The translations under genes were made by a program, and so were the position numbers. Source: Candidatus Latescibacterota bacterium (GTDB taxonomy: Bacteria; Latescibacterota; UBA2968; UBA8231). Taken from it: a DNA stretch of 64,000 nt. The notes beneath the pieces were generated by a model. It was given only the letters and a program-made list of their open reading frames with translations, did no database searches and was not told the origin of the DNA. Positions within the stretch are counted from its first letter, which is position 1. Each line of letters begins with the position of its first letter. Positions 1-64,000 of this stretch are shown here, piece after piece. The stretch covers positions 864,001 through 928,000 of the forward strand of contig CBDAOB010000005.1 in NCBI GenBank assembly GCA_965197905.1, written 5' to 3'.

Positions 1-1206
1 GACGCCGAGGGCCATGCCCACATCGCCTACCACGACCATCAAGCCCCCAACTTCAATCCCCAGCTTGGGGACGCGACCTACGCCTTTCAGGATGGTGACG
101 ACTGGGTCGTCGAGACTATCGTCCATGCAGGTCACGACGGGTGGGACACGAGCATCGCCGTATCTCCGTCGGGCGAGGTGCACGTGGCATCCATCGATCC
201 CGTCCAGTTCGGCTCGCTAGAAGGGGTCGAATGGGCTGTGCGGGGGGCGGGTGGAGGCTGGTCGGTAGAGGCGATCGGCAGTGGTCCCGTCCCATATGAG
301 TTCGGCACCGGGCTGGTGCTGAATCGGGAAGGGGTTCCCTCAATTGTCTATCACGACGGCAGCGAACGGCTCAACCCCGGACCCGATGGCAGCGACCTCT
401 TTCTGGCGGTGAGAAACGGCGGGAGCTGGTCTTTGGAGGTCGTCGACCAACGTGGCGACGTGGGGAAATTCGCCAGCCTGGCGATGGACAGCCAGGACCG
501 CGAGCACATCGCCTACTTCCATTGGACCGAAACCGGCGCCGGCATCGTCAAGTACGCCATTCGCGACGACACGGGTTGGCAGGTAGAAGAAGTGGACGAA
601 TTGAATTCGGTGCAGATCGCTTTTCTGGGCGCCCGACGCATGATCGCGATCGCGGTGGACGGCGATGACCGGCCGCACATCGCCTACGCGGACCAGGGGA
701 AGTTGCGCTATGCGCGTCACAACGGTACGGACTGGGACATAGATCTGGTTGCGGTGCCGATGGGAGACGGCGCCATCCTCGGACAGCTGGTCTCTCTGGC
801 GTTGGATGAGTCCGGCCGGCCGCATGTCGCTTATTACGAGCTCGCTGCCAATGCTCCGTCCTCCACTGGAACCGTGTATTACGCGGTAGCTTCTGTGCCA
901 ACCTCGGTAACCGAAACGGTGAAACTTCCGGAGAAATTTCGTTTGGCCAACGTCCCCAATCCGTTCAACCCCTCCACCGAGATCCGATTCTCCTTCGCAA
1001 CTCCGCGTCAGGTGCGGCTGGCTGTTTACAATCTGCTGGGACAGGAAGTTCGCCTGCTGCATTCGGGTTGGTTCGAGCCGGGCGCCCACCGAACAACGTG
1101 GGACGGCACGGATGCGGAGGGCAACGAGATGGCATCCGGCGTCTATCTGGCGTTTCTGCGCGCCGGGTCCCAGCAACAGGTGCGCAAGATGCTGTTGTTG
1201 CGTTAG
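1..1206 (+). CDS. Secreted beta-propeller repeat protein with C-terminal FlgD-Ig/T9SS type A-like sorting domain (5' partial)
   Basis: Frame open from base 1; repeated DxxxxxHIAY motifs; C-terminus NVPNPFNPSTEIRF...VYNLLGQEV...WDGTD...SGVY...KMLLLR. Confidence 0.8.
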   Translation, partial: DAEGHAHIAYHDHQAPNFNPQLGDATYAFQDGDDWVVETIVHAGHDGWDTSIAVSPSGEVHVASIDPVQFGSLEGVEWAVRGAGGGWSVEAIGSGPVPYEFGTGLVLNREGVPSIVYHDGSERLNPGPDGSDLFLAVRNGGSWSLEVVDQRGDVGKFASLAMDSQDREHIAYFHWTETGAGIVKYAIRDDTGWQVEEVDELNSVQIAFLGARRMIAIAVDGDDRPHIAYADQGKLRYARHNGTDWDIDLVAVPMGDGAILGQLVSLALDESGRPHVAYYELAANAPSSTGTVYYAVASVPTSVTETVKLPEKFRLANVPNPFNPSTEIRFSFATPRQVRLAVYNLLGQEVRLLHSGWFEPGAHRTTWDGTDAEGNEMASGVYLAFLRAGSQQQVRKMLLLR

Positions 1207-1335
1207 TTTTGGCGTCGAGCCCCGGCCGTACGGCATTGCAGTCGCCGTCGGGCGGCCCCGGGCCGCGCGCCAAGCCAATCCGGATTTCGTGAAGTACTGA
1301 TTCTAGCATCACTTATCCCTTCAAAGGAACTGCCC

Positions 1336-4300
1336 ATGTATTTCCTGGTGCTTCTTTTCTCTGTCCTGGTTCTGGAGCCTTTTCCGCTCTTTGCTTCCAT
1401 CTCGTTCTCCAACCAGGCTTCCACGGCGGGTGTGGCCGACCCTGGTGAGGCCAACGGAGCCGCCTTTGGGGATTACAACGGGGATGGCTGGCCCGACCTG
1501 CTGGTGATGCGCATGGGCATCTGGGAGCATCCCCTGTTCTACCTCAACCAGGGGGATGGCAGCTTCGCAGACCAGAGCCAAGTCCTGGCTGCTGCTAAGA
1601 AGCAGGCATTGAGCGGGAGCTTCGTAGACTACGACGGCGACGGGGATCAGGACATCTACATCGTGTACTACGGTGCGTCCAACCAGCTCTTTCGCAACGA
1701 CGGCGGTGCATTCGCCAGGATCGACCCGCCAGATTTTCTGGCAGAAAACGACGTGGCGCTCAGTGCCGTATTTGGCGATTTCGACGGTGACGGCGCTGTC
1801 GATCTCTTTACCACCCATCGCTTCTCTGTGTCCAATCAGTTCTACACCCGCATGTACGCAGAAGGCTTTGCAGACCAGAGTCACATCATCAGCTCCCTGC
1901 GTTCCGGGCGGGACACCTTCAGCGCCGTGCCTTTTGACTACGATGACGACGGCGATCTGGATCTCTACGTCAGCAATTTAGGTTTTCCCAACCTGCTGCA
2001 CCGCAATGATGGTCACGGGGTTTTCCGACAGGTGGCCGAGGCTGTCGAACTGCGCCACCCGGGGGCCAGCGTGGCCGCTTTTCCGGCGGACTACGACAAC
2101 GATGGAGACCTGGACCTGTACGTGGTCAATGCAGGGGAGCAAGCCAATGTCCTCTATCGCAACAACGGGGACGAGCGCTTCGTCGACGTGACCTCAGCAG
2201 CGGGTACAGGGGAGAGAAGGAGGAGTTTAGGAGCGGGGTGGGCGGATTTCGACAACGACGGAGATCTCGACCTGATCGTCTCCAACTCAGGTGGGCCCAC
2301 TGTGTACGAAAACAATGGAGACGGCACGTTTGCGGATATCACTGCTGCGGCGCAGGGCGGGAGCCGGTCAGCGGGGCTGAGTACGGCGGGAGTTGCCGTG
2401 GCGGATTACGATCTGGACGGGGATGTGGATGTGTTCCTGGCCGGCACCGGGGAGGATCTGCTGCTGCGCAACGACAGCGCAGCGCAGGGCCACTGGTTGA
2501 GGCTGCGCCTCACTGCCCGTGGAAAGGCACAAACAGCCCTGGGGGCGCGGGTCACAATTGAGACGTCGGCCGGGATCCAGGTGCGCGAGTACGTGAATGC
2601 GGCAGCTTTGGGCTCTCTGCACGGAGACCTGCTGCACTTCGGCTTGGGATCCCAGGTGCAAGTGGACCAACTCACGGTGGACTGGCCTTTGGGGCAGCGC
2701 CAGGTCCTAAAGGGTGTGGAGGCGGATCAGGTCATAACCTTGCGGGAACCTCTGCCCCAGCGCGATCTGCGCATCCGCACAGTGGTGCGGCCTACCCTGG
2801 CTCCGGTCTGGGCACCGCTGGCGCCCGAGGTAGAGGTCTACAATGCCGGCCAGAGCCGGGTGACTGGCGTTGCTTTGCAGGCGCAAATCACCTATGGAGA
2901 CCGCTCTGTCTACAGCGCCTCCGAGCCTGTCCCCGGGCTGGCGACCGGGGCTTCTGCCCGGGTCCGCTTTCCGTCCTGGACGCCGGTGTTGGGCGGGGTG
3001 TACAGGTTCCGGTTTGAGCTGGAGATCAACGACGATGTGAGCGGCAACAATACCTGGGAGCGCACCTCGTACCTGTATCCTTTCAGGGACGTGGCCCCCG
3101 AACTCGGCGTGGACGATCCAGGCAAGGGCTGGGCCGGTGCTTTTGCCGACTACGACAGCGACGGCGATCTGGATATCTACATCTCCAATGGGGGGTCCCT
3201 GGGTAGGGGAGCCAATATCCTCTACCGCAATGACCTGGAGCGGGGATTCACGGATGTGACCGAGGCCAGCGGGACCGCTGATAGGGGCAATGGAACCGGT
3301 CTGGTCTTCGCTGATTTCGACCGGGACAGCTTCCTGGATCTCCTCATTCGCCAAAGGGGGTTTCTTCCCTGAGGGTGAGTCAAACCGGCTCTTCCACAAC
3401 AACGGGGACGGTAGCTTCTCGGATATTTCGACAGCAGCCGGTCTGGATCTTCAGGAGTCCAGCTATGCCCCAGCAGTGGGGGATTACGACCAGGACGGGT
3501 ACCTGGATCTGTACGTGTCGCAGCTCCGCAGACAGTCCAACAGACTCTACCACAACCAGGGAGATGGGACCTTCGAGGATGTGACCCAGGCCAAGAACAT
3601 CCAGAGCTCCGTCGACGTCAGCGGTTCCTCGGCAGCCTTTGCCGACTACGACAACGATGGAGACGTGGATCTCTACGCCAGTGTGTTCGGAGGGCATGAC
3701 CTGTTCTACTCCGATGTCGGCGATACCAGCTTCGCGGTCAGCCCTGTCGGGAATGAGAGGGGGGACTCAGTGGGGATAGTGATGGGAGACTACGACAGCG
3801 ATGGCGATCTGGATGTCTACGTGGTCAACCGGCACTGGCGCAGCGGGCTCTACCGCAACGAGGTGGATCAGCTGTTCGCGGACGTGAGCGCTGCCAGCGG
3901 CACCGAGAACTTCGCGCCAGGTACGGGCTGCGCCTTTGGCGATCACGACAACGACGGCGATCTGGACCTCTTCGTGGTCAACCTCGAAACAGCCGACCGG
4001 GTCTACATGAACCTGGGAGACGGCACGTTTGTGGATTTGGCCGGGGCCTTTGGCATGGCCGATACTTCGCGGGCGCGCGGGGTCATGTTGGGCGACTACG
4101 ACGAGGACGGGGACCTGGATGCTTACGTGGTCAACGAAGGAGCGAGGAATCGTCTCTACCAGAATGGCGGCAGCTCGCACAACTGGCTGAAGGTGGACGT
4201 GCAGGGCGTGCAGAGCAATACGGATGGCATTGGCGCGCGCATCGGCATTTTCTCCGAGGGCCAGGCCCTGATCCACGAAGTGAACGGCACCGCGGGTTTT

Positions 4301-4759
4301 TCCCAGAGCAGCCGCACAGCGCACTTCGGGTTGGGGGAACGCGACCAGATCGATTCCCTGGTGGTGCACTGGCCCAGCGGCCAGGTAGATAGCTACCTGG
4401 ACTTTGCGGCCAACACCACCCGGCAGGTGGTCGAAGGCCAGCGCCCCACAGCTGTGGAGGAGACGTCTGCGCCCGTGCCGCACCTGTTCGCCCTGGAGCA
4501 GAATCATCCCAATCCGTTCAACGCCTCGACCCTGATCGGGTTTAGCATCGCACAACCTGGCCGGGTGCGTCTGGTGCTCTACAATGCCCTGGGGCAGCAG
4601 ATCCGCGTCCTGATCGACCAGGACCTGGCGGCCGGGAGACGTCAGGTGGTGTGGGATGGCCGGGATGACCAGGGGCGGTCAGTGGCCAGCGGAGCCTATT
4701 ATTATCGCCTGGGGAGCGGCGGTGAGGAGAAGGTGCGCTCCATGGTGCTGCTGAGGTGA
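1336..4759 (+). pseudogene. CRTAC1-like protein (FG-GAP/VCBS repeats, two ASPIC/UnbV domains, CARDB-like linker, FlgD-Ig/T9SS-like C-terminus); split by a frameshift near 3347-3360, possibly a sequencing error
   Basis: ORFs 1336-3372 and 3290-4759 continue the same DYDxDGDLDLYV repeats; HFGLG ASPIC motifs in both halves; signal peptide; NPFN C-terminal domain; removing one base joins them into ~1140 aa. Confidence 0.8.
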
Positions 4760-4802
4760 GGTGGAGGATGGCGTAGGGGGACAGCTATGTCGACCCAGTT
4801 AT

Positions 4803-5651
4803 TTATCGCTTGATGAAAAAACCTGCGGAATAGACCGGCGCCTGCAGCGCATTCCTGGCCCGCGCGGAGTTGGTCGCGCTCAGTGAAACGCCGGCACCAT
4901 TGCCCAGGTCGTAGATCAGTTCCGGGCCGTAGGTGACGAAGCTCTGGTCGTTGGCGTATAACCCACCCATGCCTCCGCCAACTGCGTCGTCCCCATTCTC
5001 CAGCGACTCGAGGCCGCGCACGTGGAGTATGGCCGTGAAACCGACGCTAAAGGTGTAGCCGCATTCCACTGCATAGAGGAACTCGTCCGAAAAACCGTTG
5101 ATGCGGTTGTTGAATCCAATAGAGACATTCAGGTAGGCAGGTTTCGGATAGAAGGAATGTCCCGCCTGCAGGGCCAGTTGCTGATTGGCTTCGCCGTCGC
5201 CGGTCAGTAAACCGTTCGCCTGGGTGTCATCCCCCAAGGGCAGGCCTAGAACGAGGTCGGCGCCGAGCGTCGTCGCTCCCAGTTGTCGCAGGCGGTAGCG
5301 CAGACCGATCTGTGCGTCCCCGATTCCAGTGACATCGTCCCCTTTGAAGTAGACAAAACCGCTGGGGCGGCCGACTTGCTTGTTCAGGGTGATGCGTTTG
5401 AAAAATGGCAGATACCCGATGACGGTCAGGTCGGCTCTCAGCCCGTACTCGCCGTACAGGCTCGAAGTGTAGTCCGCCAGCGTCGGAATAGTAATCTTGC
5501 TGCCATTCACCTCGCGAAAGTTTTTCCCGCGCACCAGCTGCGTGTCGATCTTGAAGAAGCCGCTCCCTTGGGGTTGAGTCCAGGCCCCGGCGCCGGCATC
5601 GCCGGCACGGCCAAGTACTACGACGGCCAGCACAATTGCAAAGCGCTTCAA
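4803..5651 (-). CDS. Putative outer-membrane beta-barrel protein
   Basis: TTG start after AGAGGAG RBS; signal peptide ending AGA-WTQ; amphipathic beta strands, GIGDAQIGLRY motif, aromatic residues near the C-terminus. Confidence 0.6.
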   Translation of the reverse strand: MKRFAIVLAVVVLGRAGDAGAGAWTQPQGSGFFKIDTQLVRGKNFREVNGSKITIPTLADYTSSLYGEYGLRADLTVIGYLPFFKRITLNKQVGRPSGFVYFKGDDVTGIGDAQIGLRYRLRQLGATTLGADLVLGLPLGDDTQANGLLTGDGEANQQLALQAGHSFYPKPAYLNVSIGFNNRINGFSDEFLYAVECGYTFSVGFTAILHVRGLESLENGDDAVGGGMGGLYANDQSFVTYGPELIYDLGNGAGVSLSATNSARARNALQAPVYSAGFFIKR

Positions 5652-5692
5652 ATCACATGCTCCTCTTAGATCGTGAGCGCTGCCGATGGGAG

Positions 5693-6609
5693 TCACTGGA
5701 GTTCAGCAAAGCCGAAGGTGACATTGAACGGAACGCAGTGGATGATAACCCAATCATACGTAGTCATCTCCACATCGGCCGGAAGCGGGTAGCTCTGGGC
5801 GCCGGAAAAACTCTGCAGCTGACCGATTTTGAGGCTGGTGGGTCCAACCATGGCTGCGGTGGAGAGAAATACCTCCAGTGCAGGTCCTTTGCTCACCAGA
5901 AAGTCGTCGCCCAGAACCAGCTCCAGTACCCCCGAATCCCCCGTCTGGACAACGGCCCTCCCCTCGCACACATAACTGGAGCCGGGACGTGGCACGAACA
6001 TGCCCGCACGCTCACCTCCCGGTACCGTTACGACAATCGCGTTGCTGGTGACGCCCTCGGTTTCGGCGGTAATCGTCGTTCGTCCAGGCGAGGTGGCTGA
6101 TACCCGACCGGCATCGTCCACTGTGGCTACGCCCTCGTTCGAGCTGCGCCATTGATAGGACGTTTCTCCCAGCACCTCGCCACGCGCATTCTTATTCTCC
6201 GCGGCGAGTTGAAAAGTTCCGCCTTGCTGTATCTGGACCGCGGACGGCGATAATCGCACAACCGCCACTTGATCGCTGTCGTCAACCACGTTCACCAGAG
6301 CCGGATCGCTAACCACGTCCTCGATGCTGGCGGAGACGGTCACTTGCCCCGAGACCAGGCCGCGTACAGTACCCCGCTCGTCCACGGTAGCGATCTCCGC
6401 ATCCGATACGGACCAGCGGATGGAGGCATCGGCAAGGGGTCGTCGAAGTAGGTCGCTTCAAACCTCCGGCTTTCGCCGACCTGCACGGCCGCCATATCCG
6501 GAATCACGAGAATGCGGGGATCGACCGTCATGGGCGGATCGGCGATATGATCCGTACCCGTACAACCGTGAACCAAACCGGCGATGCCGATGCAAAACCA
6601 TTTCTTCAT
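5693..6609 (-). pseudogene. Lipoprotein with Ig-like (Big_2) repeats and C-terminal DM13 domain; frameshift near 6436-6440
   Basis: Lipobox-like LVHGC in ORF 6340-6609; the second frame resumes ADASIRWSVSDAEIATVD; WRSSNEGVATVD repeat; DM13-like GPALEVFLS...IHCVPFNVTFG. Confidence 0.7.
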
Positions 6610-9299
6610 CGCGCTGCCTTCCAGTTGAAAATTCGTTTCAAATAGCGACTGCTCGCGATGGTTTTGTCGATTTCTCCATGCATTTGAGGTGGAAAGTTCA
6701 AGGGGCCAAACCTCGTTCCTGAGTAGGATGAGTAGCTCGCAAAACTGTCGTCTCGAATGATACTTTCCAGAATATATCTATACATATTGATATTGGAGAG
6801 CGCCTGCAATGGTTGTCCATCAGGAAAGCATTGAGGGCACCACTCTCTAACTGCCTTGAAATTGAAGATGTCTGGGATTTGGGACCTAAAAAAGAGAATT
6901 CTACTGTACTCGCTGATTGGATAGTCGTCCGTCAATGCCGGACTCTTTCGAGTGATTCTCGACAGAGTTTCAGCGTCTGACAAATACATACCGACAACGT
7001 CTGTGAGGTTGCCTACAGAGATTCTTTTCAAATCCATGCTTATCGCTTGGCTCTTATTTGCATTTTGAGTAAAAGTGTACGGATCCAGAATGTTTTCAGC
7101 ATCCTTTCTACCCATTAGTATCAACTCTCCAACATCCCCCCAGAATAGGTTTCCATTGGGAAAGACCTCCATAAACGACCGAATCATCGATAAGACCACC
7201 TCTTTGGGTTGTTGGCGAATAGGTAGCCACTGGGTAAGGAAACCTCCTTTCTTTAGTTTCTTTTTCGAAAGTTGATAAAACTCTTTTGAATAAAGGGAAG
7301 CTACACCTGCAAAGCCTATCGGGGGTGGCTCAAGGGTGACAAGGTCGTAGGTGACGCCCCTGTCCATGCGAAGGTGTTGGCGACCATCGTTAACAAAAAC
7401 TCGAACACGCGGATCACGGAGAATGTCTTGGTTCCACTGCCTAAAAAATTTAGCGTGCTCCAATACGTGCTTAGATAAATCAACCAGCTCGAGGTTTTTT
7501 ACACTTTCATACAAAGAGGCTGCGTGCACTGTGTTTCCAACTCCGAAGCATATGACCAGAACATCTTCTGGCTTCTCTAACTGAAGCAAGGAAAGATGAA
7601 CGAAGGATCTCATGTACCTTTGCGATTCCAATGATGTTGAGGACATGGCATGGCCATTGGTAAATAGGTAGCGTCCCTCGGCTCTTATTGGAATGTCAAC
7701 GATTGCGATGGATTCGAGAATTCCTTCGCTTGTCGTCACAAGGTGAGGTGGTTCTAGCATACCCTTGACAAAGTTCTTATTGCGAAAACTCTTAACAAGC
7801 AAGTAGTCCTTATCCATCTCAAGCCAGCGAACAAGGCATGAGATTAAGGCAACTAAGATCACCACGTGTACCAATCGCAATGCAGTTTGTTTTTTACGTA
7901 GCAAAAATTCCCTATTCATTGGGAAGAGTAACAGCATATTTACAAAGGTTAAGCAGACCATGAAAAAGAGAGTCCACTTAGTGCCAAGCGATGGTATGAA
8001 TAGAAAACCGGTGAGCAGTGACCCACAAAGGGCACCTAGGGTATTCCATAGGTAGAGGCTTCCAGATCTCTTTCCGACCTCTCGAGTCCTGTCTTGGATG
8101 AGCGCATTTGCTAAGGGAAAAGAAAATCCCATAACGAAGGCTGGAATGCCAACTAACTTTAGAATCGGTATTAGGATCAGTGCAAATTCATAGAGCGGTT
8201 GAATGAGAGCAGGGAGTGCAAAGAATGTGTCTTCGTGGACTTTTGTGATTGGGTAGAAGTCGAAGAATAAGAACCCGCCCATTACAAAGAATGCAAAGAC
8301 CACCTGAGAATAGAAAAAAAGTAGCTCAGGACGTTTCAGTCGTTTAGTCAGGATGCCACTGGCTACAGAGCCAAACCAGATACCGACGAGAATAACCAAC
8401 AGTAGGAGCGAAAGGACAGAGCGATACTGTCCTAGTGAACTAATCAAAAATCGAAACCACAAGACTTCCATACCAAGGCCAACGAAGCCGACACAAAACA
8501 ATATCGATGACACGATCACTAGGCTAGGGGAGGGAGTAGATTTAGACTTCGAAGGACGTTGGGACTTACTTTTCAACTGAGGGCTTGGGTGATCGGCCTG
8601 AACAATGAGAGTCTCCTCATTGTAAGCGCTATCGCCAAGCTTTTTGAGCCTTGCCGAAGCTATTCCAAGAGCCCCTAGACCTGCCAGAAGATTAAAAGCA
8701 ACAGCGACCATCTGAGTGCTGAAGATCCCAGCCTTGGGGATCAAGACAAAATCAGCAAGAAAACAGCCAAGGGCCGCGCCAGCGGTATTGATCCCATAGA
8801 GCCAACCAACCTTAGGGGCTGTCTCGCGTAAGTCACTATACAATAGATACCGGATGAGAAGAGTAAGGGTGGCTCCCATTGTGAAAGTTGGTGGAAATAC
8901 AAGGGCCGTTGCTACAACGTAGCGCAGTATCACAGATCCCCACGAGAGTTCGTACCAATTGTTGCTGGTGAGGGTATAGGAAGAAATTAGGGCCGACCAC
9001 TCTTCCCCCCGGATCAGTAGCACTGCGATTAGAAGGCCAAATGCGGCGATCAAAAACTCAGCGTAGGCATAGACTTTGATACAGAAATCTCTGTCTTTTC
9101 TGTAAACTTTGTCGATCCATCGTCCGGCAAAATAGCCCCCCAGACCCAATCCGCACATGAATACGGCGACCACTAGGGAAGTGGAATGGATAGTGTTTCC
9201 AAAGAGAAGGCCAAACTGACGAACCCAGACAATTTGGTAAAGAAGCCCACTGATACCTGAAAGAAAAAAGACCAAATAAACGTTGAAAACCCGAGCCAT
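6606..9299 (-). CDS. Fused MFS-like membrane domain / spermidine synthase-like SAM-binding protein
   Basis: FFLSGISGLLYQIVWVR N-terminus, ~13 hydrophobic segments, then VLVICFGVG, ELVDLS, NDGR, YDLVTLEPPP, GGFLTQW; markedly lower GC than flanks. Confidence 0.85.
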   Translation of the reverse strand: MARVFNVYLVFFLSGISGLLYQIVWVRQFGLLFGNTIHSTSLVVAVFMCGLGLGGYFAGRWIDKVYRKDRDFCIKVYAYAEFLIAAFGLLIAVLLIRGEEWSALISSYTLTSNNWYELSWGSVILRYVVATALVFPPTFTMGATLTLLIRYLLYSDLRETAPKVGWLYGINTAGAALGCFLADFVLIPKAGIFSTQMVAVAFNLLAGLGALGIASARLKKLGDSAYNEETLIVQADHPSPQLKSKSQRPSKSKSTPSPSLVIVSSILFCVGFVGLGMEVLWFRFLISSLGQYRSVLSLLLLVILVGIWFGSVASGILTKRLKRPELLFFYSQVVFAFFVMGGFLFFDFYPITKVHEDTFFALPALIQPLYEFALILIPILKLVGIPAFVMGFSFPLANALIQDRTREVGKRSGSLYLWNTLGALCGSLLTGFLFIPSLGTKWTLFFMVCLTFVNMLLLFPMNREFLLRKKQTALRLVHVVILVALISCLVRWLEMDKDYLLVKSFRNKNFVKGMLEPPHLVTTSEGILESIAIVDIPIRAEGRYLFTNGHAMSSTSLESQRYMRSFVHLSLLQLEKPEDVLVICFGVGNTVHAASLYESVKNLELVDLSKHVLEHAKFFRQWNQDILRDPRVRVFVNDGRQHLRMDRGVTYDLVTLEPPPIGFAGVASLYSKEFYQLSKKKLKKGGFLTQWLPIRQQPKEVVLSMIRSFMEVFPNGNLFWGDVGELILMGRKDAENILDPYTFTQNANKSQAISMDLKRISVGNLTDVVGMYLSDAETLSRITRKSPALTDDYPISEYSRILFFRSQIPDIFNFKAVREWCPQCFPDGQPLQALSNINMYRYILESIIRDDSFASYSSYSGTRFGPLNFPPQMHGEIDKTIASSRYLKRIFNWKAAR

Positions 9300-9396
9300 A
9301 GATCAACTCTACAGTACCTTGACTATTGTATTTCTAAGCTAGGACAACGGACTTTAGTCGACCCAACGTTCGCTTTGAATGGGATTTTTGCAACTG

Positions 9397-9422
9397 CATT
9401 TATTCTGCTCTTAGAATAAATG
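9397..9422. promoter_or_regulatory. Perfect 10-bp inverted repeat (candidate operator)
   Basis: CATTTATTCT-gctctt-AGAATAAATG about 100 bp upstream of the 9299 start. Confidence 0.4.
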
Positions 9423-9557
9423 ACGACTATGTCGAAGGACAATCTCTTGCTCTTGTGGTAGCAATGGGTCTCTATTGCAACACGAGGTAGGGGAGCCAGC
9501 CTTTTTGCCAGTGAAGCACGTTGGACACTCTCAGTACCCTTATTGGATCGAATAGAG

Positions 9558-10910
9558 CTAATCCAGCCGAAAGGTGGTCCCGGCGATGAATCGGACCAGC
9601 TCGGGCTCGGGAATCGGCTGGTCTCCTTCTTTCTCCGTCCACCAGTAGGCGGTGAACAGCCGGCCGTCGGCAAGCTCGGTGACCACCGGATACCCGAGAT
9701 CCCAGCAGTAGGCGTCGCCGCGAACGACGAACTCTTCGCTCCAGGTTTTTCCCAGGTCATCGCTGACGACACCGATGATTCCGCGGCATCCGCGATCCGC
9801 GGTGCGCCGGGCGAACAGTATGACAATGCGCCCGTCCCGAGTTACCAGCGCTACCGGACAGCGCTGGCGCGAGTTGTCCTTGATCCCTTCTTCATTGCGC
9901 GGAGCCGATTCCGCTCGTGGACCGAAAACCGGGCCGCAGAATGTGCCGGGAGTCGTGACGAACTCCGGATTCGACCAGGTCATGCCATCGTTGGTCGAGA
10001 AGGCGACGCACGGGGTCTCGAAATCGGGGGTCGGTCCCCAGTGTTGATGCATGCAGGTCATTAAACGACCGTCGGGCAGTTTGTGCACCCCGGAGTAGTT
10101 GTATCCCGCAAGCATGTCGCCGTCCAGGGGAGTGATATCCGGGTTGATGCGGGCGACGTTACTGACGTATTCGAAGGTGACGCCGTTGTTGTAGCTGGCG
10201 TAATAGGCACAGATGTTGCGCCGGTAGATGCCCCCGACGATGCCGAGGACCCCATTGTCGAAATGCACGTGCCCCAGATTGACGGACAGGTACCCTGCAC
10301 CCGGCGCCCAACGGGGGGCGTCGATCAACGTTGCCTGGCTCTCCCAGGTGCGGCCCCGGTCCCGGCTGCGGACACAGAACGACGGATTGTGCTTCAGCTT
10401 TCCCAGGTGAAAGTTGAGCTCCTTGTTCGGTTGATTGGCCGATCCACCAATAGGCCACCTCAGATATTCGCTGTGGCAGAAGTGGATGATGGCGTTCGAA
10501 TCTCCCAGGTCGATCTCTTCGCGTTCGCTAATGTCTCGGGGACGCAACCAGTCAAGAGTCTCGTCAATCGTGCGGTCGTTGTTCCAGATCCATTGGCGCT
10601 CGCTTTCCGGCCAGGTCTCGCCGTTGTCGAGGGAGCGACTCAACATCACGCCGGATTCGCTGCCCCACTTCTCGTGCGCGCCACGAAATGACCGGGGTCC
10701 GCCACTGTGCCTGTTGTAGCCTGGCGGGAGATCGTCGGTGTAATTCATCGGTACGGCTAAGTAGGCAAGGGCGATTTCGCCGTCGCCGAAGTTCCAGATG
10801 CCCCCCCGATTCGGTGCGAACATATAGAGATGGTCGTCATAATGGACCTTGATGTGTTTTACGTCGTTGAGCGCGATCGGGCGCACTCCGACAGTTCGTT
10901 TTGATTCCAT
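9558..10910 (-). CDS. Sialidase-like Asp-box (BNR) beta-propeller protein
   Basis: Five Asp boxes: SLDNGETW, SRDRGRTW, SYNNGVTF, STNDGMTW, SDDLGKTW; DLGYP motif. Confidence 0.8.
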   Translation of the reverse strand: MESKRTVGVRPIALNDVKHIKVHYDDHLYMFAPNRGGIWNFGDGEIALAYLAVPMNYTDDLPPGYNRHSGGPRSFRGAHEKWGSESGVMLSRSLDNGETWPESERQWIWNNDRTIDETLDWLRPRDISEREEIDLGDSNAIIHFCHSEYLRWPIGGSANQPNKELNFHLGKLKHNPSFCVRSRDRGRTWESQATLIDAPRWAPGAGYLSVNLGHVHFDNGVLGIVGGIYRRNICAYYASYNNGVTFEYVSNVARINPDITPLDGDMLAGYNYSGVHKLPDGRLMTCMHQHWGPTPDFETPCVAFSTNDGMTWSNPEFVTTPGTFCGPVFGPRAESAPRNEEGIKDNSRQRCPVALVTRDGRIVILFARRTADRGCRGIIGVVSDDLGKTWSEEFVVRGDAYCWDLGYPVVTELADGRLFTAYWWTEKEGDQPIPEPELVRFIAGTTFRLD

Positions 10911-11136
10911 GAATGTTTCTCCAGTGGGTTCTTTAACGTCGCTGGGTTCGAAGGGCCGTCCACAGCATAGAGAATGGTCGTTCCATTGTCGATAGGGTGC
11001 CTCCCAGTTGCTGAAGGCAGCCGCACGTGGCCATTCGCTCCCGCATTTTCCCGTTCATATATTCACACCCAGAACGACCGTGGGCGCGTCCGACGACGAG
11101 CTCAGCTAGTACGATCAAACAAGGGAAGGGAAGGCA

Positions 11137-11880
11137 ATGGCAGACAACAAGCTGGGTTACGAAGATACGCCCCAGATTCCTGGACTGAAGTACAAGGTCC
11201 ACGATACCAAACGTCCTCAGGCTCCGGTGATCACCCCGCCCAGCTCGAGCGTTGAAGAGGCACCAGGCACCCCTCCGTCCGACGCTACCGTGCTGTTTGA
11301 CGGGGCAGATCTGTCGAGTTGGGTGAGAAGAGAAGGCGGAGAGGCCAGCTGGCAGGTTGCGAACGGTTATATGGAGGTGACCCCCGGCAACGGAAGCATC
11401 CGGACCCGTGAGCACTTCGGCGATGGACAGTGGCATGTGGAGTGGGCGACACCCCAGGTGGTCAAAGGCGAGAGCCAGGGTCGTGGCAACAGCGGCGTGT
11501 TTCTAATGGGCACGTACGAGATACAGGTCCTCGACTCCTTCGATAACGCGACCTATGCCGACGGTGCCGCGGCCGCCATTTACGGTCAGTATCCGCCGTT
11601 GGTCAACGCCTGCCGCGAATCGGGACGCTGGCAAACCTACGACCTGGTCTGGATAGGACCCCGCTTCGACGGGGGCAAGTTTGTGAGCCCGGCACGTCTC
11701 ACCCTGATCCACAACGGCGCCGTAGTCCATCACGACCGCGAGCTTCTCGGCCCCACCGCCCATCACACTTTTCTGGAATACGAGGAGCACCCCGATACAG
11801 GACCGCTGGAGCTTCAGGATCACGGGGACCTGGTTCGCTATCGCAACATCTGGTTCCGCGAGCTCGGAAGCAACGAATGA
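11137..11880 (+). CDS. DUF1080 / 3-keto-disaccharide hydrolase family protein
   Basis: LFDGADL, GNSGVF, YEIQVLD, LQDHGDLVRYRNIW motifs. Confidence 0.9.
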   Translation: MADNKLGYEDTPQIPGLKYKVHDTKRPQAPVITPPSSSVEEAPGTPPSDATVLFDGADLSSWVRREGGEASWQVANGYMEVTPGNGSIRTREHFGDGQWHVEWATPQVVKGESQGRGNSGVFLMGTYEIQVLDSFDNATYADGAAAAIYGQYPPLVNACRESGRWQTYDLVWIGPRFDGGKFVSPARLTLIHNGAVVHHDRELLGPTAHHTFLEYEEHPDTGPLELQDHGDLVRYRNIWFRELGSNE

Positions 11881-13763
11881 GCGAGGTCCGGGTTCGGTTC
11901 GAGGATGTGGACGGCGATGGCGATCGTGAGGTCGTGGTCGAAAACGACTGGCTGCGCGCTGTCTTGCGATTCCCCGAAAAGGTCGGCCAAGAGTATTACG
12001 GTCAGCGATTCAGTTGGGGCGGTCGCCTGCAGTCGCTGATCTACCGGCCCACCGGGCGCGAATATTTCATGGCCGAAATGATCGACCCCGAAAACGTGGC
12101 TCCTTTTGGTTTGCCCGACGAGCTGTTCGAGATGTTTCCGTTCGAAGGAGACGAGAGACGGCAACTCAAGATGGGGGTCGGGGTTTTCGACGGTCCGGAA
12201 GAGAACGCGACGCTGGATCCGTTGCCCTGGAGCTGGCGGCAGGAAAAGGAAGGCGACGAAACGGCGATTGTGTTCCGCCAAGAGGCAGAGAATCTGGGCG
12301 GCTACTCCTTTGTCTACGAAAAACGGTACCGCTTTCGAGATGATTCCGCCTGGTTCGGGTTTGACGTTGTCTGGGAGAACGGCAGTGAACGAACCTACGA
12401 GTCGGACTGGGACATTCACTCCTTCCATCAAAGTGGCGAACCGCCCCGCTCCTCCTGGTTCGTGGCGCCCAAACGAACCTGGATCAGCTGCGGCAAAAGC
12501 CGCGTGCGCGCCGTTGTAAAGGAAGCCAGCCCGATCTTCGCTACCCTCGATCGGAACAGCTACGTCGCCGACCGGATTCCGTGGGATCTGGACGGCCACG
12601 CCTGGTGGTATGCATTGGGCCCCGGAGACGGCGACGAGTTCTATCTGCTTCACGGCCGCTTCGAACCCTTCCGCGGGCTGTTCTGGCACGCCTGGCGCGC
12701 CTTCACACCCCAGGGGATCTGCCATATCTCCCTGCCACCGGGCGAGACCGCTCTTTGGGGGTTTGACGTTACCCTCGGTATGGGGGGAAGAAACTTCGTC
12801 GCGGCTGGCGAGGACTGTGGGATAACCATCGATCGGGAGAAGGAGGAGCAGGTTGTGGTAAGGGTGCATTCAGCGCACCGCCGCATCGGAAAGGTCAACC
12901 TGCATATGATGGCGCCCGATGGTGTCTTGCTGCACTCCAATCTCTTGGAGGGGCACTCAAGCCCCGGACAGCCGCTCGGTGCGCGCGTCGCGTTGCCGGC
13001 GGATCACGATTATGTGAAGCTAGCGGTATCTTATCTCGAGCACGATCGGGTGATGTTACAAACGGAAGAGATTGTTCCCTGCGAGCCCCATCGCCCCACC
13101 GCTCACCTGCCTTTCGAAGGAGGCGGTCGTCGCGTGTTCGCCATCAGCGATCCTAACATCGAAGATCATCAGGTCGACTATCTTCACTTCTGCTCCCATG
13201 CCCTGCAGTGCGGATTTCATGCCGAGTGGAGTCAGGCAGGTCCGACGATTCCAGACAGACTGGCGGGTTTATCTGTGGTTTGCATCGTGGGTGATGGGTG
13301 GCCGCAAGAACGAATCGACGAGCTTGCTGCCTGGACTCGGGACGGAGGCGGGTTAGTGCTGTGCGCGCCATTTAGAGACCTGGTCCAGGCTCTGGGTTCT
13401 CTGTCTCCTCTGGTGCCCGACGGGGACGGAAGCTTACAGGTATGCGATCCGCCGTTGGGATTGAGTCAGGCAACCGCGCATCCGACCGCCGATTCTTTGT
13501 TGATGGGCCCCGGCGAGTCCCTCAAGATCGCCAGGTGGACCCCCGCTAAAGCGGTAGCTGGCGCGCAGGTGACGCTGTCGTTCACCGATGAGTACCAGCA
13601 CCCCGCCGTGGCCTTGCACGAGGTGGGTAAGGGCCGAGTGATCGCGGTCGCCTCGAGGCCGGCCTGGGGTGAGGGAAGTCACGCCGTTATCTGGGATGGG
13701 TGGGGGCAGTATACCCGGGCCTTTTGGGGAGGTCTTTTGGGTTGGGCATCGAGATGCTGGTAA
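11877..13763 (+). CDS. Hypothetical protein (mutarotase-like N-terminal region, class I glutamine amidotransferase-like C-terminal domain)
   Basis: 628-aa ORF coupled by ATGA overlap; WTRDGGGLV and GKGRVIAV motifs typical of GATase-like folds. Confidence 0.55.
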   Translation: MSEVRVRFEDVDGDGDREVVVENDWLRAVLRFPEKVGQEYYGQRFSWGGRLQSLIYRPTGREYFMAEMIDPENVAPFGLPDELFEMFPFEGDERRQLKMGVGVFDGPEENATLDPLPWSWRQEKEGDETAIVFRQEAENLGGYSFVYEKRYRFRDDSAWFGFDVVWENGSERTYESDWDIHSFHQSGEPPRSSWFVAPKRTWISCGKSRVRAVVKEASPIFATLDRNSYVADRIPWDLDGHAWWYALGPGDGDEFYLLHGRFEPFRGLFWHAWRAFTPQGICHISLPPGETALWGFDVTLGMGGRNFVAAGEDCGITIDREKEEQVVVRVHSAHRRIGKVNLHMMAPDGVLLHSNLLEGHSSPGQPLGARVALPADHDYVKLAVSYLEHDRVMLQTEEIVPCEPHRPTAHLPFEGGGRRVFAISDPNIEDHQVDYLHFCSHALQCGFHAEWSQAGPTIPDRLAGLSVVCIVGDGWPQERIDELAAWTRDGGGLVLCAPFRDLVQALGSLSPLVPDGDGSLQVCDPPLGLSQATAHPTADSLLMGPGESLKIARWTPAKAVAGAQVTLSFTDEYQHPAVALHEVGKGRVIAVASRPAWGEGSHAVIWDGWGQYTRAFWGGLLGWASRCW

Positions 13764-14530
13764 CCGAGCTGAAACCGAGCGAGATCGCCCGGTTTCGCAC
13801 CTTTGGTTTTCTGCAAAGACTACGGTTGTTCACGGCTACGGAGATGTCAGAGGTCATTGCGGCGGCTAACGCCCTGTGGGACACGGATCAGACGCCGGAG
13901 TCGGAGATCGGTGACCGCCGACTGAGTCATTTTGTCGAGCGCCTTCCCGTGCTGTCCGAGCTGGTGTGCGATGACCGCATCTACAAGGCCGCCGAAACTC
14001 TCCTCGGCCCCGATTTCATTTGGATCGGATCGGAGGGCAATGAGACCTACTACAGCGAGCTGCACTGGCACCCTGACCGCAAGTACTACCGGCCCGAAGA
14101 GAAACACAACATCCCGTTTCGACAGCTGAAGATGATGATCTACATGGAGCCGGTAACCCGGGAAACCGGATGCATGCGTGTGCTCCCCGGGTCGCACCGG
14201 TTACCTTTGCACGAGGATCTCGGACCCCAGGAAGATCTGCGGGACGAGAAACCGTTCGGTTTGGAGGGGCGGGAAGTGCCATGTGTGCCCTTGGAATCCG
14301 ATCCGGGGGATGTGGCCCTGTTCGACCACTGTCTCTGGCACGGGATGTTCGGTGGCCGCCACGGCCGCCGTTACATTGCCCTAAAGTTCGCCGCGCGACC
14401 GCGGCGGCCGGAAGATGTCGCGACCTTGAAGCAGTATTCTTTGGCTGCCTTCGAACCGCACGAAAACTTCCTCAACAGTTCGAATCCACGGCTGAGGGGT
14501 ATGGTGGAGGGAATGGCGGATCTGCTCTAA
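13754..14530 (+). CDS. Phytanoyl-CoA dioxygenase (PhyH) family Fe/2OG dioxygenase
   Basis: WHPD, GCMRVLPGSH, GDVALFDHCLWHG. Confidence 0.85.
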   Translation: MLVTELKPSEIARFRTFGFLQRLRLFTATEMSEVIAAANALWDTDQTPESEIGDRRLSHFVERLPVLSELVCDDRIYKAAETLLGPDFIWIGSEGNETYYSELHWHPDRKYYRPEEKHNIPFRQLKMMIYMEPVTRETGCMRVLPGSHRLPLHEDLGPQEDLRDEKPFGLEGREVPCVPLESDPGDVALFDHCLWHGMFGGRHGRRYIALKFAARPRRPEDVATLKQYSLAAFEPHENFLNSSNPRLRGMVEGMADLL

Positions 14531-14564
14531 AGTCACTGACTCCCACGGAAAGACCGAAACCTTT

Positions 14565-15542
14565 TTGGCAAGCAACAGAAGCATCCTCGTCACCGGCGCT
14601 GCCGGTTTCATCGGGTCCCACCTCTGCGAACGGCTCGTGGGTGCCGGCCACGGTGTTCTGGGAGTCGACTGCAAAACCGACCATTACACTACGGCATTAA
14701 AAGATCTGAACCTCGAGGGTCTGCGCCATTCAGGTGTGCGGCTGGACTCGAGCGATCTGGCGGCGGATGATTTGAAGAACCTGATGGATGGCGTGGAGTT
14801 CGTCTTCCATCTGGCGGCGCAACCTGGGATCTCAGGTAGCACTTCCTTCGATAGCTATCTGCGGAACAATATCGTCGCCACACATCGGTTGTTGGAGGTT
14901 GCCTCTGAATGCGCGAGTCTGCAGGGCATGCTGAACATCTCAACCTCTTCGGTTTATGGGGCCGACGCCACCGGGGATGAGACCTCAGAACTTTTGCCGA
15001 CTTCGCACTACGGGGTGACCAAGATCGCCGCGGAGCAGCTGATGCTTGCGGCTCATCGAGGCGGGGAAGTGCCTTGCTGTTCGCTGCGACTCTTCTCTGT
15101 CTATGGCCCCAGGGAACGCCCGGAGAAGCTTTACCCCAAGTTGGTCGGCGCCATCCTAGAAGATCGACCGTTCCCGCTGTTCGAAGGAAGCGAACAACAT
15201 ATCCGCAGCTACACCTTCGTGAACGACATCGTCGACGGAATGGTGGCAGCCTTGAACAACTTCGATTCCTGCGTCGGTGAGGTGTTTAATATCGGCACCG
15301 ACGTGGCCCACACCACCGGAGAAGGGATCGAGATTGTGGAAAAGCTTACTGGAAAGTCGGCTCGGGTCGACAGACAACCCCGCCGTGCCGGGGATCAGAC
15401 CCGCACGCTGGCGAACATATCCAAGGCGCGCCGCGTCCTCGGGTACAATCCAACGACCTCTCTAGAGGATGGGCTGCGAGTCGTGGTGGAGTGGTACCAG
15501 TCACAGATTCAGGGCCGGATCAATCTCTGGCCCACACGATAA
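14565..15542 (+). CDS. NAD-dependent nucleotide-sugar epimerase/dehydratase
   Basis: GAAGFIG, HLAAQPG, STSSVYG, YGVTK, VYGPRERP. Confidence 0.9.
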   Translation: MASNRSILVTGAAGFIGSHLCERLVGAGHGVLGVDCKTDHYTTALKDLNLEGLRHSGVRLDSSDLAADDLKNLMDGVEFVFHLAAQPGISGSTSFDSYLRNNIVATHRLLEVASECASLQGMLNISTSSVYGADATGDETSELLPTSHYGVTKIAAEQLMLAAHRGGEVPCCSLRLFSVYGPRERPEKLYPKLVGAILEDRPFPLFEGSEQHIRSYTFVNDIVDGMVAALNNFDSCVGEVFNIGTDVAHTTGEGIEIVEKLTGKSARVDRQPRRAGDQTRTLANISKARRVLGYNPTTSLEDGLRVVVEWYQSQIQGRINLWPTR

Positions 15543-15555
15543 GGAGGAGACCTTC

Positions 15556-15864
15556 ATGCGCAGAGTCATGGTTCGCTACAAGGTGAAAGCCGACAAGGCG
15601 GCCGAAAACAGGCAGTTGATTGAGAAGGTGTTCGAGGAGTTGAAGGCCACGGCGCCGTCGGGCGTTCGCTATGCATCGTTCGTTCTCGAGGACGGAGTGA
15701 GCTTCATGCACCTCGCTTCGATAGAAACCACGGACGGCTCGAATCCGCTGGGAATCCTGGAAGCGTTTGGCGCCTTCCAGGAAGAGATCGAAGAGCGGTG
15801 CGAGGTTCCGCCCGAAGTGACGGATCTGGAGGAGATTGGGTCGTACGGGCTTTTCGGCAGTTGA
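15556..15864 (+). CDS. Small hypothetical protein, probable dimeric alpha-beta barrel
   Basis: Strong AAGGAGG RBS; MRRVMVRYKVK...FMHLA pattern. Confidence 0.65.
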   Translation: MRRVMVRYKVKADKAAENRQLIEKVFEELKATAPSGVRYASFVLEDGVSFMHLASIETTDGSNPLGILEAFGAFQEEIEERCEVPPEVTDLEEIGSYGLFGS

Positions 15865-15909
15865 GGCAGGAAGCTGCCCAAGCCAGGGACGTTTCGAACA
15901 GGCAGGCAG

Positions 15910-16236
15910 CTACTTCGGCGGCAGTGAGGAGACGAACCTGGCTGCCTGGTCGATCCATTTCTTCAGTTTTTTCTGGTCCGTGTGTATGCCGCTACTAAGG
16001 TAGACCATGCTCCTGATCGGTTTGCCGGTGAAGTCCATCTCTTCGACATCTGATTCCCCGAGTGCGGCTGCAGCGCCCTCGTTTCCCAGCCGCAAGACGA
16101 CTTTGTCGTCGCTGACGCCACAACACATGTGGCCATTCAACATGAAGGCGATGCCGCCAAACATCTTGCGTTCGTCCGTCTTCTTGCGTCCAAGCGCTCG
16201 GCGCACGCGGGTCGCAATCCCCTCGTCGTAAGCCAT
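15910..16236 (-). CDS. TfoX/Sxy N-terminal domain protein
   Basis: MAYDE...RKMFGGIAFMLNGHMCCG...MDFTGKP...LPPK. Confidence 0.85.
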   Translation of the reverse strand: MAYDEGIATRVRRALGRKKTDERKMFGGIAFMLNGHMCCGVSDDKVVLRLGNEGAAAALGESDVEEMDFTGKPIRSMVYLSSGIHTDQKKLKKWIDQAARFVSSLPPK

Positions 16237-16273
16237 TTTCGATCTCCTCACATACGCGACGACCTACGTTTCA

Positions 16274-18016
16274 TCAATGGTTCGGCACCATCTCGATGTA
16301 TGCAAGGGCAAGTCCTGGTTTGGAAGTTTTGTTGAACTGCAACACCTTGAGCGTGACCTCTACCAATCCTGGATGGTCGATCTGGACTGTCCCCAGTTTC
16401 GAGGCGATCTCGGGATAATACTGGGCGTGTGGCGTCTGTAGCTTCTCGTCGGCGCGCAACACGCGGATCAATCGCTTTCCGCCAACGGTGATGCTGTGGC
16501 CCCGAGTATAGCGCAGGGTGCCGGTAACGAGGCGCACGAGATAGCTTCCCGGCCTCAAGATCCTCATCCGCCAGCTCATCCAATTCGCCTTGTTGTGCCA
16601 GTGTTCGACCACTCCGCTGTGGCTGAGCGCGAGACGCCGACCCCGCGCGGGCAGATGGAGCCGGGCCATGCTCGGCAACAGCTTTAAGCGGCCATCGGGT
16701 TGCTGCAGGGGGGCCGGGTCGACCTTCGGCGCGCCGCACAGTTCCAGCGCGACCACCGAAACGTGGGGGTTCGGTTTCTTGGCTGGCAGCTGAAGGCAAA
16801 GAACGTCGTGACCTAACGGTCTGGAGTGGGTCTGCTCGAACGAGAGAGAACTGCTCGGCTTCGATAGCAGGTAAGCGCAGCGCACCTCGGTGCGCAGGCC
16901 GAACAAGCTGAAGCGACCTCCCCTCCAGGTGGTGAACAGCAGAAACAGCTTGTTCCCCTTGCGGGTGACCGTGCCCCAGCTGAAGGAGTAGGGAAACGGA
17001 CTGGCGTCGGTCCCGTAGATCGCTTCGCCATGCAGGCCCATCCAGGCCCCGATCGCCTGCAGGCGCCTTATGCTGGGTTGAGGAATCAAGCCCCCGGCTG
17101 TGGGTCCGACGTTGAGCAGGTAATTGACCCCTTTGCCGGCCAGCTCGGCGAGCAACGCCAGCAGCGTTTTGACCGATTTCCAGTGGTGATCTCTGATCTT
17201 GTAGGCCCAGGTGTCGTTCATGGTTGCCGGGGTCTCCCATAAACCTTCGAGGCGCCCCTGCGGGATCTGGTTGTCACCGAGGCTGCCGTAGTCCCCGACT
17301 CCGTGGCCCACTCGTCCGCTGACGATACAGCTTGGCTGCAGGCTTCGTACCAGCCGACGCAGACTGAGACTGTCCCTGCGACCGATGGAATAGGGGGTGT
17401 CGAACCAGATCAGGCCGATGGGGCCGTACTGGGTGAGCAGCTCGCGCACCTGAGGTTTACATTTTGCCTTCAAATAACGGGAAAACCGTTGCTCCCTCTC
17501 GTCATAATCCCAGTCGTTGCCGAAGCCGTCGGGATGGTGCCAGTCCTGGTCCTGGGAATAGTAGAAGCAGAGCCGGATGCCGGCCTTCTTGCACGCAGCC
17601 GCAAGTTCCGCCATCGGATCGCGTCCGAAAGGAGTGGCATCGATTATATCGTATTCGCTGCACGGCGAGTCGAAGAGCGCGAAGCCATCGTGATGTTTGG
17701 CGGTGATTACCAGGTATTTCATGCCCGCGGTCACCGCCAGCTTGACCCAAGCCTCCGCGTCAAAACGGACCGGATTGAACCGGGGGGCCAGCTTTTCGTA
17801 TTCGCTGACCGGGATACGCGCTCGATGCATGATCCATTCGCCGATGCCATCGATCTCCCGCCCCTTCCAGCGCCCCGCCGGCACCGTGTAGATTCCCCAA
17901 TGAATGAACATGCCGAAACGGGCTTCGTTCCACCACGCCACCCGTGTCCGGTCGGCGGAGCTCTTCAACCTGCGTCCGCCCGTGGCGGATCTACTCGCTT
18001 TATGCGCTTTAGCCAT
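16274..18016 (-). CDS. Alpha-L-fucosidase (GH29)
   Basis: RFGMFIHWG, GEWI, AKHHDGF, LIWFD, NYLLNVGP. Confidence 0.92.
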   Translation of the reverse strand: MAKAHKASRSATGGRRLKSSADRTRVAWWNEARFGMFIHWGIYTVPAGRWKGREIDGIGEWIMHRARIPVSEYEKLAPRFNPVRFDAEAWVKLAVTAGMKYLVITAKHHDGFALFDSPCSEYDIIDATPFGRDPMAELAAACKKAGIRLCFYYSQDQDWHHPDGFGNDWDYDEREQRFSRYLKAKCKPQVRELLTQYGPIGLIWFDTPYSIGRRDSLSLRRLVRSLQPSCIVSGRVGHGVGDYGSLGDNQIPQGRLEGLWETPATMNDTWAYKIRDHHWKSVKTLLALLAELAGKGVNYLLNVGPTAGGLIPQPSIRRLQAIGAWMGLHGEAIYGTDASPFPYSFSWGTVTRKGNKLFLLFTTWRGGRFSLFGLRTEVRCAYLLSKPSSSLSFEQTHSRPLGHDVLCLQLPAKKPNPHVSVVALELCGAPKVDPAPLQQPDGRLKLLPSMARLHLPARGRRLALSHSGVVEHWHNKANWMSWRMRILRPGSYLVRLVTGTLRYTRGHSITVGGKRLIRVLRADEKLQTPHAQYYPEIASKLGTVQIDHPGLVEVTLKVLQFNKTSKPGLALAYIEMVPNH

Positions 18017-18037
18017 AGCACCTATTTCGTATATTGT

Positions 18038-18206
18038 CTGGTGCCCTGTATCACAAGTATGCCTGTATTTAGTCGCCGATTCATCCCGACCTGCGGCGTT
18101 GCGCTCATTCGACGTATGTCACCAATACGTCTCGATCGCGCGCCTTGCAGGCCAGGCTGACTCGACGCCCTCATTTTACAAGCCTACTTCCGATACAGGG
18201 CACTAG
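18038..18206. mobile_element. 169-bp palindromic MITE/REP-like element
   Basis: 30-bp terminal inverted repeats (25/30 match; CTGGTGCCCTGTATC... / ...GATACAGGGCACTAG) and a self-complementary interior; no coding capacity. Confidence 0.65.
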
Positions 18207-18320
18207 TGCCTCAGAATTAAGAGCCGTCTCGTCCGTTCAGCAATCACCGGAAGGGAAATAGTCGTGTTCGTTTCAGTCGCCCCGCGATCGCTGCCCCTTG
18301 TGCTCTACCCACCGAAAAAC

Positions 18321-19019
18321 ATGTCCGTGCTGCAGATCTCAGTGGACGCCTTTTCGTCGCAGATATTTCGTCTTTGGATCTCGGAAAACGTGGGAGCCAC
18401 CGGAGGTCAAATCTACAACCAGGCACAGGTCGGCCCCCAAGAGTGGGTCGCCGAGGATAACGGAAACAGCTTGAGGTCGCGCCAGGTCGACGGGGGGGTT
18501 CTACAGCTGGACGCCGTGGTTCGGATCGAAGAGGATCACCTCGTGCTGCGGTATGATCTATTGAACACTGGTGACAATCTGCTTGAGAAGGTTACGGTCG
18601 GCACCTGCTACCAGCTGGCGGAAGCCAGTAACTTCCGGGATCAGGTGGGGGACCGAACCTATGCGTGGGCGGATCGACGCCTGGCCAACGTCGCGGCAGA
18701 CGGTATCCCGGCCGAGTGTCACGATCACCACGAACCCGAAAAATCCTCGTTCCTGAAGATGCCCGATCCGGAAAGCGGTAGGGCGGTAATCGGCGTAGAG
18801 GCGACCTCGGGAGGTTCCACCGCCATGGCCTGGGAGACCCACAACGAATACAGCGGGAACACGGATCCGGCCCTGAACTGCATCCATGGAGGCCCCGTAG
18901 CGCCCAGGTTGGAACCGGGCGCGAGGATTTCGCTCAACGGGTGGCTGGGGTGGTCGACGGGACCCGTAGCCGAACTGTGCGAGCGCGCGCTAGAAGCCGT
19001 GAAAGCGGCGGGCTCGTGA
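18321..19019 (+). CDS. Hypothetical protein (first gene of a catabolic operon)
   Basis: ORF with host-like codon use; its stop overlaps the next GTG start (GTGA); start position uncertain. Confidence 0.6.
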   Translation: MSVLQISVDAFSSQIFRLWISENVGATGGQIYNQAQVGPQEWVAEDNGNSLRSRQVDGGVLQLDAVVRIEEDHLVLRYDLLNTGDNLLEKVTVGTCYQLAEASNFRDQVGDRTYAWADRRLANVAADGIPAECHDHHEPEKSSFLKMPDPESGRAVIGVEATSGGSTAMAWETHNEYSGNTDPALNCIHGGPVAPRLEPGARISLNGWLGWSTGPVAELCERALEAVKAAGS

Positions 19020-19885
19020 GCGGTATCCGCATCGGGGTGAACCAGTTCAGCTTTCATCGTTATTACGGCGAGATTCTCCGGCGCGAGACCGATCCGCAGG
19101 TGCGCTGGGATCTGGATAGGTTTCTCGAGCAGATCGAACCCCTCGATCTGGACGCGATCTCGCTGCAGACCATCTATCTCCAGGAGGAGGAGAACTTCCA
19201 GGGCAAGCTAAGGGAGGCCAGCCACGGTTTTCGCGAAACCATCCTCGAGTGGGGCCATCCGGACGGGTTGCAGATGGGGAAGTCGGCGGCAGCCGAGGCG
19301 GATGCTTTAAAGTGGATTGGCCGGGCGCAAGAGCTGGAGATGGATCTCATGCGTATCGTTGCGGGTTACCCTTCCTATCGCGGAGAGGAGCCGGTGGCGG
19401 ACCAGATTCGACGGCTGACTCCCGTGCTGCAGCGACTCTGCGACCAAGCGGCTGAAACGCGGCTCGATCTCGCCCTGGAGAATCATGCCGATTTCACACC
19501 TGCAGAGTTGAAACAGTTGATCGAGGAGGTCGGAAGGGAGAATCTGGGTGCGGCCTTCGACACTGGCAACTGCGTCAGGCTTGGCGTCGAGCTCCTGGAA
19601 GGCACGCGCACTATCGCGCCGTTCACGAGTATGGTGCACCTGAAGGACATCGTCCAGCTGCCCGAATCGGTCGGCGATCCCCTGGCCGTCTGGCCGTCGG
19701 CCGTCCTTGGGCAGGGTTCGACCGACGTGACCGCCGCCCTAGATATTCTGGTCGCCGCTGGTTTCGCCGGTCCGGTGTTGGTCGAGCTGTCCGCACTCTA
19801 TCCGTTCGGTGGCGACGAATGTGAGGCCGTCGCCGCATGTGTGGAATGGCTGAACAGATATGTGGTGACCGATGGCCGAGATTGA
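19016..19885 (+). CDS. Sugar phosphate isomerase/epimerase (AP endonuclease 2 TIM barrel)
   Basis: LALENH, FDTGN, VHLKD, LVE metal ligands. Confidence 0.85.
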   Translation: MSGIRIGVNQFSFHRYYGEILRRETDPQVRWDLDRFLEQIEPLDLDAISLQTIYLQEEENFQGKLREASHGFRETILEWGHPDGLQMGKSAAAEADALKWIGRAQELEMDLMRIVAGYPSYRGEEPVADQIRRLTPVLQRLCDQAAETRLDLALENHADFTPAELKQLIEEVGRENLGAAFDTGNCVRLGVELLEGTRTIAPFTSMVHLKDIVQLPESVGDPLAVWPSAVLGQGSTDVTAALDILVAAGFAGPVLVELSALYPFGGDECEAVAACVEWLNRYVVTDGRD

Positions 19886-20669
19886 TCTCGATTTCACACC
19901 GGGCGTTCCGGTGTTCGATGCGAATATGGTTCTTGGGCGACGGCACAACCGTCGCTTTCCGTTCGACACGGCTCCCGAGTTGATCGGCGAAATGGATCGA
20001 TTGAACGTCGATAGAGCCCTGGTCTATACCCCGCACGCGGTCAGCTACGATACTCGGGAAGGCAACGACTACTTGCTCCAGTTGATCGACGGCGAGTCGA
20101 GACTAGTGCCCCAGTTCGTCTGCAATCCGTCGGCGGACGATCTTCAGGATTTTGCGCACCGCTTGCGGTCTCACCGGATTCGCTCTATTCGCATGCTGCC
20201 CGCGGTTCATGGATATCCGTTCCGCGACTGGGTGGTCGGACCGTGGTTGGAGTGGGCGGCCAGCAATGCCATTCCGGTCTGGTTGCCGGTAAACTTCGGC
20301 ATTCCTACACGTCGCTCGGAGCTCGATGCCAATCAGCTCGACCCCGAAGCAGTCCACGACACGCTGTCGGCGTTCCCCAGGTTGCAAGCGGTCCTCTGCG
20401 AGACCCAGATCCGTCACATCACCTGGGTTTTGCCGCTGCTGCGAAGTCTTCCCAACCTGGCGGTGGAGCTCTCGCGTCACGCCATCACCGACGGAGTCCA
20501 GATGTTCATCTCTGCCGTTGGTGTTGAGCGCATCCTGTTCGGCTCGCGCTTTCCCGATTCGCCGTTGGGCGCCCATCTTTTTCATCTGTTCAACTGTGGT
20601 CTCGAGCCGGAACCGCTGCGCCTGATATGCAGCGGCAATCTCGAGCGACTGCTGGCACTGGAAAGGTAA
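19872..20669 (+). CDS. Amidohydrolase family 2 protein (degenerate metal site)
   Basis: ERILFGSRFP and GNLERLL; DAN in place of DxHxH. Confidence 0.75.
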   Translation: MAEIDLDFTPGVPVFDANMVLGRRHNRRFPFDTAPELIGEMDRLNVDRALVYTPHAVSYDTREGNDYLLQLIDGESRLVPQFVCNPSADDLQDFAHRLRSHRIRSIRMLPAVHGYPFRDWVVGPWLEWAASNAIPVWLPVNFGIPTRRSELDANQLDPEAVHDTLSAFPRLQAVLCETQIRHITWVLPLLRSLPNLAVELSRHAITDGVQMFISAVGVERILFGSRFPDSPLGAHLFHLFNCGLEPEPLRLICSGNLERLLALER

Positions 20670-20672
20670 CCG

Positions 20673-21416
20673 ATGCAGACGCCGGTTATCGATTTCCACA
20701 ATCATGTGGGGCGCCACGGTCGGTTGTTCATGGACGACGATCCAGACCGCTTTGTCCGATTTATGGATCAGGCAGGGGTCGACCGGGCATGTATGTTCAA
20801 TGTCTGGTACGGCGACGCCCGCCACGGCAACGACATGACGGCAAGGTTCGTTGCCACGTATCCAGACCGTTTCGTCGGTGCCTGCTTCGTCAACCCTCAT
20901 TACCCGGAAGAGATCGTGCCCGAACTGGACCGCTGTTTCGCCGATCTGGGCATGAAGTACATCAAGTTGTATCCTGCCTATCTCGGTCGTCCCATCGATG
21001 ACCCGGCGTACGATATCGTGTTCGAGTGGGCCGATCCCCGTGGCATGGTGATCATGAGCCACCACGATCGCTGGCCGGAACCTCGACGTTACATCGGCTT
21101 GTCACAGCGATATCCGAACATCAGATGGGTCGTCGCCCACGGAGGCAACGGCCCGTTCGGCCAGGAGGACGCCGTGGCCGCCGCCCAGGCGTCTTCCAAC
21201 ATCTACCTGGAGACTTCTACTTCGTTCGGCGACGGCCGCACCATCGAGTTTCTCGTGAACGGGGCGGGAGAAGACCGTGTGCTCTTCGGCTCGGACATGC
21301 CCGAGCAGGACCTTCGCTACCAGCTAGGCAGGGTGGTCACGGCGGAGATCTCGGAGGAGGCGAAGCGAAAGGTGCTTGGATTGAACGCGATGAGACTGCT
21401 TAACCTGGGAGATTGA
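20673..21416 (+). CDS. Amidohydrolase family 2 protein
   Basis: IDFHNH, IKLYP, AHGG, RVLFGSDMP, GLNAMRL. Confidence 0.88.
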   Translation: MQTPVIDFHNHVGRHGRLFMDDDPDRFVRFMDQAGVDRACMFNVWYGDARHGNDMTARFVATYPDRFVGACFVNPHYPEEIVPELDRCFADLGMKYIKLYPAYLGRPIDDPAYDIVFEWADPRGMVIMSHHDRWPEPRRYIGLSQRYPNIRWVVAHGGNGPFGQEDAVAAAQASSNIYLETSTSFGDGRTIEFLVNGAGEDRVLFGSDMPEQDLRYQLGRVVTAEISEEAKRKVLGLNAMRLLNLGD

Positions 21417-21421
21417 GATAG

Positions 21422-23239
21422 ATGTTCGAAAACCTGAGAGTGGGACACCCGCGCCTGCTGGCATTGGACGAGGATTTCGACCGCGCCCGCACCAACATCG
21501 AGCAGTACGAAGATGCTCGTAGGCTGCGAAACCGTCTCTACGAGGAGGGTTTGCAACTGTTGGAACAACCGCCGGCCGAACACAAGCTGGAAGGACGGGG
21601 CGGTCTTGCCGATCGCAGTCTCGACGAGGTCTGGGTGCTGCTGCCGATCAGCAGGATGGTGGCCGATCGCATCTACACCCTGGCGACGCTCTACCGCCTG
21701 GAAGGGGAGGAGCGGTTCGCGCGCCGTGCGGTCGAGGAGTTGCGATCGATCGCCGCTTTCCCCGACTGGAATCCGTTCCACTTCCTCGATACCGCGGAGA
21801 TGACCCACGCTGCTGCCGTTGGCTACGATTGGCTCTACACCTTCATGGATGAGACCGATCGCGCTCAGGTGCGCACCGCCATCGTCGAAAAGGGACTGAA
21901 GGAAGGGATCCAGGCGTACCGGGAGGAACACCACTTCGTTACCCGGGGAACGAACTGGAACCAGGTGTGCAATGGCGGATTGGGCATGGGTGCCCTGGCA
22001 CTGGCCGATGAGGAGCCCGGCTATGCCGAGCATATCCTGTCGCGTGGATTGGCCTCCTTGCGCCGGGCGATGGAGACCTACGCTCCCGACGGCGGTTGGG
22101 ACGAGGGCCCCATGTACTGGCATTACGGCACCCGTTACCTGGTCTATTTGATTCAGTCATTGAAGATCGCCCTCGGTGATGACTTCGGACTGATCGATCT
22201 TCCCGGCTTCCGCGTCGCGGGTGATTATCGGGTCCAATACATCGGTCCATTGGGTCGCACCTTCAACTATTCTGACTGCGAAGACAGCGCCGGCGGCACC
22301 CCGGAGATGTTCTGGCTCGGTCGCACCTTCGACAAGCCGGAGTACTTCTGGCATCAACGCCAGTGGATCGACGACGACCACATCGGCCATCGCGGCAAAC
22401 CGCGGAACGAGGGCGCCGTTGCCCAGGATTTGATCTGGTTCGAGGGGGGGCAAGAGGATCCGCCGGACTTTCCCCTCGATGTCCTGTTCCGCAAGATCGA
22501 GGTCGCCTTCTTCCGCAGCTCGTGGCACGACGAAGAAGCGTTGTTCGTGGGTTTCAAAGGGGGTGAAGGAGCGGTGAGCCACGGGCACATGGATCTCGGG
22601 TGTTTCGTACTAGACGCGCTGGGGAAACGCTGGGCGTTGGAGCTGGGCATGGAGGAGTACGAGATCCGCGACTTCCTGCTGCAGACTGGACAGGTGAAGG
22701 AGCGATGGGAGATCTACCGGCTGGGCACCGACAGTCACAACACCCTGGTGATCGACCAGACCTACCAGCACCCGAACTCCCGCGCGCCAATCGTTCGCTA
22801 CCGGTCGACACCGGAAAAGGCGTTCGCTGTCGCCAACCTGTCGGAGGCGTATCCCACCACCCGTGGCGTGATGCGCGGCGTCGCCATGTTGGATCGCGAA
22901 GCGGTACTGATCCAGGATGAGATTGCTCTCGACAAGAAGACGGATGTGGCCTGGGCCATGCTCACTGATGCAGAGATTGAGCTGCACGGATCGACGGCGA
23001 TTCTGACCTTGGACGACGTTCATCTCCAGGTGAGGCTGTTGCTGCCGGCTGACGGGGAATTCCAGCTAGAAAGCTGCAATCCGCCGGAGCCGCAAAAACA
23101 GCAGCCCAATACCCGCAAGCTGGCGTTGAATCTCGAGCCGGAGACGAACACTACGATCGGGGTGCTGTTGACCCCGTACCGCAACGACGAGCAGGCGCCG
23201 ACGAGAGCGCCTGACATCGAACCTTTAACCAGATGGTAG
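21422..23239 (+). CDS. Heparinase II/III family protein
   Basis: HPRLL, GYDW, NWNQVC, DGGWDEGPMYWHY, HGHMDLGCF, HNTL. Confidence 0.85.
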   Translation: MFENLRVGHPRLLALDEDFDRARTNIEQYEDARRLRNRLYEEGLQLLEQPPAEHKLEGRGGLADRSLDEVWVLLPISRMVADRIYTLATLYRLEGEERFARRAVEELRSIAAFPDWNPFHFLDTAEMTHAAAVGYDWLYTFMDETDRAQVRTAIVEKGLKEGIQAYREEHHFVTRGTNWNQVCNGGLGMGALALADEEPGYAEHILSRGLASLRRAMETYAPDGGWDEGPMYWHYGTRYLVYLIQSLKIALGDDFGLIDLPGFRVAGDYRVQYIGPLGRTFNYSDCEDSAGGTPEMFWLGRTFDKPEYFWHQRQWIDDDHIGHRGKPRNEGAVAQDLIWFEGGQEDPPDFPLDVLFRKIEVAFFRSSWHDEEALFVGFKGGEGAVSHGHMDLGCFVLDALGKRWALELGMEEYEIRDFLLQTGQVKERWEIYRLGTDSHNTLVIDQTYQHPNSRAPIVRYRSTPEKAFAVANLSEAYPTTRGVMRGVAMLDREAVLIQDEIALDKKTDVAWAMLTDAEIELHGSTAILTLDDVHLQVRLLLPADGEFQLESCNPPEPQKQQPNTRKLALNLEPETNTTIGVLLTPYRNDEQAPTRAPDIEPLTRW

Positions 23240-23264
23240 TCCCCATCTGTATGGGAGCATAGCC

Positions 23265-24215
23265 ATGTCGAAGATCAGGGTCGGACACATAGGAGCAGGC
23301 GGTAAGGGCCGCCAACATATGGACACTGTGGTGAAGATGGAAGGGGTGGAGTTGGTGGCGGTATGTGATCCGGTCGAACCGCTGTGCTCCAAATTCGCCG
23401 ATGATTACGGAGCCGAGGGCCGCTACGACAAGATCGAAACCATGCTGGAAAATGAGGATCTCGACGCGGCGTTCGTCACGACTCCTGCACATATCAACGC
23501 GATAGCCGCACTTCCTTGCCTTGAGGCGGGGGTTAACACCTTCATGGAGAAACCCCCGGGCATCAGCTTGAAAGAGACCCAGGCTCTACGGGACGCGGGC
23601 GCTCGGACGGGGGCCCAGGGAATGGTCGGGTTCAACCGCCGCTTCGAACCGCAGACCACCCAGACCGCAGACATGGTCCGTGAACGGGGTCCCATCGTTC
23701 AGCTGGTTTGCACCTTTCACAAGAGCATGACGCGTATGGAGCAGCTGGGACGTTGGCCGGACGAGCTCATGGACAATTTCCTGTGGGAAACGCCGATTCA
23801 CTCCATCGACCTGATGCGATTTCTGGCAGGTTCGGAAGTGGCTGAGGTTCACGGAGCGTGCCGCCGGGCGTATCACAAGTTCAAGGATGTATTCGGCGGC
23901 CTGGTGTACTTCGAAAACGGCTGCATAGGCCATCTGATCTTCAACATGACCGGAACGCCGCGGCTGGAGCGTTATGAGATCCACGGCCGGGATGTGTCAG
24001 CTTACATGGAGGAAGACGCCTATGTGCTGCGCGACGGCGAGCGCATCGACATCGCCGCGGGGGATGATTTGGCTGGAACAAGACTGGAAGATCGATATTT
24101 CATCGAGTGCATTCGGGATGGCAAAAAGATCGACCTGCCCGCCGCCAATCTGGATGAAGCGGTGAAGTCGATGGAGGTCGCACATGCCGTTTTACAACGG
24201 TTGCTCCCTACTTGA
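23265..24215 (+). CDS. Gfo/Idh/MocA oxidoreductase
   Basis: GAGGKG Rossmann motif, EKPP, GFNRRF, HSID. Confidence 0.9.
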   Translation: MSKIRVGHIGAGGKGRQHMDTVVKMEGVELVAVCDPVEPLCSKFADDYGAEGRYDKIETMLENEDLDAAFVTTPAHINAIAALPCLEAGVNTFMEKPPGISLKETQALRDAGARTGAQGMVGFNRRFEPQTTQTADMVRERGPIVQLVCTFHKSMTRMEQLGRWPDELMDNFLWETPIHSIDLMRFLAGSEVAEVHGACRRAYHKFKDVFGGLVYFENGCIGHLIFNMTGTPRLERYEIHGRDVSAYMEEDAYVLRDGERIDIAAGDDLAGTRLEDRYFIECIRDGKKIDLPAANLDEAVKSMEVAHAVLQRLLPT

Positions 24216-24340
24216 GGACGAGAATCCGACACCGTTTTGTGTTGAAACGAGTCGTAATCCTCCGGGGTCGACTCTGGCACACCGGGTAGTCGCAAGGATT
24301 ATCGACGTCGGCAACTCTTCGCGGCGGCTCTGCTCGAGAC

Positions 24341-25225
24341 TCAGAGTTTGACGGGTGGTCTGGGTCGGTGCGGTGCAGAGGTCGCTTCGTTGTCGAAGAA
24401 GACGGCCCAATCGCGATAGTAGTGGGTGGCGACTTGCTCCGGATGTGCCTTGCTGCGCGCCACGAAACCGCGCATTGGACGTCCCGACGGGGCGGTCAGG
24501 TCACTGAAGCGGATATCGATGCTCCATCGCACCTTGTCGGTGGTATTGATCACGCTGCGGTGCGCCGTCTCCTTGTGATAGAGTAACACGCCACCCAGAT
24601 TGACAGGGCAGGTCACCACGTCCTCTGGTGAGTAGTGCTCCTCGCCTATTTTCTCTGGTCCCTCCCTGTGCAGCGTGCCCCATTTGTGGCTGCCGCGTAC
24701 GAACTGAAGCGCCCCCATGTCTTGCGTCACATCCACCAGCGGCATCCAGCAGTTCACCATGCGGGTGTCTTCCGAGTCCTCCAGGAGAAAACCACTGTCC
24801 TGGTGAAAGAGGTCGTCCGCTATCTCTGGGAACTGCGCCTGAAAGGCCATCTTCGAGCGCACGGCGAACTGGGGGTGAGCGAGGATCTCCGGTCCGACCA
24901 GCTGTTCGATGACGTCCACCAGGATCGGGTAGGTCCACAGCTTGAAGACGCCGTCGGTTTTTTGGCGCTTGCCCCCGGTGACCGCCTCTTTCATTTCTAA
25001 CGGGTCGTCTGCAGCCTCGCAGAGCTTGACCAACCGTTTTTCGAAGGGGTATTCCGCGAACGTTTCGGGTACCTTGCCGGTGGCCTGGGCCTTCCGCGCC
25101 TCGAACTCGACGATGTCGGCCAGCTCCTGCCTCAAGGGTGCGGAGGCCTCCGCTGGCAGGAGGTCGGGCAGGATGAGGTAACCGTCGTCTTCGAAATGTT
25201 GGATTTGGGAGTTGGACAGGGACAT
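24341..25225 (-). CDS. Phytanoyl-CoA dioxygenase (PhyH) family protein
   Basis: FHQD, WMPLVD, GALQFVRGSH, HRS, RWSIDIRF. Confidence 0.88.
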   Translation of the reverse strand: MSLSNSQIQHFEDDGYLILPDLLPAEASAPLRQELADIVEFEARKAQATGKVPETFAEYPFEKRLVKLCEAADDPLEMKEAVTGGKRQKTDGVFKLWTYPILVDVIEQLVGPEILAHPQFAVRSKMAFQAQFPEIADDLFHQDSGFLLEDSEDTRMVNCWMPLVDVTQDMGALQFVRGSHKWGTLHREGPEKIGEEHYSPEDVVTCPVNLGGVLLYHKETAHRSVINTTDKVRWSIDIRFSDLTAPSGRPMRGFVARSKAHPEQVATHYYRDWAVFFDNEATSAPHRPRPPVKL

Positions 25226-25289
25226 GGCGACGTCTCCGAATTCAAGACTAGAACACTGCTAACGTGAATCCGCACAGATCAAAGGGTTG

Positions 25290-25658
25290 TCAAGCCAGCG
25301 CGCGTTCGATGGCAGCACAAATGACGCTGAATTGGATCGGCTTGCGGATGATATCCGCCACTCCGACCAGGCGTTCCTGCTGCGGGTGGTATCCGGTTAC
25401 GACAATGGCTTTAACATCGGGGTCGACTATCTGAATCTCGGCGAGCATATCGTAACCGGACATGGCGGGCATCGTGAGATCCAGCAGCAACACGTCGATC
25501 AACTCTACGTTCTGTTTGTAGACCTCCAGTCCCTGCCGCCCGTCTTCGGCTTCGAGAACCGAATATCCGACCCGCTCCAGGATCCTGCGCAAAAGCGAGC
25601 GGACCGATTCTTCGTCGTCCACGATGAGGATCGTGTGTCTGTCGGAGGAGGGTTCCAT
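25290..25658 (-). CDS. Single-domain response regulator (receiver)
   Basis: ILIVDDE, LLDLTMP, VTGY, RKP. Confidence 0.88.
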   Translation of the reverse strand: MEPSSDRHTILIVDDEESVRSLLRRILERVGYSVLEAEDGRQGLEVYKQNVELIDVLLLDLTMPAMSGYDMLAEIQIVDPDVKAIVVTGYHPQQERLVGVADIIRKPIQFSVICAAIERALA

Positions 25659-25761
25659 GGCGATGGGCGTCAGCGGTACGCCCAATAGTAGGTTTTTGAG
25701 ACCACGTGTGCAAAGGCGTATCTTCGCGGCCCATGCAGTCCAACCACGATGATTTCGCTCG

Positions 25762-27747
25762 ATGTTTGACGATGTGAACAAAGGGGCCAAGGCGGTTCGC
25801 GAGGTTGAAGCCGGATCGACGGGAGATGCACCCGTCATCACCTTGAAGGCCCTCGTGCTGGGCACGCTCTCCGTAGGTGTCACCTTCCTCTACCTGATAC
25901 ACATCGGCCAGGGATACCGGGTGGGCAGCTACGTGCACTCCCTGTTTCCCATGGCCGCGTTCATGCCGTTCGTCGTCTGGCTGTTTCTCAATCTCTTCCT
26001 CAGAATCGTGGCGCCGCGAATCGCGCTCAAGCAGGGCGAGCTCCTCACCATCTTCTGCATGTTGTGGGTCGTTGGAACCCTGCCGCAACTCGGTTGGATG
26101 ACTTACTGGACATCGATCATGGCGGCGCCGAGTTATTTTGCCTCCGCCGAGAACAATTGGACTGAAGTGTTCTTCGACGTCCTTCCCTGGCATGTGTTCG
26201 CCAAAACCTCAACCCGGGTCATCGATCCTTTCTGGTTCGGGCTGCCGCAGGGCATGGAGATACCGTGGGAAGCCTGGTATCCGGCCATCGCGCAATGGCT
26301 TGGCGTATCGACGGCGATGGTCATGTTCGGGTATTGCCTATTCGCCCTGTTTCACAAGCACTGGAGCGAGGCCGAGAAGCTCGCTTTCCCGATCGCCCAG
26401 CTTCCTCTGGACCTGACCCGTGGGTTCGCGACGGGTGAACGCATCCCTCCGATCTTCCGTTCGGGCCGATTGTGGATCGGATTCTTCATCGTTTTCCTGC
26501 CGATACTCTACAATATTGCCACCTATTTCAGTCCGGGCTTGATGCCGATGGGAATTTACTGGGAAGCATATCGGATCGAATTCACCAGCGATTTGTCCCT
26601 CACCATTCGCATCCTGCCGCTGATTCTCGGACTCACCTATCTGTGCCCTGTGGACATCCTCGGCAGCCTCGTGGTTTTCCATCTAATCGGAACCCTGAAA
26701 GCGTGGACGATGACCCGGTTGGGCGTGACGGTGGGCACCGAAGGGCAACCGATGCCGGTTTTCGAGATACTCCACATGGAAAGCTACGGTGCGATGGTAT
26801 TTGTCGGACTCTGGTCCATATGGCTTGCCCGCTCCCACCTGGGCTGGATAGGGCGGCTGGTCTGGCAAGGGGGGCAGGATGTGCGTCAAACCACCATCTA
26901 CCGAGCGATCGTCGTGGGACTGGTGTTGTCCGCGGCGTATATCGTCGTCTGGTGTATGGGACTGGGAATGGGTTTCCCGCTGGCCGCCGGCAGTCTGTTG
27001 CTGATGAGCCTCACCTATTTCGTAACCGCAAAGCTGGTAGCGGCCACCGGATTCGCCTATCTGCTGCCAAACCGAACCTACTTGAAGGGAGACATGTTCG
27101 TGCTGGACCTGATCGGCTCAGCCCGTCTCTCTCACCGTCAGCTCATCGCCTACAAGGTCATGACCAGCAAGGCGTTCTTCGGCACCTTCAGGATACCGGC
27201 GTGGCCGGCTATTCCCCATCTGTTTCGAATGTTCTCCTTGGACAAGCAACCGGTGCGGGTAACGCTCATGGTACTCCTGGCCTTCCCCACAGGCTTTCTG
27301 GTAGCGTCCACGGCTACCATACAGCTGGCGTACGGCGATGGGGGATCTGTGTTTATGGGGGGTAAGGCGAATCAGGTATTCGAACAGATGGTGGAACTGA
27401 CGAACAACCCAAGAACCTCCACCGCCGGGAAATGGCTGGTCTGGGGGTTGGGGTGGGTGGAAGCAGCGGTCCTTGCCTTCGCGCGCAGTCGCCTCCATTG
27501 GTTTCCCGTGCACCCGATAGGTCTCGTTTTTCAAACCACCTTCGGCACCCGTTTGTATTGGTTCAGTCTACTGCTGGTCTGGATCGTGAAGCTGACGATC
27601 CTGCGGACGGGGGGTGCGAGTGCGTTCAGGCGTGGGAAACCCCTCTTCTACGGCATCGCGATCGGTTACGTTTCCGGCATAATCCTGTCGGTGGCCGTCG
27701 ATCTCATCTGGTTTCCAACCGAGGGTCATTCTTTGCACCACTGGTAG
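25762..27747 (+). CDS. Polytopic membrane protein, DUF6785/DUF6784-like putative transporter
   Basis: About 16-18 hydrophobic segments; HWSEAEKLAFPIAQLP, WFPVHPIG, WIVKLTILRTGG motifs. Confidence 0.65.
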   Translation: MFDDVNKGAKAVREVEAGSTGDAPVITLKALVLGTLSVGVTFLYLIHIGQGYRVGSYVHSLFPMAAFMPFVVWLFLNLFLRIVAPRIALKQGELLTIFCMLWVVGTLPQLGWMTYWTSIMAAPSYFASAENNWTEVFFDVLPWHVFAKTSTRVIDPFWFGLPQGMEIPWEAWYPAIAQWLGVSTAMVMFGYCLFALFHKHWSEAEKLAFPIAQLPLDLTRGFATGERIPPIFRSGRLWIGFFIVFLPILYNIATYFSPGLMPMGIYWEAYRIEFTSDLSLTIRILPLILGLTYLCPVDILGSLVVFHLIGTLKAWTMTRLGVTVGTEGQPMPVFEILHMESYGAMVFVGLWSIWLARSHLGWIGRLVWQGGQDVRQTTIYRAIVVGLVLSAAYIVVWCMGLGMGFPLAAGSLLLMSLTYFVTAKLVAATGFAYLLPNRTYLKGDMFVLDLIGSARLSHRQLIAYKVMTSKAFFGTFRIPAWPAIPHLFRMFSLDKQPVRVTLMVLLAFPTGFLVASTATIQLAYGDGGSVFMGGKANQVFEQMVELTNNPRTSTAGKWLVWGLGWVEAAVLAFARSRLHWFPVHPIGLVFQTTFGTRLYWFSLLLVWIVKLTILRTGGASAFRRGKPLFYGIAIGYVSGIILSVAVDLIWFPTEGHSLHHW

Positions 27748-27762
27748 CCTGCTGGGGCGAAC

Positions 27763-27794
27763 AAAAAAAGGGTGACGCCGATCGGCGCCACCCT
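27763..27794 (-). terminator. Rho-independent terminator downstream of the cold-shock gene
   Basis: Minus strand AGGGTGGCGCC-GATC-GGCGTCACCCT running into a T-tract. Confidence 0.8.
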
Positions 27795-27816
27795 CAATTC
27801 GCGATGCGACTCGGAG

Positions 27817-28026
27817 CTACATGGCCGTCAGATTCTCGGCGGCGGGCCCTTTTTGACCTTGCACGACCTCGAACTCCACGGTTTGTCCTTCGCGCAAGGT
27901 GCGGAAGCCGTCGCTTTGAATCACGCTGTGATGCACGAAGACGTCGTCGCCTCCCTCGCGCTCGATGAATCCATAGCCTTTCGTATCATTGAACCATTTT
28001 ACGGTTCCGGTTACGCGATCAGCCAT
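27817..28026 (-). CDS. cspA: Cold-shock protein (CspA family)
   Basis: [32 protein letters not shown]. Confidence 0.95.
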
Positions 28027-28198
28027 GAGTGAATCTCCCTTCTCCGATAACGGGTGGTCAAGTTGAACAGTTCAATTCCACGCGTACTGGAATCGGGCGA
28101 TACACAGAACGAAGGAGCGAGACTGCCAACAGAATGTGGGTTGGAATATTGTTTCGAGCAAAACGAGGGCTAAGCAGGGTGGAACCTACAAAAACTAG

Positions 28199-28480
28199 CT
28201 AACGACCACCACCGGGGCCTCCGCCGGGGCCTCTCCGGCCGCGCCGATTCTGAGCCAGCTTCCTCTTTTCGGCGTGGGTCATATTCGCGAGCCTTTCGGC
28301 TTTCTTCTGGCGCCGAATGCTCTTTTGGAGATCGATCTTCTTCTGTACAGAGGGTTTTGTGTAGAACCGTTTATGCTTGAGATCCTTCAGGATTCCGGAC
28401 TTTCTGGTTTGCACCGAAAACCGCCGCAACGATTTCTCAAACGGTTCGTGGTCGCGCACCTGGACGCTGAAATTCGACAT
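28199..28480 (-). CDS. rpsU: 30S ribosomal protein S21 with Arg/Gly-rich C-terminal extension
   Basis: VQVRDHEPFEKSLRRF...SGILKDLKHKRFYTKPS. Confidence 0.88.
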   Translation of the reverse strand: MSNFSVQVRDHEPFEKSLRRFSVQTRKSGILKDLKHKRFYTKPSVQKKIDLQKSIRRQKKAERLANMTHAEKRKLAQNRRGRRGPGGGPGGGR

Positions 28481-28550
28481 CTAACTCTCCTGCTATGGAC
28501 TCCGAATACGCTTCGGCTACAACTCCCAGCCGAGGACTAGCGAGACCGTA

Positions 28551-28579
28551 AGTATAAGGAAGAACATGCACACGTGCAA
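28551..28579 (-). promoter_or_regulatory. Sigma70-type promoter for rpsU
   Basis: TTGCAC-17 bp-TATACT on the minus strand, about 70 bp upstream of rpsU. Confidence 0.6.
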
Positions 28580-28684
28580 AGTCCTATCCGCTTTAGGTGT
28601 AATGCTTTTGACTCGAACCGGCTCGAGGAGCGTCGCAATTGTCGTGAGACACTGTTTTCATTGGCGAAATGAGAAAAGAGGCGC

Positions 28685-29695
28685 TCACGAGCCCAATGGG
28701 AGATCAACCCTGACGTTGCCCAGCCGCTGGGATTCGAGAATACCGAGCATCACGTCGACAACCTTCTTCGCAACGCTTCCGGGGCAGAGCGGAGCACGGC
28801 CCTCGTCGACGGCATGAATGACGTCCTGCACGCTGAGGCCGATGCCGGGACCCGCCCCCTCTTCCCCTAACTCCAGAAGTGATGTCTGCTCATCCTTGGT
28901 CAAGGTGCACCGGGTGCCCGCGATGGTTGCGTTTACAGTGAGGTATCCGTCGGTCCCCACAACCTCGAAACGAACCTTCGGGGGCGGGGTTGTTTTCGGG
29001 CCACCGATGTAGACGCCGCGAACCCCATTCGAAAAGTGGATGTATCCGTGGGCACCTGGCTCGCTGGCTGGCACATGCCCTCCGTCACCGCGGTACTCGG
29101 TGTAATCCTCGTACCCTGCTTCCAGCTCCCCGAATACCCACTCCGGATCGGCGTCCGCGAACCAGCACATGAGGTCGATAATATGGGTTCCGTTGCGGAA
29201 GAGCATGGCGCGTTCGCCGTTGAGGATACCCACTATATTCTGCACCGGGCCGATGGCGCCGTCGTCGACGATTTCCCTGATCCGGTGCCAGTAGGGCATA
29301 AACCGTCGGGTATGGTCCACCGATAGCACCGTGTTGTTCCGCTCACACGCCTCCAGCATGCGCTCGCAGTCGGCAACGGTGGTCGCTAGCGGTTTTTCAC
29401 AGAGGATTCCCTTGATGCCGGCATTGGCGGCGTTGACCACCAGGTCGGCATGGGCGTGATCGGAGGTCGCCACCGTGACGAAATCCAGCTTCTCTGTGGC
29501 GATCATCTCTTGGTGATCCTTGTATAGAGCCAGGTCCGGCCAGGTCTCTTTCCAATGCTCCTTGAATTCGGTCAGCAGCTGATCGGAAAGATCGCAGCCG
29601 GCGACCAGATCGGCATTGTCCATGCCAACCAGACCCGCGGCGTGGGCGATGCCGATATTGCGACAGCCAATGACAGCTACGCGGTGTTTTGCCAA
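28685..29695 (-). CDS. Gfo/Idh/MocA oxidoreductase
   Basis: VAVIGCRNIG, CEKP, DHTRRF, GTHIID; TTG start after AAGGAG. Confidence 0.9.
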   Translation of the reverse strand: MAKHRVAVIGCRNIGIAHAAGLVGMDNADLVAGCDLSDQLLTEFKEHWKETWPDLALYKDHQEMIATEKLDFVTVATSDHAHADLVVNAANAGIKGILCEKPLATTVADCERMLEACERNNTVLSVDHTRRFMPYWHRIREIVDDGAIGPVQNIVGILNGERAMLFRNGTHIIDLMCWFADADPEWVFGELEAGYEDYTEYRGDGGHVPASEPGAHGYIHFSNGVRGVYIGGPKTTPPPKVRFEVVGTDGYLTVNATIAGTRCTLTKDEQTSLLELGEEGAGPGIGLSVQDVIHAVDEGRAPLCPGSVAKKVVDVMLGILESQRLGNVRVDLPLGS

Positions 29696-29796
29696 AACCT
29701 GCTCCTTCGTGGGGTTCGGGTGCGCTAGGGGGCCCGACGTTTGCGGGCACGTAAACTAATCCGCTGGCTTTGCCGGTCAATCGGCGGTCGTTGAAC

Positions 29797-29826
29797 TTGA
29801 CAATGCCAGAGCCTTCTTGATAGGAT
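29797..29826 (+). promoter_or_regulatory. Sigma70-type promoter
   Basis: TTGACA-18 bp-TAGGAT with a TG extended -10 element, upstream of a GAAAGGA RBS and ATG 29855. Confidence 0.55.
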
Positions 29827-29854
29827 GTTCGCACGCGAACGAAAGGACAATACC

Positions 29855-32080
29855 ATGCCCGGTGTCGGCTCTACCGAAGAGAGACTGAAGGAAAAACCGT
29901 ACGAAGCCCGGGTTTGTCGCCTGGAGCGCTACCCCAACTGCCTGCCCTCGATACATCGCACTCAAGAGGAGCGGGACGAGGCGCGGGCGGCCGCCGTGTC
30001 CATGGAGGAGGAGATTGAGGCGATGCTGGCCATCGGTGTGGACGTGTGGGTGATCGGCGGCCAGCGGGACCGTGGATGGCCGCTGTTTCAGTCGAAGATG
30101 GTCGATCCGCCCGAGGATGTGGATTTCGAATCCACCCACAGGTTTATCGATCTGGCCCACGAGAAGGGCATGATCTTGCTTTCCTACTACCCGTTCATTT
30201 TCACCAAACCCCTCATGGAGAAACATCCCGACTGGATGATCGGCATGCTGGATGACGGGGGTGAGGAGGTTTGGAACGAAGGCTGGTTCTGCTGGAACTC
30301 TCCGTACCGCGACTGGCTCGGCGACTACATGGTCGAGCTGCTCGACTGCCTGGATCTGGACGGCCTCTATTTGGACGACATGAACTGGGGATCCCACTCC
30401 GACGAAGGTCAACGACGAACCGGAGGCTGCACCTGCAAGTACTGCCGGCAGCTCTACCTCGAAGAGACCGCCAAGGAGCTGCCGACCCGGGTCGACATGA
30501 GGGATGTGGAATTCAAGCGCTACGTAAACTGGCGCTACGAAAAGTTCTGCGAAGGGGTGCGGCACGTGAACAAGAAGATCCACCAGGCGCACCCCCACGC
30601 CATCGTCGATGTCAATTACTACGGTCGCCCGTACGGCGCGCCGGACATCGGCTGGAAGTCGGCTCACCCCATGAACCGAATCGATCTGGACAGTTACCTC
30701 TTTGTCGAGGCGGGGCTCGACAACCTCGGATGGTCGGTGCCGGCCAAGCTCTGCCATGCGCACGGTACCTCCTTCGGAATGCTCCAGTTCCAGAGCCAGT
30801 CGTTGCCGGAAGGGGCATCTCAGAGCGCCCCGTTCCCGGAGCCGTACTCGTCTGCCCTGTGTGGGTTGACAGCCGTCGCCCACGGCGGCGCCTACATCAA
30901 CTGCGCCATTCAGATTACCAGTGGGGGCGAGCACTCGCTTTACACGGATGCGGCGAAGTACGTCAACGACGAGATGAAGAAGCTGCAACCGTATGTGGAA
31001 CGGGAGTCAGTGAAACATGTGGCCATGCATTTCTCGCAACAGACACGCGATTTCGGCTATCCGAATGCGCCGGACGATTTCTGGCGGGCGATCAAAGGGT
31101 ATCATCAGATGCTCAGTCGTTCCCAGTGCCTGATCGACTACGTCTTCGACGGCGAGCTGACCTATCAAACCATCGCCGACTATCCGGTTTTGGTGTTGCC
31201 AAACAGCAGCTGTCTGACCAGCGCGCAGGCGGAAGATATTCGCCGCTACGTGGAGGATGGTGGAACCCTGGTGGCGACCCACGAATCCTCGCTCCTGGAC
31301 GAGCTCGGCGAAAAGCGTGAGACCCTGCTGCTTGCCGATACCCTCGGCGTCGACTACGAAGGACCGGATGCCGTAGAGCAGCGAGAGGCGAACGAGACTG
31401 ACGCTCTGTGGGAGAAGAACTGGTTCGGCAGCGTCGTCGAGCGCTCCGAATGCGCCACCTATCTTCCCCACGACGAGGGGGTACGAGAAGCGTGCGGCAA
31501 GCTCATCGCCTTTGGAGCACCCCAGTCGAGAGTCAAGGCACGCTCGGGCACCGGCGTCCTATGCACCAAAAGCACCTTGATGTGGACCAAGAATCCGCCG
31601 CTCTACCATTACAATCCGGCCAAAAACCAAGACTCGGGGATCCCCACCATAACGGTGAACCATGTTGGCAAGGGCCGCGCTATCTATATCGCCGCCGATA
31701 TGGGCAGCGGTTACGAGCGGAATCCGCTGCCGCAGACAAAACGCTTGTTCGCGTACCTGGTGGGATTGGCAAATGCCCCGCTGGAGATCGCCGGACCAGG
31801 CGTGGTCGAAGTGACGGCGTGGAAGCGTTCAGAGGATGAAACGGCGATTCATCTCTTGAACAACTCCACTCGCAACGCACCCTGGGGCACGGCTCGTGGC
31901 GTACTCGGTACCCACTTCTACGTTGAGGAACTGATCCCGGTGCGCGATATCCGAGTTCGGGCCAACGGTTCGAAGATCTCGCGGGTCTGGCTGCCGTTCA
32001 GCGATATCGAGCTGGACCCCCAGGAGATCGTCGTGCCCGAGCTGAACCTTCAGGAGCTGGTGTTGCTGAAGCTTGGTTAG
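29855..32080 (+). CDS. Putative glycoside hydrolase (TIM barrel plus beta-galactosidase trimerisation-like domain)
   Basis: HPDW, CWNSPYR, DGLYLD, CTCKYC; C-terminal YPVLVLPN...YVEDGGTLVAT...GKGRAIY. Confidence 0.7.
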   Translation: MPGVGSTEERLKEKPYEARVCRLERYPNCLPSIHRTQEERDEARAAAVSMEEEIEAMLAIGVDVWVIGGQRDRGWPLFQSKMVDPPEDVDFESTHRFIDLAHEKGMILLSYYPFIFTKPLMEKHPDWMIGMLDDGGEEVWNEGWFCWNSPYRDWLGDYMVELLDCLDLDGLYLDDMNWGSHSDEGQRRTGGCTCKYCRQLYLEETAKELPTRVDMRDVEFKRYVNWRYEKFCEGVRHVNKKIHQAHPHAIVDVNYYGRPYGAPDIGWKSAHPMNRIDLDSYLFVEAGLDNLGWSVPAKLCHAHGTSFGMLQFQSQSLPEGASQSAPFPEPYSSALCGLTAVAHGGAYINCAIQITSGGEHSLYTDAAKYVNDEMKKLQPYVERESVKHVAMHFSQQTRDFGYPNAPDDFWRAIKGYHQMLSRSQCLIDYVFDGELTYQTIADYPVLVLPNSSCLTSAQAEDIRRYVEDGGTLVATHESSLLDELGEKRETLLLADTLGVDYEGPDAVEQREANETDALWEKNWFGSVVERSECATYLPHDEGVREACGKLIAFGAPQSRVKARSGTGVLCTKSTLMWTKNPPLYHYNPAKNQDSGIPTITVNHVGKGRAIYIAADMGSGYERNPLPQTKRLFAYLVGLANAPLEIAGPGVVEVTAWKRSEDETAIHLLNNSTRNAPWGTARGVLGTHFYVEELIPVRDIRVRANGSKISRVWLPFSDIELDPQEIVVPELNLQELVLLKLG

Positions 32081-32107
32081 CCCGGTGCTGTCGATCGGTC
32101 CAGCGAT

Positions 32108-34186
32108 TCAAGGCGGGTCCTGCCGTTGTCGCACCAGCCAGGGGCCTGGAGATTCTGCCAGGGCGGACTCCAGCTTGGAATGTGCTAGGTCCCGTTGGCT
32201 CTGCGACCGTGAGAGGTCGAAGAGTTCCACCGTGTCCTCGATCGGGAACAGCGCGTCCCCGAGATCGTTCGCGTTCAAGCGACGACGATGTGCCGGCATT
32301 CCGTCGTTCATAGCGACGATCAACACGTAACGCACGGAAGCGCTGCCGGCGGCGGCCAATCGATAATCACCCGATACGGATACGCTGAAGCGTCCGCTCC
32401 CGCCGAACTTGCCCAGCCCATCCTTACTTGCGAACAGGAGACTGTTCAAGCAGCAGGTTACGTGATACGCCGGCCGCGGGTTGGATAGACGGTCCAAAAG
32501 TCCGTGGCTTACATCGTTGGTGCGGTCGAGATCCACGAACGGCGACAGGAAGATGCGCAATCCTGGGCTCAGGGCCGCGGCAAAAATCGCTGCTGCAGTC
32601 CTGTCGGCGTGCGCCTGCTCGTCGGTGCCCGGCAACTCGACCACCAGGTCGAATCCCTTCACCTGGTTTAACGGTAATGATCGAGCGATGACCGCCACCG
32701 CTTCAGGAGGGTCGCCGCTGTCATCAAGGTGACACAGCGCTCGATCCAGGATGCTCTGATGGGTCCGCAAGTGCGCGTCCAGCTGCGGCAGCTCCTCGGG
32801 GCGATACCCGATGCGCGCCCGCGGATGATACGTGGCGGGACTCACCTCCCGCGCGAGGTAAGGGGCCAGGACGATCTCCTTGCCGAGGGTTTCCCGGCAT
32901 TCGCTCAGCGCCTCCAAACATCCCTCGCTGGGCCACAGGTCACCCGTAATCTGTACCTCGATGGTATCCACCATCTCCTCATGCGGTTGCGTCAGGTGGT
33001 TTAGCGGCAGTCCCTCGCGCCACAGCCAGAACGCGGAGATGCGCACCCCTTCCTGGCGCAGCAACTGCAGTCGTTCCCGCTGCAGAGTACTGGTTAGATC
33101 CGCCGCGGGGATCCGCACATGACCCAGTCCCGCTTCGGTGCAGGCAAGAAAGGGATGATCGTCCCGTACCCGCTGACGCAGGGCGCTGGGCCACGCCACG
33201 GCACCTTCATCCAGGTGTGCCAGGGGCCGGCGCAGATAGGTGCCGACTGGCGATGCCAACTCCTTCGAAGTCAACGTCAGCAGACGTTCTTGGCGTGTGG
33301 GGCGATCCGTGTCCGGGAGTTCAGTGCGGATGAAGTGGGTGGTGCAATCCTTCTCGTGTACCCTGACCAGGTAGAAACCGAGCTTCGCCCGGTCGTTGCG
33401 TCCCTGCTCCTCGGGCGGAGAAACGGAAAAGGCTTCGTAGAAACCTGCTCTCGAGGTGGTGGTGGAAGCGCAGACTCGAAACTGCGTAGCGCCCAACCGG
33501 TTGAAGACACGAAAGTGGGTGTGGCCGCAAAAAACCAATTCCACACCATAGATTTCCATCTGTTCGAGCAACCAGCTACGGGCGGGCTCGTCGAGACTGT
33601 TGTAGAAGCCGCGGTCGGGTTCGTTGCGATCCACGAAAAACGGCGGCAGGTGCATGAAGAGAAAGATTCGTTTGCCGCGGCTTTCATCCAGGTCGCTTTC
33701 GAGCCACGAGGTCTGTTCAGCGGCCGCCGGCAAGCGCCCGTTCATGATCTGGGTGTTCAACACGACGAAATGCATGCCGTGACGATCAAAGCTGTACCAG
33801 GAGGGTCCGACCTGCCGATGGTAGATATCCAGGGTTTCCTGAGACACCCAATCGGCGAACATGGTGGCATCTGGTTTGTCCCCTATGTCCATGTTTCCGG
33901 GCACGTGTTTAGGTTGAAGGCCACTCTTGCGGATCTGCTCGAGCGCGTTCTTGCGGGCTTGAGGATGTTCGGTCTTGGGGGGATTCTCCTCGGTCAGGTC
34001 CCCGAGGTGCACCGCAAATTCCGCTCCCAGTACCGCCGCTTGTTCCAGGGCGCGCTCAACCCGAGCGGGCCACTCTCGCACCGAGCTGAACTCAACGGCG
34101 TACGGTTCCGGATTCAAGATGTAGTGGGTGTCGCTGATAACGACGAACTCGAAGAGAGCGGGGGGTAGCAGGTGACGATCGAACAT
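32108..34186 (-). CDS. Calcineurin-like metallophosphoesterase with large C-terminal extension
   Basis: ISDTH, HLGD, PGNMD, FMHLP, CGHTH. Confidence 0.8.
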   Translation of the reverse strand: MFDRHLLPPALFEFVVISDTHYILNPEPYAVEFSSVREWPARVERALEQAAVLGAEFAVHLGDLTEENPPKTEHPQARKNALEQIRKSGLQPKHVPGNMDIGDKPDATMFADWVSQETLDIYHRQVGPSWYSFDRHGMHFVVLNTQIMNGRLPAAAEQTSWLESDLDESRGKRIFLFMHLPPFFVDRNEPDRGFYNSLDEPARSWLLEQMEIYGVELVFCGHTHFRVFNRLGATQFRVCASTTTSRAGFYEAFSVSPPEEQGRNDRAKLGFYLVRVHEKDCTTHFIRTELPDTDRPTRQERLLTLTSKELASPVGTYLRRPLAHLDEGAVAWPSALRQRVRDDHPFLACTEAGLGHVRIPAADLTSTLQRERLQLLRQEGVRISAFWLWREGLPLNHLTQPHEEMVDTIEVQITGDLWPSEGCLEALSECRETLGKEIVLAPYLAREVSPATYHPRARIGYRPEELPQLDAHLRTHQSILDRALCHLDDSGDPPEAVAVIARSLPLNQVKGFDLVVELPGTDEQAHADRTAAAIFAAALSPGLRIFLSPFVDLDRTNDVSHGLLDRLSNPRPAYHVTCCLNSLLFASKDGLGKFGGSGRFSVSVSGDYRLAAAGSASVRYVLIVAMNDGMPAHRRRLNANDLGDALFPIEDTVELFDLSRSQSQRDLAHSKLESALAESPGPWLVRQRQDPP

Positions 34187-34263
34187 GCTCGTGCCAGGGA
34201 TTTAGAGGATACAGGCGATTTTCTGCGGCGCCGTGCTACAATCTCGGTAAGTGTACCCACAGA

Positions 34264-35136
34264 TCAAAGCGTCAGCTCGCTGACCTCCAGCGCCAGGAAC
34301 AAGACGATCGACACGACGAACAACGCGGTCCAGCGAAGGTTCAGATCCGGACGGGCACACATGAACAGAATACCGAGAAGTGCGAAAAACGAGAACTCTG
34401 GCCGCACGAGAAAGGTCCCCCAGAGAAAGAGCAGCATGAGGAGCGGCATCAGACGGTGTTTGAACGCGCGGTGCCACGCGAGGGCGAGGAACAGGCCGAC
34501 TTCGAACAGCAGAATCGAAACGGCGGCTCCTCGAACCAGGAGAGAAAAGCCGGCCATTGGAAGCTCGATGGGCAGCTGGCTGCCGACCAGCGCCGGATCG
34601 CTGGATATCAGATCGAACTGATGCTCGAACGCCCGCGTTGCGCCATCGAGTCCTTCGTAGATCCAGGCAAGCGGCCAGTAAAGGGTCCCGCCGGTTAGAA
34701 CGTAGTCCGCCATCAGACGGCCGCTGAGGAAATAGGGTGAGATCGCTTTTTGCAGGATGGCGAGACCGAACACGACGATCAGCAACGCCCTGGGCAGGTT
34801 GAAGGCAAGCTCATCGCCCCGTGATCTTCGATACGTCTCCAGCGCCAGAATGGCGAGGGCGTAGATCGTCAGGTAGTAGTGGTTTGCGGCGTGGGCGTAG
34901 CTGTAGAGGAGATCAGCTGCGAGAAGAAGGGTGACGGCGAGCCAGTAGGCCGGCCACCGGGTCACCGGCGGTACGACGATGGCAAACAGACTCAGAAAGG
35001 CGACGCCGAACCTTACCACATTGGAGATGCCGTCGTGAGTCGCCACCAAAACCACCAGATAAACCCAGGTGCCGGCGCGCGCTACCATGCCGGCGTTTAC
35101 CCGTTCCCACTCGAAGATCTGGTGCAGATGTTTCAC
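34264..35136 (-). CDS. Hypothetical membrane protein (HTTM-like)
   Basis: Multiple TM segments, ANHYYL and QKAISPYFLSG motifs. Confidence 0.55.
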   Translation of the reverse strand: MKHLHQIFEWERVNAGMVARAGTWVYLVVLVATHDGISNVVRFGVAFLSLFAIVVPPVTRWPAYWLAVTLLLAADLLYSYAHAANHYYLTIYALAILALETYRRSRGDELAFNLPRALLIVVFGLAILQKAISPYFLSGRLMADYVLTGGTLYWPLAWIYEGLDGATRAFEHQFDLISSDPALVGSQLPIELPMAGFSLLVRGAAVSILLFEVGLFLALAWHRAFKHRLMPLLMLLFLWGTFLVRPEFSFFALLGILFMCARPDLNLRWTALFVVSIVLFLALEVSELTL

Positions 35137-35627
35137 AGCGGCCGCCGCGCAACTGCATGGCAGCGCAGGCTGCGCAAATCCTCCGATATTAGAATCTCCA
35201 CGATCTGCAGCTCCAGATTCGCGATGGGAAGAAGCCCGGCAACAGATTCCTCGCCCCCATGGTCGTCCAACAGCTGTCGATATGATTCCGCAAGATCGGC
35301 GAGCTCGGCCCCTGCGGGCCAGTCTCGGCTTTCGTATGCATCGTCGCGCAGGCGCCGTAGGGAGAGCTGCAGATCGGTCTCCCGGCGATTGCGATCGTAG
35401 ATTCGATCGTCCGGTGGATAGAGCCGGACGGCCGCCCTTTTCTCGCTGACGGAACCGGTGACCCAGACGAAGCGGCTATGCCTGGGGTGGGAATCGGCGT
35501 ACATGCCGAACCCGCCGCCGCGCCAGCTGGTTAGATCGGAATACTGGGAACGGAGGATCTGGACGGTGGCTACTGCCAGCGGTATCAGCAGCAGCAGGGT
35601 TTCCAGCTGGAACAGCTTGTTCTTCAC
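35133..35627 (-). CDS. Hypothetical protein with N-terminal TM anchor
   Basis: Hydrophobic N-terminus then LTSWRGGGFGMYA; stop overlaps the next start; start uncertain. Confidence 0.55.
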   Translation of the reverse strand: MKNKLFQLETLLLLIPLAVATVQILRSQYSDLTSWRGGGFGMYADSHPRHSRFVWVTGSVSEKRAAVRLYPPDDRIYDRNRRETDLQLSLRRLRDDAYESRDWPAGAELADLAESYRQLLDDHGGEESVAGLLPIANLELQIVEILISEDLRSLRCHAVARRPL

Positions 35628-35775
35628 GATCTCGATTCCAGGGTTCGGTTTCTGCAATCGCCAAACGTTGATCCTGTCAGGCAACGAAAGCTTACCCGTT
35701 TGAGTGGTTCTGCTCAAGACAGTCGCCGAGAGTTGACCGTGACCGTGACCGTCGCCGTCGTTACTTCTCGCCTCT

Positions 35776-36972
35776 ATGCAACATCCCCTTTCTCCCGGCG
35801 AGGTGGAGTTCTGGCAGGGTGTCCGCAAGGAGTTCTACCTGCGGGACGACATCACCTACCTGCAGGGGGGTACCGTCGGTCCGTCGGCGCGACCCACCAT
35901 CGAGCGAGTTGCCGAGCTGCTGCGGAAGCTCGAAGAAGATCCTCTGCACCATCGATACAGCGGTCTGCTCCCCGAGGCCCGAGAGCGCTCGCGGGAGAAA
36001 CTGGCCAGGTTTGTCGGTGCGCGACCGGAACGGATCGCCTTGGTCCTCAATACCACCATGGCCATGAACATACCCGCGCGGGGTCTTCAGTACGAGGAGG
36101 GTGGGGAGATCTTGATGAGCGATCAGGAATACTCCTCGACGCGCAACATCTGGGAAGTGACGGCACGACGGCACGGTCTGTCGGTTCGTTTCGCCGAGCT
36201 GCCCATGATGCCAGCCGACCCCGAAGAGATCGTCGATGCCTTTGCCGGGGGCATAACTGGAAAAACCGAAGTGGTGTTGTTCAGTCACGTCTATTTTACC
36301 ACCGGCCTGGTGGCGCCGGTCAAAAGCTTGACCGAGCTGGCGCACGAGAAGGGTGCGGTAGCAGTCGTAGACGGTGCACATGCAATCGGTATGGTGCCTC
36401 TCGAGTTGGATGAATGGGACTGTGATTTTTACGGATCCAGCTGCCACAAATGGCTACTGGCGCCGAAAGGAGTTGGCATGGCGTACGTCGCCGAGCGCCA
36501 CGCCGGCAACATGGAACCGCCGCTGCTCGGTTATCCGTTGAAGGAGTCGACCGACGCAGACCGTTTTGAGGTGCCCGGTGTCAGCGATTGGACCCACGCG
36601 GCGGCGTTGGAGACCGCTCTCGATTTTCAACTGCAGATCGGGTGGGAGGACCGCATCCGGCCCTATTGCCTGGCGCTGGCCCGGTATCTGAAGGAACGAG
36701 TCTTGAGCGAGATTCCCGAAGCACACCTGACTGTCCCGTGGGACGACGAGATGTCCGGTTTCATCACCAGTTTTTTCGTCGAAGGTTTCGATGCTGAAAA
36801 GGTGTGTCGTCATTTATGGGAAGAGTGCCGTATCGAAGTCGTGAACACCAACGCTTACGGACACAGCTGTTTTCGGGTATCGACCCATTTTTACGCCTCA
36901 TTTGCGGACCTAGACCTTTTCCTCGAGGCGCTCAAGGACACGTTGAAACGCACGGATATGAAACTCGCGTAG
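35776..36972 (+). CDS. Aminotransferase class V PLP enzyme (isopenicillin N epimerase/cysteine desulfurase-like)
   Basis: NTT, VDGAHAIG, SCHKWLLAPKGVG, RVSTHFY. Confidence 0.88.
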   Translation: MQHPLSPGEVEFWQGVRKEFYLRDDITYLQGGTVGPSARPTIERVAELLRKLEEDPLHHRYSGLLPEARERSREKLARFVGARPERIALVLNTTMAMNIPARGLQYEEGGEILMSDQEYSSTRNIWEVTARRHGLSVRFAELPMMPADPEEIVDAFAGGITGKTEVVLFSHVYFTTGLVAPVKSLTELAHEKGAVAVVDGAHAIGMVPLELDEWDCDFYGSSCHKWLLAPKGVGMAYVAERHAGNMEPPLLGYPLKESTDADRFEVPGVSDWTHAAALETALDFQLQIGWEDRIRPYCLALARYLKERVLSEIPEAHLTVPWDDEMSGFITSFFVEGFDAEKVCRHLWEECRIEVVNTNAYGHSCFRVSTHFYASFADLDLFLEALKDTLKRTDMKLA

Positions 36973-36978
36973 AAGTCT

Positions 36979-38397
36979 GTGCCGATACGGCCGCCACGCA
37001 AGAACCTGGAAAGAGTGACTATCTACGATCTGAGATTCGAACCCGCAAACGGTGATCGCCAGCTGTTTCTAGACGACCACGGGATTCAACACATCGAGAA
37101 TCTCGTTCGCACGTTACATCCTCCCGCTAAGAAGGGAGCCGTCATCCGTCCCGTCCTCGGGATCGATCCCCCATGTCTCCAGATCCGTTCGGCGCCGATC
37201 TGGGATCCCGAAAAGGAACGGTTCCGCTTCTGGGGCGGTGGTTCGGTGCGAGAGAGCACGGACGGCCTCAACTGGAGTATCGTCGCACCGTATTCAGGTC
37301 CGGCTCTGGTGGTCTACGACGGCGATGATCCCGACCCCGGTCGGAGATACAAGGCATTCTCGCCCGGCCATCGGGCGGTATCTCCAGACGGAGACACCTG
37401 GAGAACCCTTGATCTGCCTCCGGTTCCCAGCCAGGACGAGCACAACTTCTCCTTTGACCAGCGCAAGAGACTGTTCATCGCGACGGTCAAACATGCCGGG
37501 CCCCACGGGCGGTCTGTCTGGCTCTCCACCAGCGAGGATTTCGACACCTGGACCGAACCGGAGCTGATGTTCCATGCCGATGAGGTGGATCAGCTGATGG
37601 GTCGTGAGCGCATACAGGAGCGATTCGCCGATCCCAATCTCGCCTCTCCGTTTTTCGATTTTCCACCGTTCTACAACGTCGACATCTACAACATGTCGGT
37701 CTTTCGCTATGAGAGTGTCTACCTCGGTTTTCCGATGATGTATTGCCAGACCGGCAAGGTAAGCGGAAGCTGGCCCGACTTCGCCAACTGGGAGCTCTCG
37801 GAGGAGATGCGATCCATATTCCAGCGCGACGGGGACTGGACCGGTTTTCATCCCGTCCAATTCGCCTGGAGTCGGGACCTTCGACAATGGGCGCGTCCCC
37901 CTGAAAGGAACCCGTTCATCGACCTCTCACTACTGGGAGGCGGCGACCTCGATCTCACTTCAGTGACCCCACCCTCATTTCCCCTGGTGCGCGACGATGA
38001 ACTCTGGCTCTACTACAACGGCGGCAGACAGTACGGTGGACCGGAACCGAAGCGGGGGGTGGACCAAGAGATGTGCGGTACCTGCCTGGCGGTGATCCGC
38101 CGGGACGGATTCGTCTCGCTGGACGCTGGAGCCGAAGAGGGCGTACTGATTACCAAGCCGTTTCGATTCGCGGGAGAGAGCTTGTTTCTCAATACACAGG
38201 CACCTGTCGGGGAGGTTCGGGCGGAACTGCTCGCAGCCGACGGCACGGCCGCATGCACCTCTGAACCGCTCTCGGGTGACCTCCCTAACGCAGCTTTTCA
38301 ATGGCGGCAGGGGGACCCGGTGACCGTCCGTGATCAGGAGGTCACGCTGCGTCTGGCAGCGCGGGATGCACAGCTGTTCTCCTACTGGATCGAATAG
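36979..38397 (+). CDS. Putative five-bladed beta-propeller glycoside hydrolase-like protein
   Basis: RQLFLDD, STDGLNW, DPGRRYK, SRDLRQW, RRDGFVSLDA, LFSYW pattern. Confidence 0.6.
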   Translation: MPIRPPRKNLERVTIYDLRFEPANGDRQLFLDDHGIQHIENLVRTLHPPAKKGAVIRPVLGIDPPCLQIRSAPIWDPEKERFRFWGGGSVRESTDGLNWSIVAPYSGPALVVYDGDDPDPGRRYKAFSPGHRAVSPDGDTWRTLDLPPVPSQDEHNFSFDQRKRLFIATVKHAGPHGRSVWLSTSEDFDTWTEPELMFHADEVDQLMGRERIQERFADPNLASPFFDFPPFYNVDIYNMSVFRYESVYLGFPMMYCQTGKVSGSWPDFANWELSEEMRSIFQRDGDWTGFHPVQFAWSRDLRQWARPPERNPFIDLSLLGGGDLDLTSVTPPSFPLVRDDELWLYYNGGRQYGGPEPKRGVDQEMCGTCLAVIRRDGFVSLDAGAEEGVLITKPFRFAGESLFLNTQAPVGEVRAELLAADGTAACTSEPLSGDLPNAAFQWRQGDPVTVRDQEVTLRLAARDAQLFSYWIE

Positions 38398-38463
38398 TAC
38401 CTGCTGCGGAAAGCTGAATAGGGTTGAGCGGAGTGCTTGAGTTTGCGGACGTTGTGCCGCCGG

Positions 38464-39519
38464 TTAGGCGAAGCTGGGAGCGTCTGAAGGAACCCGATAG
38501 CCGACGCGACCGCTGACCAGATCTGCCACCTGCACCAGCTCACCACCCCGCTCCGCCGATAGATTCGCCCCTAAAACTGCCGCCAGGGTATTGATTCCAT
38601 CCCCATAAGGACTGAGAGTCTTCGCCGGGTCCCCGCTGCGAACTGCTGCGACGAATGCCCTGGCCTGCAAGGCAAACGCACTATCGGTCCGGTCAGATTC
38701 CCACACGGTCTCACCGTTCTCCACCACCTTGCCACGGCCCCACTCGATCAGGCAGTCGTCGCCAACAACCAGCAGCTGGCGCGATGAAGCGCCGCTTTCC
38801 AGCATCACTCGCGAGGTCGTCGCATTCGCCGTGATGCCGTTGGTCAAGCGGTAATTCACGTTGTAGACATGGGGCAGGTTCATCGGTTCTGGACCTTCGC
38901 CCTTCTTGCGGACCACGTAGAACGCGGAGGTCGCCTCGAAGTCGGCGGCGGTCAGATAGCGCAGCAGATCTATTCGGTGGATGGTATTTTCGACAAAGGA
39001 TCCGCCGCAGAGCTCGTAGCGGCTGGTCCAGTAGCGCTGCGGTTTGCCACTATAGATTGCGTGGATCAACGCGTGGCGCACCGTGCGCTCCCGTAAGAGT
39101 TCCCGTGCCACGTGGGCGGCGGGCTCGTAGCGAGTGACGAAACCAACCTGGGTGATGATGCCCGCTTTCTGCACGGCCGCGTTGTACTCCAGCGCCGTGG
39201 ACATATCCAGGCTCTGGGGCTTCTCCACGAACACCGCTATACCCTTGTCGGCGGCCATCAGCAGCTCGTCGGTGTGGCTCGTCGGTGGGATACACAGGTA
39301 GAGAGCGTCCAGCTCCTCCCTGTCGAGCATTTCGCGATGGTTGCTGTAGACGGTCCGGGGCTTGTAGGTTTTGACTTGCTTGTCGAGCAGCACCTCGTCG
39401 AGGTCGCAAAAGGACTGGAACACCACTTCGTCCTTCTCCACCAGCGGCGCCAACGCCGGCAGATGAGCCAGCGTAGGGATCTGTCCCAGACCAATAAATC
39501 CAAGTCGTACCGGTTCCAT
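38464..39519 (-). CDS. Gfo/Idh/MocA oxidoreductase
   Basis: GFIGLGQI, VFVEKP, GFVTRY, IHRIDLLRY. Confidence 0.9.
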   Translation of the reverse strand: MEPVRLGFIGLGQIPTLAHLPALAPLVEKDEVVFQSFCDLDEVLLDKQVKTYKPRTVYSNHREMLDREELDALYLCIPPTSHTDELLMAADKGIAVFVEKPQSLDMSTALEYNAAVQKAGIITQVGFVTRYEPAAHVARELLRERTVRHALIHAIYSGKPQRYWTSRYELCGGSFVENTIHRIDLLRYLTAADFEATSAFYVVRKKGEGPEPMNLPHVYNVNYRLTNGITANATTSRVMLESGASSRQLLVVGDDCLIEWGRGKVVENGETVWESDRTDSAFALQARAFVAAVRSGDPAKTLSPYGDGINTLAAVLGANLSAERGGELVQVADLVSGRVGYRVPSDAPSFA

Positions 39520-39586
39520 CGCCTCGACCCGTAGAATCCTGCTGGTGCTAGATTACTCCTTGTAATAGCTCGAGCAGGGGAATGTA

Positions 39587-42500
39587 TCAAGCATTCGGAG
39601 GCAGTCCAACAAATTGACGACTGTAGGCATCCAGCAGGGGATCGGACTCGCGTTTGTCGGCGGCGCGTGCGAAGACGACTCCGGGGCAGTTCGCCCGCCG
39701 TGCTCGCGGCAGCAGACCGTAGCCGGAAGGCAGCGCTCGTTCACCCGTTCGCTCCAACTCAAACATCTCTCCCATCACCTCGGCAATGCCCCGTCGAGCT
39801 CCCACGACTCGGGCAAACGCCTCGTGCGGTTCTAACCCCTGCCGCCAACCGTGTCGCGTGGGCACGGTCCTGCCATCGATGTCGGTCGTCGCGATATTCG
39901 GGCCGATCAGCTGGAGGAGCTGCATCGTGTTACCCCTCGCTCCGCTCTTGCAAAGCAGGTTCAGCGGCCCGAATTCGTCGTCGTCGATCTCGTCGCATCT
40001 CGCCAACCAATGCAACGCTTCATCGGTGTAGGACTCCCATTGGTCCCGGTCGTCCTCCTCCGGTGGCGAGGGAAGATCCAGGCTAGTGCCGACGAATGGA
40101 TTCATCGACAGACCAAGGGTTTTGGCTTCTTCGAACCCGCGACGCATCAGGCGTTCGGAGGTCGTAAGGGCCTCCTCCACACCTTTGCGCTCGACCATCT
40201 CGCGCAGCGCATCGACAAGCGGCCGGCGTGTGATGAAGGCGGCACCCTTCTCGATTTTCATGCCGGGGAGTTTTTCGATCTCAGCATGGCCTTCCGGTGT
40301 CATACTCAAGCTGGCCAGTCCCACAACGGCATCCATTCGCGGATCCAGGGAGCTGATCAATTCGGGATTCCGCTCAACCACGGCGCGGATAGATAAGCGC
40401 TGCTCCGCCTCGAGCTGCCCAGCTTTGGTGATCGGGAGAAAAACCGCCATCTGGTCGCCGTCGAAATCCGCGTTCATCAACTCGCAAGCAAGCGGAGGTA
40501 GGCGCAGCGCCCGTCCCGGACACCGAACCGGTCGGAAAGCGAGAAAAGAGGAAATAGGGGAAAGCACCCATCCTGTGTAGACAGTCACCCACGAACCCGC
40601 CAGGAGTTGGTCGAGGGATTCTTCCAGCTCGGGCGTCGGCCTGGTGGGTGCGGTCGAGGGTACGGTTTCGCGAGCGAGCAGCGGGCCGAACAGGGTCCAG
40701 CAGATCTCTTCGGGAAGGCCGATCTGATCGTAGTGCAGTTCAGGCCCAGGGGTGGTAACAGTTCGTCCACTGAACAAGACACTGGCGTTGGGAAGCAAAT
40801 CCTTGGGTTTGACAACCGCATTCAAATAGGCGCCGAGCATCTCTTCGAGGTGTGTCTGCGCACTTTCTATCAAGGCCTTTGGGGCGCTGCTGTCGACCAT
40901 CTGTTGAAGGCGAGAATTGGCCGACTCCAGCTCGGCGTATTCCGGCAGCTCCTCAAGTTGCCCGACCCTCTTCAAACGGTGTTGGCGGAACCATGGGTGA
41001 GGAACGGGAAGCGCAAACTGCAAGCAGGGATTCGGTGGCGACTGGAAGGTCAACCGCAGACATTCCTGTTCGAGGGCAACCTGGATTCCCGCGATCTCCA
41101 GGCGCTGGACGAGTCTTGTAAACGACGGTGCAGGCGGACCTGCCTGTCGCAGCTCTCCCTTGCCGACCTTTTCCGCCAGCGTCTCGGATCCGTCGCGCTC
41201 CGCGGCGCAGGTGTTGAAGAGCTCAGACGCGGTCTCGAGCGCGCCGATGTTCGCCAGCATACCATATTCGTTGGCGCCAACCGTTTGCGGCCGGCCATCT
41301 CCAACCGAGGCATGTATCTTGCCGCGCACATCGTGGATCGTGCGGCCCCAGTAGACCCATCCCGCGGTGCTTGGGCGTTGTAGTCTTTTACCGTTAACGG
41401 TAAGGGTTTCCATGCCGTCGCCGGATATTCCCGCTGTCGTCATTCGCTTGCGGAGCTCCTTCTCGCTCGGCGCCTGAAAAGGAGGCACGATCGCCGGTTT
41501 GCTTTCGGTCTTCGCGATACGACCCATCAACGCTTCCCGTACGACCCCAAAATTCATGCGGGATACCAGGCCGCAGACGCTGTAGATCAGGTCGATGGGG
41601 ACCCCGTTCAGGTGCGGCATCTCTACGTCCGGGAGGATGCACGAGACCACACCCTTCGATCCGTGCCGGTTGGAAATCTTGTCACCTACTTCGATTGGGT
41701 GAGGATCCTGGAAACGGGAAGCCGCCGATTCGCTGAGTACAATCGCATCTTCAAAGGTGTAGCCATCCCAGGAGATAAATGCGGTGAGCAGGTTCCGACC
41801 GCACCAGAATTCCGGGACATCAGGCTCCGCGCCGGTTTGGACCAGAGCCGGTTCTGGTTGCGCCTGGGGGGTCCACTGGCGCATCATATTGGCCCCCATC
41901 AGGAGCCGATTCCCGTCACTGTGTTCGAGAAACGGAATCGCGGAGGCGGACAAACCCAGGTTTGCCGCCGGCGTGTTCTCCACTATTTCCAGGCGACTGT
42001 CCCGAATCTCTGCCCCCTGTGCGATGGTGAGGATGCGTCCGACGTTGGGCCCTTCGGGGGTTTCGAAGGGGCAGGTGCGGCCGAAATGACCGGGGGTGAA
42101 GACCTTCTTGCGCTCAGGAATCGACACCCGGCGCAGATGTACTTGCCGAGATAACCAGTTTATTTCGACCAGTTCCTCACCAAGCTGCTGGAGGAATTCG
42201 CGAACCCAGTCGGTGATCGGTACCCATGCGGCAGCAAGGGTTTCCTCCCATTGCATCTCTTGCGGTGCGTCTCCCAGGCGCTGCTCAACAAAGTGGAACA
42301 ACTGCTCGCCCACACAGCGAATCTCAGCTCGATCGAGATCGTCCTCGGTGGCTTTCGGAGATACAACAAGCCACCGACCGTCCATCTCGAAAACCCCCTC
42401 GTCATTTGGCTCAGGCACATCGTCATGTTCCACCACGACCTCGCCGTCCTTTCCGCGCAGAACCACCTTGACCCGGCACCTATGATGTCCGGCTGCTTCG

Positions 42501-42610
42501 GTATGATATCCCACAAGTGGAATCCGCTCGCTCAGTAATTGCGGCAGCAGTTCCTGGATGAACCGATCCCACGAGGTTTTGTGCCAGGGTGCCCCGTAGC
42601 TCAACTTCAT
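39587..42610 (-). CDS. Miniaturised single-chain RNA polymerase beta-beta' (RpoB-RpoC) fusion-like protein, ~1007 aa
   Basis: Colinear RpoB motifs (HFGRTCPFETPEGPNVG, IPFLEHSDGNRLLMGANMMRQ, WDGYTFEDAIVLSE, GDKISNRHGSKGVVS, SRMNFG) then RpoC motifs (PVPHPWF, SGRTVTTPGP, NADFDGDQMAV at 40454-40474, SGARG, GARRGIAE); GGAGG RBS; ATG overlaps the sigma stop codon. Confidence 0.9.
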   Translation of the reverse strand: MKLSYGAPWHKTSWDRFIQELLPQLLSERIPLVGYHTEAAGHHRCRVKVVLRGKDGEVVVEHDDVPEPNDEGVFEMDGRWLVVSPKATEDDLDRAEIRCVGEQLFHFVEQRLGDAPQEMQWEETLAAAWVPITDWVREFLQQLGEELVEINWLSRQVHLRRVSIPERKKVFTPGHFGRTCPFETPEGPNVGRILTIAQGAEIRDSRLEIVENTPAANLGLSASAIPFLEHSDGNRLLMGANMMRQWTPQAQPEPALVQTGAEPDVPEFWCGRNLLTAFISWDGYTFEDAIVLSESAASRFQDPHPIEVGDKISNRHGSKGVVSCILPDVEMPHLNGVPIDLIYSVCGLVSRMNFGVVREALMGRIAKTESKPAIVPPFQAPSEKELRKRMTTAGISGDGMETLTVNGKRLQRPSTAGWVYWGRTIHDVRGKIHASVGDGRPQTVGANEYGMLANIGALETASELFNTCAAERDGSETLAEKVGKGELRQAGPPAPSFTRLVQRLEIAGIQVALEQECLRLTFQSPPNPCLQFALPVPHPWFRQHRLKRVGQLEELPEYAELESANSRLQQMVDSSAPKALIESAQTHLEEMLGAYLNAVVKPKDLLPNASVLFSGRTVTTPGPELHYDQIGLPEEICWTLFGPLLARETVPSTAPTRPTPELEESLDQLLAGSWVTVYTGWVLSPISSFLAFRPVRCPGRALRLPPLACELMNADFDGDQMAVFLPITKAGQLEAEQRLSIRAVVERNPELISSLDPRMDAVVGLASLSMTPEGHAEIEKLPGMKIEKGAAFITRRPLVDALREMVERKGVEEALTTSERLMRRGFEEAKTLGLSMNPFVGTSLDLPSPPEEDDRDQWESYTDEALHWLARCDEIDDDEFGPLNLLCKSGARGNTMQLLQLIGPNIATTDIDGRTVPTRHGWRQGLEPHEAFARVVGARRGIAEVMGEMFELERTGERALPSGYGLLPRARRANCPGVVFARAADKRESDPLLDAYSRQFVGLPPNA

Positions 42611-43203
42611 TCGAATTCCTCCCAGTCTATGCCGAGGGCTTTCCACCTTCTGCCGATCTCCCTGCGGCCGTAATGTAAGCGCGATTTTACGGTTCCCGGA
42701 GGTATGCCCAGTTCCTGGGCGACCTCCTTCACCTCCATCTGGGCGTCGTAGATCAAACGCATCACCTCTCGTTTGTCTTCCGGCAGGTCGTCCACGAGAT
42801 CCTGCAATCTATCGCGTACCTCCTTTCGTTCGAGCAGCGTGTCCGCACCAAGCGCAGCCGCATCGACCAACCACACCGGGACGTCGCTTTCATCCTCTTC
42901 AAGATCGAGCCCGGAAGCTTCCAGCGGCTGCTGGCGGCGGCGACGCACGGTGCGGATATGGTTGAGGGCCAGATTGGTGGCTATGCGGTAGAGCCACGAC
43001 AGCAACGATGAACCGCTCCACTGCGCGGAGTGCGACCAGACCCGTAGAAACAACTCCTGGAGCAGGTCTTCGGCCGCACCTCTGTCGCGCACCATCCGTT
43101 GCAGATGGCGAACTAGATCGGTGGAGTATCGTTGATGGAGCTCTTCGAACGCCTTTTCGTCCCGGCTTCGAATGCGCACCATGAGGTCATGGTCAGTGTC
43201 CAA
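42607..43203 (-). CDS. ECF-type sigma-70 family RNA polymerase sigma factor
   Basis: Region 2 AEDLLQELFLRVW...SWLYRIATNLALNHIR; region 4 LPEDKREV...EVAQELGIPPGTVKSRLHYGR; TTG start after AGGGAGG. Confidence 0.93.
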   Translation of the reverse strand: MDTDHDLMVRIRSRDEKAFEELHQRYSTDLVRHLQRMVRDRGAAEDLLQELFLRVWSHSAQWSGSSLLSWLYRIATNLALNHIRTVRRRRQQPLEASGLDLEEDESDVPVWLVDAAALGADTLLERKEVRDRLQDLVDDLPEDKREVMRLIYDAQMEVKEVAQELGIPPGTVKSRLHYGRREIGRRWKALGIDWEEFE

Positions 43204-43220
43204 ACAACCTCCCTACTGCT

Positions 43221-43249
43221 CATGACACCGAATGAAACGGAGGGGTTCA
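43221..43249 (-). promoter_or_regulatory. Candidate ECF (autoregulatory) promoter
   Basis: TGAACC-N17-GTCATG on the minus strand just upstream of the sigma RBS. Confidence 0.55.
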
Positions 43250-43274
43250 AAGAAAAATATAGTATGGTGGGTTG

Positions 43275-43320
43275 TTGACTCTCTGCCTGGCTGCAATATA
43301 TTGACTACTATAGGTAGTTA
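43275..43320 (+). promoter_or_regulatory. Sigma70-type promoter with adjacent palindromic operator for the TrmB-ilvE unit
   Basis: TTGACT-16 bp-TATATT followed by TGACTAC-TATAG-GTAGTTA inverted repeat. Confidence 0.5.
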
Positions 43321-43349
43321 ATAATCAGGCAAAGGAACTGCTCATTCAG

Positions 43350-44136
43350 TTGGGCTTGAGCGAATACGAAGCCGGAGCCTATCTCTCCCTCCTGAGCTGC
43401 CAACCAGCAACGGCATACGAACTTGCCAAGGTATCCGGCATCCCGAGCTCGAAAATCTATGAAACAGCCAACCGCCTGGTAGACAAGAAGCTTATCGAGC
43501 CGGTTACCGCCGATAGTGGACGCGGGCAACGCTACATCGCCGTGGGGGCCGAGGACTTTATCTCCATCAAACGCGAGGAGGTTGCGCGCCAGACAAACGT
43601 GCTTGAGCCTCTCCTGAAGGCCGCCAGCAACGGTATGGAAGCGGACTTTATCTGGCAACTGGACGGGGCCGACGGGCTCGAGGATAAAACGCGCCCAATT
43701 GATTCGGGAGGCAGAAGGAACCGTGTTGGCCTCCCTGTGGCAAGCCGAGTTCGATGCCTATGACGACGATCTGCAAGCCGCCGAGCGGTGGGGTGTCGGT
43801 CTCGCCCTGGTGCACTACGGCGCGCCCGCCAGGCGCTTGGGGGCAACCTTTCACCACCCCGTGGAAGAGACGATCCGGCAGGAACGGGGCGGGCGCGGCC
43901 TTACCCTCGTTGTCGATCAACGCTGCGTGGTCATCGCCACTTACTTCGACGACGGTCGCGTGGAAGGGGCCTGGAGCCGAAATCGGGCGTTTGTCTTTGT
44001 TGCCGAAGACTGCGTCCGGCACGACGTCTATATCACCAAGGTTACGGCAACCATGGATGACGATCTCAAGCGCAACTTCGGGGCGGACTACGAAAAACTG
44101 CGTGATGTGTTTCAAGCGGTGGAGCGGGAGTCGTGA
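43350..44136 (+). pseudogene. TrmB family transcriptional regulator, frameshifted near 43694-43696
   Basis: LGLSEYEAGAYLSLL...AKVSGIPSSKIYE wHTH in ORF 43350-43763; effector domain (LTLVVD...HDVYI) in ORF 43699-44136; removing one C joins them. Confidence 0.8.
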
Positions 44137-45029
44137 AAGCGTGCTGGCTGAACGGATCGCTCGTCGATCCGAATTTAGCCTCGGTTTCGGTCTTCGATCA
44201 TGGGCTGCTTTATGGTGACGGCGTTTTCGAGGGGATCCGCTTCTACGACAAGGTCCCGTTCCGTCTCGATGCACACCTTCAACGAGTCGAGCGCTCGGCC
44301 CGGGCGATCGCCCTCGAGATACGGTATTCGCGGACCGAGCTGGCCAGCGCCGTAGGCGAGACGGTCGCCGCCGCCGGCGAACAAGGTGGCTACATACGAT
44401 TGGTGGCGACCCGGGGTATCGGAACTCTGGGTGTCGATCCGCGATCCTGCCGGGTCGGAACGGTGTTCATTCTTGCCGACAAGCTCGAGTTGGCTGACCA
44501 GGCGGTGTATCGAAACGGAGCACGGGTCATTCTTTCAGCCACGCGCAGGCTCGGCGCCGACGAAATCGATCCGCGCATCAAATCGCTGAACTATCTGAAC
44601 CAGATCCTGGCGCGCATCGAAGCCAACCATGCAGGTGCGGACGAGGCCATCATGCTCAATCGTGCCGGGATGGTAGTGGAAGGTACAGCGGACAACGTGT
44701 TTGTCGTCGCCAACAACCGGCTGCTGACGCCGCCACTGTCAGACGGGGCACTGGATGGAATCACTCGTCAGGTGGTGTTCGAGCTCGCCGACAGACTTGC
44801 GATCCCCTGTGGGGAGGGGAGTCTCGCCCCCTACGACCTGTACAACGCGGATGAGTGTTTCCTCACCGGTACCGGAGCCGAGCTCATTCCTGTGGCGGAG
44901 GTTCAGGGCCGGCGGATTGGTAGGGGAGAACACGCAATCTTCGAACGCTTGCGGTCCGCTTACAGTGAACTGATCAAAGAAGAGACAACCTTGGATCTTT
45001 GCTCGAAAGATGCTACTGTTCTGTGTTGA
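44133..45029 (+). CDS. ilvE: Branched-chain amino acid aminotransferase (class IV PLP)
   Basis: DHGLLYGDGVFEGIR, IKSLNYL, EGTADNVF, LDGITR, ADECFLTGTGAE. Confidence 0.88.
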   Translation: MKACWLNGSLVDPNLASVSVFDHGLLYGDGVFEGIRFYDKVPFRLDAHLQRVERSARAIALEIRYSRTELASAVGETVAAAGEQGGYIRLVATRGIGTLGVDPRSCRVGTVFILADKLELADQAVYRNGARVILSATRRLGADEIDPRIKSLNYLNQILARIEANHAGADEAIMLNRAGMVVEGTADNVFVVANNRLLTPPLSDGALDGITRQVVFELADRLAIPCGEGSLAPYDLYNADECFLTGTGAELIPVAEVQGRRIGRGEHAIFERLRSAYSELIKEETTLDLCSKDATVLC

Positions 45030-45072
45030 TTCGCGAACAGCCGTGTCCTTAGAGAACAGGTCCAGCGTCATA

Positions 45073-46263
45073 TTGATTCGTACCCTCGCCGTCATCGTTC
45101 TACTCCTCGCGGCCCACCGCACGGCATACGCCGTCGAGCCGCCCCGAGAGCCCCGACACGAATTCACCTTCGTCGTTCTCGGCGACAGCCAGTTTCATCT
45201 TCCGAACACCTTCAACAGGCTGATCGACGAGATCGTACATCTCTATCCCTCGTTCGTCATTCAGGTGGGGGATATGATCAGCGGTTACGTCGAAGATCTG
45301 GACGAATTTCGCGCCCAATGGAAGCGGTTTCACGCCCAGATCGCTCCTCTCGGCGAGATTCCGTTCTACCCGGTTCCCGGGAATCATGACGTGCTCGATG
45401 CCAGTCACAAACCCGGCGGCGAAAAGATCTACAAAGAGGTCTGGGGCGACACCTACTACTCCTTCGATTATCGCAACGCGCATTTCATCATCTTGAACAC
45501 CGACGATCGCGATGGAAGCGAGATCACCGGGGAGCAACTGAATTGGTTAAAGAGAGATCTTGGAGGTGCGCGCAAGCAGGATCACATATTCGTCTTTTTC
45601 CACCGTCCGATCTATTCGCTCAAGAACGAGGAAGAGCTGCACAAGCTGTTTGTGGAACACGGGGTGATCGCTGTGATCTACGGACACAGGCATCACTTGC
45701 ACTACCGGGAGCGAGATGGCATTCCATACATGATGACGATGAGCGCGACGAAACTGAGTACCCCGTTTCCCCTCGAAGCAGGAAATATGCATCACATGTT
45801 GCTGGTTACCGTGCGCGACAACACCTTTCGCATTGCTGTCGTTAAGGCCGGATCGGTGCTGCCGCCCGACATCGTTACTCCCAAGGACAACAGCCGGCTA
45901 TACAATCTCCATCGGCGATTTTTCGAGGAGGAGGAAATCGCGTTCGAGAAGCTCCAACGAAAGGACGATGGCTATGAGGTCGTCCTTCGGGTGAACAACC
46001 TGTCCGATCAAGACCTGCTGGCATTCTTCGAATGGCAACTTCCAAATGCCCGCTGGTCCGTGGATCCATCAAAGGGGCGGCGGGTGTCATTGCCTGCTGG
46101 AACAGAAGAGCACCCGATAACCTTTCTCCTGCGGCGCGACAATCCTCATACCCCCGAGGCGTTCCCCTCCTGCGTTGCCAGCTTGTTGTACCTCACCTCC
46201 GCCGGCGACGTCGTCAAACTCGAACATACCTTCGAAATCCTCGCCGAAGTCGAAGAGCGGTAG
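45073..46263 (+). CDS. Secreted calcineurin-like metallophosphoesterase
   Basis: Signal peptide; LGDSQ, VGDMI, PGNHD, FFHRP, GHRH; start uncertain. Confidence 0.8.
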   Translation: MIRTLAVIVLLLAAHRTAYAVEPPREPRHEFTFVVLGDSQFHLPNTFNRLIDEIVHLYPSFVIQVGDMISGYVEDLDEFRAQWKRFHAQIAPLGEIPFYPVPGNHDVLDASHKPGGEKIYKEVWGDTYYSFDYRNAHFIILNTDDRDGSEITGEQLNWLKRDLGGARKQDHIFVFFHRPIYSLKNEEELHKLFVEHGVIAVIYGHRHHLHYRERDGIPYMMTMSATKLSTPFPLEAGNMHHMLLVTVRDNTFRIAVVKAGSVLPPDIVTPKDNSRLYNLHRRFFEEEEIAFEKLQRKDDGYEVVLRVNNLSDQDLLAFFEWQLPNARWSVDPSKGRRVSLPAGTEEHPITFLLRRDNPHTPEAFPSCVASLLYLTSAGDVVKLEHTFEILAEVEER

Positions 46264-46360
46264 CCCGCAACGCACCGTTGCCCTCGGGCTTGGCACTGTT
46301 CATTCCCGCCGTTTGTTTCGTGTTTATGGGGCATTCCCTGAGACCTCGTTTCATTGGCAC

Positions 46361-49300
46361 ATGAAGGCACTTCGCGAATCTCTATTGCCTCGACTCTCCG
46401 TCGAGCGACCCACCGCCGTAATCATGGTGCTCACGGCCTTGCTGGTGGTGGGATTCATCGCCTACACCCGAATCTCGGTGAGCATGTGGCCGGGAGGATT
46501 CGAGGGCAAATGGCTCGGCTTCTGGACCTCGTACGAGAATGCGACCCCTGCCGACGTCGAGTCCACGATCACTCGCCGGATCGAAGAGGCGCTGTCCACT
46601 CTTCCGCGGGTTGAGCGCATCTGGACCGGCAGCTTCCCCGACGGAGTCTGGACCTCCATACGGTTTCTTCCGGGAACCGACATGACCCAGGCCTACGGCG
46701 ACCTGTGGGAGCGGTTGCATCGGGTGGCACCAGAACTCCCGGAAATCAGTCGGAGGTTTTGGGTGCGTCGATGGGACCCCGATGATAATCCCCTGGTCTG
46801 GACCAGCGCAGCGTTTCCGGAAGGCATAGAGCGGCCCTTCGACCTGCTCGACAGGTTCCTAAAGCCTTACCTGTTGCGTGTTGACGGCGTGGCCCAGGTG
46901 GAGATCTGGGGCGCCGGCCATAGGGAGGTCCACGTGCAGATGGACCTGGAGCGCATGCGCCGTCACGGGGTGGAGGCTCCGGAGCTGGTCCGCAGCATGC
47001 AAGACCTGAACCTGGCGATACCCAGCGGCTTCGTGCGCGACGGCGGCCGGAAGCTGTACATGCGCTCCCTGGAAGTGCTCAATTCTATCGAGGAGATACA
47101 GACGACTACGGTCGACTGGGATCATAATCTGAAGCTCGAGGACCTGGCCACCATCGAGCTGGTACAGAAAAACTGGCGCTCCTCCCGGCTCGACCGGAAA
47201 GAGGCACTGTACGTCGTGATCTGGCGCGAGGCGGGGGCCAACATGGTGGAGGTTTCGCGGGCGATACTCGCCGCCATCGATGAGGTCAGAGGCCGCCCGG
47301 AGCTTCGCGGCGCCGACATAAAGGTTCTCGACGATGGGGGCGCCCGGGTCACCGAAGCGATAGACAACCTGAAGTCGTCCGGTCTATGGGGAGGATTGTT
47401 CGCCGCCATCGTCCTCTTCCTCTTTCTGCGCACCATCAGCATGACCCTCGTGATCACAATGGCGATCCCTTTGTCGATCCTCTCGGTGATCGTGGTGCTC
47501 TATTTCCTCGATTGGTCGCTCAACCTCGCGACTATGATGGGCTTGATGCTCAGCCTCGGTCTGGTGGTGGACAATGCCATCGTCATCGTCGAGAACATCT
47601 ACCGCAAGCGCAATCAGGGTGTGGCGCCGAGGGCGGCTTCCGTGGAAGGGGCGGGCGAGGTGGCGATGGCGGTGACCATGGCCACCTTGACGACGATCGT
47701 CGTATTCCTGCCCTTGATCCTGATGAGCGACGACGAACATCTGGCCTTCTGGATGTTACGTCTGGGCATGCCGGTGATCGTGGGCCTGGCCGCTTCCCTG
47801 GTTATCGCGCTGGCGATCATACCTCTCGCTGTTATGCGGTTGCGAGGTACGGACAGGACCGAAGTGAAACTGCTTGCAAGGCTGCGGCGGCGATACGTGC
47901 CCGGTCTCAATTGGGTGCTGCATCACCGATTGGACACCTTCATCGTCGCCGCGCTGGCGCTGGCGAGCATCTGGATTCCGATGGAGGGCCTGAAGAAGAT
48001 GGACAAGGTGCAGGGGTACCAGCGCGACATCTCCATGTGGTTCACAATGCCCTCCGGCCAGTCGAGGGAGCAGGCCCTGGAATGGTTCAAGGCGGTCGAA
48101 GACACCGTCATGAACCACCAGGAAGAATACAACGTGTGGACCATTAGGGGCTGGTACAGCAACAGCCGCGCGCGGGTCATCGCGGTATTCAACCCTCCCA
48201 AGCGGATCGAGTGGTACCAGGTCGCGTTCAACGACCTGTCCATCTGGTTGGGCTTGAAGGAAAAGCCGCATATGACCCCTACGGAGGTCGGCGAGGATCT
48301 GAGGAAGCGCTTGCGGCTGCCTGCCGGTTATCTCATGAGGGTGGACTGGGAGGAGGGTGATAGCCGCCCTTCGGTCAACGTCGATCTGCACGGTGAAGAC
48401 ACACGCGTCTTGAGCGGTCTAGCGATGGAGGTCAGGCGCCGGCTGAAAGCCATTCCCGGCCTCCTCGAGGTGTTCACCGAAATCGACATCGGCGCCCCCG
48501 AGCTGCGGGTCCACCTGGACCAGGACCAAGTCCGCAAGTACGGGCTCGATCCCCGGGAGGTTCTGCGGGATATCACCTACGCCTTTCGCGGAACGGACGT
48601 CGCCGGATTTCGCTCCGAAGAGGGGGTGGACATGGATATGCGCGTGCTTCTGTCGGAGGACGACCGGCAGAACATTCAAAGCTTGCGGGAATTCGCTTTT
48701 CGCACCGCCGAAGGCCAGGAGGTTCCGTTGGAGGCACTGGCGTCGATCTCCCAGACCCGCGGCATGAGCCGCATCGCTCGCTTGGACCGGCAAACCACCT
48801 TACAGATAACGGCGGTTGCCAAAAAAGAGGATGCCAAGAAACTGTTCGAGCAGATCGACGACGCGATGAAGGGGTTCGAGATGCCGCGGGGGTATTCGTG
48901 GGACAAGGGTGCGCGCTACGAACGCATGGAAGAGGCGGACGAGTCCCAGCGCTTCGCCATCATCCTGGCGACTACCTGTGTCTTTCTGCTGATGGGCATG
49001 TTGTTTGAATCCCTGATGCTGCCGCTCTCGGTGATTGTCGCCGTCCCGTTCGCGTTTCTCGGGGTCTACTGGACGCTCTACTTGACCGGAAGCCCAATGG
49101 ATATGCTCTCCCAGATCGGCATGGTCCTGTTGATCGGGGTGGTGGTGAACAACGCCATCGTCATGGTAGATCTGACCAATCGTCTGCGAGCCGAAGGGAT
49201 GGATCGGCACGAGGCGCTCATCGAGGCAGGCCGCCACCGGTTCAGGCCGATCCTGATGACGACCTTCACCACGGTGTGCGGACTGATTCCGATGGCAGTG

Positions 49301-49528
49301 GGCAACGCCAAGGTCTTCGGATGGCAATACGCGCCGTTGGGCCGCACCATTATCGGCGGCATGCTCGTGTCCATGGTGCTGACCCTCATAATCGTGCCCC
49401 TCTTCTACACCCTGTTCGACGATCTTCGTCTGTTGATTCGCCGCGTCGTGGTTCTTGGCGATCATCACCGTCGTCGGGTCGCCAGCGGCGAGGAGCCAAC
49501 ATTGGCCGACGCGAAAAGTCATAGCTAG
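46361..49528 (+). CDS. RND efflux transporter permease (AcrB/AcrD/AcrF family)
   Basis: Two large periplasmic loops; GLVVDNAIVIVENI, GVVVNNAIV, RFRPILMTT. Confidence 0.92.
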   Translation: MKALRESLLPRLSVERPTAVIMVLTALLVVGFIAYTRISVSMWPGGFEGKWLGFWTSYENATPADVESTITRRIEEALSTLPRVERIWTGSFPDGVWTSIRFLPGTDMTQAYGDLWERLHRVAPELPEISRRFWVRRWDPDDNPLVWTSAAFPEGIERPFDLLDRFLKPYLLRVDGVAQVEIWGAGHREVHVQMDLERMRRHGVEAPELVRSMQDLNLAIPSGFVRDGGRKLYMRSLEVLNSIEEIQTTTVDWDHNLKLEDLATIELVQKNWRSSRLDRKEALYVVIWREAGANMVEVSRAILAAIDEVRGRPELRGADIKVLDDGGARVTEAIDNLKSSGLWGGLFAAIVLFLFLRTISMTLVITMAIPLSILSVIVVLYFLDWSLNLATMMGLMLSLGLVVDNAIVIVENIYRKRNQGVAPRAASVEGAGEVAMAVTMATLTTIVVFLPLILMSDDEHLAFWMLRLGMPVIVGLAASLVIALAIIPLAVMRLRGTDRTEVKLLARLRRRYVPGLNWVLHHRLDTFIVAALALASIWIPMEGLKKMDKVQGYQRDISMWFTMPSGQSREQALEWFKAVEDTVMNHQEEYNVWTIRGWYSNSRARVIAVFNPPKRIEWYQVAFNDLSIWLGLKEKPHMTPTEVGEDLRKRLRLPAGYLMRVDWEEGDSRPSVNVDLHGEDTRVLSGLAMEVRRRLKAIPGLLEVFTEIDIGAPELRVHLDQDQVRKYGLDPREVLRDITYAFRGTDVAGFRSEEGVDMDMRVLLSEDDRQNIQSLREFAFRTAEGQEVPLEALASISQTRGMSRIARLDRQTTLQITAVAKKEDAKKLFEQIDDAMKGFEMPRGYSWDKGARYERMEEADESQRFAIILATTCVFLLMGMLFESLMLPLSVIVAVPFAFLGVYWTLYLTGSPMDMLSQIGMVLLIGVVVNNAIVMVDLTNRLRAEGMDRHEALIEAGRHRFRPILMTTFTTVCGLIPMAVGNAKVFGWQYAPLGRTIIGGMLVSMVLTLIIVPLFYTLFDDLRLLIRRVVVLGDHHRRRVASGEEPTLADAKSHS

Positions 49529-49633
49529 GCTGGCAACCGAGGATGATTTGGGCACCATCGGCGAGATCTTCAACTAAGAGGCCCTGCCCGAACCTGGGCG
49601 CTCGTCGATCGGACCTGGGGGATTGCCTCTAAG

Positions 49634-52594
49634 CTACATCAGCTGATGGAAGTCGGGGAACCCGATAAGAGCGCGGACAAAGAAGGAAAGGGTGTCGAAG
49701 TCGGCAACCTGTCGGGCCGGTGCCTCAAACTTTCTGGCGTCTCGGTGCAGGCCGACAATCGTATAGAGATCGTAGCCGAAGTAGCGCGACGAGTTCGTAA
49801 TGGTAGCCATGAGCGTGCGGCGCTCAAAGTCGTCCAGCTCGCGGGCGTTGTTCCTGAATCGATAGGGTAGCGGACCCCAACCCTGGATGCCAAGTCGTGC
49901 CGTGGTTCTTCGCATTATAGGTAACGTCAGCTGGAGTATTGGCATCGTCTCGTACTCCATGCGCATCACCCGGTCCTGCTCCTGATCAACGAATCTGATC
50001 ATCTGGAACTTGAACTTGGGCTGGATGCTGAAGCGGCCGATCATCCAGGTGTAGTCGATGCGGTTCACCATCGTCCAGTGATCCAAACGGCGCTTGCGCT
50101 CTATGCGGCCAGCCGACTGGCGTCCTCCCTGCTGCCAGTTCAACCGCAGCCGGATTTTCTGGACCAGGTTCAGCGTCGACCAGGGTCGCAGCCAACTCTC
50201 CAGGTAGGACTCGTTAACATAACTATTTTCGTACCAAAGTGGATCCTGTCGCTGGTGGTTGAGGAACGACCGATTACCGTGGTAGAAATGGTGCACGAAG
50301 TACTGGTAGGTGTCCGTGAACTGGCGGTCCTCCGTGAAGACGTTGTACTCGTCCGGAATGGAGTCTTCAACCCTTCGAAAGTGGTTCTCCGCAAAGACTC
50401 GCCGCAAGCGCTCGTTGCCGCTTCGTTCGTAGGTGAGCAGCGCATAGGTGGAACGGTTGTTGCGCCCTCCGGCAATCTCGTCGATGTCGTAGCGGCCCAC
50501 GGCGAACATCAGATTTCGCGTCAGGTTGGTCTGCCCGAAGAGATGGTAACCCCGTTGATCGGGATCATACGGATGGTCGGGAGCCAGGTCGTCTTCCCTT
50601 TGATCCGGCTCATCGTTGTTGTTGCGGTCGAGCCCGTAGGTGTAGTCGTTCGGCTCGACCTCGTACATCAGGAACGGCTCCAGGTAATCCGGCAATGCGT
50701 CGCCGTTTCGATTGACGTCCGGAAACCCGTCGTTGTTCTGATCCTGGGCCAGGTAGACCCCGTCGGCGTCGACGCCGATGTCGTTGCGGTAGATGCTCCC
50801 AGGGGTGTAGCCTGAGCGCTTGTCGGGAAACTGGTCGCCGTCCTCGTTGTCCTGCACCAGATCCCAGTACATGGTCTCGTTCGTCAGCGCCTTTATCACG
50901 CTGCGTCTGTCTGACACAACGCCCTTCTCCTCCCAGATGAAGGTGCGCATGGTGGTGGTGAAATCAGGGTTCATGGTGAAGTACTCTCCCCCGAAACTCC
51001 AATTCTTATACCACCTGGTGGCGTTTACGAAGTAGGCCGAACCGTTGTTGGTGAAGCGCGGACTCTCATTGAAGGCAGGCCGATTCTCGATCTCGGCTGG
51101 GAAACGCCGATACACTCGGGAACGAGCGTACTCACCGTTGATCTCAGCGCCCACGAACTGCAGGTTCAAGTCCGCGCTGTAGGTGAAAATGGAGGTGTCT
51201 TCACCCATCTTGAATCGAACCCGCTTTAAGTTGCTGCCATCCTGCACGTTGCCCCGGGCCCGCAACACCGTCCGATAGAACTCGCTCTTGAAGCGACCCC
51301 CGTACCCCTTGCTCCTTGGACTATCTTCATAGAGCGACGCGACGTCGATCCTGTAGTCGTTGGCGACCGTCGCCTCCACCTCCATCGATACCATCAGGGT
51401 CTCACCAGTCATATCGAACAGGAATGCGAGCTGCCAGTCGCCGTCGGCGTGAAGGATTTCAGTGGGCGATTCCATCGTGAAATGGGCAAGGAGGCCCCGG
51501 AGATTGGCCTCTTTGCTCACGTCGATCCCCGCCTCGTGATCCATCCGGTAGAGGTAGTCGGTATATTTGACGATATCGTTGCGACCTACGAAGTAGGTCC
51601 CGTAGAATTCCCCCCTGGTCTTGAAGTACTGACCTGAGATAAAACCACCAGTGGTTGTTGTTCGCCCGACCTGACTGGATATACCGGAGCGGTTGCGGAT
51701 TACCTGAGGCACGATGTCGGGCCGGCGCTCGCCGTTTACCACCAACACCACGTCCCGCACCATGGCGCCCCCTTTCCCGTCGCGGGGCGAGTCGTCAGAG
51801 AACCGCACCACCACCCAATCGGCCAGGGGCGTCCGCGGACGTAGCTTGCCCTTGATGCTGTTTCCCGGCTCCGTGCTCATATAGGTGTGCACATTGGCGA
51901 GATTCAACCCCAACGTAGCAGCGCCGAGCTCCGCCTGCGCCCGCCCTCCTAGTAGAAGGGAGGATTCGCGCGCGAACATCTTGTTTTCGATATGGTACTG
52001 AGACATGGGGTTGTAGTCCCATCCGCGCGGCGAGTACGGGCGTTCGACGCGACTGGCCAGGGTGGTGAGTTTCAAGCGCGGGGTCCACAGGTCTATCCGC
52101 AGCCCATTGTAGTCTACCTGGGAAAGGGTCAACGGCGTAAAGCGAGCAGTGAGTCCATGGCCGACCATGGCGCCGTACCCCCAATTCCCGTATCCGTCCC
52201 GGGCGATCGCGGTGTAGTTGAACGCCTCAATCCAGGTACCCTCATCGATTTGGATGCTGCTGCCCCACTCCTGACTCGGCTGGCGGGTCTCGGTCCAATT
52301 GAAGAGGTCGAAGCCATGGATAAGGTGATTGCCGAATCCATCATATACCGCCTTGGGATGGTAATTGTCCACAAATTGCGTGCCTTGGGGCAGGACGTGG
52401 TGCAGGTAGTTTGAGTAGCGGCCGAGTGCGAAATTCCTGTAACCGGGCCGTTCGTAGCGCAGCACAGGCCGTGAAGGGAGGACTTGAGGAACGTTGGCGG
52501 TAACCTGCTCAGCCTCGAGTTGAAGCGGTCCAGCGAGGTTGGTCAGCATTCCCATCTGAACAACCAGGGTCAACACACGTTGCGCGTTGTGCAT
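49634..52594 (-). CDS. Large hypothetical secreted/outer-membrane protein with Asp-rich Ca-binding-like repeats (paralog of 52680-55418)
   Basis: ~986 aa; hydrophobic N-terminus; DxNxDG motifs; amphipathic beta strands at the C-terminus; start uncertain. Confidence 0.7.
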   Translation of the reverse strand: MHNAQRVLTLVVQMGMLTNLAGPLQLEAEQVTANVPQVLPSRPVLRYERPGYRNFALGRYSNYLHHVLPQGTQFVDNYHPKAVYDGFGNHLIHGFDLFNWTETRQPSQEWGSSIQIDEGTWIEAFNYTAIARDGYGNWGYGAMVGHGLTARFTPLTLSQVDYNGLRIDLWTPRLKLTTLASRVERPYSPRGWDYNPMSQYHIENKMFARESSLLLGGRAQAELGAATLGLNLANVHTYMSTEPGNSIKGKLRPRTPLADWVVVRFSDDSPRDGKGGAMVRDVVLVVNGERRPDIVPQVIRNRSGISSQVGRTTTTGGFISGQYFKTRGEFYGTYFVGRNDIVKYTDYLYRMDHEAGIDVSKEANLRGLLAHFTMESPTEILHADGDWQLAFLFDMTGETLMVSMEVEATVANDYRIDVASLYEDSPRSKGYGGRFKSEFYRTVLRARGNVQDGSNLKRVRFKMGEDTSIFTYSADLNLQFVGAEINGEYARSRVYRRFPAEIENRPAFNESPRFTNNGSAYFVNATRWYKNWSFGGEYFTMNPDFTTTMRTFIWEEKGVVSDRRSVIKALTNETMYWDLVQDNEDGDQFPDKRSGYTPGSIYRNDIGVDADGVYLAQDQNNDGFPDVNRNGDALPDYLEPFLMYEVEPNDYTYGLDRNNNDEPDQREDDLAPDHPYDPDQRGYHLFGQTNLTRNLMFAVGRYDIDEIAGGRNNRSTYALLTYERSGNERLRRVFAENHFRRVEDSIPDEYNVFTEDRQFTDTYQYFVHHFYHGNRSFLNHQRQDPLWYENSYVNESYLESWLRPWSTLNLVQKIRLRLNWQQGGRQSAGRIERKRRLDHWTMVNRIDYTWMIGRFSIQPKFKFQMIRFVDQEQDRVMRMEYETMPILQLTLPIMRRTTARLGIQGWGPLPYRFRNNARELDDFERRTLMATITNSSRYFGYDLYTIVGLHRDARKFEAPARQVADFDTLSFFVRALIGFPDFHQLM

Positions 52595-52679
52595 ACTGTT
52601 CACGATTCGGGTTTCAATGGCATGGCAATACCCAAATAATAGGAAGCTTTTGGAAAGGAACCAAACACGAGAGGGACCG

Positions 52680-55418
52680 CTAGATGAGCCGGCCGTATTC
52701 GGTGAACCCGACCAGAGCGCGCACAAAAAACGCTACGGTGTCGAAATTCTCGGATATCCGAGCCGGAGAATCATAGGTGAGACGGTCTTTTTCGAGACCG
52801 ACGATGGTGATCAGGTCATAACCGAAGTAGGTCGAACGCATGGTCACCGATGAGATGGCGGTACGGCGATCGAAGCTCTCCAGCTTGCGGGCGCGGTCGT
52901 CGAAGCGGTAGGGCAGGGGTCCCCATCCCTGCAGGCCGATGCGAAAAAAGGTCCGCGGCATCAGCCGAAAGCTTGCCTGCACGATCGGCAACGTATCGTA
53001 TTCCGAACGAATCAGCTGGTCGGAGCGCTGGTCTACCGCTCGCAGCGCCAGGAATTTGAATTTCGGCTGCACGGCGAGCCGTCCGCGGCGCCAAGAGTAA
53101 TCGACGGCGTGAACCGAGGTCCAGTAATCCAGCCGGCCTTCTCGCGAGCGAAATCCGCCCGGCAGCAGCCCGGGCTGCTGCCAGTTCAGCCGCAGCCGCA
53201 GCTTCTGCACCAGATTTAGGCCGCGCAACGGTTGCAGTCGCGCTTCCAGGTACCCCTCGTTTACGAAGCTGTCCCGGTAGGACAAGGGATCCTTGCGACT
53301 CTTCGGGCGAAAACCTCTGGAACCGTAGGTCATCGCCGTGTGCACCGAGTATCTCCGATATATCGAGCTGAAGCGGCGTTCCTCGGCGATGACGTTGTAG
53401 CGATCCGGGATGTCATCCTTCACTCGCCTGAGATTGTTCTCGAAGAAGAGGGTTTGCAGGCGATCAACGCCCTCGCGCCGATAAGTGAGCAGCGCGTAAT
53501 CTGTTGCGCTTCTTCCGGCGCCCGCCATTTCCTCTGCCTGGTAATGCCCGATGGCCAACGACCAGTGGCGACTGAGATCCAGCTGACCAAATAGATGGTA
53601 CCCTCGTTCATCCCAGTTGTATGGATAATCCGGCTCCCAGTCGTCTTCGCGAAAATCAGGCTCGTCGTTGTTGTTGCGATCGAGACCGTAGGAAAACTCG
53701 CTCGGCTCCACATCGAACATGAGGAACGGTTCGACATAGTCGGGTAGCGGGTCCCCGTCCCTGTTGGTGTCGGGATAACCGTCGCGGTCCACATCCTGAC
53801 CCAGATAGACACCGTCGTTATCGGCAAAGTCCGCTTCGCTGTCTCCGTCGTCGTTGTCCTCTACCAGGCTGTTGAAGTTAGGGTGGATCTTGAAGAGCTC
53901 GGCTCCGAAACGCCCGTGCCCGAACCAGCGGATCAGGTTGACAAAGTATGCATCTCCCGGCCTGGTGAACCGCGGAGAGTCGTCGAGGGTCTTTTCTCGG
54001 CCGACGTGAGCGGGGTAACGGAAATTCTGTGACGAGCGGGCGTACTCTGCGTGCATCTCAAGGCCCAGCATGACCAGACTCATCTCGCCGCTGTAATAGA
54101 AATTGCCGGTAAACTCGCCGATCTGAAAAGACACCCGCCTGAAATTGGAGCCGTCCTGGACATCGCCCCAGGCGCGACGGACGCGATAGTAGGACCGGGC
54201 TTGGTAGCGCTGCACATAGTTGGGATTGCGATCGTTGATCGTTTTTATGGTGGCCCAGCTGAATTCGTAGTCATTCGCTGCCAGGGCTTCCACCGCAACG
54301 GAGATCACGCTCGGTTCCGCAGACAGGTCGAAGATGTAGACCACCTGCTCGTCGCGATCGAACTGCATGGCTTCGACGCTTGAAACCAGGGGAAAGCTCT
54401 TCAGCAACCCGGGCAGGTTGGTGCGATCGCTTACATCCTCACCACGCTCGTGGGCAATGCGGTAGAGATAGTCAGCATGCAGGGGGTTGTGAGCTCCGCC
54501 GATATAGCGCGTCGGTCGGAAGCGTCCGGTTTCCGCCGAAACGTAGCCGATTTGGGTTGCCTCGGCGGCGCGGTGGCGAATGACATACGGAACCAGGTCC
54601 GGCCGCTTCTCGCCATTGACAATGAGCAGCAGATCCTGAACCATTGGTCCGGAGTGACCATCCTCGGGGGAATCGTCCCTGACCCGCACGAAAATCCAAT
54701 CGGCTATTTCGATCTCCCTGTCCAATCGGCCTTTGAGGCTGTTTCCGGGGAGGGTACTGATATATCTGTGGTAGTTCCCCCAGTTGAGTGCGAGCTTCAG
54801 CCCGCCTATCTCGGTCTGCACTCGATTGGCCAGCCATAAGCGCGTACCTCCCCTCCAGTGTCCCCACCGTCGCATATATCCAGTGAATTGCGCCTTTGGG
54901 GTCAGCAAATCGACTCTCAGGCCGGATGTGTTTGCCCGCGAGATGGTGAGCGGGGAAAGGTGAAGCCGCCCCGTCGATCCAGCCAATGCCCGGTAACCCC
55001 ATTTGCCGTAGCCGTCATTGCCAACGATGACACCACTGTCCCGCTGGATGTAGTTGCTGCCGCAAACGGCACCGCGACGGTCTTCGCAGCTCAATCCCGG
55101 CTGTCGCAGCTCCTGCCAATTGAGAAACTCGAAGCCGGTGATCTGCTCGTTGCCTAGGGGACCGTAGAACCCCCGCGGATGGTAGTTGTCGCGGAGGGCC
55201 AGTGCGGTCGGAATGGTGTGGTTGGCATAGTTGACGAAGTGGTTGATGGCGTAGTTCTGGTAGCTGATGGCGTCCCGCCGCATCATCAGCCGCTGTGGGG
55301 TGATCTCCTCCCTTTTTAAGGGTCGCTGTGACGCTGCTCCTGCCGTTTGAACCCACAGCGCGGTCAAGGCCATACACAGTAGGAACGGTTTGGAACGCAA
55401 GACCGGTCGAGGGCGCAT
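52680..55418 (-). CDS. Large hypothetical secreted/outer-membrane protein (paralog of 49634-52594)
   Basis: 912 aa; signal peptide; shares DDSPxDG, EPFLMxxVEP, YGLDRNNNDEPD, QGWGPLPYRF, FFVRALxGF blocks. Confidence 0.75.
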   Translation of the reverse strand: MRPRPVLRSKPFLLCMALTALWVQTAGAASQRPLKREEITPQRLMMRRDAISYQNYAINHFVNYANHTIPTALALRDNYHPRGFYGPLGNEQITGFEFLNWQELRQPGLSCEDRRGAVCGSNYIQRDSGVIVGNDGYGKWGYRALAGSTGRLHLSPLTISRANTSGLRVDLLTPKAQFTGYMRRWGHWRGGTRLWLANRVQTEIGGLKLALNWGNYHRYISTLPGNSLKGRLDREIEIADWIFVRVRDDSPEDGHSGPMVQDLLLIVNGEKRPDLVPYVIRHRAAEATQIGYVSAETGRFRPTRYIGGAHNPLHADYLYRIAHERGEDVSDRTNLPGLLKSFPLVSSVEAMQFDRDEQVVYIFDLSAEPSVISVAVEALAANDYEFSWATIKTINDRNPNYVQRYQARSYYRVRRAWGDVQDGSNFRRVSFQIGEFTGNFYYSGEMSLVMLGLEMHAEYARSSQNFRYPAHVGREKTLDDSPRFTRPGDAYFVNLIRWFGHGRFGAELFKIHPNFNSLVEDNDDGDSEADFADNDGVYLGQDVDRDGYPDTNRDGDPLPDYVEPFLMFDVEPSEFSYGLDRNNNDEPDFREDDWEPDYPYNWDERGYHLFGQLDLSRHWSLAIGHYQAEEMAGAGRSATDYALLTYRREGVDRLQTLFFENNLRRVKDDIPDRYNVIAEERRFSSIYRRYSVHTAMTYGSRGFRPKSRKDPLSYRDSFVNEGYLEARLQPLRGLNLVQKLRLRLNWQQPGLLPGGFRSREGRLDYWTSVHAVDYSWRRGRLAVQPKFKFLALRAVDQRSDQLIRSEYDTLPIVQASFRLMPRTFFRIGLQGWGPLPYRFDDRARKLESFDRRTAISSVTMRSTYFGYDLITIVGLEKDRLTYDSPARISENFDTVAFFVRALVGFTEYGRLI

Positions 55419-55445
55419 TCGTCCAGGTAACCCAAGTGGCAGTTG

Positions 55446-56786
55446 CTAACGCTGCATGGTGAGAAAAGCGCTTATTTTGGCGGGTATCCCAGGTTCTGCG
55501 GACTTGGCCTCGGCCTTTAGATAGTTCCAGGCGCCACTGATGAGCGAATGGGTTCCTTCGCTGGCATCGAGGTGACTCTCTTCGTGCACGCTCTGCCAAT
55601 CTTTGGCATTGTGGGAACCGAGCAGGCGCCAGCACAGATCCCCACTCGAGCTTTTGTTGTAGACCTGGAGGTTCTTGTCTCGGTAGCCCCGGGACTCCAT
55701 CGTCGCCCCTTCGACGAAATCGTCACTCGTTGCGCATTCATGAAAGAGGTACCCTTCTTTCTCGCGCCGCTCCGGGATACAGAACGGGTTCATCTCGTAG
55801 ATCATGTTGCGACCCCAATCGGTAACCAGGAAGGTGCCGCGTCTGGTGATGTGGATATAGGTGGGCAGAACGACATTCGCCGAGGCGTTCAGCAGACCCT
55901 CACCGCTGGTGCCCCCGAGATCCCAGATCAGTTCCTTGTCCTGGTTGACGCAGAAGATGCGGGCGCGCTCGTCGACGATAACGGTCATCCCGCCGCCGTG
56001 CTCGTTGCTGCCGTACCTGAGAGCCCGCACCGGGCAGCCGAGGCGGTCGTAGAGATCACCGCCGGTCCCGTTGGCCACGTTGCCCCGGTCTCCGGCGTCG
56101 CCATACGACCATTTCACCTCGCTCGTCGCCGTGTCGATCTCCTGGATGGTCCGATTGCCTCCCCAGAATCCCGCCAGCAGGTCGCCCCCGTAGGAATCGT
56201 TGAAGTCAAACAGCCGCTGCAGATAGAACGGATGGCCATGGGGATCGGTGTCGTAATGCCACGCGATCTCCTGGTCAGCCATGCGGATCTTGTAGATGCC
56301 GCGGGGTTGATCGGAGACCATGATATGCTCGTCGTCCCAGTGGATTGCTTCGAGAGGAGCCTGCATCTTGTCGCAGCACCAGAGGATCTCGCCGCTGTCG
56401 CGGTGGAGGATCATGATCCGGTGGTCTCTCTTCCACTCGGAAACCAGGACGTGGCCGCAATATGGCCCCGACGTGAGAAAATAGGCGGAGTGGGTAGCTT
56501 CCTGGAGGTCGCCGGTGCCGGCTACGCCGCGCTCACCGCGGAGGATGCGGGCTTCTCCAGTGGATCGACTAATCACGAGGACGTCACAGCCGAACTGCTC
56601 GGAGACGACGATTTCGTCCGGATTCAGCGGATTCTCGGCAGCGGTGTGTGGGCCCGCCAGTTCACCGTCACCGAATCCCACATTCCCCGTTCCATAGGAC
56701 CACAGCACGTGCTGATCGAAGAGCGGGACGGTGGACCGCAGCGCCTGCTTACCGGCGTTGGTCTGGGGTAGATGTCCGTTTTCCAT
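55446..56786 (-). CDS. Hypothetical beta-propeller protein
   Basis: Repeated xxxGEILW / EIAWHY / EVKWSY / ELIWD blade-end motifs. Confidence 0.6.
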   Translation of the reverse strand: MENGHLPQTNAGKQALRSTVPLFDQHVLWSYGTGNVGFGDGELAGPHTAAENPLNPDEIVVSEQFGCDVLVISRSTGEARILRGERGVAGTGDLQEATHSAYFLTSGPYCGHVLVSEWKRDHRIMILHRDSGEILWCCDKMQAPLEAIHWDDEHIMVSDQPRGIYKIRMADQEIAWHYDTDPHGHPFYLQRLFDFNDSYGGDLLAGFWGGNRTIQEIDTATSEVKWSYGDAGDRGNVANGTGGDLYDRLGCPVRALRYGSNEHGGGMTVIVDERARIFCVNQDKELIWDLGGTSGEGLLNASANVVLPTYIHITRRGTFLVTDWGRNMIYEMNPFCIPERREKEGYLFHECATSDDFVEGATMESRGYRDKNLQVYNKSSSGDLCWRLLGSHNAKDWQSVHEESHLDASEGTHSLISGAWNYLKAEAKSAEPGIPAKISAFLTMQR

Positions 56787-56832
56787 CTGTCCTGCCTTTC
56801 GTCGAAGCAGTCGTAGCGGACCGCTAACCAGA

Positions 56833-57711
56833 TCACATCCCGAACTCGTTGAGCAAACCTCGCAGGTAGTGGGATCCCAATCGCAAGCATTCCTCGTAGC
56901 TGCATCTGTTGCCCCTGTCTTCGAAGACGATCGACATGTTGCCATTGAATCCGACGTCGCGGATGATCGGCATGATGCGGCGGTAGTCGATTACCCGCTC
57001 CTCTCCGCTGTCGACCCGGTAGAGTTTGGACCGTACGTAGGTGGCATGCGGCGCGGTCTGGATCATGTAGGCGTAGAAGTCGACGTCGGGGTCGCCGACC
57101 GCCTCTTTATTGGTGCCTGGCGAACCCCACCACTGACCTGTATCCAGTATATAGGTAGAGTTCTGGCGATCCACTGCTTGCAGGAGGTAGAGTATGTCAT
57201 CGCCGGTCGGGGGCACCGCCGGCGCATGATTGTGCAGACCGATGAAAACCCCTTTGTCTTTGGCATAATCAGCCACCTCCTGGAAACTGGATACGACGAT
57301 CTGCCAAAGTTTATCGCGATCTTCGGATTGATCTGGAACGCCCCCGCCGAAGATGCGAATCAACGGGGTACCCATGAGCACGGCCACGTCCACTGCATCC
57401 TTGGCGCCGGCGATGGTGGCGCGCAGCTCATCCGCCGGGAGCGGTACGCCTACAACCGTCCCCTGGGAGGTCGTCGCCGAACCCAGGAATCCGCCTTCCG
57501 GCGCCACGAAACCGATGGGTAGCCCGTAGCTGTGACACTTGTGTTTCAAGTGTAGCAGGAACTCGGATTCCCGCGACGGAAATCCGCGATAGAGCTGAAA
57601 ATCCACGAAGTCAAGCCGCAGCTCGTGAATGAGATCGACCAGAGTTTCTACTTCGGTGTAGGTGCCCGGGGTGCCGAGCTTGCGCATGGCGTTGCAGCCG
57701 AGCTTGATCAT
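56833..57711 (-). CDS. Sugar phosphate isomerase/epimerase family protein
   Basis: IRIFGG, IGLHNH, ILDTGQW, IDYRRI, SIVFE. Confidence 0.8.
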   Translation of the reverse strand: MIKLGCNAMRKLGTPGTYTEVETLVDLIHELRLDFVDFQLYRGFPSRESEFLLHLKHKCHSYGLPIGFVAPEGGFLGSATTSQGTVVGVPLPADELRATIAGAKDAVDVAVLMGTPLIRIFGGGVPDQSEDRDKLWQIVVSSFQEVADYAKDKGVFIGLHNHAPAVPPTGDDILYLLQAVDRQNSTYILDTGQWWGSPGTNKEAVGDPDVDFYAYMIQTAPHATYVRSKLYRVDSGEERVIDYRRIMPIIRDVGFNGNMSIVFEDRGNRCSYEECLRLGSHYLRGLLNEFGM

Positions 57712-57835
57712 GGGCCACCTCATAAATGCGGTTGCAGTGCGGGGTGCGAGAATATATCATTTCTCCTCTCTCGATGCACTGTGTGCACGGTGAATCCGCA
57801 GGCAACACCCACTGCTGCCAAGAGGAAAACACTCC

Positions 57836-58966
57836 ATGGTAAAACAGCTCAACCTGCCGGAATGTTTCGCGCGACTCGGTCTAAAACCAGTGATAAACGG
57901 TTACAGTTGGGTTAGCTTTATGGGGGGCAGTATCATGCCGCCGGAGGTGATCGAAGCGATGTCGGCGGCGGCCAACTGCTATCTGAACGTGCACGATCTC
58001 AATTTGGCGGCGGGCAAGGAGGTGGCTCGTCATACCGGCGCCGAGGCCGGGCTGGTCGTTGCCAGCGCCTGTGCCGGCATGCAGCTGCAGGCAGCCGCAT
58101 GCATGAGTGGCGCTGACCCCGCAAAAGTATCCCGCCTTCCGGATTCAAGCGGCATGCGGAACGAAATCCTGCTGCCGCGCACCCACCACATGGAATACGA
58201 TCGCTCCTATCGCAGCGCCGGCGCCCGATTGGTGGAGTGGGGATCCCCGCGGGAGTGCAAGACCTGGGAGCTGGAGGATGCCATAACCGAACGGACCGCG
58301 GCCTTCGCGTACATCATGAGAAACTGGCGTCATGGAGATCTGCCACTGACGGATCTGGTGGAGGTAGCCCGCCGCCATGACCTCCCGGTGGTGGTAGACG
58401 GTTCGGGCATGATACCGCCGCCGGAGAACCTGACCCGGTACATCGAGGAGGGGGCCGATCTGGTGACCTACAGCGGCGGCAAGGGGCTGGAGGGGCCGCA
58501 GTCCACCGGCATTCTATGTGGTCGCACTGACCTGATTGAAGCGGCTCGGTTGAACATGTCCCCCATGCCGGGGGTGGGTCGGCCCGCGAAGGTGGGAAAG
58601 GAGGAGATCATAGGTCTGTTGGCGGCGCTGGAGAGGTTCGCCAGGTTGGATCACCGCGCTCGCTGGCAGCGCTGGCGGCGTATGGCGCAGACGATCGCCG
58701 ATGCCCTGAGCGACATCGATGGGCTGGCGGTGAACGTGGAAGAAGAGAATCCGCCGCGACAGGGTCCCCAACCGGTGGTTTATTTCGAGCGCGACTGGCA
58801 GGGTCCGAGCGGTCCGGAGGTTCGCGATGCCCTCATCGCCGGGGATCCACCGATCTATATCGGTGCCGGAGGCTATCGGGACGAGCTCTACGTCGCGATG
58901 GTTACGCTGCAGGAAGGGGAAGAGGAGATCGTCGCTCGACGGTTGCACGAGGAACTCACCCGGTAG
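57836..58966 (+). CDS. SelA-like PLP enzyme (DgaE / D-glucosaminate-6-phosphate ammonia-lyase family)
   Basis: PVING...MGGS, VVVDGS, GADLVTYSGGKGLEGPQSTG, GRPAKVGKEEI. Confidence 0.8.
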   Translation: MVKQLNLPECFARLGLKPVINGYSWVSFMGGSIMPPEVIEAMSAAANCYLNVHDLNLAAGKEVARHTGAEAGLVVASACAGMQLQAAACMSGADPAKVSRLPDSSGMRNEILLPRTHHMEYDRSYRSAGARLVEWGSPRECKTWELEDAITERTAAFAYIMRNWRHGDLPLTDLVEVARRHDLPVVVDGSGMIPPPENLTRYIEEGADLVTYSGGKGLEGPQSTGILCGRTDLIEAARLNMSPMPGVGRPAKVGKEEIIGLLAALERFARLDHRARWQRWRRMAQTIADALSDIDGLAVNVEEENPPRQGPQPVVYFERDWQGPSGPEVRDALIAGDPPIYIGAGGYRDELYVAMVTLQEGEEEIVARRLHEELTR

Positions 58967-61343
58967 CTTGGGGCCGCAGCTCCTGTCTTGTTTCCGCTTC
59001 CGCGGCAATCTGTTTCCAGTCCCAGAGCTGCGGAATATACCCGACGTTCGCCCACGTCTCCGCCTGATCGGCGTAGTGCGGACTCCCGGGGTGACCCGAA
59101 GCCCCCAGGGGTACGATCCACAGCGATCTGGTCCAATCTGACGGGTCGTGGATGTAGCGGTTGACCGACATCCCGGTGGCGGTGAAATCGCCGTCGGAGA
59201 CTCCCCCACCGGACAAGGGGGTATCCCCGCCGCCGTTCATCGAGTAACTGCCCGCCAGAGGGGTATCGCCCCCTCCGTGTACGGCCAGTCCTGGCGGATC
59301 AAGCAGCTTCGCGGCAGCGGCGAAACGAGCCGACAGCGGGTGCCGAGGATCGGTGCGGTGCAGCTGCCCCCAGTGCCAGCTCGACATCTCCACTCCCAGT
59401 CGATCCGCCAGGTAAACAACCGCTTCCTGCAGTGCCTGTGCCGCCAGCTTTTCCCAGGTGATATCAGCGGGCAGCAGCCCGCGATCGTCCTTCTCCAGGG
59501 CCAGGTGCATCTCCAGGGCCAGCTGGCGCAGGTGCACGTCTGCACCTGGTTCATCCGAAAGCAGCAAAGCGGCCGTTTCACCGAAGAGCTCGGACGCCAA
59601 CCACCGGATCATCTTACCTTGAACGACCGCGTAGATGGCGGGAGCCGCCTGTTCTCGGTGCAACCGCATGTCCCATTGGCGGAGGAGATTCAACGCTTGA
59701 GCAGATGCCTCGTCCAAAGGCTCGCAGCGCAACAATACCCGAGTCAACACCTGGGCCGGTATCGATAGCGAATCGGCATGAATTCGTCCCATGGTATCGA
59801 TGTCACCGGCCTCGTCACGAAGCGACAGCAAGTGTGATTGGATGCGCCGTGCGCGAAATTCGAAAGCGAAGATCAGACCCACGTAATACGGGTATTCGCT
59901 GCCCGCTACCCGCTGGTTGCAGGTAACGGCGTAGCCGCACTCGGGATTGATCGCCCGCGGCAGCTCCGCTTGTGGAATGTATCCTTGCCACTCGTGGTTG
60001 CCATCCCAACCGGGTACGGCGCGCCAACCGTTGGCCACCCCGCGGATCGGAATCTTGCCCTCGTGCAGATAGCCGAAACTTCCGTCCACGTCGGCCACGG
60101 CGTAATTGTTGACGCGGTCGGTCCAGCTGCCAAAGGCCGTTTCCAGGGCCTTCACGCTGTCAGCTTTCATCAGCTCGAGAGCGGCATCCAGCCAGGGGGT
60201 ACCCTCCTTGAGGCCGGGATCGCTGATGGCGATACCCCAGCCGTCCCGCGGCCGACCGGCAATCACCGGGCCGTGGTGCGTGATCGTCACCTCCACCTCT
60301 TCGTCGGCGTTGTCGTGAACACGGATAATCTCCGGCAGCACCTGCGCCGGGCGCCAGGTCTGCTCGAACTCATACTCCCTTCCGGTGGCGGTCTCGCGAA
60401 AGCGCTCGACGAACAGGTCCTGGGTGTCGGCGGAGCCGTAGGTCATGCCCCAGGCGACGCGCTCGTTGTGGCAGAAATGCAGCGCCCCTGGAACCCCGGG
60501 CAAGGAGCTGCCGATCACGTGGAGCCCGGGGCAGGACAGGTGCACCTGGTAGTAAACGGAAGGAACGTCGAGGCCGCGATGGGAGTCACCGCAAACCAGC
60601 GGCAAGCCGGACCTGGTGAGCTTGCCCGAGATCGACCATGCGTTGGAGCCGACATCCGTTTCGCGCAGCCAGTTGACTTCGGCGGCGGCTCGGCTGAGCT
60701 CAACGAGCCCCTCTTCGCGCACGCCATCGTACTCTGTTCCCGGCGGAACGGTGAGCAGGTGGCCAGATGGGTATCCACGCAAGATAGTCGCCAGCTCCTT
60801 CGCGTTGCCCATGGCCGACAGGCGGGTGCGGAAGAGCTTCGGCTCGAAGCTGCCGATGAGGGAATTGCGAATCTTGTACACCGCCAGACAATGCCAGCTC
60901 TCCCACGGCTCTGGTTCGGTCTCCAGTAGCCGGTATTCTATTGGAAGCGTTGTGGTCGTACGGATGAAGGCGTTCACGCCGGCACCGTACGCCTCCGCCA
61001 TCTGCCGCGCTTCGTCGCTGCACACCTGGAGGTCGAGCCTGGCGGTGCGGCCCATGCCCGCCGTGCGCAACAGACGATCCCGTTCCAAGCCCGAGCTACC
61101 GACAAACTCCGACCACCGGCCCAACGCTTGATGCCGGTCGGCGTCCATGTGCCACAGGCGGTCCTGGGCAGAGGCGAACCCCTGTGCGCAGAAGAGATCC
61201 CGCTCGTTGGCGGCGGATATGTGGGGGATGCCCCACCTATCCCTGTAGATCGTTACCGCTTCGGTGAGTTCGGGAAAAGCAAGAGTCGAGGTGACGTCCG
61301 GCAGGCAGGCCTGCAGATCAACTTTGCTGGGAGGCCGTCTCAA
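58956..61343 (-). CDS. Penicillin acylase family Ntn-hydrolase
   Basis: RDRWGIPHI, AQDRLWHMD, GSNAW (catalytic Ser), DSHR, HGPVI, GASGHPGSPHYADQ. Confidence 0.92.
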   Translation of the reverse strand: MRRPPSKVDLQACLPDVTSTLAFPELTEAVTIYRDRWGIPHISAANERDLFCAQGFASAQDRLWHMDADRHQALGRWSEFVGSSGLERDRLLRTAGMGRTARLDLQVCSDEARQMAEAYGAGVNAFIRTTTTLPIEYRLLETEPEPWESWHCLAVYKIRNSLIGSFEPKLFRTRLSAMGNAKELATILRGYPSGHLLTVPPGTEYDGVREEGLVELSRAAAEVNWLRETDVGSNAWSISGKLTRSGLPLVCGDSHRGLDVPSVYYQVHLSCPGLHVIGSSLPGVPGALHFCHNERVAWGMTYGSADTQDLFVERFRETATGREYEFEQTWRPAQVLPEIIRVHDNADEEVEVTITHHGPVIAGRPRDGWGIAISDPGLKEGTPWLDAALELMKADSVKALETAFGSWTDRVNNYAVADVDGSFGYLHEGKIPIRGVANGWRAVPGWDGNHEWQGYIPQAELPRAINPECGYAVTCNQRVAGSEYPYYVGLIFAFEFRARRIQSHLLSLRDEAGDIDTMGRIHADSLSIPAQVLTRVLLRCEPLDEASAQALNLLRQWDMRLHREQAAPAIYAVVQGKMIRWLASELFGETAALLLSDEPGADVHLRQLALEMHLALEKDDRGLLPADITWEKLAAQALQEAVVYLADRLGVEMSSWHWGQLHRTDPRHPLSARFAAAAKLLDPPGLAVHGGGDTPLAGSYSMNGGGDTPLSGGGVSDGDFTATGMSVNRYIHDPSDWTRSLWIVPLGASGHPGSPHYADQAETWANVGYIPQLWDWKQIAAEAETRQELRPQATG

Positions 61344-62230
61344 ATCTTCTGGCGCGGGTCGAGAGCGTCCCGGAGGGCGTCACCGATGAAATTGATACAG
61401 AGTACGGCCAGCGTTATGGCGAACCCGGGAGGGACCCAGGTCCACCAGTACTTGCGCAATGCCGCGAGACTTTGGGCCGACGCCAGCATGTTGCCCCACG
61501 AAGGCGCTGGAACCTGCACGCCAACCCCCAGGAAGCTGAGGCCGGCCTCGGTCAAGATCATGGCGGCAATGCCGAGGGTGGCGCCTACGATCACCGGTGC
61601 CATGGCGTTGGGCAGGAGGTGTTTGAAGGCCATCGATGGCCAGCCGGCGCCAAGCGCCCGGGCTGCAAGTACGAACTCCCGCTCTCGCAACGAGAGCAGC
61701 TGATTGCGCAGAATACGATATATCCCGGTCCATTGTATGAACCCCAAGACCGCCATCACGGTAAACAGACTGGGGCCGAGAAGGCTCACCAAGGTCAGGA
61801 TGATGATAAACCCCGGAAAACTCATGACGACCTCGGAAAATTTCAACAGTGCGGCATCCACTTTGCCACCCAGGAAGCCGGAGATGGTACCCAATATGAC
61901 CCCGATGGAAACGGCGATGGAAATACCCGCCACACCTACCGACAGCGAGGCGCGCCCCCCATAGAGCAGGCGGGCGAAGACGTCCCTGCCGAGATGGTCG
62001 GTTCCCAGCCAGTGGGCGCTATCGGGAGGAGAGTTCCTGAGCTTGAGGCTGATCTGGTTGGGATCTTGAGGTGCGATCAGCGGCGCAAAGACGACGCTGG
62101 TGATGATCAGAGTGAATATCAGCAAGGCGCCTGTGCCCAGCCGGTGCCGCGCGAGGCGGCGCAGGAAGCGATTGTGTTGCCGCGGCTCCTCCGGCATGAC
62201 CTCGACTACTCTTTGGATATCAGAGGCCAT
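61340..62230 (-). CDS. Peptide/nickel ABC transporter permease (OppC/DppC-like)
   Basis: HWLGTDHLGRD, EFVLAARALGA, EAGLSFLG, GDALRDALDP. Confidence 0.92.
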   Translation of the reverse strand: MASDIQRVVEVMPEEPRQHNRFLRRLARHRLGTGALLIFTLIITSVVFAPLIAPQDPNQISLKLRNSPPDSAHWLGTDHLGRDVFARLLYGGRASLSVGVAGISIAVSIGVILGTISGFLGGKVDAALLKFSEVVMSFPGFIIILTLVSLLGPSLFTVMAVLGFIQWTGIYRILRNQLLSLREREFVLAARALGAGWPSMAFKHLLPNAMAPVIVGATLGIAAMILTEAGLSFLGVGVQVPAPSWGNMLASAQSLAALRKYWWTWVPPGFAITLAVLCINFIGDALRDALDPRQKI

Positions 62231-63213
62231 CAGCCGTCCCTCTTGGACTCTAGCCTAACCCGCGGGTCCGCGGTGGCAGTGAGTACGTCCACCAGGATAC
62301 TGGCGGCTAGCACGGCGAACGCCGAAAGCAGCGTCACCGTCATGATGATCGGGTAGTCACGACCGCGTACACCGGCGATGTAGAAGGATCCCATTCCCGG
62401 CCAATCGAAGACAGTCTCAATAACCACCGAGCCGCCAATGAGGATAGGTAGGCGCAAACCCAGGATAACGATCATCGGGATGAGGGCGTTGCGAAACGCG
62501 TGGACCAGGACCACGCGCGGTCCGGGCAAACCCTTGCTGCGTGCGGTCGTGATGTAGTCGCTCTTCAACACCTCCAACAGGCTGGAACGCGCAAATCGCA
62601 TCAGCGCGGCGGTCAGATCGAGACCCAGGATGAGGGCGGGCAGAACGAGATGGTGCAGGCGCGACACGAAGTCCGTGGCGCCGGGTGATACCCGGCCACC
62701 CAGGGGGAAGATGCTCAGCTGAATGCTGAAGACGAACAACGCCAGCAGCCCGATATAGAATGTGGGGGTGGAGATCCCCAGCATGCCGGCGACCGTCAAG
62801 ATATGGTCCGTCGCGGAGTACCGTCGCAGCGCCGAGATCGCTCCCAATGCAACGCCCAGCACCGATGAAAGCAGGAAGGCCGTGATCATGAGCTCCAGGG
62901 TGGGCCCCATACGCAAGCTGATCAGATCGGAGACCGGTCGACGGGTGGCGAGGCTGGTGCCCAGATCTCCTTTACCGAGACCCACGAGCCATTCCAGGTA
63001 GCGCACCGGCGCCGGACGGTCGAGCCCGAGCTCATGACGCAATCTGTCCAGCTCTTCCTGGGAGAATTCTACCTCGCCCTGCTGCACGCGGCTGCCGAGG
63101 ATAGCCGTGGCCGCGTCGCCGGGTGCCCATTCGAGGAAAGCAAACACGATGATGGTTATTCCCAACAGGGTGGGGATCATCGAGAGACTGCGGCGAATGA
63201 GGTATTCCCTCAT
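62230..63213 (-). CDS. Peptide/nickel ABC transporter permease (OppB/DppB-like)
   Basis: LGLDRP, GDLGTS, DYITTARSKGL, IETVFDWPGMG, DPRVR. Confidence 0.92.
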   Translation of the reverse strand: MREYLIRRSLSMIPTLLGITIIVFAFLEWAPGDAATAILGSRVQQGEVEFSQEELDRLRHELGLDRPAPVRYLEWLVGLGKGDLGTSLATRRPVSDLISLRMGPTLELMITAFLLSSVLGVALGAISALRRYSATDHILTVAGMLGISTPTFYIGLLALFVFSIQLSIFPLGGRVSPGATDFVSRLHHLVLPALILGLDLTAALMRFARSSLLEVLKSDYITTARSKGLPGPRVVLVHAFRNALIPMIVILGLRLPILIGGSVVIETVFDWPGMGSFYIAGVRGRDYPIIMTVTLLSAFAVLAASILVDVLTATADPRVRLESKRDG

Positions 63214-63254
63214 GAATTCCTGGTTTCCGGCGAGTGTGAATCTTCAGCCATCGA

Positions 63255-64000
63255 TCACTCCACCACATCCCAAAGATGCCACCAGGTGGCGACGGGGTGG
63301 TTGTTGTTGGGAGTGAGCGGGCCGGTTTTCAAGCGTTTGCTCTTTGCGAGCAGTGGAATGGTATTCAAAATCGGCATCACCGCAACATCCTCCCAAACGT
63401 ACTCCTGCAACTGGTCATATAGCAAACGCAGCGCTTCGTGATCGAAGGTAGTGTCGATCTGAGCAATGGTGGCGTCCACCCACGGATTGGAATAGCCGAA
63501 CGCCGTCGGACTCGGACTGCCCGTACGGAAACGCAGCAACGTCGTTGGAACCACAGACCCGGTGCCCCCCACGTACAGCATGTACTCCCCCTTGAGTGTG
63601 CGCTCGCTCATGATCGCCCCCTCGACGGCCTCGACCTTGGCATTGAGTCCGATTTGCGTCCAATATCCCTGCACGATGGTGGCGATATCCAGGCGGATCG
63701 TGGCCATGTCGATATCCCGCAGGTTGATCATGAGCTCGGTCTGCATGTCGAAGTTCGCTTCGGCCAACAGTGCCCTTGCCCGTTCGGGATCGTAATCGAT
63801 CGGCCGCAGGTTCTCGTTGCGCCAGCTGATGTGCGGCACCACACCTTGGGGCACCGTGACGTCGGCGTAGGCCCCGAAGGTGGTTTCCGCGATCGTCTTG
63901 CGGTCGATGGCGTGCATCAGAGCGCGTCGAACCCGACGGTCCGACAGCGCCGGGTCTGAGACGTTCACCTGCATGGACGTCAGGTGTATGCTGCGGCCCG
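63255..64000 (-). CDS. ABC transporter substrate-binding protein, family 5 (5' partial)
   Basis: DRRVRRALMHAIDR, YDPERARALLAEA, YSNPWVD; frame open to the window edge. Confidence 0.88.
   Translation of the reverse strand, partial: GRSIHLTSMQVNVSDPALSDRRVRRALMHAIDRKTIAETTFGAYADVTVPQGVVPHISWRNENLRPIDYDPERARALLAEANFDMQTELMINLRDIDMATIRLDIATIVQGYWTQIGLNAKVEAVEGAIMSERTLKGEYMLYVGGTGSVVPTTLLRFRTGSPSPTAFGYSNPWVDATIAQIDTTFDHEALRLLYDQLQEYVWEDVAVMPILNTIPLLAKSKRLKTGPLTPNNNHPVATWWHLWDVVE

Follow-up and report, generated by a model that had tools for sequence, protein, structure and literature searches.

A putative second RNA polymerase: a reduced single-chain beta-beta' protein encoded with an ECF sigma factor

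We describe a 1007-residue protein, here called mini-RNAP, in which reduced forms of two RNA polymerase (RNAP) subunits, beta and beta', are fused in one chain, and whose gene follows that of an ECF-type sigma factor behind a predicted promoter. The locus lies in a stretch of 64,000 nucleotides of a Candidatus Latescibacterota genome, hereafter the window, to which all coordinates refer. We give a probability of about 0.55 to the reading that the locus is a two-gene module, with its own promoter, for a second, sigma-dependent, single-chain RNA polymerase. A previous reading of the window, made from the sequence alone, knew of no description of such a protein, and our literature search found none of a sigma-linked single-chain mini-RNAP.

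Locus, fold and catalytic residues

The single-polypeptide beta-beta' protein reported by the sequence-only reading is real. Its uninterrupted frame of ~1007 aa does lie at 39587-42610, but on the minus strand; the plus-strand translation of this interval contains many stops. Every motif listed at the time occurs, in the same order, in the minus-strand translation, and the linker placed at 41020-41075 corresponds to residues ~512-530, the boundary of the two halves. The longest open reading frame is 39587..42646 (1019 aa from a GTG). Translation probably begins with the ATG at 42610, which follows a GGAGGA and shares ATGA with the stop of the upstream gene, and the resulting protein is 100% identical to a 1007-aa database entry. 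The gene and its parts are:

39587..42610, minus strand: mini RNA polymerase coding sequence, 1007 aa plus stop, single-chain fusion of reduced beta and beta'
41051..42610, minus strand: beta-like half (residues 1-520), with an N-terminal remnant, the fork/Rpb2_3 region, a double-psi barrel and a C-terminal clamp part
41651..41686, minus strand: GDKISNRHGSKG (residues 309-320), with the two beta-barrel lysines, K311 and K319
39590..41050, minus strand: beta'-like half (residues 521-1007), with clamp helices, a double-psi barrel, a reduced funnel, the bridge helix and a short C-terminal tail
40814..40945, minus strand: clamp helices (residues 556-599), an antiparallel coiled coil with model helices H556-573 and H578-599
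40454..40474, minus strand: NADFDGD (residues 713-719), the Mg-binding aspartate triad of the beta' barrel
39743..39829, minus strand: bridge helix (residues 928-956), a 29-residue helix in the model

Mini-RNAP, estimated earlier at about one third of normal size, has 38% of the summed length of the genome's own beta (1262 aa) and beta' (1362 aa). The canonical rpoB and rpoC, which score 1835 and 1766 bits, are adjacent on the same contig (G000:C5:2203087-2210875) ~1.3 Mb away, which places mini-RNAP outside the rplL-rpoBC locus, as had been stated. The GC content is indeed host-like (0.588-0.604 in the region, 0.57-0.63 across most of the window), and the neighbours belong to no phage, IS or defence family. 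A chimeric or misassembled join was ruled out: a contig from a public run covers 40445-43400 with 2 differences, and crosses both the beta/beta' join and the sigma/RNAP junction. The architecture recurs in hundreds of genomes, and the 120 best of 570 database relatives have 1001-1068 aa and all match Rpb2_6 and Rpb1_2. The read depth spikes at 40443-40474, around the NADFDGD word, and shows this word to be common to the rpoC of other organisms; contigs of public runs break at this word.

Three Pfam profiles matched above their gathering scores: RNA_pol_Rpb2_6 (120.3 bits, cut-off 23.4), RNA_pol_Rpb1_2 (57.2 bits, cut-off 25.3) and RNA_pol_Rpb2_3 (35.1 bits). The NCBIfam rpoB model scored 166 bits against 117 for its archaeal counterpart, and the rpoC model 94.5 against 37.8. 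The best Pfam and NCBIfam matches are thus to bacterial models, and together with the structural superpositions they bear out the proposed derivation from bacterial-type rpoB and rpoC. The AlphaFold (AF2) model of the whole chain is confident (pLDDT 92.5, pTM 0.90), and in superposition its halves match beta and beta' at almost every residue, a comparison with core RNAP that the sequence-only reading had proposed as a check. With VIA-align, residues 2-519 of the model matched the beta chain 8i23_C (Z 30.1, rmsd 2.4 A, 513 aligned, 30% identity). The beta' half folded alone (pLDDT 84.6) gave Z ~29 with 449-473 of its 487 residues aligned to beta' chains, and within the whole model it matched 6edt_D (Z 17.0, rmsd 3.5 A, 487 aligned); identity to beta' chains was ~26% over 450-487 residues. 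BLASTP against the genome's own subunits aligned blocks 142-265, 267-294 and 306-518 to beta, and 558-735 and 856-944 to beta'. The last block corresponds to own beta' 667-764, the start of Rpb1_5, and the model predicts the bridge helix. Own beta' 265-310 is the aligned counterpart of the clamp helices, which keep the N-RL-R...AP...L...DAL pattern; at its N, R, P and L positions A3 shows no or almost no variation.

The whole model was also superposed on single-chain two-barrel enzymes of solved structure, i.e., on QDE-1 (7y7p_A, Z 11.9, 378 aligned, model 78-1000), P74 gp62 (8f5m_A, Z 9.5, model 150-995) and P23-45 gp96 (Z 10.4, model 227-953). These enzymes superpose as one rigid body, and therefore the barrels of the model are placed as in real enzymes: the two are predicted to face each other and form one active centre.

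On the beta side, mini-RNAP is missing the lobes and the flap; on the beta' side, it is missing the zinc/lid/rudder region, the trigger loop and the jaw. Eleven residues (295-305) stand for the ~258 of own beta 770-1027 that include the flap, and 63 residues follow the aligned start of the bridge helix, where own beta' has ~600 and the trigger loop. In superposition, the C-terminal tail coincides with the outermost C-terminal part of beta'. Mini-RNAP is thus a bacterial-type beta-beta' fusion pared to its active-centre parts. It has kept the two double-psi barrels, the fork region, the bridge helix and, of the clamp, the helices and the base, and would not need alpha and omega. The beta flap is described as the anchor of sigma region 4 in cellular holoenzymes (PMC7824862). 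Since it is deleted, the canonical -35/-10 geometry is not guaranteed on mini-RNAP.

The catalytic residues are conserved. In the beta-barrel motif GDK..RHG.KG, K311 is found in 36 and K319 in 37 of the 39 aligned members, while G309, R315 and G317 are found in all 39; D288 of the acidic pair ED (FED) is kept in 37. At the aspartate triad, D715, D717 and D719 are each present in 38 members and G718 in all 39; one member (P0194) reads GFGGL. Both barrel motif sets, the Asp triad and the beta lysines are hence kept in 36-38 of 39 members, as had been claimed for this protein. In the AFRPV ahead of the triad, the Pro is kept in 36/39 members and the Arg in 21/39 (His in 12, Lys in 2, others in 4); both are among the eight invariant two-barrel residues of Ruprich-Robert and Thuriaux (PMC2919709). 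The protein is under purifying selection, with a dN/dS of 0.138 overall and of 0.057-0.183 in all seven segments, those of the active site included. The sequence-only reading had named a lack of homologs with this architecture, together with a dN/dS near 1, as grounds for refutation; the value is 0.14 and the same architecture is recurrent. Between its two options, a streamlined second RNAP and an RNAP mimic, the former is supported by the conserved catalytic residues, the low dN/dS and the canonical rpoBC elsewhere in the genome; the latter is less favoured, since selection acts on the catalytic residues.

The putative partner sigma factor and its predicted promoter

Directly upstream of mini-RNAP lie three further features:

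42607..43203, minus strand: ECF-type sigma factor gene, 198 aa, TTG start, Pfam Sigma70_r2 and Sigma70_r4_2
42607..42610, minus strand: ATGA in which the sigma stop overlaps the RNAP start, read from the sequence
43224..43249, minus strand: predicted ECF-type promoter, TGAAC at 43249-43245, 16-nt spacer, GTGTC at 43228-43224

The sigma factor has regions 2 and 4 only (Sigma70_r2 55.4 bits, Sigma70_r4_2 47.9 bits). It matches NCBIfam TIGR02937 (105.6 bits, cut-off 42.9) and reaches no specific NCBIfam equivalog. This gene and its promoter had been overlooked in the sequence-only reading. With them, the locus reads as a two-gene transcription module and no longer as an orphan enzyme.

In loci from eight named phyla, the RNAP gene has a sigma ortholog directly upstream in 74 of 76 cases, and the gap between the sigma stop and the RNAP start is at most 10 nt in 29/69 loci. 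The orthologous sigmas have 42-56% identity and diverge in step with the RNAP. Among 168 genomes of the window's phylum, 65 encode the RNAP, 63 a sigma of this clade and 62 both, i.e., both genes occur in 62 of the 66 genomes with either. In the sole sigma-only genome the gene is at a contig end. The RNAP occurs without sigma in three genomes of the phylum, of which one (G148) is complete. The sigma gene has internal stops or frame breaks next to an intact RNAP in L049, L050 and L057, and in L035 the promoter is directly ahead of the RNAP with no sigma in between. ECF operons usually, though not universally, encode an anti-sigma factor in the slot here taken by mini-RNAP. We found no cognate anti-sigma beside the sigma gene, the downstream gene being mini-RNAP, and no neighbours conserved across phyla besides these two genes; other neighbours differ between lineages.

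Autoregulatory ECF promoters have an AAC-type -35 and a GTC-type -10 element. The TGAAC-N16-GTGTC motif, which is followed by GGGAGG and the TTG start, is on its sequence a predicted promoter of this kind. It was found across phyla in 67 of 73 upstream regions, with a 16-nt spacer in 63, and it precedes the sigma N-terminus by 46-65 nt in most loci (by 130 nt in L017 and L020). The 1.02 Mb of loci contain 66 exact matches, all on the coding strand, and 65 are directly ahead of the module; the remaining one, in L085, is 3.9 kb ahead of sigma. In the 6.69-Mb genome, a PWM scan gave a sole strong match, the module's own site (31.7 bits, next best 12.6), and the plain pattern occurred 11 times with N16 against 7-13 times with other spacers. 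Neither scan of this genome revealed a target promoter besides the operon's own, and in five other genomes, where 30 of the 46 pattern matches were examined, no second convincing site was found; thus the polymerase has no visible regulon.

Homologous ABC exporters are encoded between sigma and RNAP in G092, G078 and G112, with 40% identity between two families of the window's phylum, and in L085 two ABC genes separate the promoter from sigma. The ABC link was verified in 4 loci, and the size of the gap suggests it in 6 more; no ABC-sized gap occurs in the other genomes of the phylum. The recurrent insertion suggests a role in the response to stress or antibiotics, one possibility being that the polymerase serves as a back-up to a poisoned main enzyme. 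These variants are a testable lead to the physiological role.

In cellular RNAP, the clamp helices are the main docking site of sigma region 2. We propose that sigma bound to the host core would fire TGAAC-N16-GTGTC, as in ordinary ECF autoregulation, that translational coupling would ensure that sigma and mini-polymerase are made together, and that the latter may bind sigma through its retained clamp helices. The pair, of ~135 kDa, would then be a second promoter-specific DNA-dependent RNA polymerase, for which we infer the polymerase activity, the physical binding of sigma and the template.

Alternative explanations and significance

It is possible, if rather doubtful, that the sigma factor is a regulator acting via the host core alone and that the mini-polymerase is its cargo, working without sigma as YonO does. 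Single-stranded or damaged DNA or an RNA template could then be its substrate, and priming or the synthesis of short RNAs its task. The standard ECF geometry of the promoter suits the host holoenzyme, in which the flap positions sigma region 4, while the mini-enzyme has no flap and no regulon is visible; the promoter placed directly before the RNAP in L035, where sigma is absent, points the same way, and the single-chain two-barrel QDE-1 is described as using both RNA and DNA templates (PMC9508822). Yet an ECF factor devoted to a single cargo gene, with no anti-sigma, would be unusual, as would the 62/66 co-occurrence, the translational coupling and a gene position that the binding partner of a sigma normally holds. 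The retention of the clamp helices when most of beta' was deleted is best explained by a docking partner. We think it unlikely that mini-RNAP is chiefly a decoy or sink for a usual ligand of RNAP, one that titrates its cognate sigma as an anti-sigma would or soaks up an RNAP-targeting antibiotic or a phage inhibitor, with catalysis secondary and the ABC exporter of some operons removing the compound. The gene does sit in the usual anti-sigma slot, the exporters in G092, G078 and G112 are homologous (with two ABC genes in L085), and one member lacks the Asp triad, but 36-38 of 39 members retain the catalytic residues of both barrels, dN/dS is uniformly low, and the ABC link is verified in 4 loci and inferred by gap size in 6 more.

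The sequence-only reading had called the protein "domesticated", i.e., of mobile-element origin. This found no support: no phage or plasmid member of the family was found and the tree largely tracks the phyla. That it is a prophage, plasmid or integrative-element polymerase now residing in the chromosome is very improbable, even though other single-chain two-barrel RNAPs are described as phage- or plasmid-borne (PMC2919709, PMC5467207), the spread in the window's phylum is patchy (65/168 genomes; by family from 0/13 to 25/31), and IMG/VR contigs encode distant fused beta-beta' proteins with 21-27% identity. None of 50,697 phage and 72,556 plasmid records had a match covering at least 80% of the query, and IMG/VR held no true family member. 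The GC content is that of the host, no integrase, IS, phage or defence genes are adjacent, the neighbours vary, and the tree has 10 changes of phylum label, where 7 is the minimum and shuffling gives a mean of 36. An artefact, whether an assembly chimera or a decaying pseudogene, is barely credible. The assembly is of metagenome type and contigs break at NADFDGD, but a contig spans the joins, the 120 best of 570 relatives are alike, dN/dS is 0.14 and the model is confident.

If the preferred reading of a second, sigma-dependent polymerase is extended, promoter, ECF sigma and 112-kDa polymerase may form an autonomous transcription system of ~3.7 kb, present in at least eight phyla, that serves as a back-up or resistance device while antibiotics or phage factors block the main enzyme. 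We advance this tentatively. The pair would recognise its own promoter, so it could transcribe itself and a cargo such as the ABC exporter independently of the main RNAP. Textbooks assign a single RNA polymerase to each bacterium. The ECF literature does so too (PMC7671368). No smaller sigma-dependent RNA polymerase would be known, and the system would break this rule, which would have to be qualified for several large environmental phyla. It would also show which parts of a 400-kDa machine promoter-specific transcription needs, a minimal set definable by experiment because evolution has already made the deletions, and one sigma, one polymerase and one 26-bp promoter would together make a compact orthogonal expression system.

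Comparison with known systems

The bacterial core with an ECF sigma, e.g., the Mycobacterium tuberculosis sigma-H holoenzyme (PDB 5zx3, 6kon), shares with mini-RNAP the catalytic motifs, the bridge helix and the clamp helices; in both systems the sigma consists of regions 2 and 4 alone, and the promoter is of ECF type with a spacer of 16 nt. Mini-RNAP differs in being one chain of 1007 aa, whereas the core divides ~2600 aa between two chains and also has alpha2 and omega, and in being encoded with its own sigma away from rplL-rpoBC. It falls far below the equivalog cut-offs of the canonical subunits (TIGR02013, 166.2 vs 801.15 bits; TIGR02386, 94.5 vs 963.5 bits). The full-length RpoBC fusions (NF007172 and NF011417, which we take to be those of Helicobacter and Wolbachia) have the same order in one frame, but they have ~2840-2890 residues and are the only RNAP of the cell, whereas mini-RNAP coexists with separate canonical rpoB and rpoC. 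Its scores with these models are 154.2 bits (cut-off 5372) and 162.2 bits (cut-off 4632), respectively. P23-45 gp96, P74 gp62, the vRNAP of the crAss-like phage phi14:2 and the fungal QDE-1 also have two barrels in one chain, and rigid-body superpositions over both halves gave Z 6.3-11.9. These proteins have 9-12% identity to mini-RNAP, carry other accessory domains, are viral or eukaryotic, and use no sigma.

YonO is borne by the Bacillus prophage SPbeta, whereas the mini-RNAP module is chromosomal and sigma-linked; we know of no sigma partner of YonO. A tblastn search of phage records with mini-RNAP gave no Bacillus phage match. YonO is described as a single polypeptide of ~100 kDa with both barrels and neither trigger loop nor flap-type insert (PMC5467207, PMC7824862), and as an active, processive and efficient DNA-dependent RNAP in spite of the missing trigger loop (PMC5467207). 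According to the same report it has only a few catalytic residues in common with multisubunit RNAPs (PMC5467207). Set against this description, mini-RNAP can be aligned to beta and beta' along almost the full chain, with ~26-30% identity over ~500 residues each.

K2ORF6p of the yeast plasmid pGKL2, which we compared by its description, is likewise a beta-then-beta' fusion of ~1000 residues, reported to lack the lid, the rudder and the rim of the secondary channel; its authors in 2018 called such a fusion unknown in any other RNAP (PMC6211774). It is the large RNAP subunit of a cytoplasmic linear plasmid, a eukaryotic virus-like element, and it requires a small subunit, K2ORF7p, with C-terminal beta' regions (PMC6211774). 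It is described as working with a capping enzyme, a helicase and an ATNTGA upstream element, and with no sigma (PMC6211774). Mini-RNAP bears on the question whether two-barrel polymerases that are small and single-chain are relics or arose by reduction: it is plainly a reduction of the bacterial type.

The gene, its relatives and its descent

The plus strand is closed across 39587-42610, and the minus strand carries one long ORF (39587..42646). All the RpoB- and RpoC-like motifs quoted in the sequence-only reading were found, in order, in its translation. The mini-RNAP, the single-chain beta-beta' fusion encoded here, most probably begins with the ATG at 42610, since GGAGGA precedes this codon, the upstream gene's stop shares an ATGA with it, and the resulting 1007-aa product equals a database entry at 100%. 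Three Pfam families matched above their gathering scores:

residues 161-214, RNA_pol_Rpb2_3
residues 316-446 (best stretch), Rpb2_6
residues 700-749, Rpb1_2

The NCBIfam bacterial models matched piecewise, at 166 bits for rpoB (cut-off 801) and 94.5 bits for rpoC (cut-off 963); the archaeal models gave 117 and 37.8 bits, respectively. The genome (6.69 Mb in five contigs, 91% complete) encodes ordinary, adjacent canonical rpoB and rpoC on the same contig, about 1.3 Mb from the mini-RNAP, and the gene does lie outside the canonical locus, as had been proposed.

Some features of the assembly and of the window deserve mention. In each of the four runs, contigs break at 40443-40474, and their summed depth there jumps to 68-694 from less than 15. 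These contigs are of DNA; among public runs, none of RNA was listed for the 3.7-kb stretch of the module. The 32-nt word at this position encodes NADFDGDQMAV and is common to the rpoC of many organisms in the samples; the spike is an assembly hazard, not a feature. Positions 6001-9000 have a GC content of 0.488 (vs about 0.59-0.62 elsewhere), are covered by an 897-aa ORF (6606..9299, minus strand) and may be foreign DNA. Two large neighbouring ORFs lie at 49634-55418 (minus strand): one of 1030 aa with only a sub-threshold SlpA_C match, and one of 912 aa with no Pfam family.

A word-indexed search returned 570 relatives of the mini-RNAP. The best 120 of these are 1001-1068 aa long, all with Rpb2_6 and Rpb1_2 and most with Rpb2_3, and those among them that have a name go under "hypothetical protein" or a label taken from Pfam. 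When 1.84 billion cluster representatives were searched exhaustively, full-length members appeared down to about 32-36% identity; the relatives that come next, at about 210-220 bits, are fused proteins of much greater size. Among GTDB contigs, with one genome per species, 433 of 450 pattern candidates were confirmed, and the record labels of the best 80 of the 433 name Latescibacterota, Poribacteria, Armatimonadota, Hydrogenedentota, Planctomycetota, Chloroflexota, Gemmatimonadota and Kiritimatiellae. Metagenome-assembled genomes labelled Ktedonobacteraceae, Dictyobacter, Herpetosiphonaceae and Chthonomonadaceae are also among the carriers of relatives. The Latescibacterota record 92% identical to the mini-RNAP probably represents the window's lineage. 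No full-length relative was found in plasmid and phage collections. PHROGs gave only partial matches, to phage beta/beta'-like families, and IMG/VR only distant fused relatives.

The catalytic residues are well conserved. In a 39-row family alignment each Asp of the triad is kept in 38 members, the barrel lysines in 36 and 37, the acidic D288 in 37, and the Pro upstream of the triad in 36; the upstream Arg is present in only 21 (His in 12). One member (P0194) has lost the triad, with GFGGL in place of DFDGD. Comparison with the 92% relative gave a dN/dS of 0.138 (dS 0.31), and each of seven segments lies between 0.057 and 0.183. Within the window's phylum the gene occurs in 65 of 168 genomes (19 of the 52 of high quality), with a patchy distribution by family. 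A tree of 72 members mostly tracks phylum labels, with 10 changes (minimum 7, shuffled mean 36), which indicates that descent was mostly vertical, with losses and some transfer.

Other fused polymerases were also seen. Many IMG/VR contigs (L095-L174) encode distant beta-beta' fusions, 21-27% identical over query residues 159-945, with matches extending 3.2-4.5 kb, and the ESM Atlas holds further unnamed clusters fusing Rpb2_6 and Rpb1_2 (1164-1787 aa). Together they make up a wide variety of single-chain RNAPs, most of them unnamed. The window's genome has a third RNAP-type gene outside the window (G000:C3:765313-771066, plus strand, equal to L094:7314-13067). It is a single 1917-aa ORF with RNA_pol_L and RNA_pol_A_bac (the RpoA N-terminal part), then Rpb2_3, Rpb2_6 and Rpb2_7, then Rpb1_2 to Rpb1_5, an order that makes it a fusion of alpha, beta and beta' in one chain. 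Its identity to the canonical subunits is 35-45%, and no sigma gene adjoins it. The same order is seen in two proteins of other origin, P0266 (2309 aa) and P0270 (1948 aa).

Parts kept and parts missing

Long blocks of the mini-RNAP align by BLASTP with the genome's own beta and beta' at 29-31% identity, and a block of 28 residues (267-294) reaches 57%.

Blocks of the mini-RNAP aligned by BLASTP with the genome's own subunits
142-265, own beta 455-653 (external-1 domain gapped out)
267-294, own beta 742-769
306-518, own beta 1028-1258
558-735, own beta' 265-476
856-944, own beta' 667-764

Missing or reduced parts were judged by comparison with the Pfam domains of the own beta and beta'; the names of structural elements used here (lobes, flap, lid, rudder, trigger loop, jaw) are those we take to apply from established knowledge. 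In the beta half, Rpb2_1 and Rpb2_2 (lobes, protrusion) are missing or reduced to a remnant and Rpb2_45 is absent or reduced. About 258 residues of the flap region are missing, such that eleven residues join FEDAIV..SE to GDK. The beta' half lacks most of Rpb1_1 (N-terminal zinc, lid, clamp core) and about 25 residues (rudder) after the clamp helices. Beyond the bridge helix only a 63-residue tail is kept, the trigger loop and the jaw being missing. Rifamycin insensitivity, considered from the window's fork-region residues, was dropped; the family consensus differs there.

The AlphaFold2 model, computed from the 39-row alignment, has a pLDDT of 92.5 and a pTM of 0.90. In structural comparison, a solved beta subunit fits its residues 2-519 (Z 30.1, rmsd 2.4 A, 513 aligned residues, 30% identity), and beta' fits residues 512-1007 (Z 17.0, rmsd 3.5 A, 487 aligned residues). 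Folded alone, the beta' half reaches a Z of about 29, and its tail extends to the C-terminal region of beta'. QDE-1 superposes as one rigid body across both halves (Z 11.9, model residues 78-1000), as do P74 gp62, P23-45 gp96 and the crAss-like vRNAP. That these solved single-chain two-barrel enzymes align as one body argues that the barrels of the model are placed as in real polymerases. The sequence-only reading named, as one possible refutation, a model whose barrels form no shared active site; the predicted arrangement speaks against that outcome, as far as a model can show.

The sigma factor, its promoter and variant operons

Immediately upstream, in the same orientation, lies the gene for an ECF-type sigma factor, which was lacking from the earlier picture of the locus. 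The features of the module are:

39587-42610, minus strand, mini-RNAP
42607-43203, minus strand, ECF-type sigma factor
43249-43224, minus strand, TGAAC-N16-GTGTC promoter motif

We collected 80 related loci, of which four lack upstream DNA, leaving 76 to assess for the sigma factor. An orthologous sigma (42-56% identical) ends at most 300 nt from the RNAP start in 74 of them. In locus L045 it lies 1 kb upstream, behind an inserted gene, and locus L035 has no sigma upstream of the RNAP. The two genes are separated by at most 10 nt in 29 of 69 loci. Of the phylum's 168 genomes, 65 have the RNAP, 63 this sigma clade and 62 both. The sole sigma without RNAP is cut by a contig end, and the three RNAP-only cases are a contig fragment, an N-terminally truncated match and a complete genome. 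Three loci (L049, L050, L057) have a sigma gene broken by an internal stop or frame break next to an intact RNAP, and one genome (G076) carries two modules. No neighbour except the sigma is conserved across phyla, and in PADLOC neither the RNAP nor its neighbours had a match, the sigma giving only weak helix-turn-helix noise.

K-mer enrichment in 73 upstream regions revealed TGAAC in 70 and GGTGTC in 60. The combined motif TGAAC-N16-GTGTC occurs in 67 regions, 63 of which have a spacer of exactly 16, and in most loci stands 46-65 nt before the sigma N-terminus; downstream of it comes a conserved ribosome-binding stretch resembling AGT(A/G)GAGG. Both strands of 1.02 Mb of locus DNA were searched for exact matches: there are 66, every one ahead of the module and on the coding strand. 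The window's minus strand showed no sigma-70-type promoter. Promoter, sigma and RNAP are laid out as in an ECF operon under autoregulation. Downstream of the RNAP gene no conserved element turned up, and Rfam gave no hit in the window at gathering thresholds.

The same motif revealed no regulon in the window's genome: with a position weight matrix the own promoter scored 31.7 bits and sites elsewhere at most 12.6 (training sites at least 17.6), and with the plain pattern a spacer of 16 was no commoner than others. Five other genomes gave 46 pattern matches vs 24 for a reversed-pattern control, a mild excess in three of them. Among 30 of the 46 sites examined, a fitting downstream gene was found only at three own-operon sites; most others fall within long ORFs.

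Some members of the phylum have 1.3-2.4 kb between the sigma and the RNAP. In genomes G092, G078 and G112 this space holds a half-size ABC exporter (ABC_membrane and ABC_tran). Exporters from two families of the phylum are 40% identical to each other; the best ABC matches of the window's own genome (25-40% identity) are located elsewhere. Locus L085, from Chloroflexota, has two ABC genes between promoter and sigma. An ABC insertion was verified in four loci, and in six more genomes it was deduced from gap size. The inserts located, of either kind, are:

L205:4633-6426, minus strand, ABC exporter gene within the operon
L207:2833-4593, plus strand, ABC exporter gene within the operon
L208, ABC exporter gene within the operon
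L085:1296-5245, plus strand, ABC exporter genes within the operon
L206:4467-5612 (genome G085), minus strand, 381-aa ORF between sigma and RNAP

The 381-aa protein matches no Pfam family, shows weak TPR-like signals and could be a lineage-specific regulator; gaps of similar size occur in G084 and G086. In each of the four variant loci examined, only one promoter is kept, and it precedes the sigma. The association with ABC genes is confined to a minority and recurs in unrelated arrangements. Orthologous ABC genes were also seen about 4 kb upstream in loci L034 (apparently frameshifted) and L032.

Function and relation to known polymerases

Conservatively, the mini-RNAP is a real two-barrel polymerase in one chain, chromosomally encoded, under selection and descended from bacterial beta/beta', and it forms with its dedicated ECF sigma an obligate gene pair under a conserved ECF promoter. 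The most economical reading is that this sigma would serve as the mini-enzyme's own initiation factor, given that the two genes co-occur and are translationally coupled and that the clamp helices are kept. Because the flap is lost and no regulon is visible, two other readings stay in play: the sigma may be only a regulator of the operon, or the mini-RNAP may be a decoy. A predicted complex of the sigma with RNAP residues 215-1007 had an ipSAE of 0.00 in two runs without controls and counts neither way. YonO shows that a single chain without trigger loop can be an efficient RNAP (PMC5467207).

No description of the family was found in the full-text literature searched, which leaves most subscription journals outside its coverage. 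The main text and one supplementary file of the ECF reclassification (PMC7826278) do not mention Rpb, rpoB or rpoC. In the portions available, a 2010 survey of non-canonical two-barrel enzymes covers YonO-like and plasmid forms only (PMC2919709), a 2018 yeast plasmid paper terms its own beta-beta' fusion unknown elsewhere (PMC6211774), and a 2021 jumbo-phage survey covers cellular, killer-plasmid, RdRP/YonO and transposon forms (PMC7824862). The enzyme class is already known; what appears new here is its reduction and fusion, its spread on chromosomes and, most of all, the sigma factor and promoter dedicated to it.

Follow-up and report, generated by a model that had tools for sequence, protein, structure and literature searches.

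A conserved pairing of an ECF sigma factor with a single-chain mini-RNA polymerase that looks like a second transcription device in uncultured bacteria

In the accepted view, a bacterium has a single core RNA polymerase that it combines with numerous sigma factors. The locus described here, part of a 64,000-nucleotide stretch of a Candidatus Latescibacterota genome (the window; positions are counted from its first letter and all features lie on the minus strand), raises the question of what a shortened single-chain RNA polymerase (mini-RNAP) does directly behind an ECF sigma factor when complete host rpoBC genes are present elsewhere in the genome. A putative ECF-type promoter, TGAAC-N15-GGTGTC, at 43224-43249 is followed by a GGAGG ribosome-binding site (43208-43212) and by the ORF of a 198-residue sigma factor with a TTG start (43203-42607). 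The TGA of this gene (42609-42607) overlaps the ATG of the mini-RNAP (42610-42608) in an ATGA at 42607-42610, and a second GGAGG (42618-42622) lies within the sigma 3' end, 7 nt before the ATG. The mini-RNAP ORF (39587-42610) encodes a fused beta-beta' chain of 1,007 amino acids, as judged from sequence, Pfam and a structure model. The downstream neighbor of the pair is a Gfo/Idh/MocA oxidoreductase and the upstream one a divergent split TrmB, and domain annotation of the neighbors gave no anti-sigma gene adjoining the pair. The overlap, the internal ribosome-binding site and the missing anti-sigma gene had been pointed out in an earlier note on this DNA, and all three are borne out by the sequence.

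We found the mini-RNAP in 62 of 153 genomes of the phylum. Within this set, the sigma clade is accompanied by the mini-RNAP in 61/61 genomes, 60 of the 62 genomes with a strong mini-RNAP match have the sigma, and none of the 88 genomes without a mini-RNAP match has it. Among 74 family loci, the orthologous sigma lies directly upstream in all 19 that have upstream DNA, and the two genomes with two mini-RNAP copies carry one sigma per copy. Outside this phylum, the pair is present in Poribacteria, Chloroflexota, and Planctomycetota. The proposed linkage of mini-RNAP homologs to ECF sigma factors thus stands, rather than a family of unlinked homologs. Of the well-supported splits of the sigma tree, 14 out of 18 are also found in the RNAP tree (39 pairs), which shows co-inheritance only. 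Among 58 distinct junctions (a count that leaves out 4 further loci, unmeasurable by the script), an overlap is seen in 28 (one genus supplies about half of these), a gap of 0 to 20 nt in 13, of 21 to 400 nt in 13, and of more than 400 nt in 4; 41 therefore overlap or lie at most 20 nt apart. Translational coupling, which the earlier note had put forward, is accordingly frequent but not required, since 17 junctions are not tightly coupled. Genes have been inserted between sigma and mini-RNAP in one genus, g30 (an ABC transporter in locus L109), and in one genome, G131, the mini-RNAP is intact while sigma and promoter are deleted. Fusions of sigma and RNAP, suggested as a check, were absent from the best 150 representatives (family members reach 1,101 residues), from 50 loci and from 8 longer sigma matches, the latter being weak evidence. 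Clustering of 20 loci gave no third gene conserved across phyla. At the level of sequence, sigma and mini-RNAP form a conserved chromosomal module, co-inherited behind one conserved promoter.

The mini-RNAP carries the Pfam domains Rpb2_3, Rpb2_6, and Rpb1_2 in one chain that is 38% as long as host beta plus beta', and falls below the rpoB and rpoC cut-offs (TIGR02013, 166.7 versus 801; TIGR02386, 94.6 versus 963.5). The structure model (pLDDT 94.4, pTM 0.91) and structural matches indicate that the two double-psi barrels, the catalytic aspartates, the bridge helix, and the clamp helices are kept; with both barrels and the bridge helix, the modeled protein would belong to the two-barrel RNA polymerases. 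According to the structure and a segment map, the beta-derived half (residues 1-523, 41042-42610) keeps D288, K311, K319, R351, and H426 and has lost the lobe, fork loop 2, and flap; nothing in the mini-RNAP corresponds to host beta 150-389 and 770-1025 (lobe, flap). This half aligns with 8i23_C over 515 residues (VIA Z 29.5, rmsd 2.5). The beta' half aligns with 6psq_J over 446 residues (Z 27.0, rmsd 8.7). It contains the clamp helices (residues 556-599, 40814-40945; model and alignment to host RpoC), a YTGW that replaces the NRAP motif of the family alignment (40568-40579), the NADFDGD catalytic motif (residues 713-719, 40454-40474; sequence and family conservation), and the bridge helix (residues 928-954, 39749-39829; model and structural alignment), followed by about 50 residues matching the beta' C-terminus.

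The trigger loop was found in cis in none of 187 family proteins with a profile that scores host RpoC at 112.9 bits and a 1,917-residue fusion at 61.7, and this genome has no stand-alone trigger loop to act in trans. In the model, the chain passes from the equivalent of E. coli 797-798 (end of the bridge helix) to that of 1361-1363 (C-terminus) within 50 residues. Residues 962-990 could be read as the end of the bridge helix together with trigger helix 1, which we rejected because E. coli beta' 1361-1363 is where the structural alignments stop; profile support is weak for either reading, with a probability of 0.4 for the C-terminal match. A bridge helix and an N-terminal trigger loop are retained in every RNAP compared in 10.1101/2022.12.01.518664, and deletion of the trigger loop from an archaeal RNAP abolishes promoter-dependent initiation and slows elongation about 30-fold (PMC3737540).

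With the canonical RpoB/RpoC core and its ECF sigma (8i23; sigmaE-RPo, PMC6648896), the mini-RNAP shares the barrels, the aspartate triad, and the bridge and clamp helices, as well as the beta' C-terminal clamp segment and an ECF sigma with a -35/-10 promoter. It differs in being one chain of 38% of the length with no alpha gene, in lacking lobe, fork loop 2, flap, zinc-binding region, rudder, trigger loop, and jaw, in its changed sigma-binding clamp residues, and in being accessory to a host that retains full rpoBC. Orf6 of the yeast plasmid pGKL2 (K2ORF6p; PMC2919709, PMC6211774) is likewise a beta::beta' fusion of about 980 to 1,000 residues with half of the sequence deleted and without lid, rudder, or trigger homology. 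However, it belongs to a eukaryotic cytoplasmic virus-like element of probable viral origin, has no sigma, is accompanied by a second subunit, Orf7, that supplies the rest of the beta' regions, and lacks the clamp coiled coil that the mini-RNAP keeps. From the bacterial placement of the mini-RNAP in trees that did not contain Orf6, we infer that the two are convergent and not orthologous. YonO of prophage SPbeta (PMC5467207) is another single-chain two-barrel RNAP, of about 100 kDa, and demonstrates that activity is possible in an enzyme with no trigger-loop homology; it is a phage gene sharing few residues with cellular RNAP. The mini-RNAP, in contrast, can be aligned with RpoB/RpoC across hundreds of residues and is a sigma-linked chromosomal gene, with neither the phage location nor the merely motif-level likeness of YonO-like enzymes. 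The full-length beta-beta' fusions (PRK09603, PRK14844; Helicobacteria, PMC2919709) have the same order, beta then beta', but are housekeeping enzymes of about 2,800 to 2,900 residues, and the mini-RNAP scores only 154 to 162 bits against their cut-offs of 4632 to 5372.

Single-chain alpha-beta-beta' fusions of 1,900 to 2,300 residues (G000:C3:765313-771066; P0248, P0252, P0259, and P0269) have the lobe-deletion junction and the HPW motif in common with the mini-RNAP, although an alpha domain, the trigger loop, and a larger part of the flap region are preserved in them. The mini-RNAPs nest among these fusions in trees built separately for beta and beta', on long branches and with FastTree support only. 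The fusions also keep the clamp helices and have no neighboring sigma in the 4 stretches checked; hence, the helices alone imply no sigma partner. The open literature searched gave no description of these fusions or of the mini-RNAP family. Iyer and Aravind are said to have surveyed unusual bacterial RNAPs in 2012 (J Struct Biol). The gene pair looks like a second transcription device without an earlier description. We give an even chance to the broader proposal that many uncultured bacteria have a second sigma-dependent RNAP, a two-component holoenzyme of about 1,200 residues without alpha, flap, or trigger loop, that would open its own promoter and synthesize RNA, and whose ancestor would be a single-chain alpha-beta-beta' enzyme that shrank step by step and that the same genome still contains. 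A second core conserved on the chromosome along with a sigma and a promoter for itself would contradict the one-core view of bacterial transcription; it would be the smallest cellular-type sigma-dependent polymerase, would be an exception to the rule that bacterial chromosomes encode one RNAP, and would amount to a natural deletion experiment on which enzyme parts sigma-dependent initiation can spare (trigger loop, flap, alpha). Having only two genes and a 26-bp promoter, the system lends itself to direct tests and, as an orthogonal means of transcription, would be of practical use.

The sigma factor has the Pfam domains Sigma70_r2 and r4_2, with sigma2 and sigma4 intact and no sigma3 in about 200 residues, as in ECF (group 4) factors, and scores 105.6 bits against TIGR02937 (cut-off 42.9). 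Members of its clade score 148 to 316 bits and the other sigmas of the genome at most 104. The canonical core-binding motif (D46, Q49, E50) is retained in 94 to 95 of 95 sequences, and the acidic linker is nearly as constant (P109 in 93/95, W111 in 92/95, D114 in 95/95, P120 in 94/95). Since this linker region is given as highly divergent among ECFs in PMC6648896, its conservation suggests a private partner. In a portion of the PMC7826278 supplement on ECF groups, Rpb1, Rpb2, PF00562, PF00623, and GGTGTC have no match. As described in PMC6648896, ECF holoenzymes are held by the clamp helices, which dock sigma2, and by the flap tip, which docks sigma4. Substitutions at R275, E295, and A302 of the E. 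coli clamp impair holoenzyme formation (PMC8321222); the equivalents in this copy are A564, A584, and M591, and among the 67 distant homologs the R275 position is A in 50, the E295 position is A in 45, and the A302 position is mixed A/R. A predicted complex of mini-RNAP 1-800 with sigma, run without folded controls, gave a median of 0.24 (0.34, 0.24, and 0.22) against a mark of 0.32.

The reading that we prefer, tentatively and with a little less than even confidence, is a private complex of sigma and polymerase that is active, though slow, at its own promoter and damps a feedback loop driven by the host core; here we infer both binding and catalysis. The sigma would first fire the operon promoter with the host core, which would supply the flap required to position sigma4 on the -35 box, and positive feedback would follow. 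Co-translated mini-RNAP may bind the same sigma via its retained, re-surfaced clamp helices and would therefore both draw it off the host core, replacing the missing anti-sigma, and form a private holoenzyme. This holoenzyme would be catalytically competent, slow and poorly processive without trigger loop, flap, lid, rudder, lobe, and jaw, and would act at the module's own promoter, making short or slowly made RNA and not regulon mRNAs. The survival of the clamp helices while most non-catalytic modules are lost speaks for such a mechanism; the R275 and E295 positions being mostly A and the A302 position variable, often R, speak against it, as do the 17 loose junctions, the G131 mini-RNAP, the effects of the archaeal trigger-loop deletion, and the invariant active-site residues missing from this copy and from 21 of 67 distant homologs.

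The changed clamp residues and the deleted flap would also be accounted for if the sigma were a dedicated on-switch used with the host core and the mini-RNAP a sigma-independent effector that does not bind it, for example an enzyme that extends primers, resembles a primase, or acts on single-stranded templates. We regard this as unlikely. It agrees with the sigma keeping its canonical core-binding motif and sigma4, with the fixed -35/-10 spacing of the promoter and with the genes inserted in g30; a promoter dependent on this sigma would by itself lead to co-occurrence, and YonO shows that a single-chain enzyme of this kind has a precedent (PMC5467207). However, an autoregulated ECF would be left without a negative regulator in any of the 20 loci, and neither the tight coupling of the 41 junctions nor the unusual conservation of the sigma linker would be expected.

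The full set of eight invariant catalytic-site residues, defined after PMC2919709, is present in 104 of 120 close homologs and in 46 of 67 distant ones. In the latter, the three aspartates are kept in 64 to 65 (mean column majority, 0.53), and the triad together with K311, K319, R351, H426, Q245, and R235 in 61 to 66; at least one invariant residue is missing in 21, in 3 of them from the aspartate triad. This copy keeps six of the eight (R679T and P681W are changed), and locus L003 has YCGW at the NRAP site, where R is found in 117/120 homologs. The dN/dS of the mini-RNAP is 0.14 to 0.21 in 4/4 pairs and 0.14 in the lineage without R679 and P681; by this sequence-based measure, this copy is under purifying selection despite the two lost invariants. 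These counts and the three changed sigma-binding positions weaken one of the two models in the earlier note, an inert core-mimicking anti-sigma held by the clamp helices, whose active-site remnants would be structural or would sense a ligand (NTP, RNA-DNA hybrid) and release the sigma. We consider this model improbable: the residues that changed are those binding sigma on the clamp, the yeast equivalent of R679 tolerates alanine with no growth defect (R446A; PMC2919709), and a sigma whose sole conserved target is its own inhibitor would have no output. It would explain the lost trigger loop, the altered invariants of the 21 distant homologs, the low dN/dS after loss of R679 and P681, and the +1 position behind an ECF without another regulator, ECFs being usually autoregulated and co-encoded with regulators or targets according to PMC7826278. 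The +1 protein itself has only RNAP domains in Pfam and NCBIfam, with no anti-sigma domain or membrane anchor. Should it prove to be a decoy, it would still represent a novel type of control, in which a polymerase has been turned into an anti-sigma.

TGAAC-N15-GGTGTC is found in 18/18 loci compared, with the N15 spacer in 17, and the fixed-spacer pattern matches 69 of 76 loci. In this genome, the operon promoter scores highest with the PWM (30.1 bits, against 18.8 for the runner-up and a maximum of 16.4 in the reversed-genome control). The promoter that had been placed upstream of the sigma thus holds at 43249-43224, where a conserved -35/-10 motif of the kind expected for an autoregulatory ECF probably serves autoregulation. 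Consensus sites are not in excess in carriers (1.5 per carrier genome, own site removed, versus 1.8 per non-carrier; 153 genomes), the exact pattern gives 13 matches in 5 other genomes versus 17 in the reversed control, and the 4 other exact sites of this genome all sit inside long reading frames; in scans with the full consensus, the operon promoter is the sigma's only conserved site. The other model of the earlier note, a productive private holoenzyme with its own regulon, finds no support here, and the absence of flap and of a trigger loop in cis or stand-alone adds to the case against it. Even the yeast plasmid enzyme, which is the transcription machine of its element although lid, rudder, and the greater part of the clamp are absent (PMC6211774), has a second subunit bearing the post-split beta' regions. 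On the other hand, the active site is conserved, YonO is processive without trigger-loop homology (PMC5467207), and promoters of the -10 or extended -10 type remain usable by flap mutants (PMC8321222); a regulon of more degenerate promoters (e.g., -10 only, as expected without the flap) would escape consensus scans. We hold such a regulon to be quite doubtful.

We rejected the locus as a mobile element or defense system (the RNAP has no PADLOC match, GC is flat and no full-length phage or plasmid match was found, none of 50,697 phage and 72,556 plasmid records matching at 80% coverage), and its neighboring genes are metabolic. No intrinsic terminator was found on the minus strand between 38000 and 43700, nor an Rfam match within 37000-46000. 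An assembly artifact or pseudogene was also rejected, given the purifying selection and a sequencing-run contig (X1), perhaps from the source sample, that spans 40445-44300 with 2 differences.

The sigma gene is a 198-aa ORF with a TTG start (43203-42607, minus strand), classed as an ECF sigma factor by profile search, and its partner is a 1007-aa ORF, the mini-RNAP (42610-39587, minus strand), with the Pfam domains Rpb2_3, Rpb2_6, and Rpb1_2 all on a single chain. The two overlap in an ATGA, with GGAGG 7 nt 5' of the mini-RNAP start, as an earlier note had described. That note also saw no anti-sigma gene adjacent, and the pair is indeed flanked by a Gfo/Idh/MocA oxidoreductase gene on one side and, on the other, by a split TrmB in divergent orientation. 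Elsewhere in the genome, the host rpoB (1262 aa) and rpoC (1362 aa) are intact and lie in their customary ribosomal-protein cluster; hence, the mini-RNAP, 38% of the summed length of host RpoB and RpoC, is an extra enzyme. The TrmB-family regulator occupies two ORFs (43350-44136, plus strand), the HTH at 43350-43763 and the effector part at 43699-44136 in another frame, and is likewise in two ORFs at the locus L003. Farther along lie a 1117-aa ORF whose sequence suggests an RND-type transporter (46175-49528, plus strand) and a 1030-aa ORF with many acidic repeats (49634-52726, minus strand).

Sequence comparison indicates that the mini-RNAP is a conserved family and not a relic. Among 8000 candidates, 1023 proteins (553-1763 aa) match it at E<=0.001, and the 120 listed matches are the cluster of the query itself plus 119 relatives of full length with 45-59% identity, some of them assigned by name to Chloroflexi, Poribacteria, Armatimonadetes, and Hydrogenedentes. 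The closest named record, L003, is 92% identical and also from Ca. Latescibacterota. dN/dS values are 0.14-0.21 for the mini-RNAP (4/4 pairs) and 0.13-0.17 for the sigma (3/3 pairs). Within the phylum, 62 of 153 genomes have a strong match (65 including three weak fragments), compared with 4/401 sampled genomes in Chloroflexota (phylum of the locus L007) and 3/401 in Planctomycetota (phylum of L012), the center genome counted in both. No phage or plasmid record searched covers 80% of the protein, and in the ESM Atlas it is present as clusters without a name.

The pair's neighborhood, whose conservation the earlier note set as a check, is conserved. We compared 74 loci, 20 from the family and the remainder canonical rpoBC, and an orthologous sigma lies directly upstream in all 19 family loci having upstream DNA. 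The sigmas group into a single clade (148-316 bits, versus <=104 for the genome's other sigmas), found in 61 of the 153 genomes. Of these 61, 60 belong to the 62 genomes that match the mini-RNAP strongly; the clade is in none of the 88 without any match, a count that draws on just 21 scored candidates per genome and in which kin are not independent. In the 61st (G143), the sigma stands beside an RNAP with a frameshifted start at a contig end. Two genomes with a mini-RNAP lack the clade sigma: both genes are broken in G134, and in G131 the RNAP is intact with sigma and promoter cleanly deleted; these exceptions look like decay. Two other genomes (G063 and G115) have two mini-RNAP copies, each with its own sigma. 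Among 39 pairs, 14 of the 18 well-supported sigma splits were found again in the RNAP tree, which shows co-inheritance, not contact. The loci at a stage of decay are L146 (G131), L125 (G134), L147 (G143, sigma intact), and L149 (G088), where fragments of both genes are fused by deletion; at L100, L101, and L129, a sigma with an internal stop or frameshift precedes an open mini-RNAP frame, which may reflect sequence errors or early decay.

Translational coupling held only in part: of 58 junctions, 28 overlap and 13 are within 20 nt, but 13 are at 21-400 nt (most Poribacteria) and four are further apart, so coupling is common but optional. At L109, an ABC transporter is inserted between the two genes (1833-3593, operon strand). 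A similar-looking ORF sits between them at L107 (1650-3512, operon strand), and a 396-aa ORF without Pfam match at L118 (2660-3850, operon strand). Upstream of the pair, on the operon strand, are a DksA/TraR zinc-finger protein by Pfam match (L118:31-936), a type of protein that binds RNAP, and a 310-aa ORF of no known type (L111:875-1840); such upstream genes occur in a few loci of family f4 and were not seen in other groups, probably as local synteny. The sigma-RNAP fusions sought among homologs were not seen in the family representatives, loci, and longer sigma matches examined, and no third gene is common across phyla in the family loci compared.

The confident AlphaFold2 model of the mini-RNAP (pLDDT 94.4, pTM 0.91) superposes on beta with residues 1-519 (Z 29.5, 515 aligned, rmsd 2.5) and, using a separate model of pLDDT 81.9, on beta' with residues 524-1007 (Z 27.0, 446 aligned, rmsd 8.7 to 6psq_J). 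Profile maps against the host subunits show that beta 150-389 and 770-1025 are absent and that the beta' part begins near host residue 101. By RNAP numbering, the missing segments are the lobe and the flap, respectively, and fork loop 2 and rudder are collapsed. The model retains the clamp helices (aa 556-599) and the bridge helix (aa 928-954), after which ~50 residues remain. Structural alignments that extend to the end of the model have their last position at E. coli beta' 1361-1363; where they break off at the bridge helix, it is 797-798. A trigger-loop profile that does detect host RpoC and a 1917-aa fusion of the same genome found none in 187 family proteins, nor any stand-alone trigger-loop ORF in the window's genome. 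This loss is a serious handicap, since an archaeal deletion mutant fails to initiate and elongates ~30-fold more slowly (PMC3737540) and the loop's N-terminal portion is retained in all enzymes compared (10.1101/2022.12.01.518664), although YonO is described as processive without trigger-loop homology (PMC5467207).

All eight invariant residues, as defined in PMC2919709, are kept in 104 of 120 close homologs and 46 of 67 distant ones (further representatives of 900-1110 aa, mutual identity <50%), with the catalytic aspartates kept in 64-65 of the 67. The triad is broken in three distant full-length homologs (P0158, P0159, and P0193), possibly catalytically dead sub-lineages by sequence. In the window copy and L003, the NRAP motif reads YTGW or YCGW, with two of the eight residues lost; the window gene is under purifying selection (dN/dS 0.138), and the yeast equivalent of the NRAP arginine tolerates alanine (PMC2919709). 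The reading of the mini-RNAP as an inert or ligand-sensing decoy is weakened by the conserved active site, and we consider it quite improbable.

The promoter claimed upstream of the sigma (TGAAC-N15-GGTGTC, 43249-43224, minus strand) was recovered in 17 of 18 loci, the 18th having a variant. A fixed-spacer pattern matches 69 of 76 loci, a figure partly circular as the pattern was built from the first loci; the seven misses are one locus without upstream DNA, one site beyond the stretch scanned, and five spacer variants. Scored with a weight matrix built on 48 distinct sites, this promoter reaches 30.1 bits, as against 18.8 for the next site in the genome and <=16.4 for the reversed-genome control. 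The private regulon suggested earlier did not emerge from counting consensus sites: 153 occurrences in 61 carriers (1.5 each once their own site is taken out) versus 162 in 92 non-carriers (1.8 each), with no excess in carriers among the 153 genomes. The window's genome has four other exact sites, all inside long reading frames. From these counts and locations, the operon is, at the sequence level, the sigma's only conserved consensus target. A productive holoenzyme with a hidden regulon of degenerate or -10-only promoters would escape such a pattern, but consensus sites are not commoner in carriers, and we regard it as a poor prospect. A sigma70-like promoter (43275-43302, plus strand) faces the split TrmB, so that it and the ECF promoter stand back to back.

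Sequence comparison shows a sigma, a mini-core, and a promoter that are inherited together, conservation of the active site, the absence of trigger loop, flap, and lobe, and no regulon of consensus sites. On the reading that we tentatively favor, at somewhat short of even confidence, the sigma would drive its own operon with the host core, and the mini-core would bind the sigma, thereby standing in for the missing anti-sigma; their private complex would be catalytically active but slow, working at its own promoter. In the sigma, the acidic motif of region 2.2 and sigma4 are kept, and the linker, which PMC6648896 describes as diverging strongly among ECFs, is unusually conserved. In the mini-RNAP clamp helices, the residues that correspond to E. 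coli R275 and E295 are mostly A, and the one that corresponds to A302 is variable; substitutions there impair E. coli holoenzyme formation (PMC8321222). The sigma could instead be a mere switch for a sigma-independent mini-RNAP, which we think unlikely; in our judgement, the readings in which the two bind are jointly probable.

By analogy, the pair would be a cut-down version of an ECF holoenzyme in its working, with the mini-RNAP falling outside the canonical cores. In architecture, the mini-RNAP comes closest to pGKL2 Orf6, a 982-aa Rpb2::Rpb1 fusion without trigger, lid, or rudder homology (PMC2919709); Orf6 has a second subunit and no clamp coiled coil (PMC6211774), whereas the mini-RNAP keeps its clamp helices. 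The literature searched, with most subscription papers outside its scope, held no description of the family, although the supplement of PMC7826278 may include an ECF group to which the sigma clade belongs. The pair is real, conserved, and, as far as our searches reach, undescribed; its parts belong to known superfamilies, and the system lies outside known ones. If our reading holds, it is a second sigma-linked core enzyme on bacterial chromosomes.

The 1917-aa single chain (G000:C3:765313-771066; L001:5314-11067, plus strand) joins an alpha domain, a reduced beta, and a reduced beta' with a trigger loop, which the mini-RNAP lacks, and has no sigma nearby; the two share the lobe-deletion junction and an HPW motif. 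In separate beta and beta' trees, 15 mini-RNAPs form one clade nested among fusions (support of the enclosing clades 0.99 and 1.0, branches long), for which a fused bacterial enzyme that shrank step by step would be the simplest origin. Related fusions of 1948-2309 aa occur in the representative set (P0248, P0252, P0259, and P0269), and the 1917-aa type is present in 4 of the 153 genomes of the phylum.

Follow-up and report, generated by a model that had tools for sequence, protein, structure and literature searches.

The 64,000-nt stretch of DNA analyzed here (the window; Candidatus Latescibacterota bacterium, GCA_965197905.1, contig CBDAOB010000005.1, forward-strand positions 864,001-928,000) encodes a single-chain RNA polymerase core, here called mini-RNAP, which has lost the flap, the Zn domain, the trigger loop and the jaw and still carries a conserved two-metal active center. 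Its gene lies directly behind that of an ECF sigma factor. With a probability of roughly 0.4, judged from sequence, we propose that the two genes of this cassette form a self-limiting stress loop, in which mini-RNAP would be a slow, open-site nucleotidyl-transfer core acting as a brake on the ECF and as a buffer for stress at the active site. More tentatively, mini-RNAP may be a domesticated core serving as an anti-sigma factor, with a working two-metal active site as its sensor and with its own induction running through the ECF; it would then both signal and buffer attack on the active center of transcription. The interpretation offered in a preliminary description of this DNA is partly supported: the deletion pattern that it reported is real, and its window positions for FED and GDK are exact.

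The features of the gene are given below in window coordinates. Residue numbers such as R275, D460 and K1065 follow E. coli beta and beta-prime through HHalign blocks, and homolog counts were taken from a 183-row alignment of full-length proteins.

39587..42610, minus strand: mini-RNAP gene, 1007 aa, a pruned beta fused to a pruned beta-prime
41063..42610, minus strand: beta-derived half, protein residues 1-516, from HHalign blocks against E. coli numbering
41747..41755, minus strand: FED motif, equivalents of E813 and D814, metal B; Asp in 173/183 (Glu in 8), Glu in 156/183
41678..41686, minus strand: GDK motif, K1065 equivalent (Lys in 178/183), at the flap deletion junction 20 residues past FED
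39590..41071, minus strand: beta-prime-derived half, protein residues 514-1007
40991..41008, minus strand: PVPHPW motif, all that is left of the beta-prime strand next after the deleted Zn domain
40814..40945, minus strand: clamp helices, protein residues 556-599, two helices in the model, with the recognizable string at 40868-40939
40556..40582, minus strand: VYTGWVLSP, a lineage-specific loss of NRxP, also seen in the nearest relative (L020)
40454..40474, minus strand: NADFDGD catalytic loop, metal A
39743..39829, minus strand: bridge helix, protein residues 928-956
39716..39742, minus strand: nine-residue loop standing for ~510 beta-prime residues (second Zn site, trigger loop, jaw)
39602..39715, minus strand: region-H-like C-terminus, in which protein residues 975-1002 match beta-prime 1327-1354

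Mini-RNAP is ~25-30% identical to bacterial beta and beta-prime, and the DxDGD loop, the second barrel, the bridge helix and the fold of both halves place it in the two-barrel (double-psi) polymerase superfamily. In the predicted model (pLDDT 95.9, pTM 0.93) the beta half aligns with a beta chain over 513 residues (VIA Z 30.3, rmsd 2.5), retaining the protrusion, region D, fork loop 3, region F, the barrel and the C-terminal clamp, with no lobe, fork loop 2, sandwich-barrel hybrid, flap or switch 3. The beta-prime half aligns with E. coli beta-prime 16..1359 over 483 residues (VIA Z 30.1, rmsd 6.2).

More was lost than the preliminary description had listed: the beta lobe, fork loop 2, switch 3, the lid, the rudder and most of switch 2 are also absent, with gaps relative to E. 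coli at beta-prime 313-338, beta-prime before 264 and beta 1251-1265 (lid, rudder, switch 2, switch 3), and none of the three downstream-DNA grips is left. The loss of the flap was read correctly from the distance between FED and GDK, which is 20 residues (D to G) here and in 170 of the 183 homologs (range 16-45), compared with 248 in E. coli beta, where 825-1054 has no counterpart in mini-RNAP. In place of the Zn domain, the C-terminus of beta is followed by a strand resembling beta-prime 16-25 and then directly by a HIELAxPxxHxW-like motif. The PVPHPW region matches the HIELA..HIW segment weakly by HHalign, and its H, P and W are found in 178, 183 and 182 of 183 homologs. The reported absence of Zn-binding cysteines holds across the family, with 0 or 1 Cys in residues 501-560 of 174/183 proteins. 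Beta-prime 522-577, which we take to be the region involved in alpha binding, is deleted, and the cassette holds neither an alpha part nor an alpha gene.

The passage from the bridge helix to a region-H-like end, with no trigger loop or jaw between them, was likewise borne out: 43-61 residues (47 in 134/183) separate the bridge-helix Arg (R780 equivalent) from the region-H AA motif, compared with 557 in E. coli. Past the bridge helix (928-956) the model has the nine-residue loop, its lowest-confidence block (mean pLDDT 75), and then helices at 966-972, 976-985 and 995-1001. The region-H match is weak by HHalign alone (probability 0.4) and is supported by the structural range reaching beta-prime 1359. 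The N-terminal half of the bridge helix is conserved and its center is not (R780 in 158, K789 in 1, T790 in 3 and A791 in 19 of 183). The SGY at 39719-39727 had been taken for the bridge-helix SGY, which it may not be: one HHalign run does pair the two across a gap, but a longer fused polymerase (P0271) with an intact bridge helix carries a similar PKGF..RA string at its region-H end.

A cryptic trigger-helix equivalent was found neither by pattern (0/183 homologs match) nor by length or secondary structure. No third gene conserved across 52 loci could supply a trigger loop in trans, as ORF7 may do in the yeast element discussed below, and no family-specific conserved His or basic residue stood out near the catalytic loop as a substitute. 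A foreign loop might still reach the active site.

The catalytic center itself has been held. NADFDGD is not invariant as a string (exact in 104/183, the N458 column having N in 132, D in 34, and D or E in 42), whereas its Asp triad is kept in 177/183, and in 123/127 after thinning to <72% identity. Because neither a cryptic trigger loop nor free decay of the aspartates was seen, we agree with the preliminary description that the metal site still matters. The metal-B Asp (D814, 173/183) and the two Lys of the second barrel (K1065 and K1073, 178/183 each) accompany it, and D460, D462, D464, D814, R678, R1106, K1065, K1073, H1237, Q688, R529, R352 and R425 are all kept at 92-99%, compared with 46 of 327 polar-consensus columns that reach 90%. 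The replacement of NRxPTLH by VYTGWVLSP is seen in the window, and the TLHR half is lost family-wide, but R425 (170/183) and P427 (173/183) are generally retained and only 4 homologs lack both; in alignment A1 the P427 column is shifted relative to the query and gives a count of 0, so the 183-row value is used. Contacts to metal B are conserved. So are contacts to several nucleotides of RNA and to the template strand, because of which a plain NTP/Mg version of the NTP/RNA/Mg sensor suggested earlier is too narrow. Fidelity contacts are relaxed (N458 in 132/183, R731 in 144/183, no trigger loop).

The 183 homologs share the deletion junctions, are 36-59% identical to the mini-RNAP of the window and come from at least 5 phyla. 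The gene evolves with dN/dS of 0.13-0.21 (10 pairs; 0.138 against the nearest relative), in a genome that also has intact canonical rpoB and rpoC, and ordinary chromosomal genes flank the cassette. A viral, phage or plasmid origin found no full-length match: viral contigs gave 9 partial loci, 0 of 23 phage records covered 80%, and plasmids gave 0 of 71. We found no description of the family in print. The part available of one supplement of PMC7826278 (ECF groups) has no RNA-polymerase-neighbor entry, PMC7708050 has nothing on trigger loops, and PMC8195603 deals with other systems. No RNA holder was listed in 5 runs.

Upstream of mini-RNAP lie two further features.

43224..43249, minus strand: putative ECF-type promoter, TGAACY (-35) and GGTGTC (-10), with 15 nt between GAAC and GGTGTC
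42607..43203, minus strand: ECF sigma factor, 198 aa, sigma2 plus sigma4 (Pfam Sigma70_r2 and r4_2)

In the window the ECF stop overlaps the mini-RNAP start (ATGA). The core-binding residues of the ECF are kept (D46 and Q49 in 115/115, E50 in 112/115), and its sigma4 GTVKSR helix is nearly invariant. The same promoter motif and spacing precede the ECF in 18 of 20 sequences (the window plus 19 loci), with one variant and one sequence lacking upstream DNA. The ECF is directly upstream of mini-RNAP in 19 of 20 genome loci, the other being without upstream DNA, and there is no other conserved neighbor. Across 168 genomes of the phylum, mini-RNAP occurs in 65, the ECF subgroup in 62 and both in 59; in the 3 ECF-only genomes the ECF is no more than 2.8 kb from a contig end. 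The trees of 39 ECF-mini pairs match (distance r = 0.91, the kin not being independent). Coupling is looser in many lineages, with gaps of 73-263 nt or inserted genes, and full-length or nearly full-length minis occur without an adjacent ECF at four loci (L106, L109, L220, L221). In 6 of 20 regions chosen for inspection, genes stand between ECF and mini, namely 4 ABC exporters of two types and 2 unknown proteins of 381-396 aa; the exporters fit a toxin-stress response. Two related groups account for the exporter inserts, which may be passengers. Broken copies occur (G140, G066, G151), as does a frameshifted ECF (G145).

As a rule, a genome has no strong site for the ECF other than this promoter. 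Elsewhere in the genome of the window, consensus-strength sites are at chance level (11 against an expected 7.8, with 5-13 when other spacings are scanned), and in one genus (g31) all 21 genomes carry just one GGTGTC-type site, the one at the cassette. Inspection of 30 promoter-like sites outside the cassette placed 26 inside long reading frames; the other 4 look intergenic, of which two belong to genomes without mini-RNAP and one, in a carrier (G012), is ~370 nt ahead of an ABC ATPase. Sequences similar to the promoter also occur in genomes without mini-RNAP (L248, L249), so the motif is not exclusive to the cassette. Rfam gave no match in 38000-45000, and neither terminators nor sigma70 promoters exceeded chance on the coding strand. 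We rejected the idea of a conserved initial transcript, since the bases after the -10 resemble a ribosome-binding site and are missing in the g31 group.

In bacterial RNAP, the clamp helices contact sigma. The preliminary description recognized the sigma2-binding coiled coil, and its fold is indeed retained, with R278 (151/183) and R281 (147/183) kept; its sigma-contact face is not, R275 and E295 being absent in 183/183, N294 present in 5, M298 in 1 and A302 in 29, mostly replaced by Arg. Substitutions at R275, E295 and A302 impair holoenzyme formation in E. coli (PMC8321222, partial text).

These observations suggest the following course for the proposed stress loop. By conservation, one promoter drives both genes, mini-RNAP being the only conserved gene under it beside the ECF. 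Host core with the ECF quite probably reads this promoter, because a flap is needed for its fixed -35/-10 spacing and all the usual core contacts are present in the ECF. Judging from its residues, mini-RNAP is likely to bind two Mg together with an NTP and a short hybrid of RNA and template, and to add nucleotides slowly and distributively, with poor sugar selection, much as a trigger-loop-deleted RNAP would. With about even odds, it would hold the ECF by its re-tuned clamp helices, its gene having the usual position of an anti-sigma gene. A ligand or lesion of the RNAP active cleft (an initiation- or NTP-site inhibitor, or a stalled short hybrid) could then bind mini-RNAP and free the ECF, whose release would raise the level of mini-RNAP, which would in turn soak up or process the ligand. 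Several points tell against such a brake. Contacts to RNA and template would be superfluous in an anti-sigma factor; with its clamp-helix face changed, mini-RNAP may not bind sigma at all; Pfam finds no anti-sigma domain, with only RNAP families matching at E up to 1, and nearly the whole chain superposes on RNAP; coupling is loose, minis exist without an adjacent ECF and the rifamycin pocket is not conserved; and YonO, a trigger-loop-free single chain, transcribes efficiently (PMC5467207, partial text).

The last point leads to a reading that we find possible but on balance doubtful, in which mini-RNAP and the ECF form an orthogonal, alpha-independent polymerase, with some other element replacing the trigger loop and sigma4 placed without a flap. 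The complete two-metal center and hybrid contacts, the near-obligate co-inheritance with matching trees and the folded clamp helices with R278 and R281 would all suit it, the replacement of S531 in most homologs could make it a rifamycin-insensitive backup, and precedents exist in YonO (PMC5467207), the clamp-less P23-45 gp96 (10.1101/2022.12.01.518664) and yeast ORF6/ORF7 (PMC6211774). Against it stand the combined absence of lobe, jaw, clamp head, switch 3, most of switch 2, lid, rudder, flap and trigger loop, the want of a substitute His or basic residue near the catalytic loop, and the prospect that the 3.6-kb operon encoding it would be its sole strong target. In vitro, RNAP can do without any one of flap, lid, rudder, zipper and lobe (PMC5467207, partial text), and T. 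aquaticus RNAP is four orders of magnitude slower once its trigger loop is deleted, with NTP affinity unchanged (PMC2874521, partial text). The doubt expressed earlier about processive transcription is therefore reasonable, given this slowing and the lost DNA grips, but it is not established, as YonO has no detectable trigger-loop homology and matches the speed of multisubunit RNAP (PMC5467207, partial text).

It is unlikely, to our mind, that the ECF and host core serve only to induce a sigma-independent mini-RNAP that would extend, trim or pyrophosphorolyze short primers, of RNA or of DNA, wherever templates or R-loops are exposed, with a role in priming or repair and possibly with dNTPs. 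An open cleft without downstream grips would suit templates that are already melted, RNAP lacking the trigger loop is poor at rejecting 2'-deoxy NTPs (PMC2874521, partial text), N458 is D or E in 42/183, sigma contacts are lost, and minis persist at the four loci without an adjacent ECF; yet no repair, replication or RNA-processing gene accompanies mini-RNAP in 52 loci, the ECF would be left without a visible brake, and R278 and R281 are conserved. Decay of a paralog, or an assembly artefact, is very improbable: distribution is patchy, several copies are broken and the window copy has lost R425, P427, Q513 and R346, but for the family this reading is already refuted by junctions shared among 183 proteins in at least 5 phyla, by the dN/dS values and by the intact canonical rpoB and rpoC. 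We give next to no credence to a rifamycin-specific decoy or sensor, and the decoy of the preliminary description is unlikely in that version. Region D is retained, some operons have exporters, and Q513, H526, R529 and R687 are conserved, but of what we take to be the rifamycin pocket (Q510, Q513, F514, D516, H526, R529, S531, L533, R540) only Q513, H526 and R529 exceed 80%; S531 is kept in 13/183 (otherwise mostly R, L, V or I), F514 in 3, Q510 in 14 and D516 in 93, and L533, G534 and R540 went with fork loop 2.

If mini-RNAP transcribes, it would be a natural sigma-dependent RNAP of ~110 kDa without trigger loop or flap, which would directly test what modules RNAP requires and offer a compact orthogonal system for expression. 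Should it instead act as a brake or decoy, a polymerase core sensing transcription stress would be a new kind of signal transduction and may point to RNAP inhibitors not yet known; under the anti-sigma reading, no earlier anti-sigma factor would derive from the normal partner of a sigma factor. With two genes and a defined promoter, both questions can be put to the two proteins in purified form and a short piece of DNA, and either outcome would inform on RNAP modules or on signaling.

Among known systems, YonO of the B. subtilis phage SP-beta is likewise a ~100-kDa two-barrel single chain without detectable trigger-loop homology, of lowered fidelity (PMC5467207, partial text); it is phage-encoded and very distant from cellular RNAP, whereas mini-RNAP is chromosomal and sigma-linked. 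ORF6 of yeast pGKL2, a 982-aa Rpb2::Rpb1 fusion, is similar in size, pruned and without lid and rudder, and works in vivo with ORF7, which adds beta-prime regions; the pair is of eukaryote-virus origin, uses no sigma and lacks the clamp, including the clamp coiled coil that, like the also missing rim helices, mini-RNAP partly keeps (PMC2919709 and PMC6211774, partial texts), and mini-RNAP retains the beta-prime C-terminus in cis, with no second subunit gene. P23-45 gp96/gp64, QDE-1 and phi14:2 gp66 are single-chain two-barrel enzymes showing that the clamp or other modules can be dropped (10.1101/2022.12.01.518664, partial text). Trigger-loop-deleted RNAP shares the open active site, which would predict normal NTP affinity, slow catalysis, poor dNTP discrimination and no streptolydigin inhibition for mini-RNAP (PMC2874521, partial text), but it is an engineered mutant of a full enzyme, and the natural, long-evolved mini-RNAP may have compensated. 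In operons of an ECF and a soluble anti-sigma factor, the ECF is autoregulated, the next gene downstream is co-transcribed with it and often overlaps it, and a membrane sensor is lacking (PMC8999054, partial text). The mini-RNAP gene, directly downstream of a predicted autoregulated, co-transcribed ECF, shares this arrangement, though its product is an RNAP core derivative without an anti-sigma domain. Compared with the bacterial core, mini-RNAP is one chain of ~1000 aa against ~2750 aa, without lobe, flap, Zn domains, lid, rudder, switch 3, jaw, trigger loop or alpha part, with changed sigma-contact residues, and additional to the normal enzyme; it is nonetheless a direct descendant of that core, sharing its catalytic, NTP- and hybrid-binding residues, and has as its neighbor an ECF with a -35/-10 promoter.

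The region of the preliminary description makes up the final two thirds of a reading frame of 1007 aa. The ATG of this frame overlaps with the stop codon of an ECF sigma gene, and the host genome also carries normal rpoB and rpoC. The features of the window are as follows.

43350-43763, + strand: TrmB-family regulator, HTH frame
43699-44136, + strand: TrmB-family regulator, effector-domain frame
43203-42607, - strand: ECF sigma gene
42610-39587, - strand: fused mini-RNAP (mini)
38464-39519, - strand: Gfo/Idh/MocA oxidoreductase

A word-indexed search scored 8000 candidates and returned 846 proteins at E <=1e-20, the best 120 of which are all full length; more distant members were added by cluster-level search. 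Mini loci occur in Latescibacterota, Poribacteria, Chloroflexota, Planctomycetota, Myxococcota, and Hydrogenedentota. The gene is carried by 65 of the host phylum's 168 genomes and, in a different phylum, by 3 of 401 sampled. The closest named relative (92% identity) lies at locus L020 in a Candidatus Latescibacterota assembly, and dN/dS is 0.13-0.21 (10 pairs). No full-length mini was found in the viral contigs, phages, and plasmids searched. Databases label family members as hypothetical or by Pfam domain name, and we found no description of them in the full-text literature, whose coverage excludes most subscription journals. A second cassette, or an additional partial mini, is present in some genomes (G076:C1, at 1.43 Mb and 3.37 Mb; G131; G042:C2), and the second G076 copy sits on a long branch. 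Counts below refer to an alignment of 183 proteins of 940-1110 aa including the query (36-59% identity to it), a non-random sample of top matches; thinning to <72% identity left 127.

By fold and residues, the mini is a two-barrel polymerase. Its structure model is confident (pLDDT 95.9, pTM 0.93). In superposition, residues 1-515 match beta (Z 30.3, rmsd 2.5, 513 aligned), and residues 514-1007 match beta-prime 16..1359 of E. coli (Z 30.1, rmsd 6.2, 483 aligned). Residue numbers come from alignment to the K-12 genes, and modules and residues are given their customary names and roles.

Gaps in the mini relative to E. coli beta and beta-prime (profile alignment)
beta 150-443: lobe
beta 536-546: fork loop 2
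beta 583-650: most of this segment
beta 709-791: gap
beta 825-1054: flap
beta 1251-1265: switch 3
beta-prime before 264: Zn domain, clamp head, and lid
beta-prime 313-338: rudder and most of switch 2
beta-prime 522-577: gap
beta-prime 653-680: rim tip
beta-prime about 798-1310: second Zn site, trigger loop, and jaw

Judged from the alignment, the deletion junctions are traits of the whole family. The flap, Zn domain, trigger loop, and jaw had been described as missing, and each falls within a gap. FED and GDK are separated by 20 residues in 170/183 minis; between the bridge-helix Arg and the region-H AA motif lie 43-61 residues in the 183 minis versus 557 in E. coli; and the trigger-helix pattern occurs in 0/183. 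A search of the model for cryptic trigger helices found, past the bridge helix, a loop of 9 residues leading into three short helices, which as modeled is insufficient for trigger helices. In normal RNAP the bridge-helix centre packs against the trigger helices; in minis this centre has drifted (K789 in 1/183, T790 in 3/183, A791 in 19/183).

The active centre was examined for free decay of the catalytic aspartates, and the triad is whole in 177/183 minis (D460 179, D462 180, D464 180). The full NADFDGD motif is not invariant, whereas its aspartates nearly are; N458 is relaxed (132/183, with D in 34), as is R731 (144/183). The metal-B motif is retained (D814 173/183, E813 156/183), along with R678 (175/183), R1106 (181), R529 (169), R352 (168), R346 (145), R425 (170), K1065 and K1073 (178 each), H1237 (175), Q688 (180), Q513 (149), N568 (168), and P427 (173). 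Among the 327 polar-consensus columns, just 46 are conserved at >=90%. All 12 key residues are kept in 133 minis and at most one is lost in 168, with multi-site decay in three. This conservation indicates that selection covers metal A, metal B, several RNA nucleotides, and the template strand, and it shows a family keeping a conserved, putatively two-metal and hybrid-binding centre. Erosion has gone further in the window copy than in most, with Q513, R346, R425, and P427 absent; the reported loss of NRxP is a property of its lineage and not of the family. The rifamycin pocket is not conserved (S531 13/183, F514 3/183, Q510 14/183, R540 absent). In two Poribacteria minis, L037 and L038, the K1065 equivalent is replaced (GDS/T) with the triad retained; the gene after each of them encodes an MFS transporter.

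The sigma2-binding coiled coil, described as preserved, is so in fold, as two helices, but not in its sigma contacts. Neither R275 (replaced by A or V) nor E295 (replaced by A or T) is kept in any mini (0/183, and 0/127 after thinning). N294 and M298 are missing, and Arg occupies the A302 position in 102/183. R278 (151/183) and R281 (147/183) are retained. PMC8321222 reports impaired holoenzyme formation for E. coli R275Q, E295K, and A302D. The ECF, by contrast, has D46 and Q49 in 115/115 and E50 in 112/115, and its sigma4 recognition helix is intact. Since the clamp coiled coil also serves NusG-type factors (PMC6211774), its presence alone is no proof of sigma binding.

The ECF lies directly upstream at 19/20 genome loci, the remaining locus beginning inside the mini, and at 9/13 metagenome loci (two others are fragments or have no upstream DNA, and two lack the ECF). 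Among 20 further regions, picked for odd spacing, ECF absence, or spread, it does so in 18, one frameshifted; the three sets share a few genomes. Across the phylum, 59 genomes have both genes, 6 the mini alone, and 3 the ECF alone, at contig ends. Upstream of the ECF, 18/20 sequences have a promoter, TGAACY...GGTGTC, at an unvarying spacing; other sites in the window's genome are at chance level, and in genus g31 the one GGTGTC-type site per genome is at the cassette in 21/21 genomes. These patterns show an autoregulated ECF with the mini as its main output, although additional weak targets may exist. One possible second target is an intergenic consensus promoter in a carrier genome (L240, G012:C96:9549-9574, -), ~370 nt before an ABC ATPase gene. 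Similar promoters also occur in non-carrier genomes, so a related motif is probably read by a different ECF of the phylum; at L248, L249, and L251, GAAC...GG(T/C)GTC promoters stand before large exported proteins of TPR-like type, including in genomes without a mini. At L109:822-4007 the promoter directly precedes an intact mini with no ECF, and the gene upstream resembles threonyl-tRNA synthetase.

Flanking genes vary freely. ECF and mini are separated by a gene in six regions: in four it encodes an ABC exporter (L213:1953-3746, L216, L217, L214:2333-4093; membrane plus ATPase, 586-597 aa, two types) and, in two g31 genomes, a helical-looking protein of 381-396 aa (L215:4967-6112, -; L218:1860-3050, +) without a match in Pfam or NCBIfam. 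In g31 the mini is followed by a BlaI-like repressor and a BlaR-like M56 peptidase. In the window, the divergent TrmB-family regulator (43350-44136) occupies two overlapping frames, which suggests a frameshift, and a branched-chain aminotransferase gene follows it. The oxidoreductase shares the mini's strand and starts 68 nt past it, and the search for a terminator in this gap found none; L020 has the same arrangement and L112 a similar one.

The mini has no trigger loop, downstream grips, or flap, and an altered sigma face. Our leading reading, at roughly 40%, is that the host core enzyme reads the cassette promoter while the mini, a slow, distributive enzyme, would brake the ECF from the anti-sigma position and buffer whatever occupies the RNAP active cleft. 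Slowness is expected because RNAP with its trigger loop deleted works at 0.0016 per second instead of 100, its NTP affinity little changed and its dNTP discrimination poor (PMC2874521). A somewhat weaker case can be made for the mini and its own ECF transcribing as a private holoenzyme: YonO, which has no trigger-loop homology, is a good transcriber and the modules lost by the mini are each dispensable in vitro (both from PMC5467207), and two-barrel enzymes without clamp or lid function, but some of the trigger loop remains in 5/5 solved enzymes compared in the P23-45 preprint. A sigma-independent primer or repair enzyme seems unlikelier still. Four new results together move the weight toward a brake or decoy role: the map of deletions in E. 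coli numbering, the absence of the sigma contacts from the clamp helices throughout the family, a promoter with close to a single target, and the exporter genes inserted in the cassette.

The window's genome encodes a second fused polymerase, of alpha, beta, and beta-prime.

G000:C3:765313-771066 (locus L233:3314-9067), + strand: 1917-aa fusion

It is rarer than the mini (4/168 phylum genomes), has one alpha N-terminal domain and NADFDGD, lacks the lobe and Zn domain, and keeps a trigger loop missing its His; no sigma gene was seen in its neighbourhood. P0271 and P0267 are other such fusions. In a 29-row tree (10/39 left out as near-redundant or most divergent), a single group (SH-aLRT 100) holds the 10 minis, with the longer fusions placed between minis and canonical enzymes; as the tree is unrooted and carries a long-branch attraction warning, this placement hints at a possible stepwise reduction. 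The HPW motif is common to the 1917-aa fusion and the mini, which is outside both the canonical core and the phage single-chain families.
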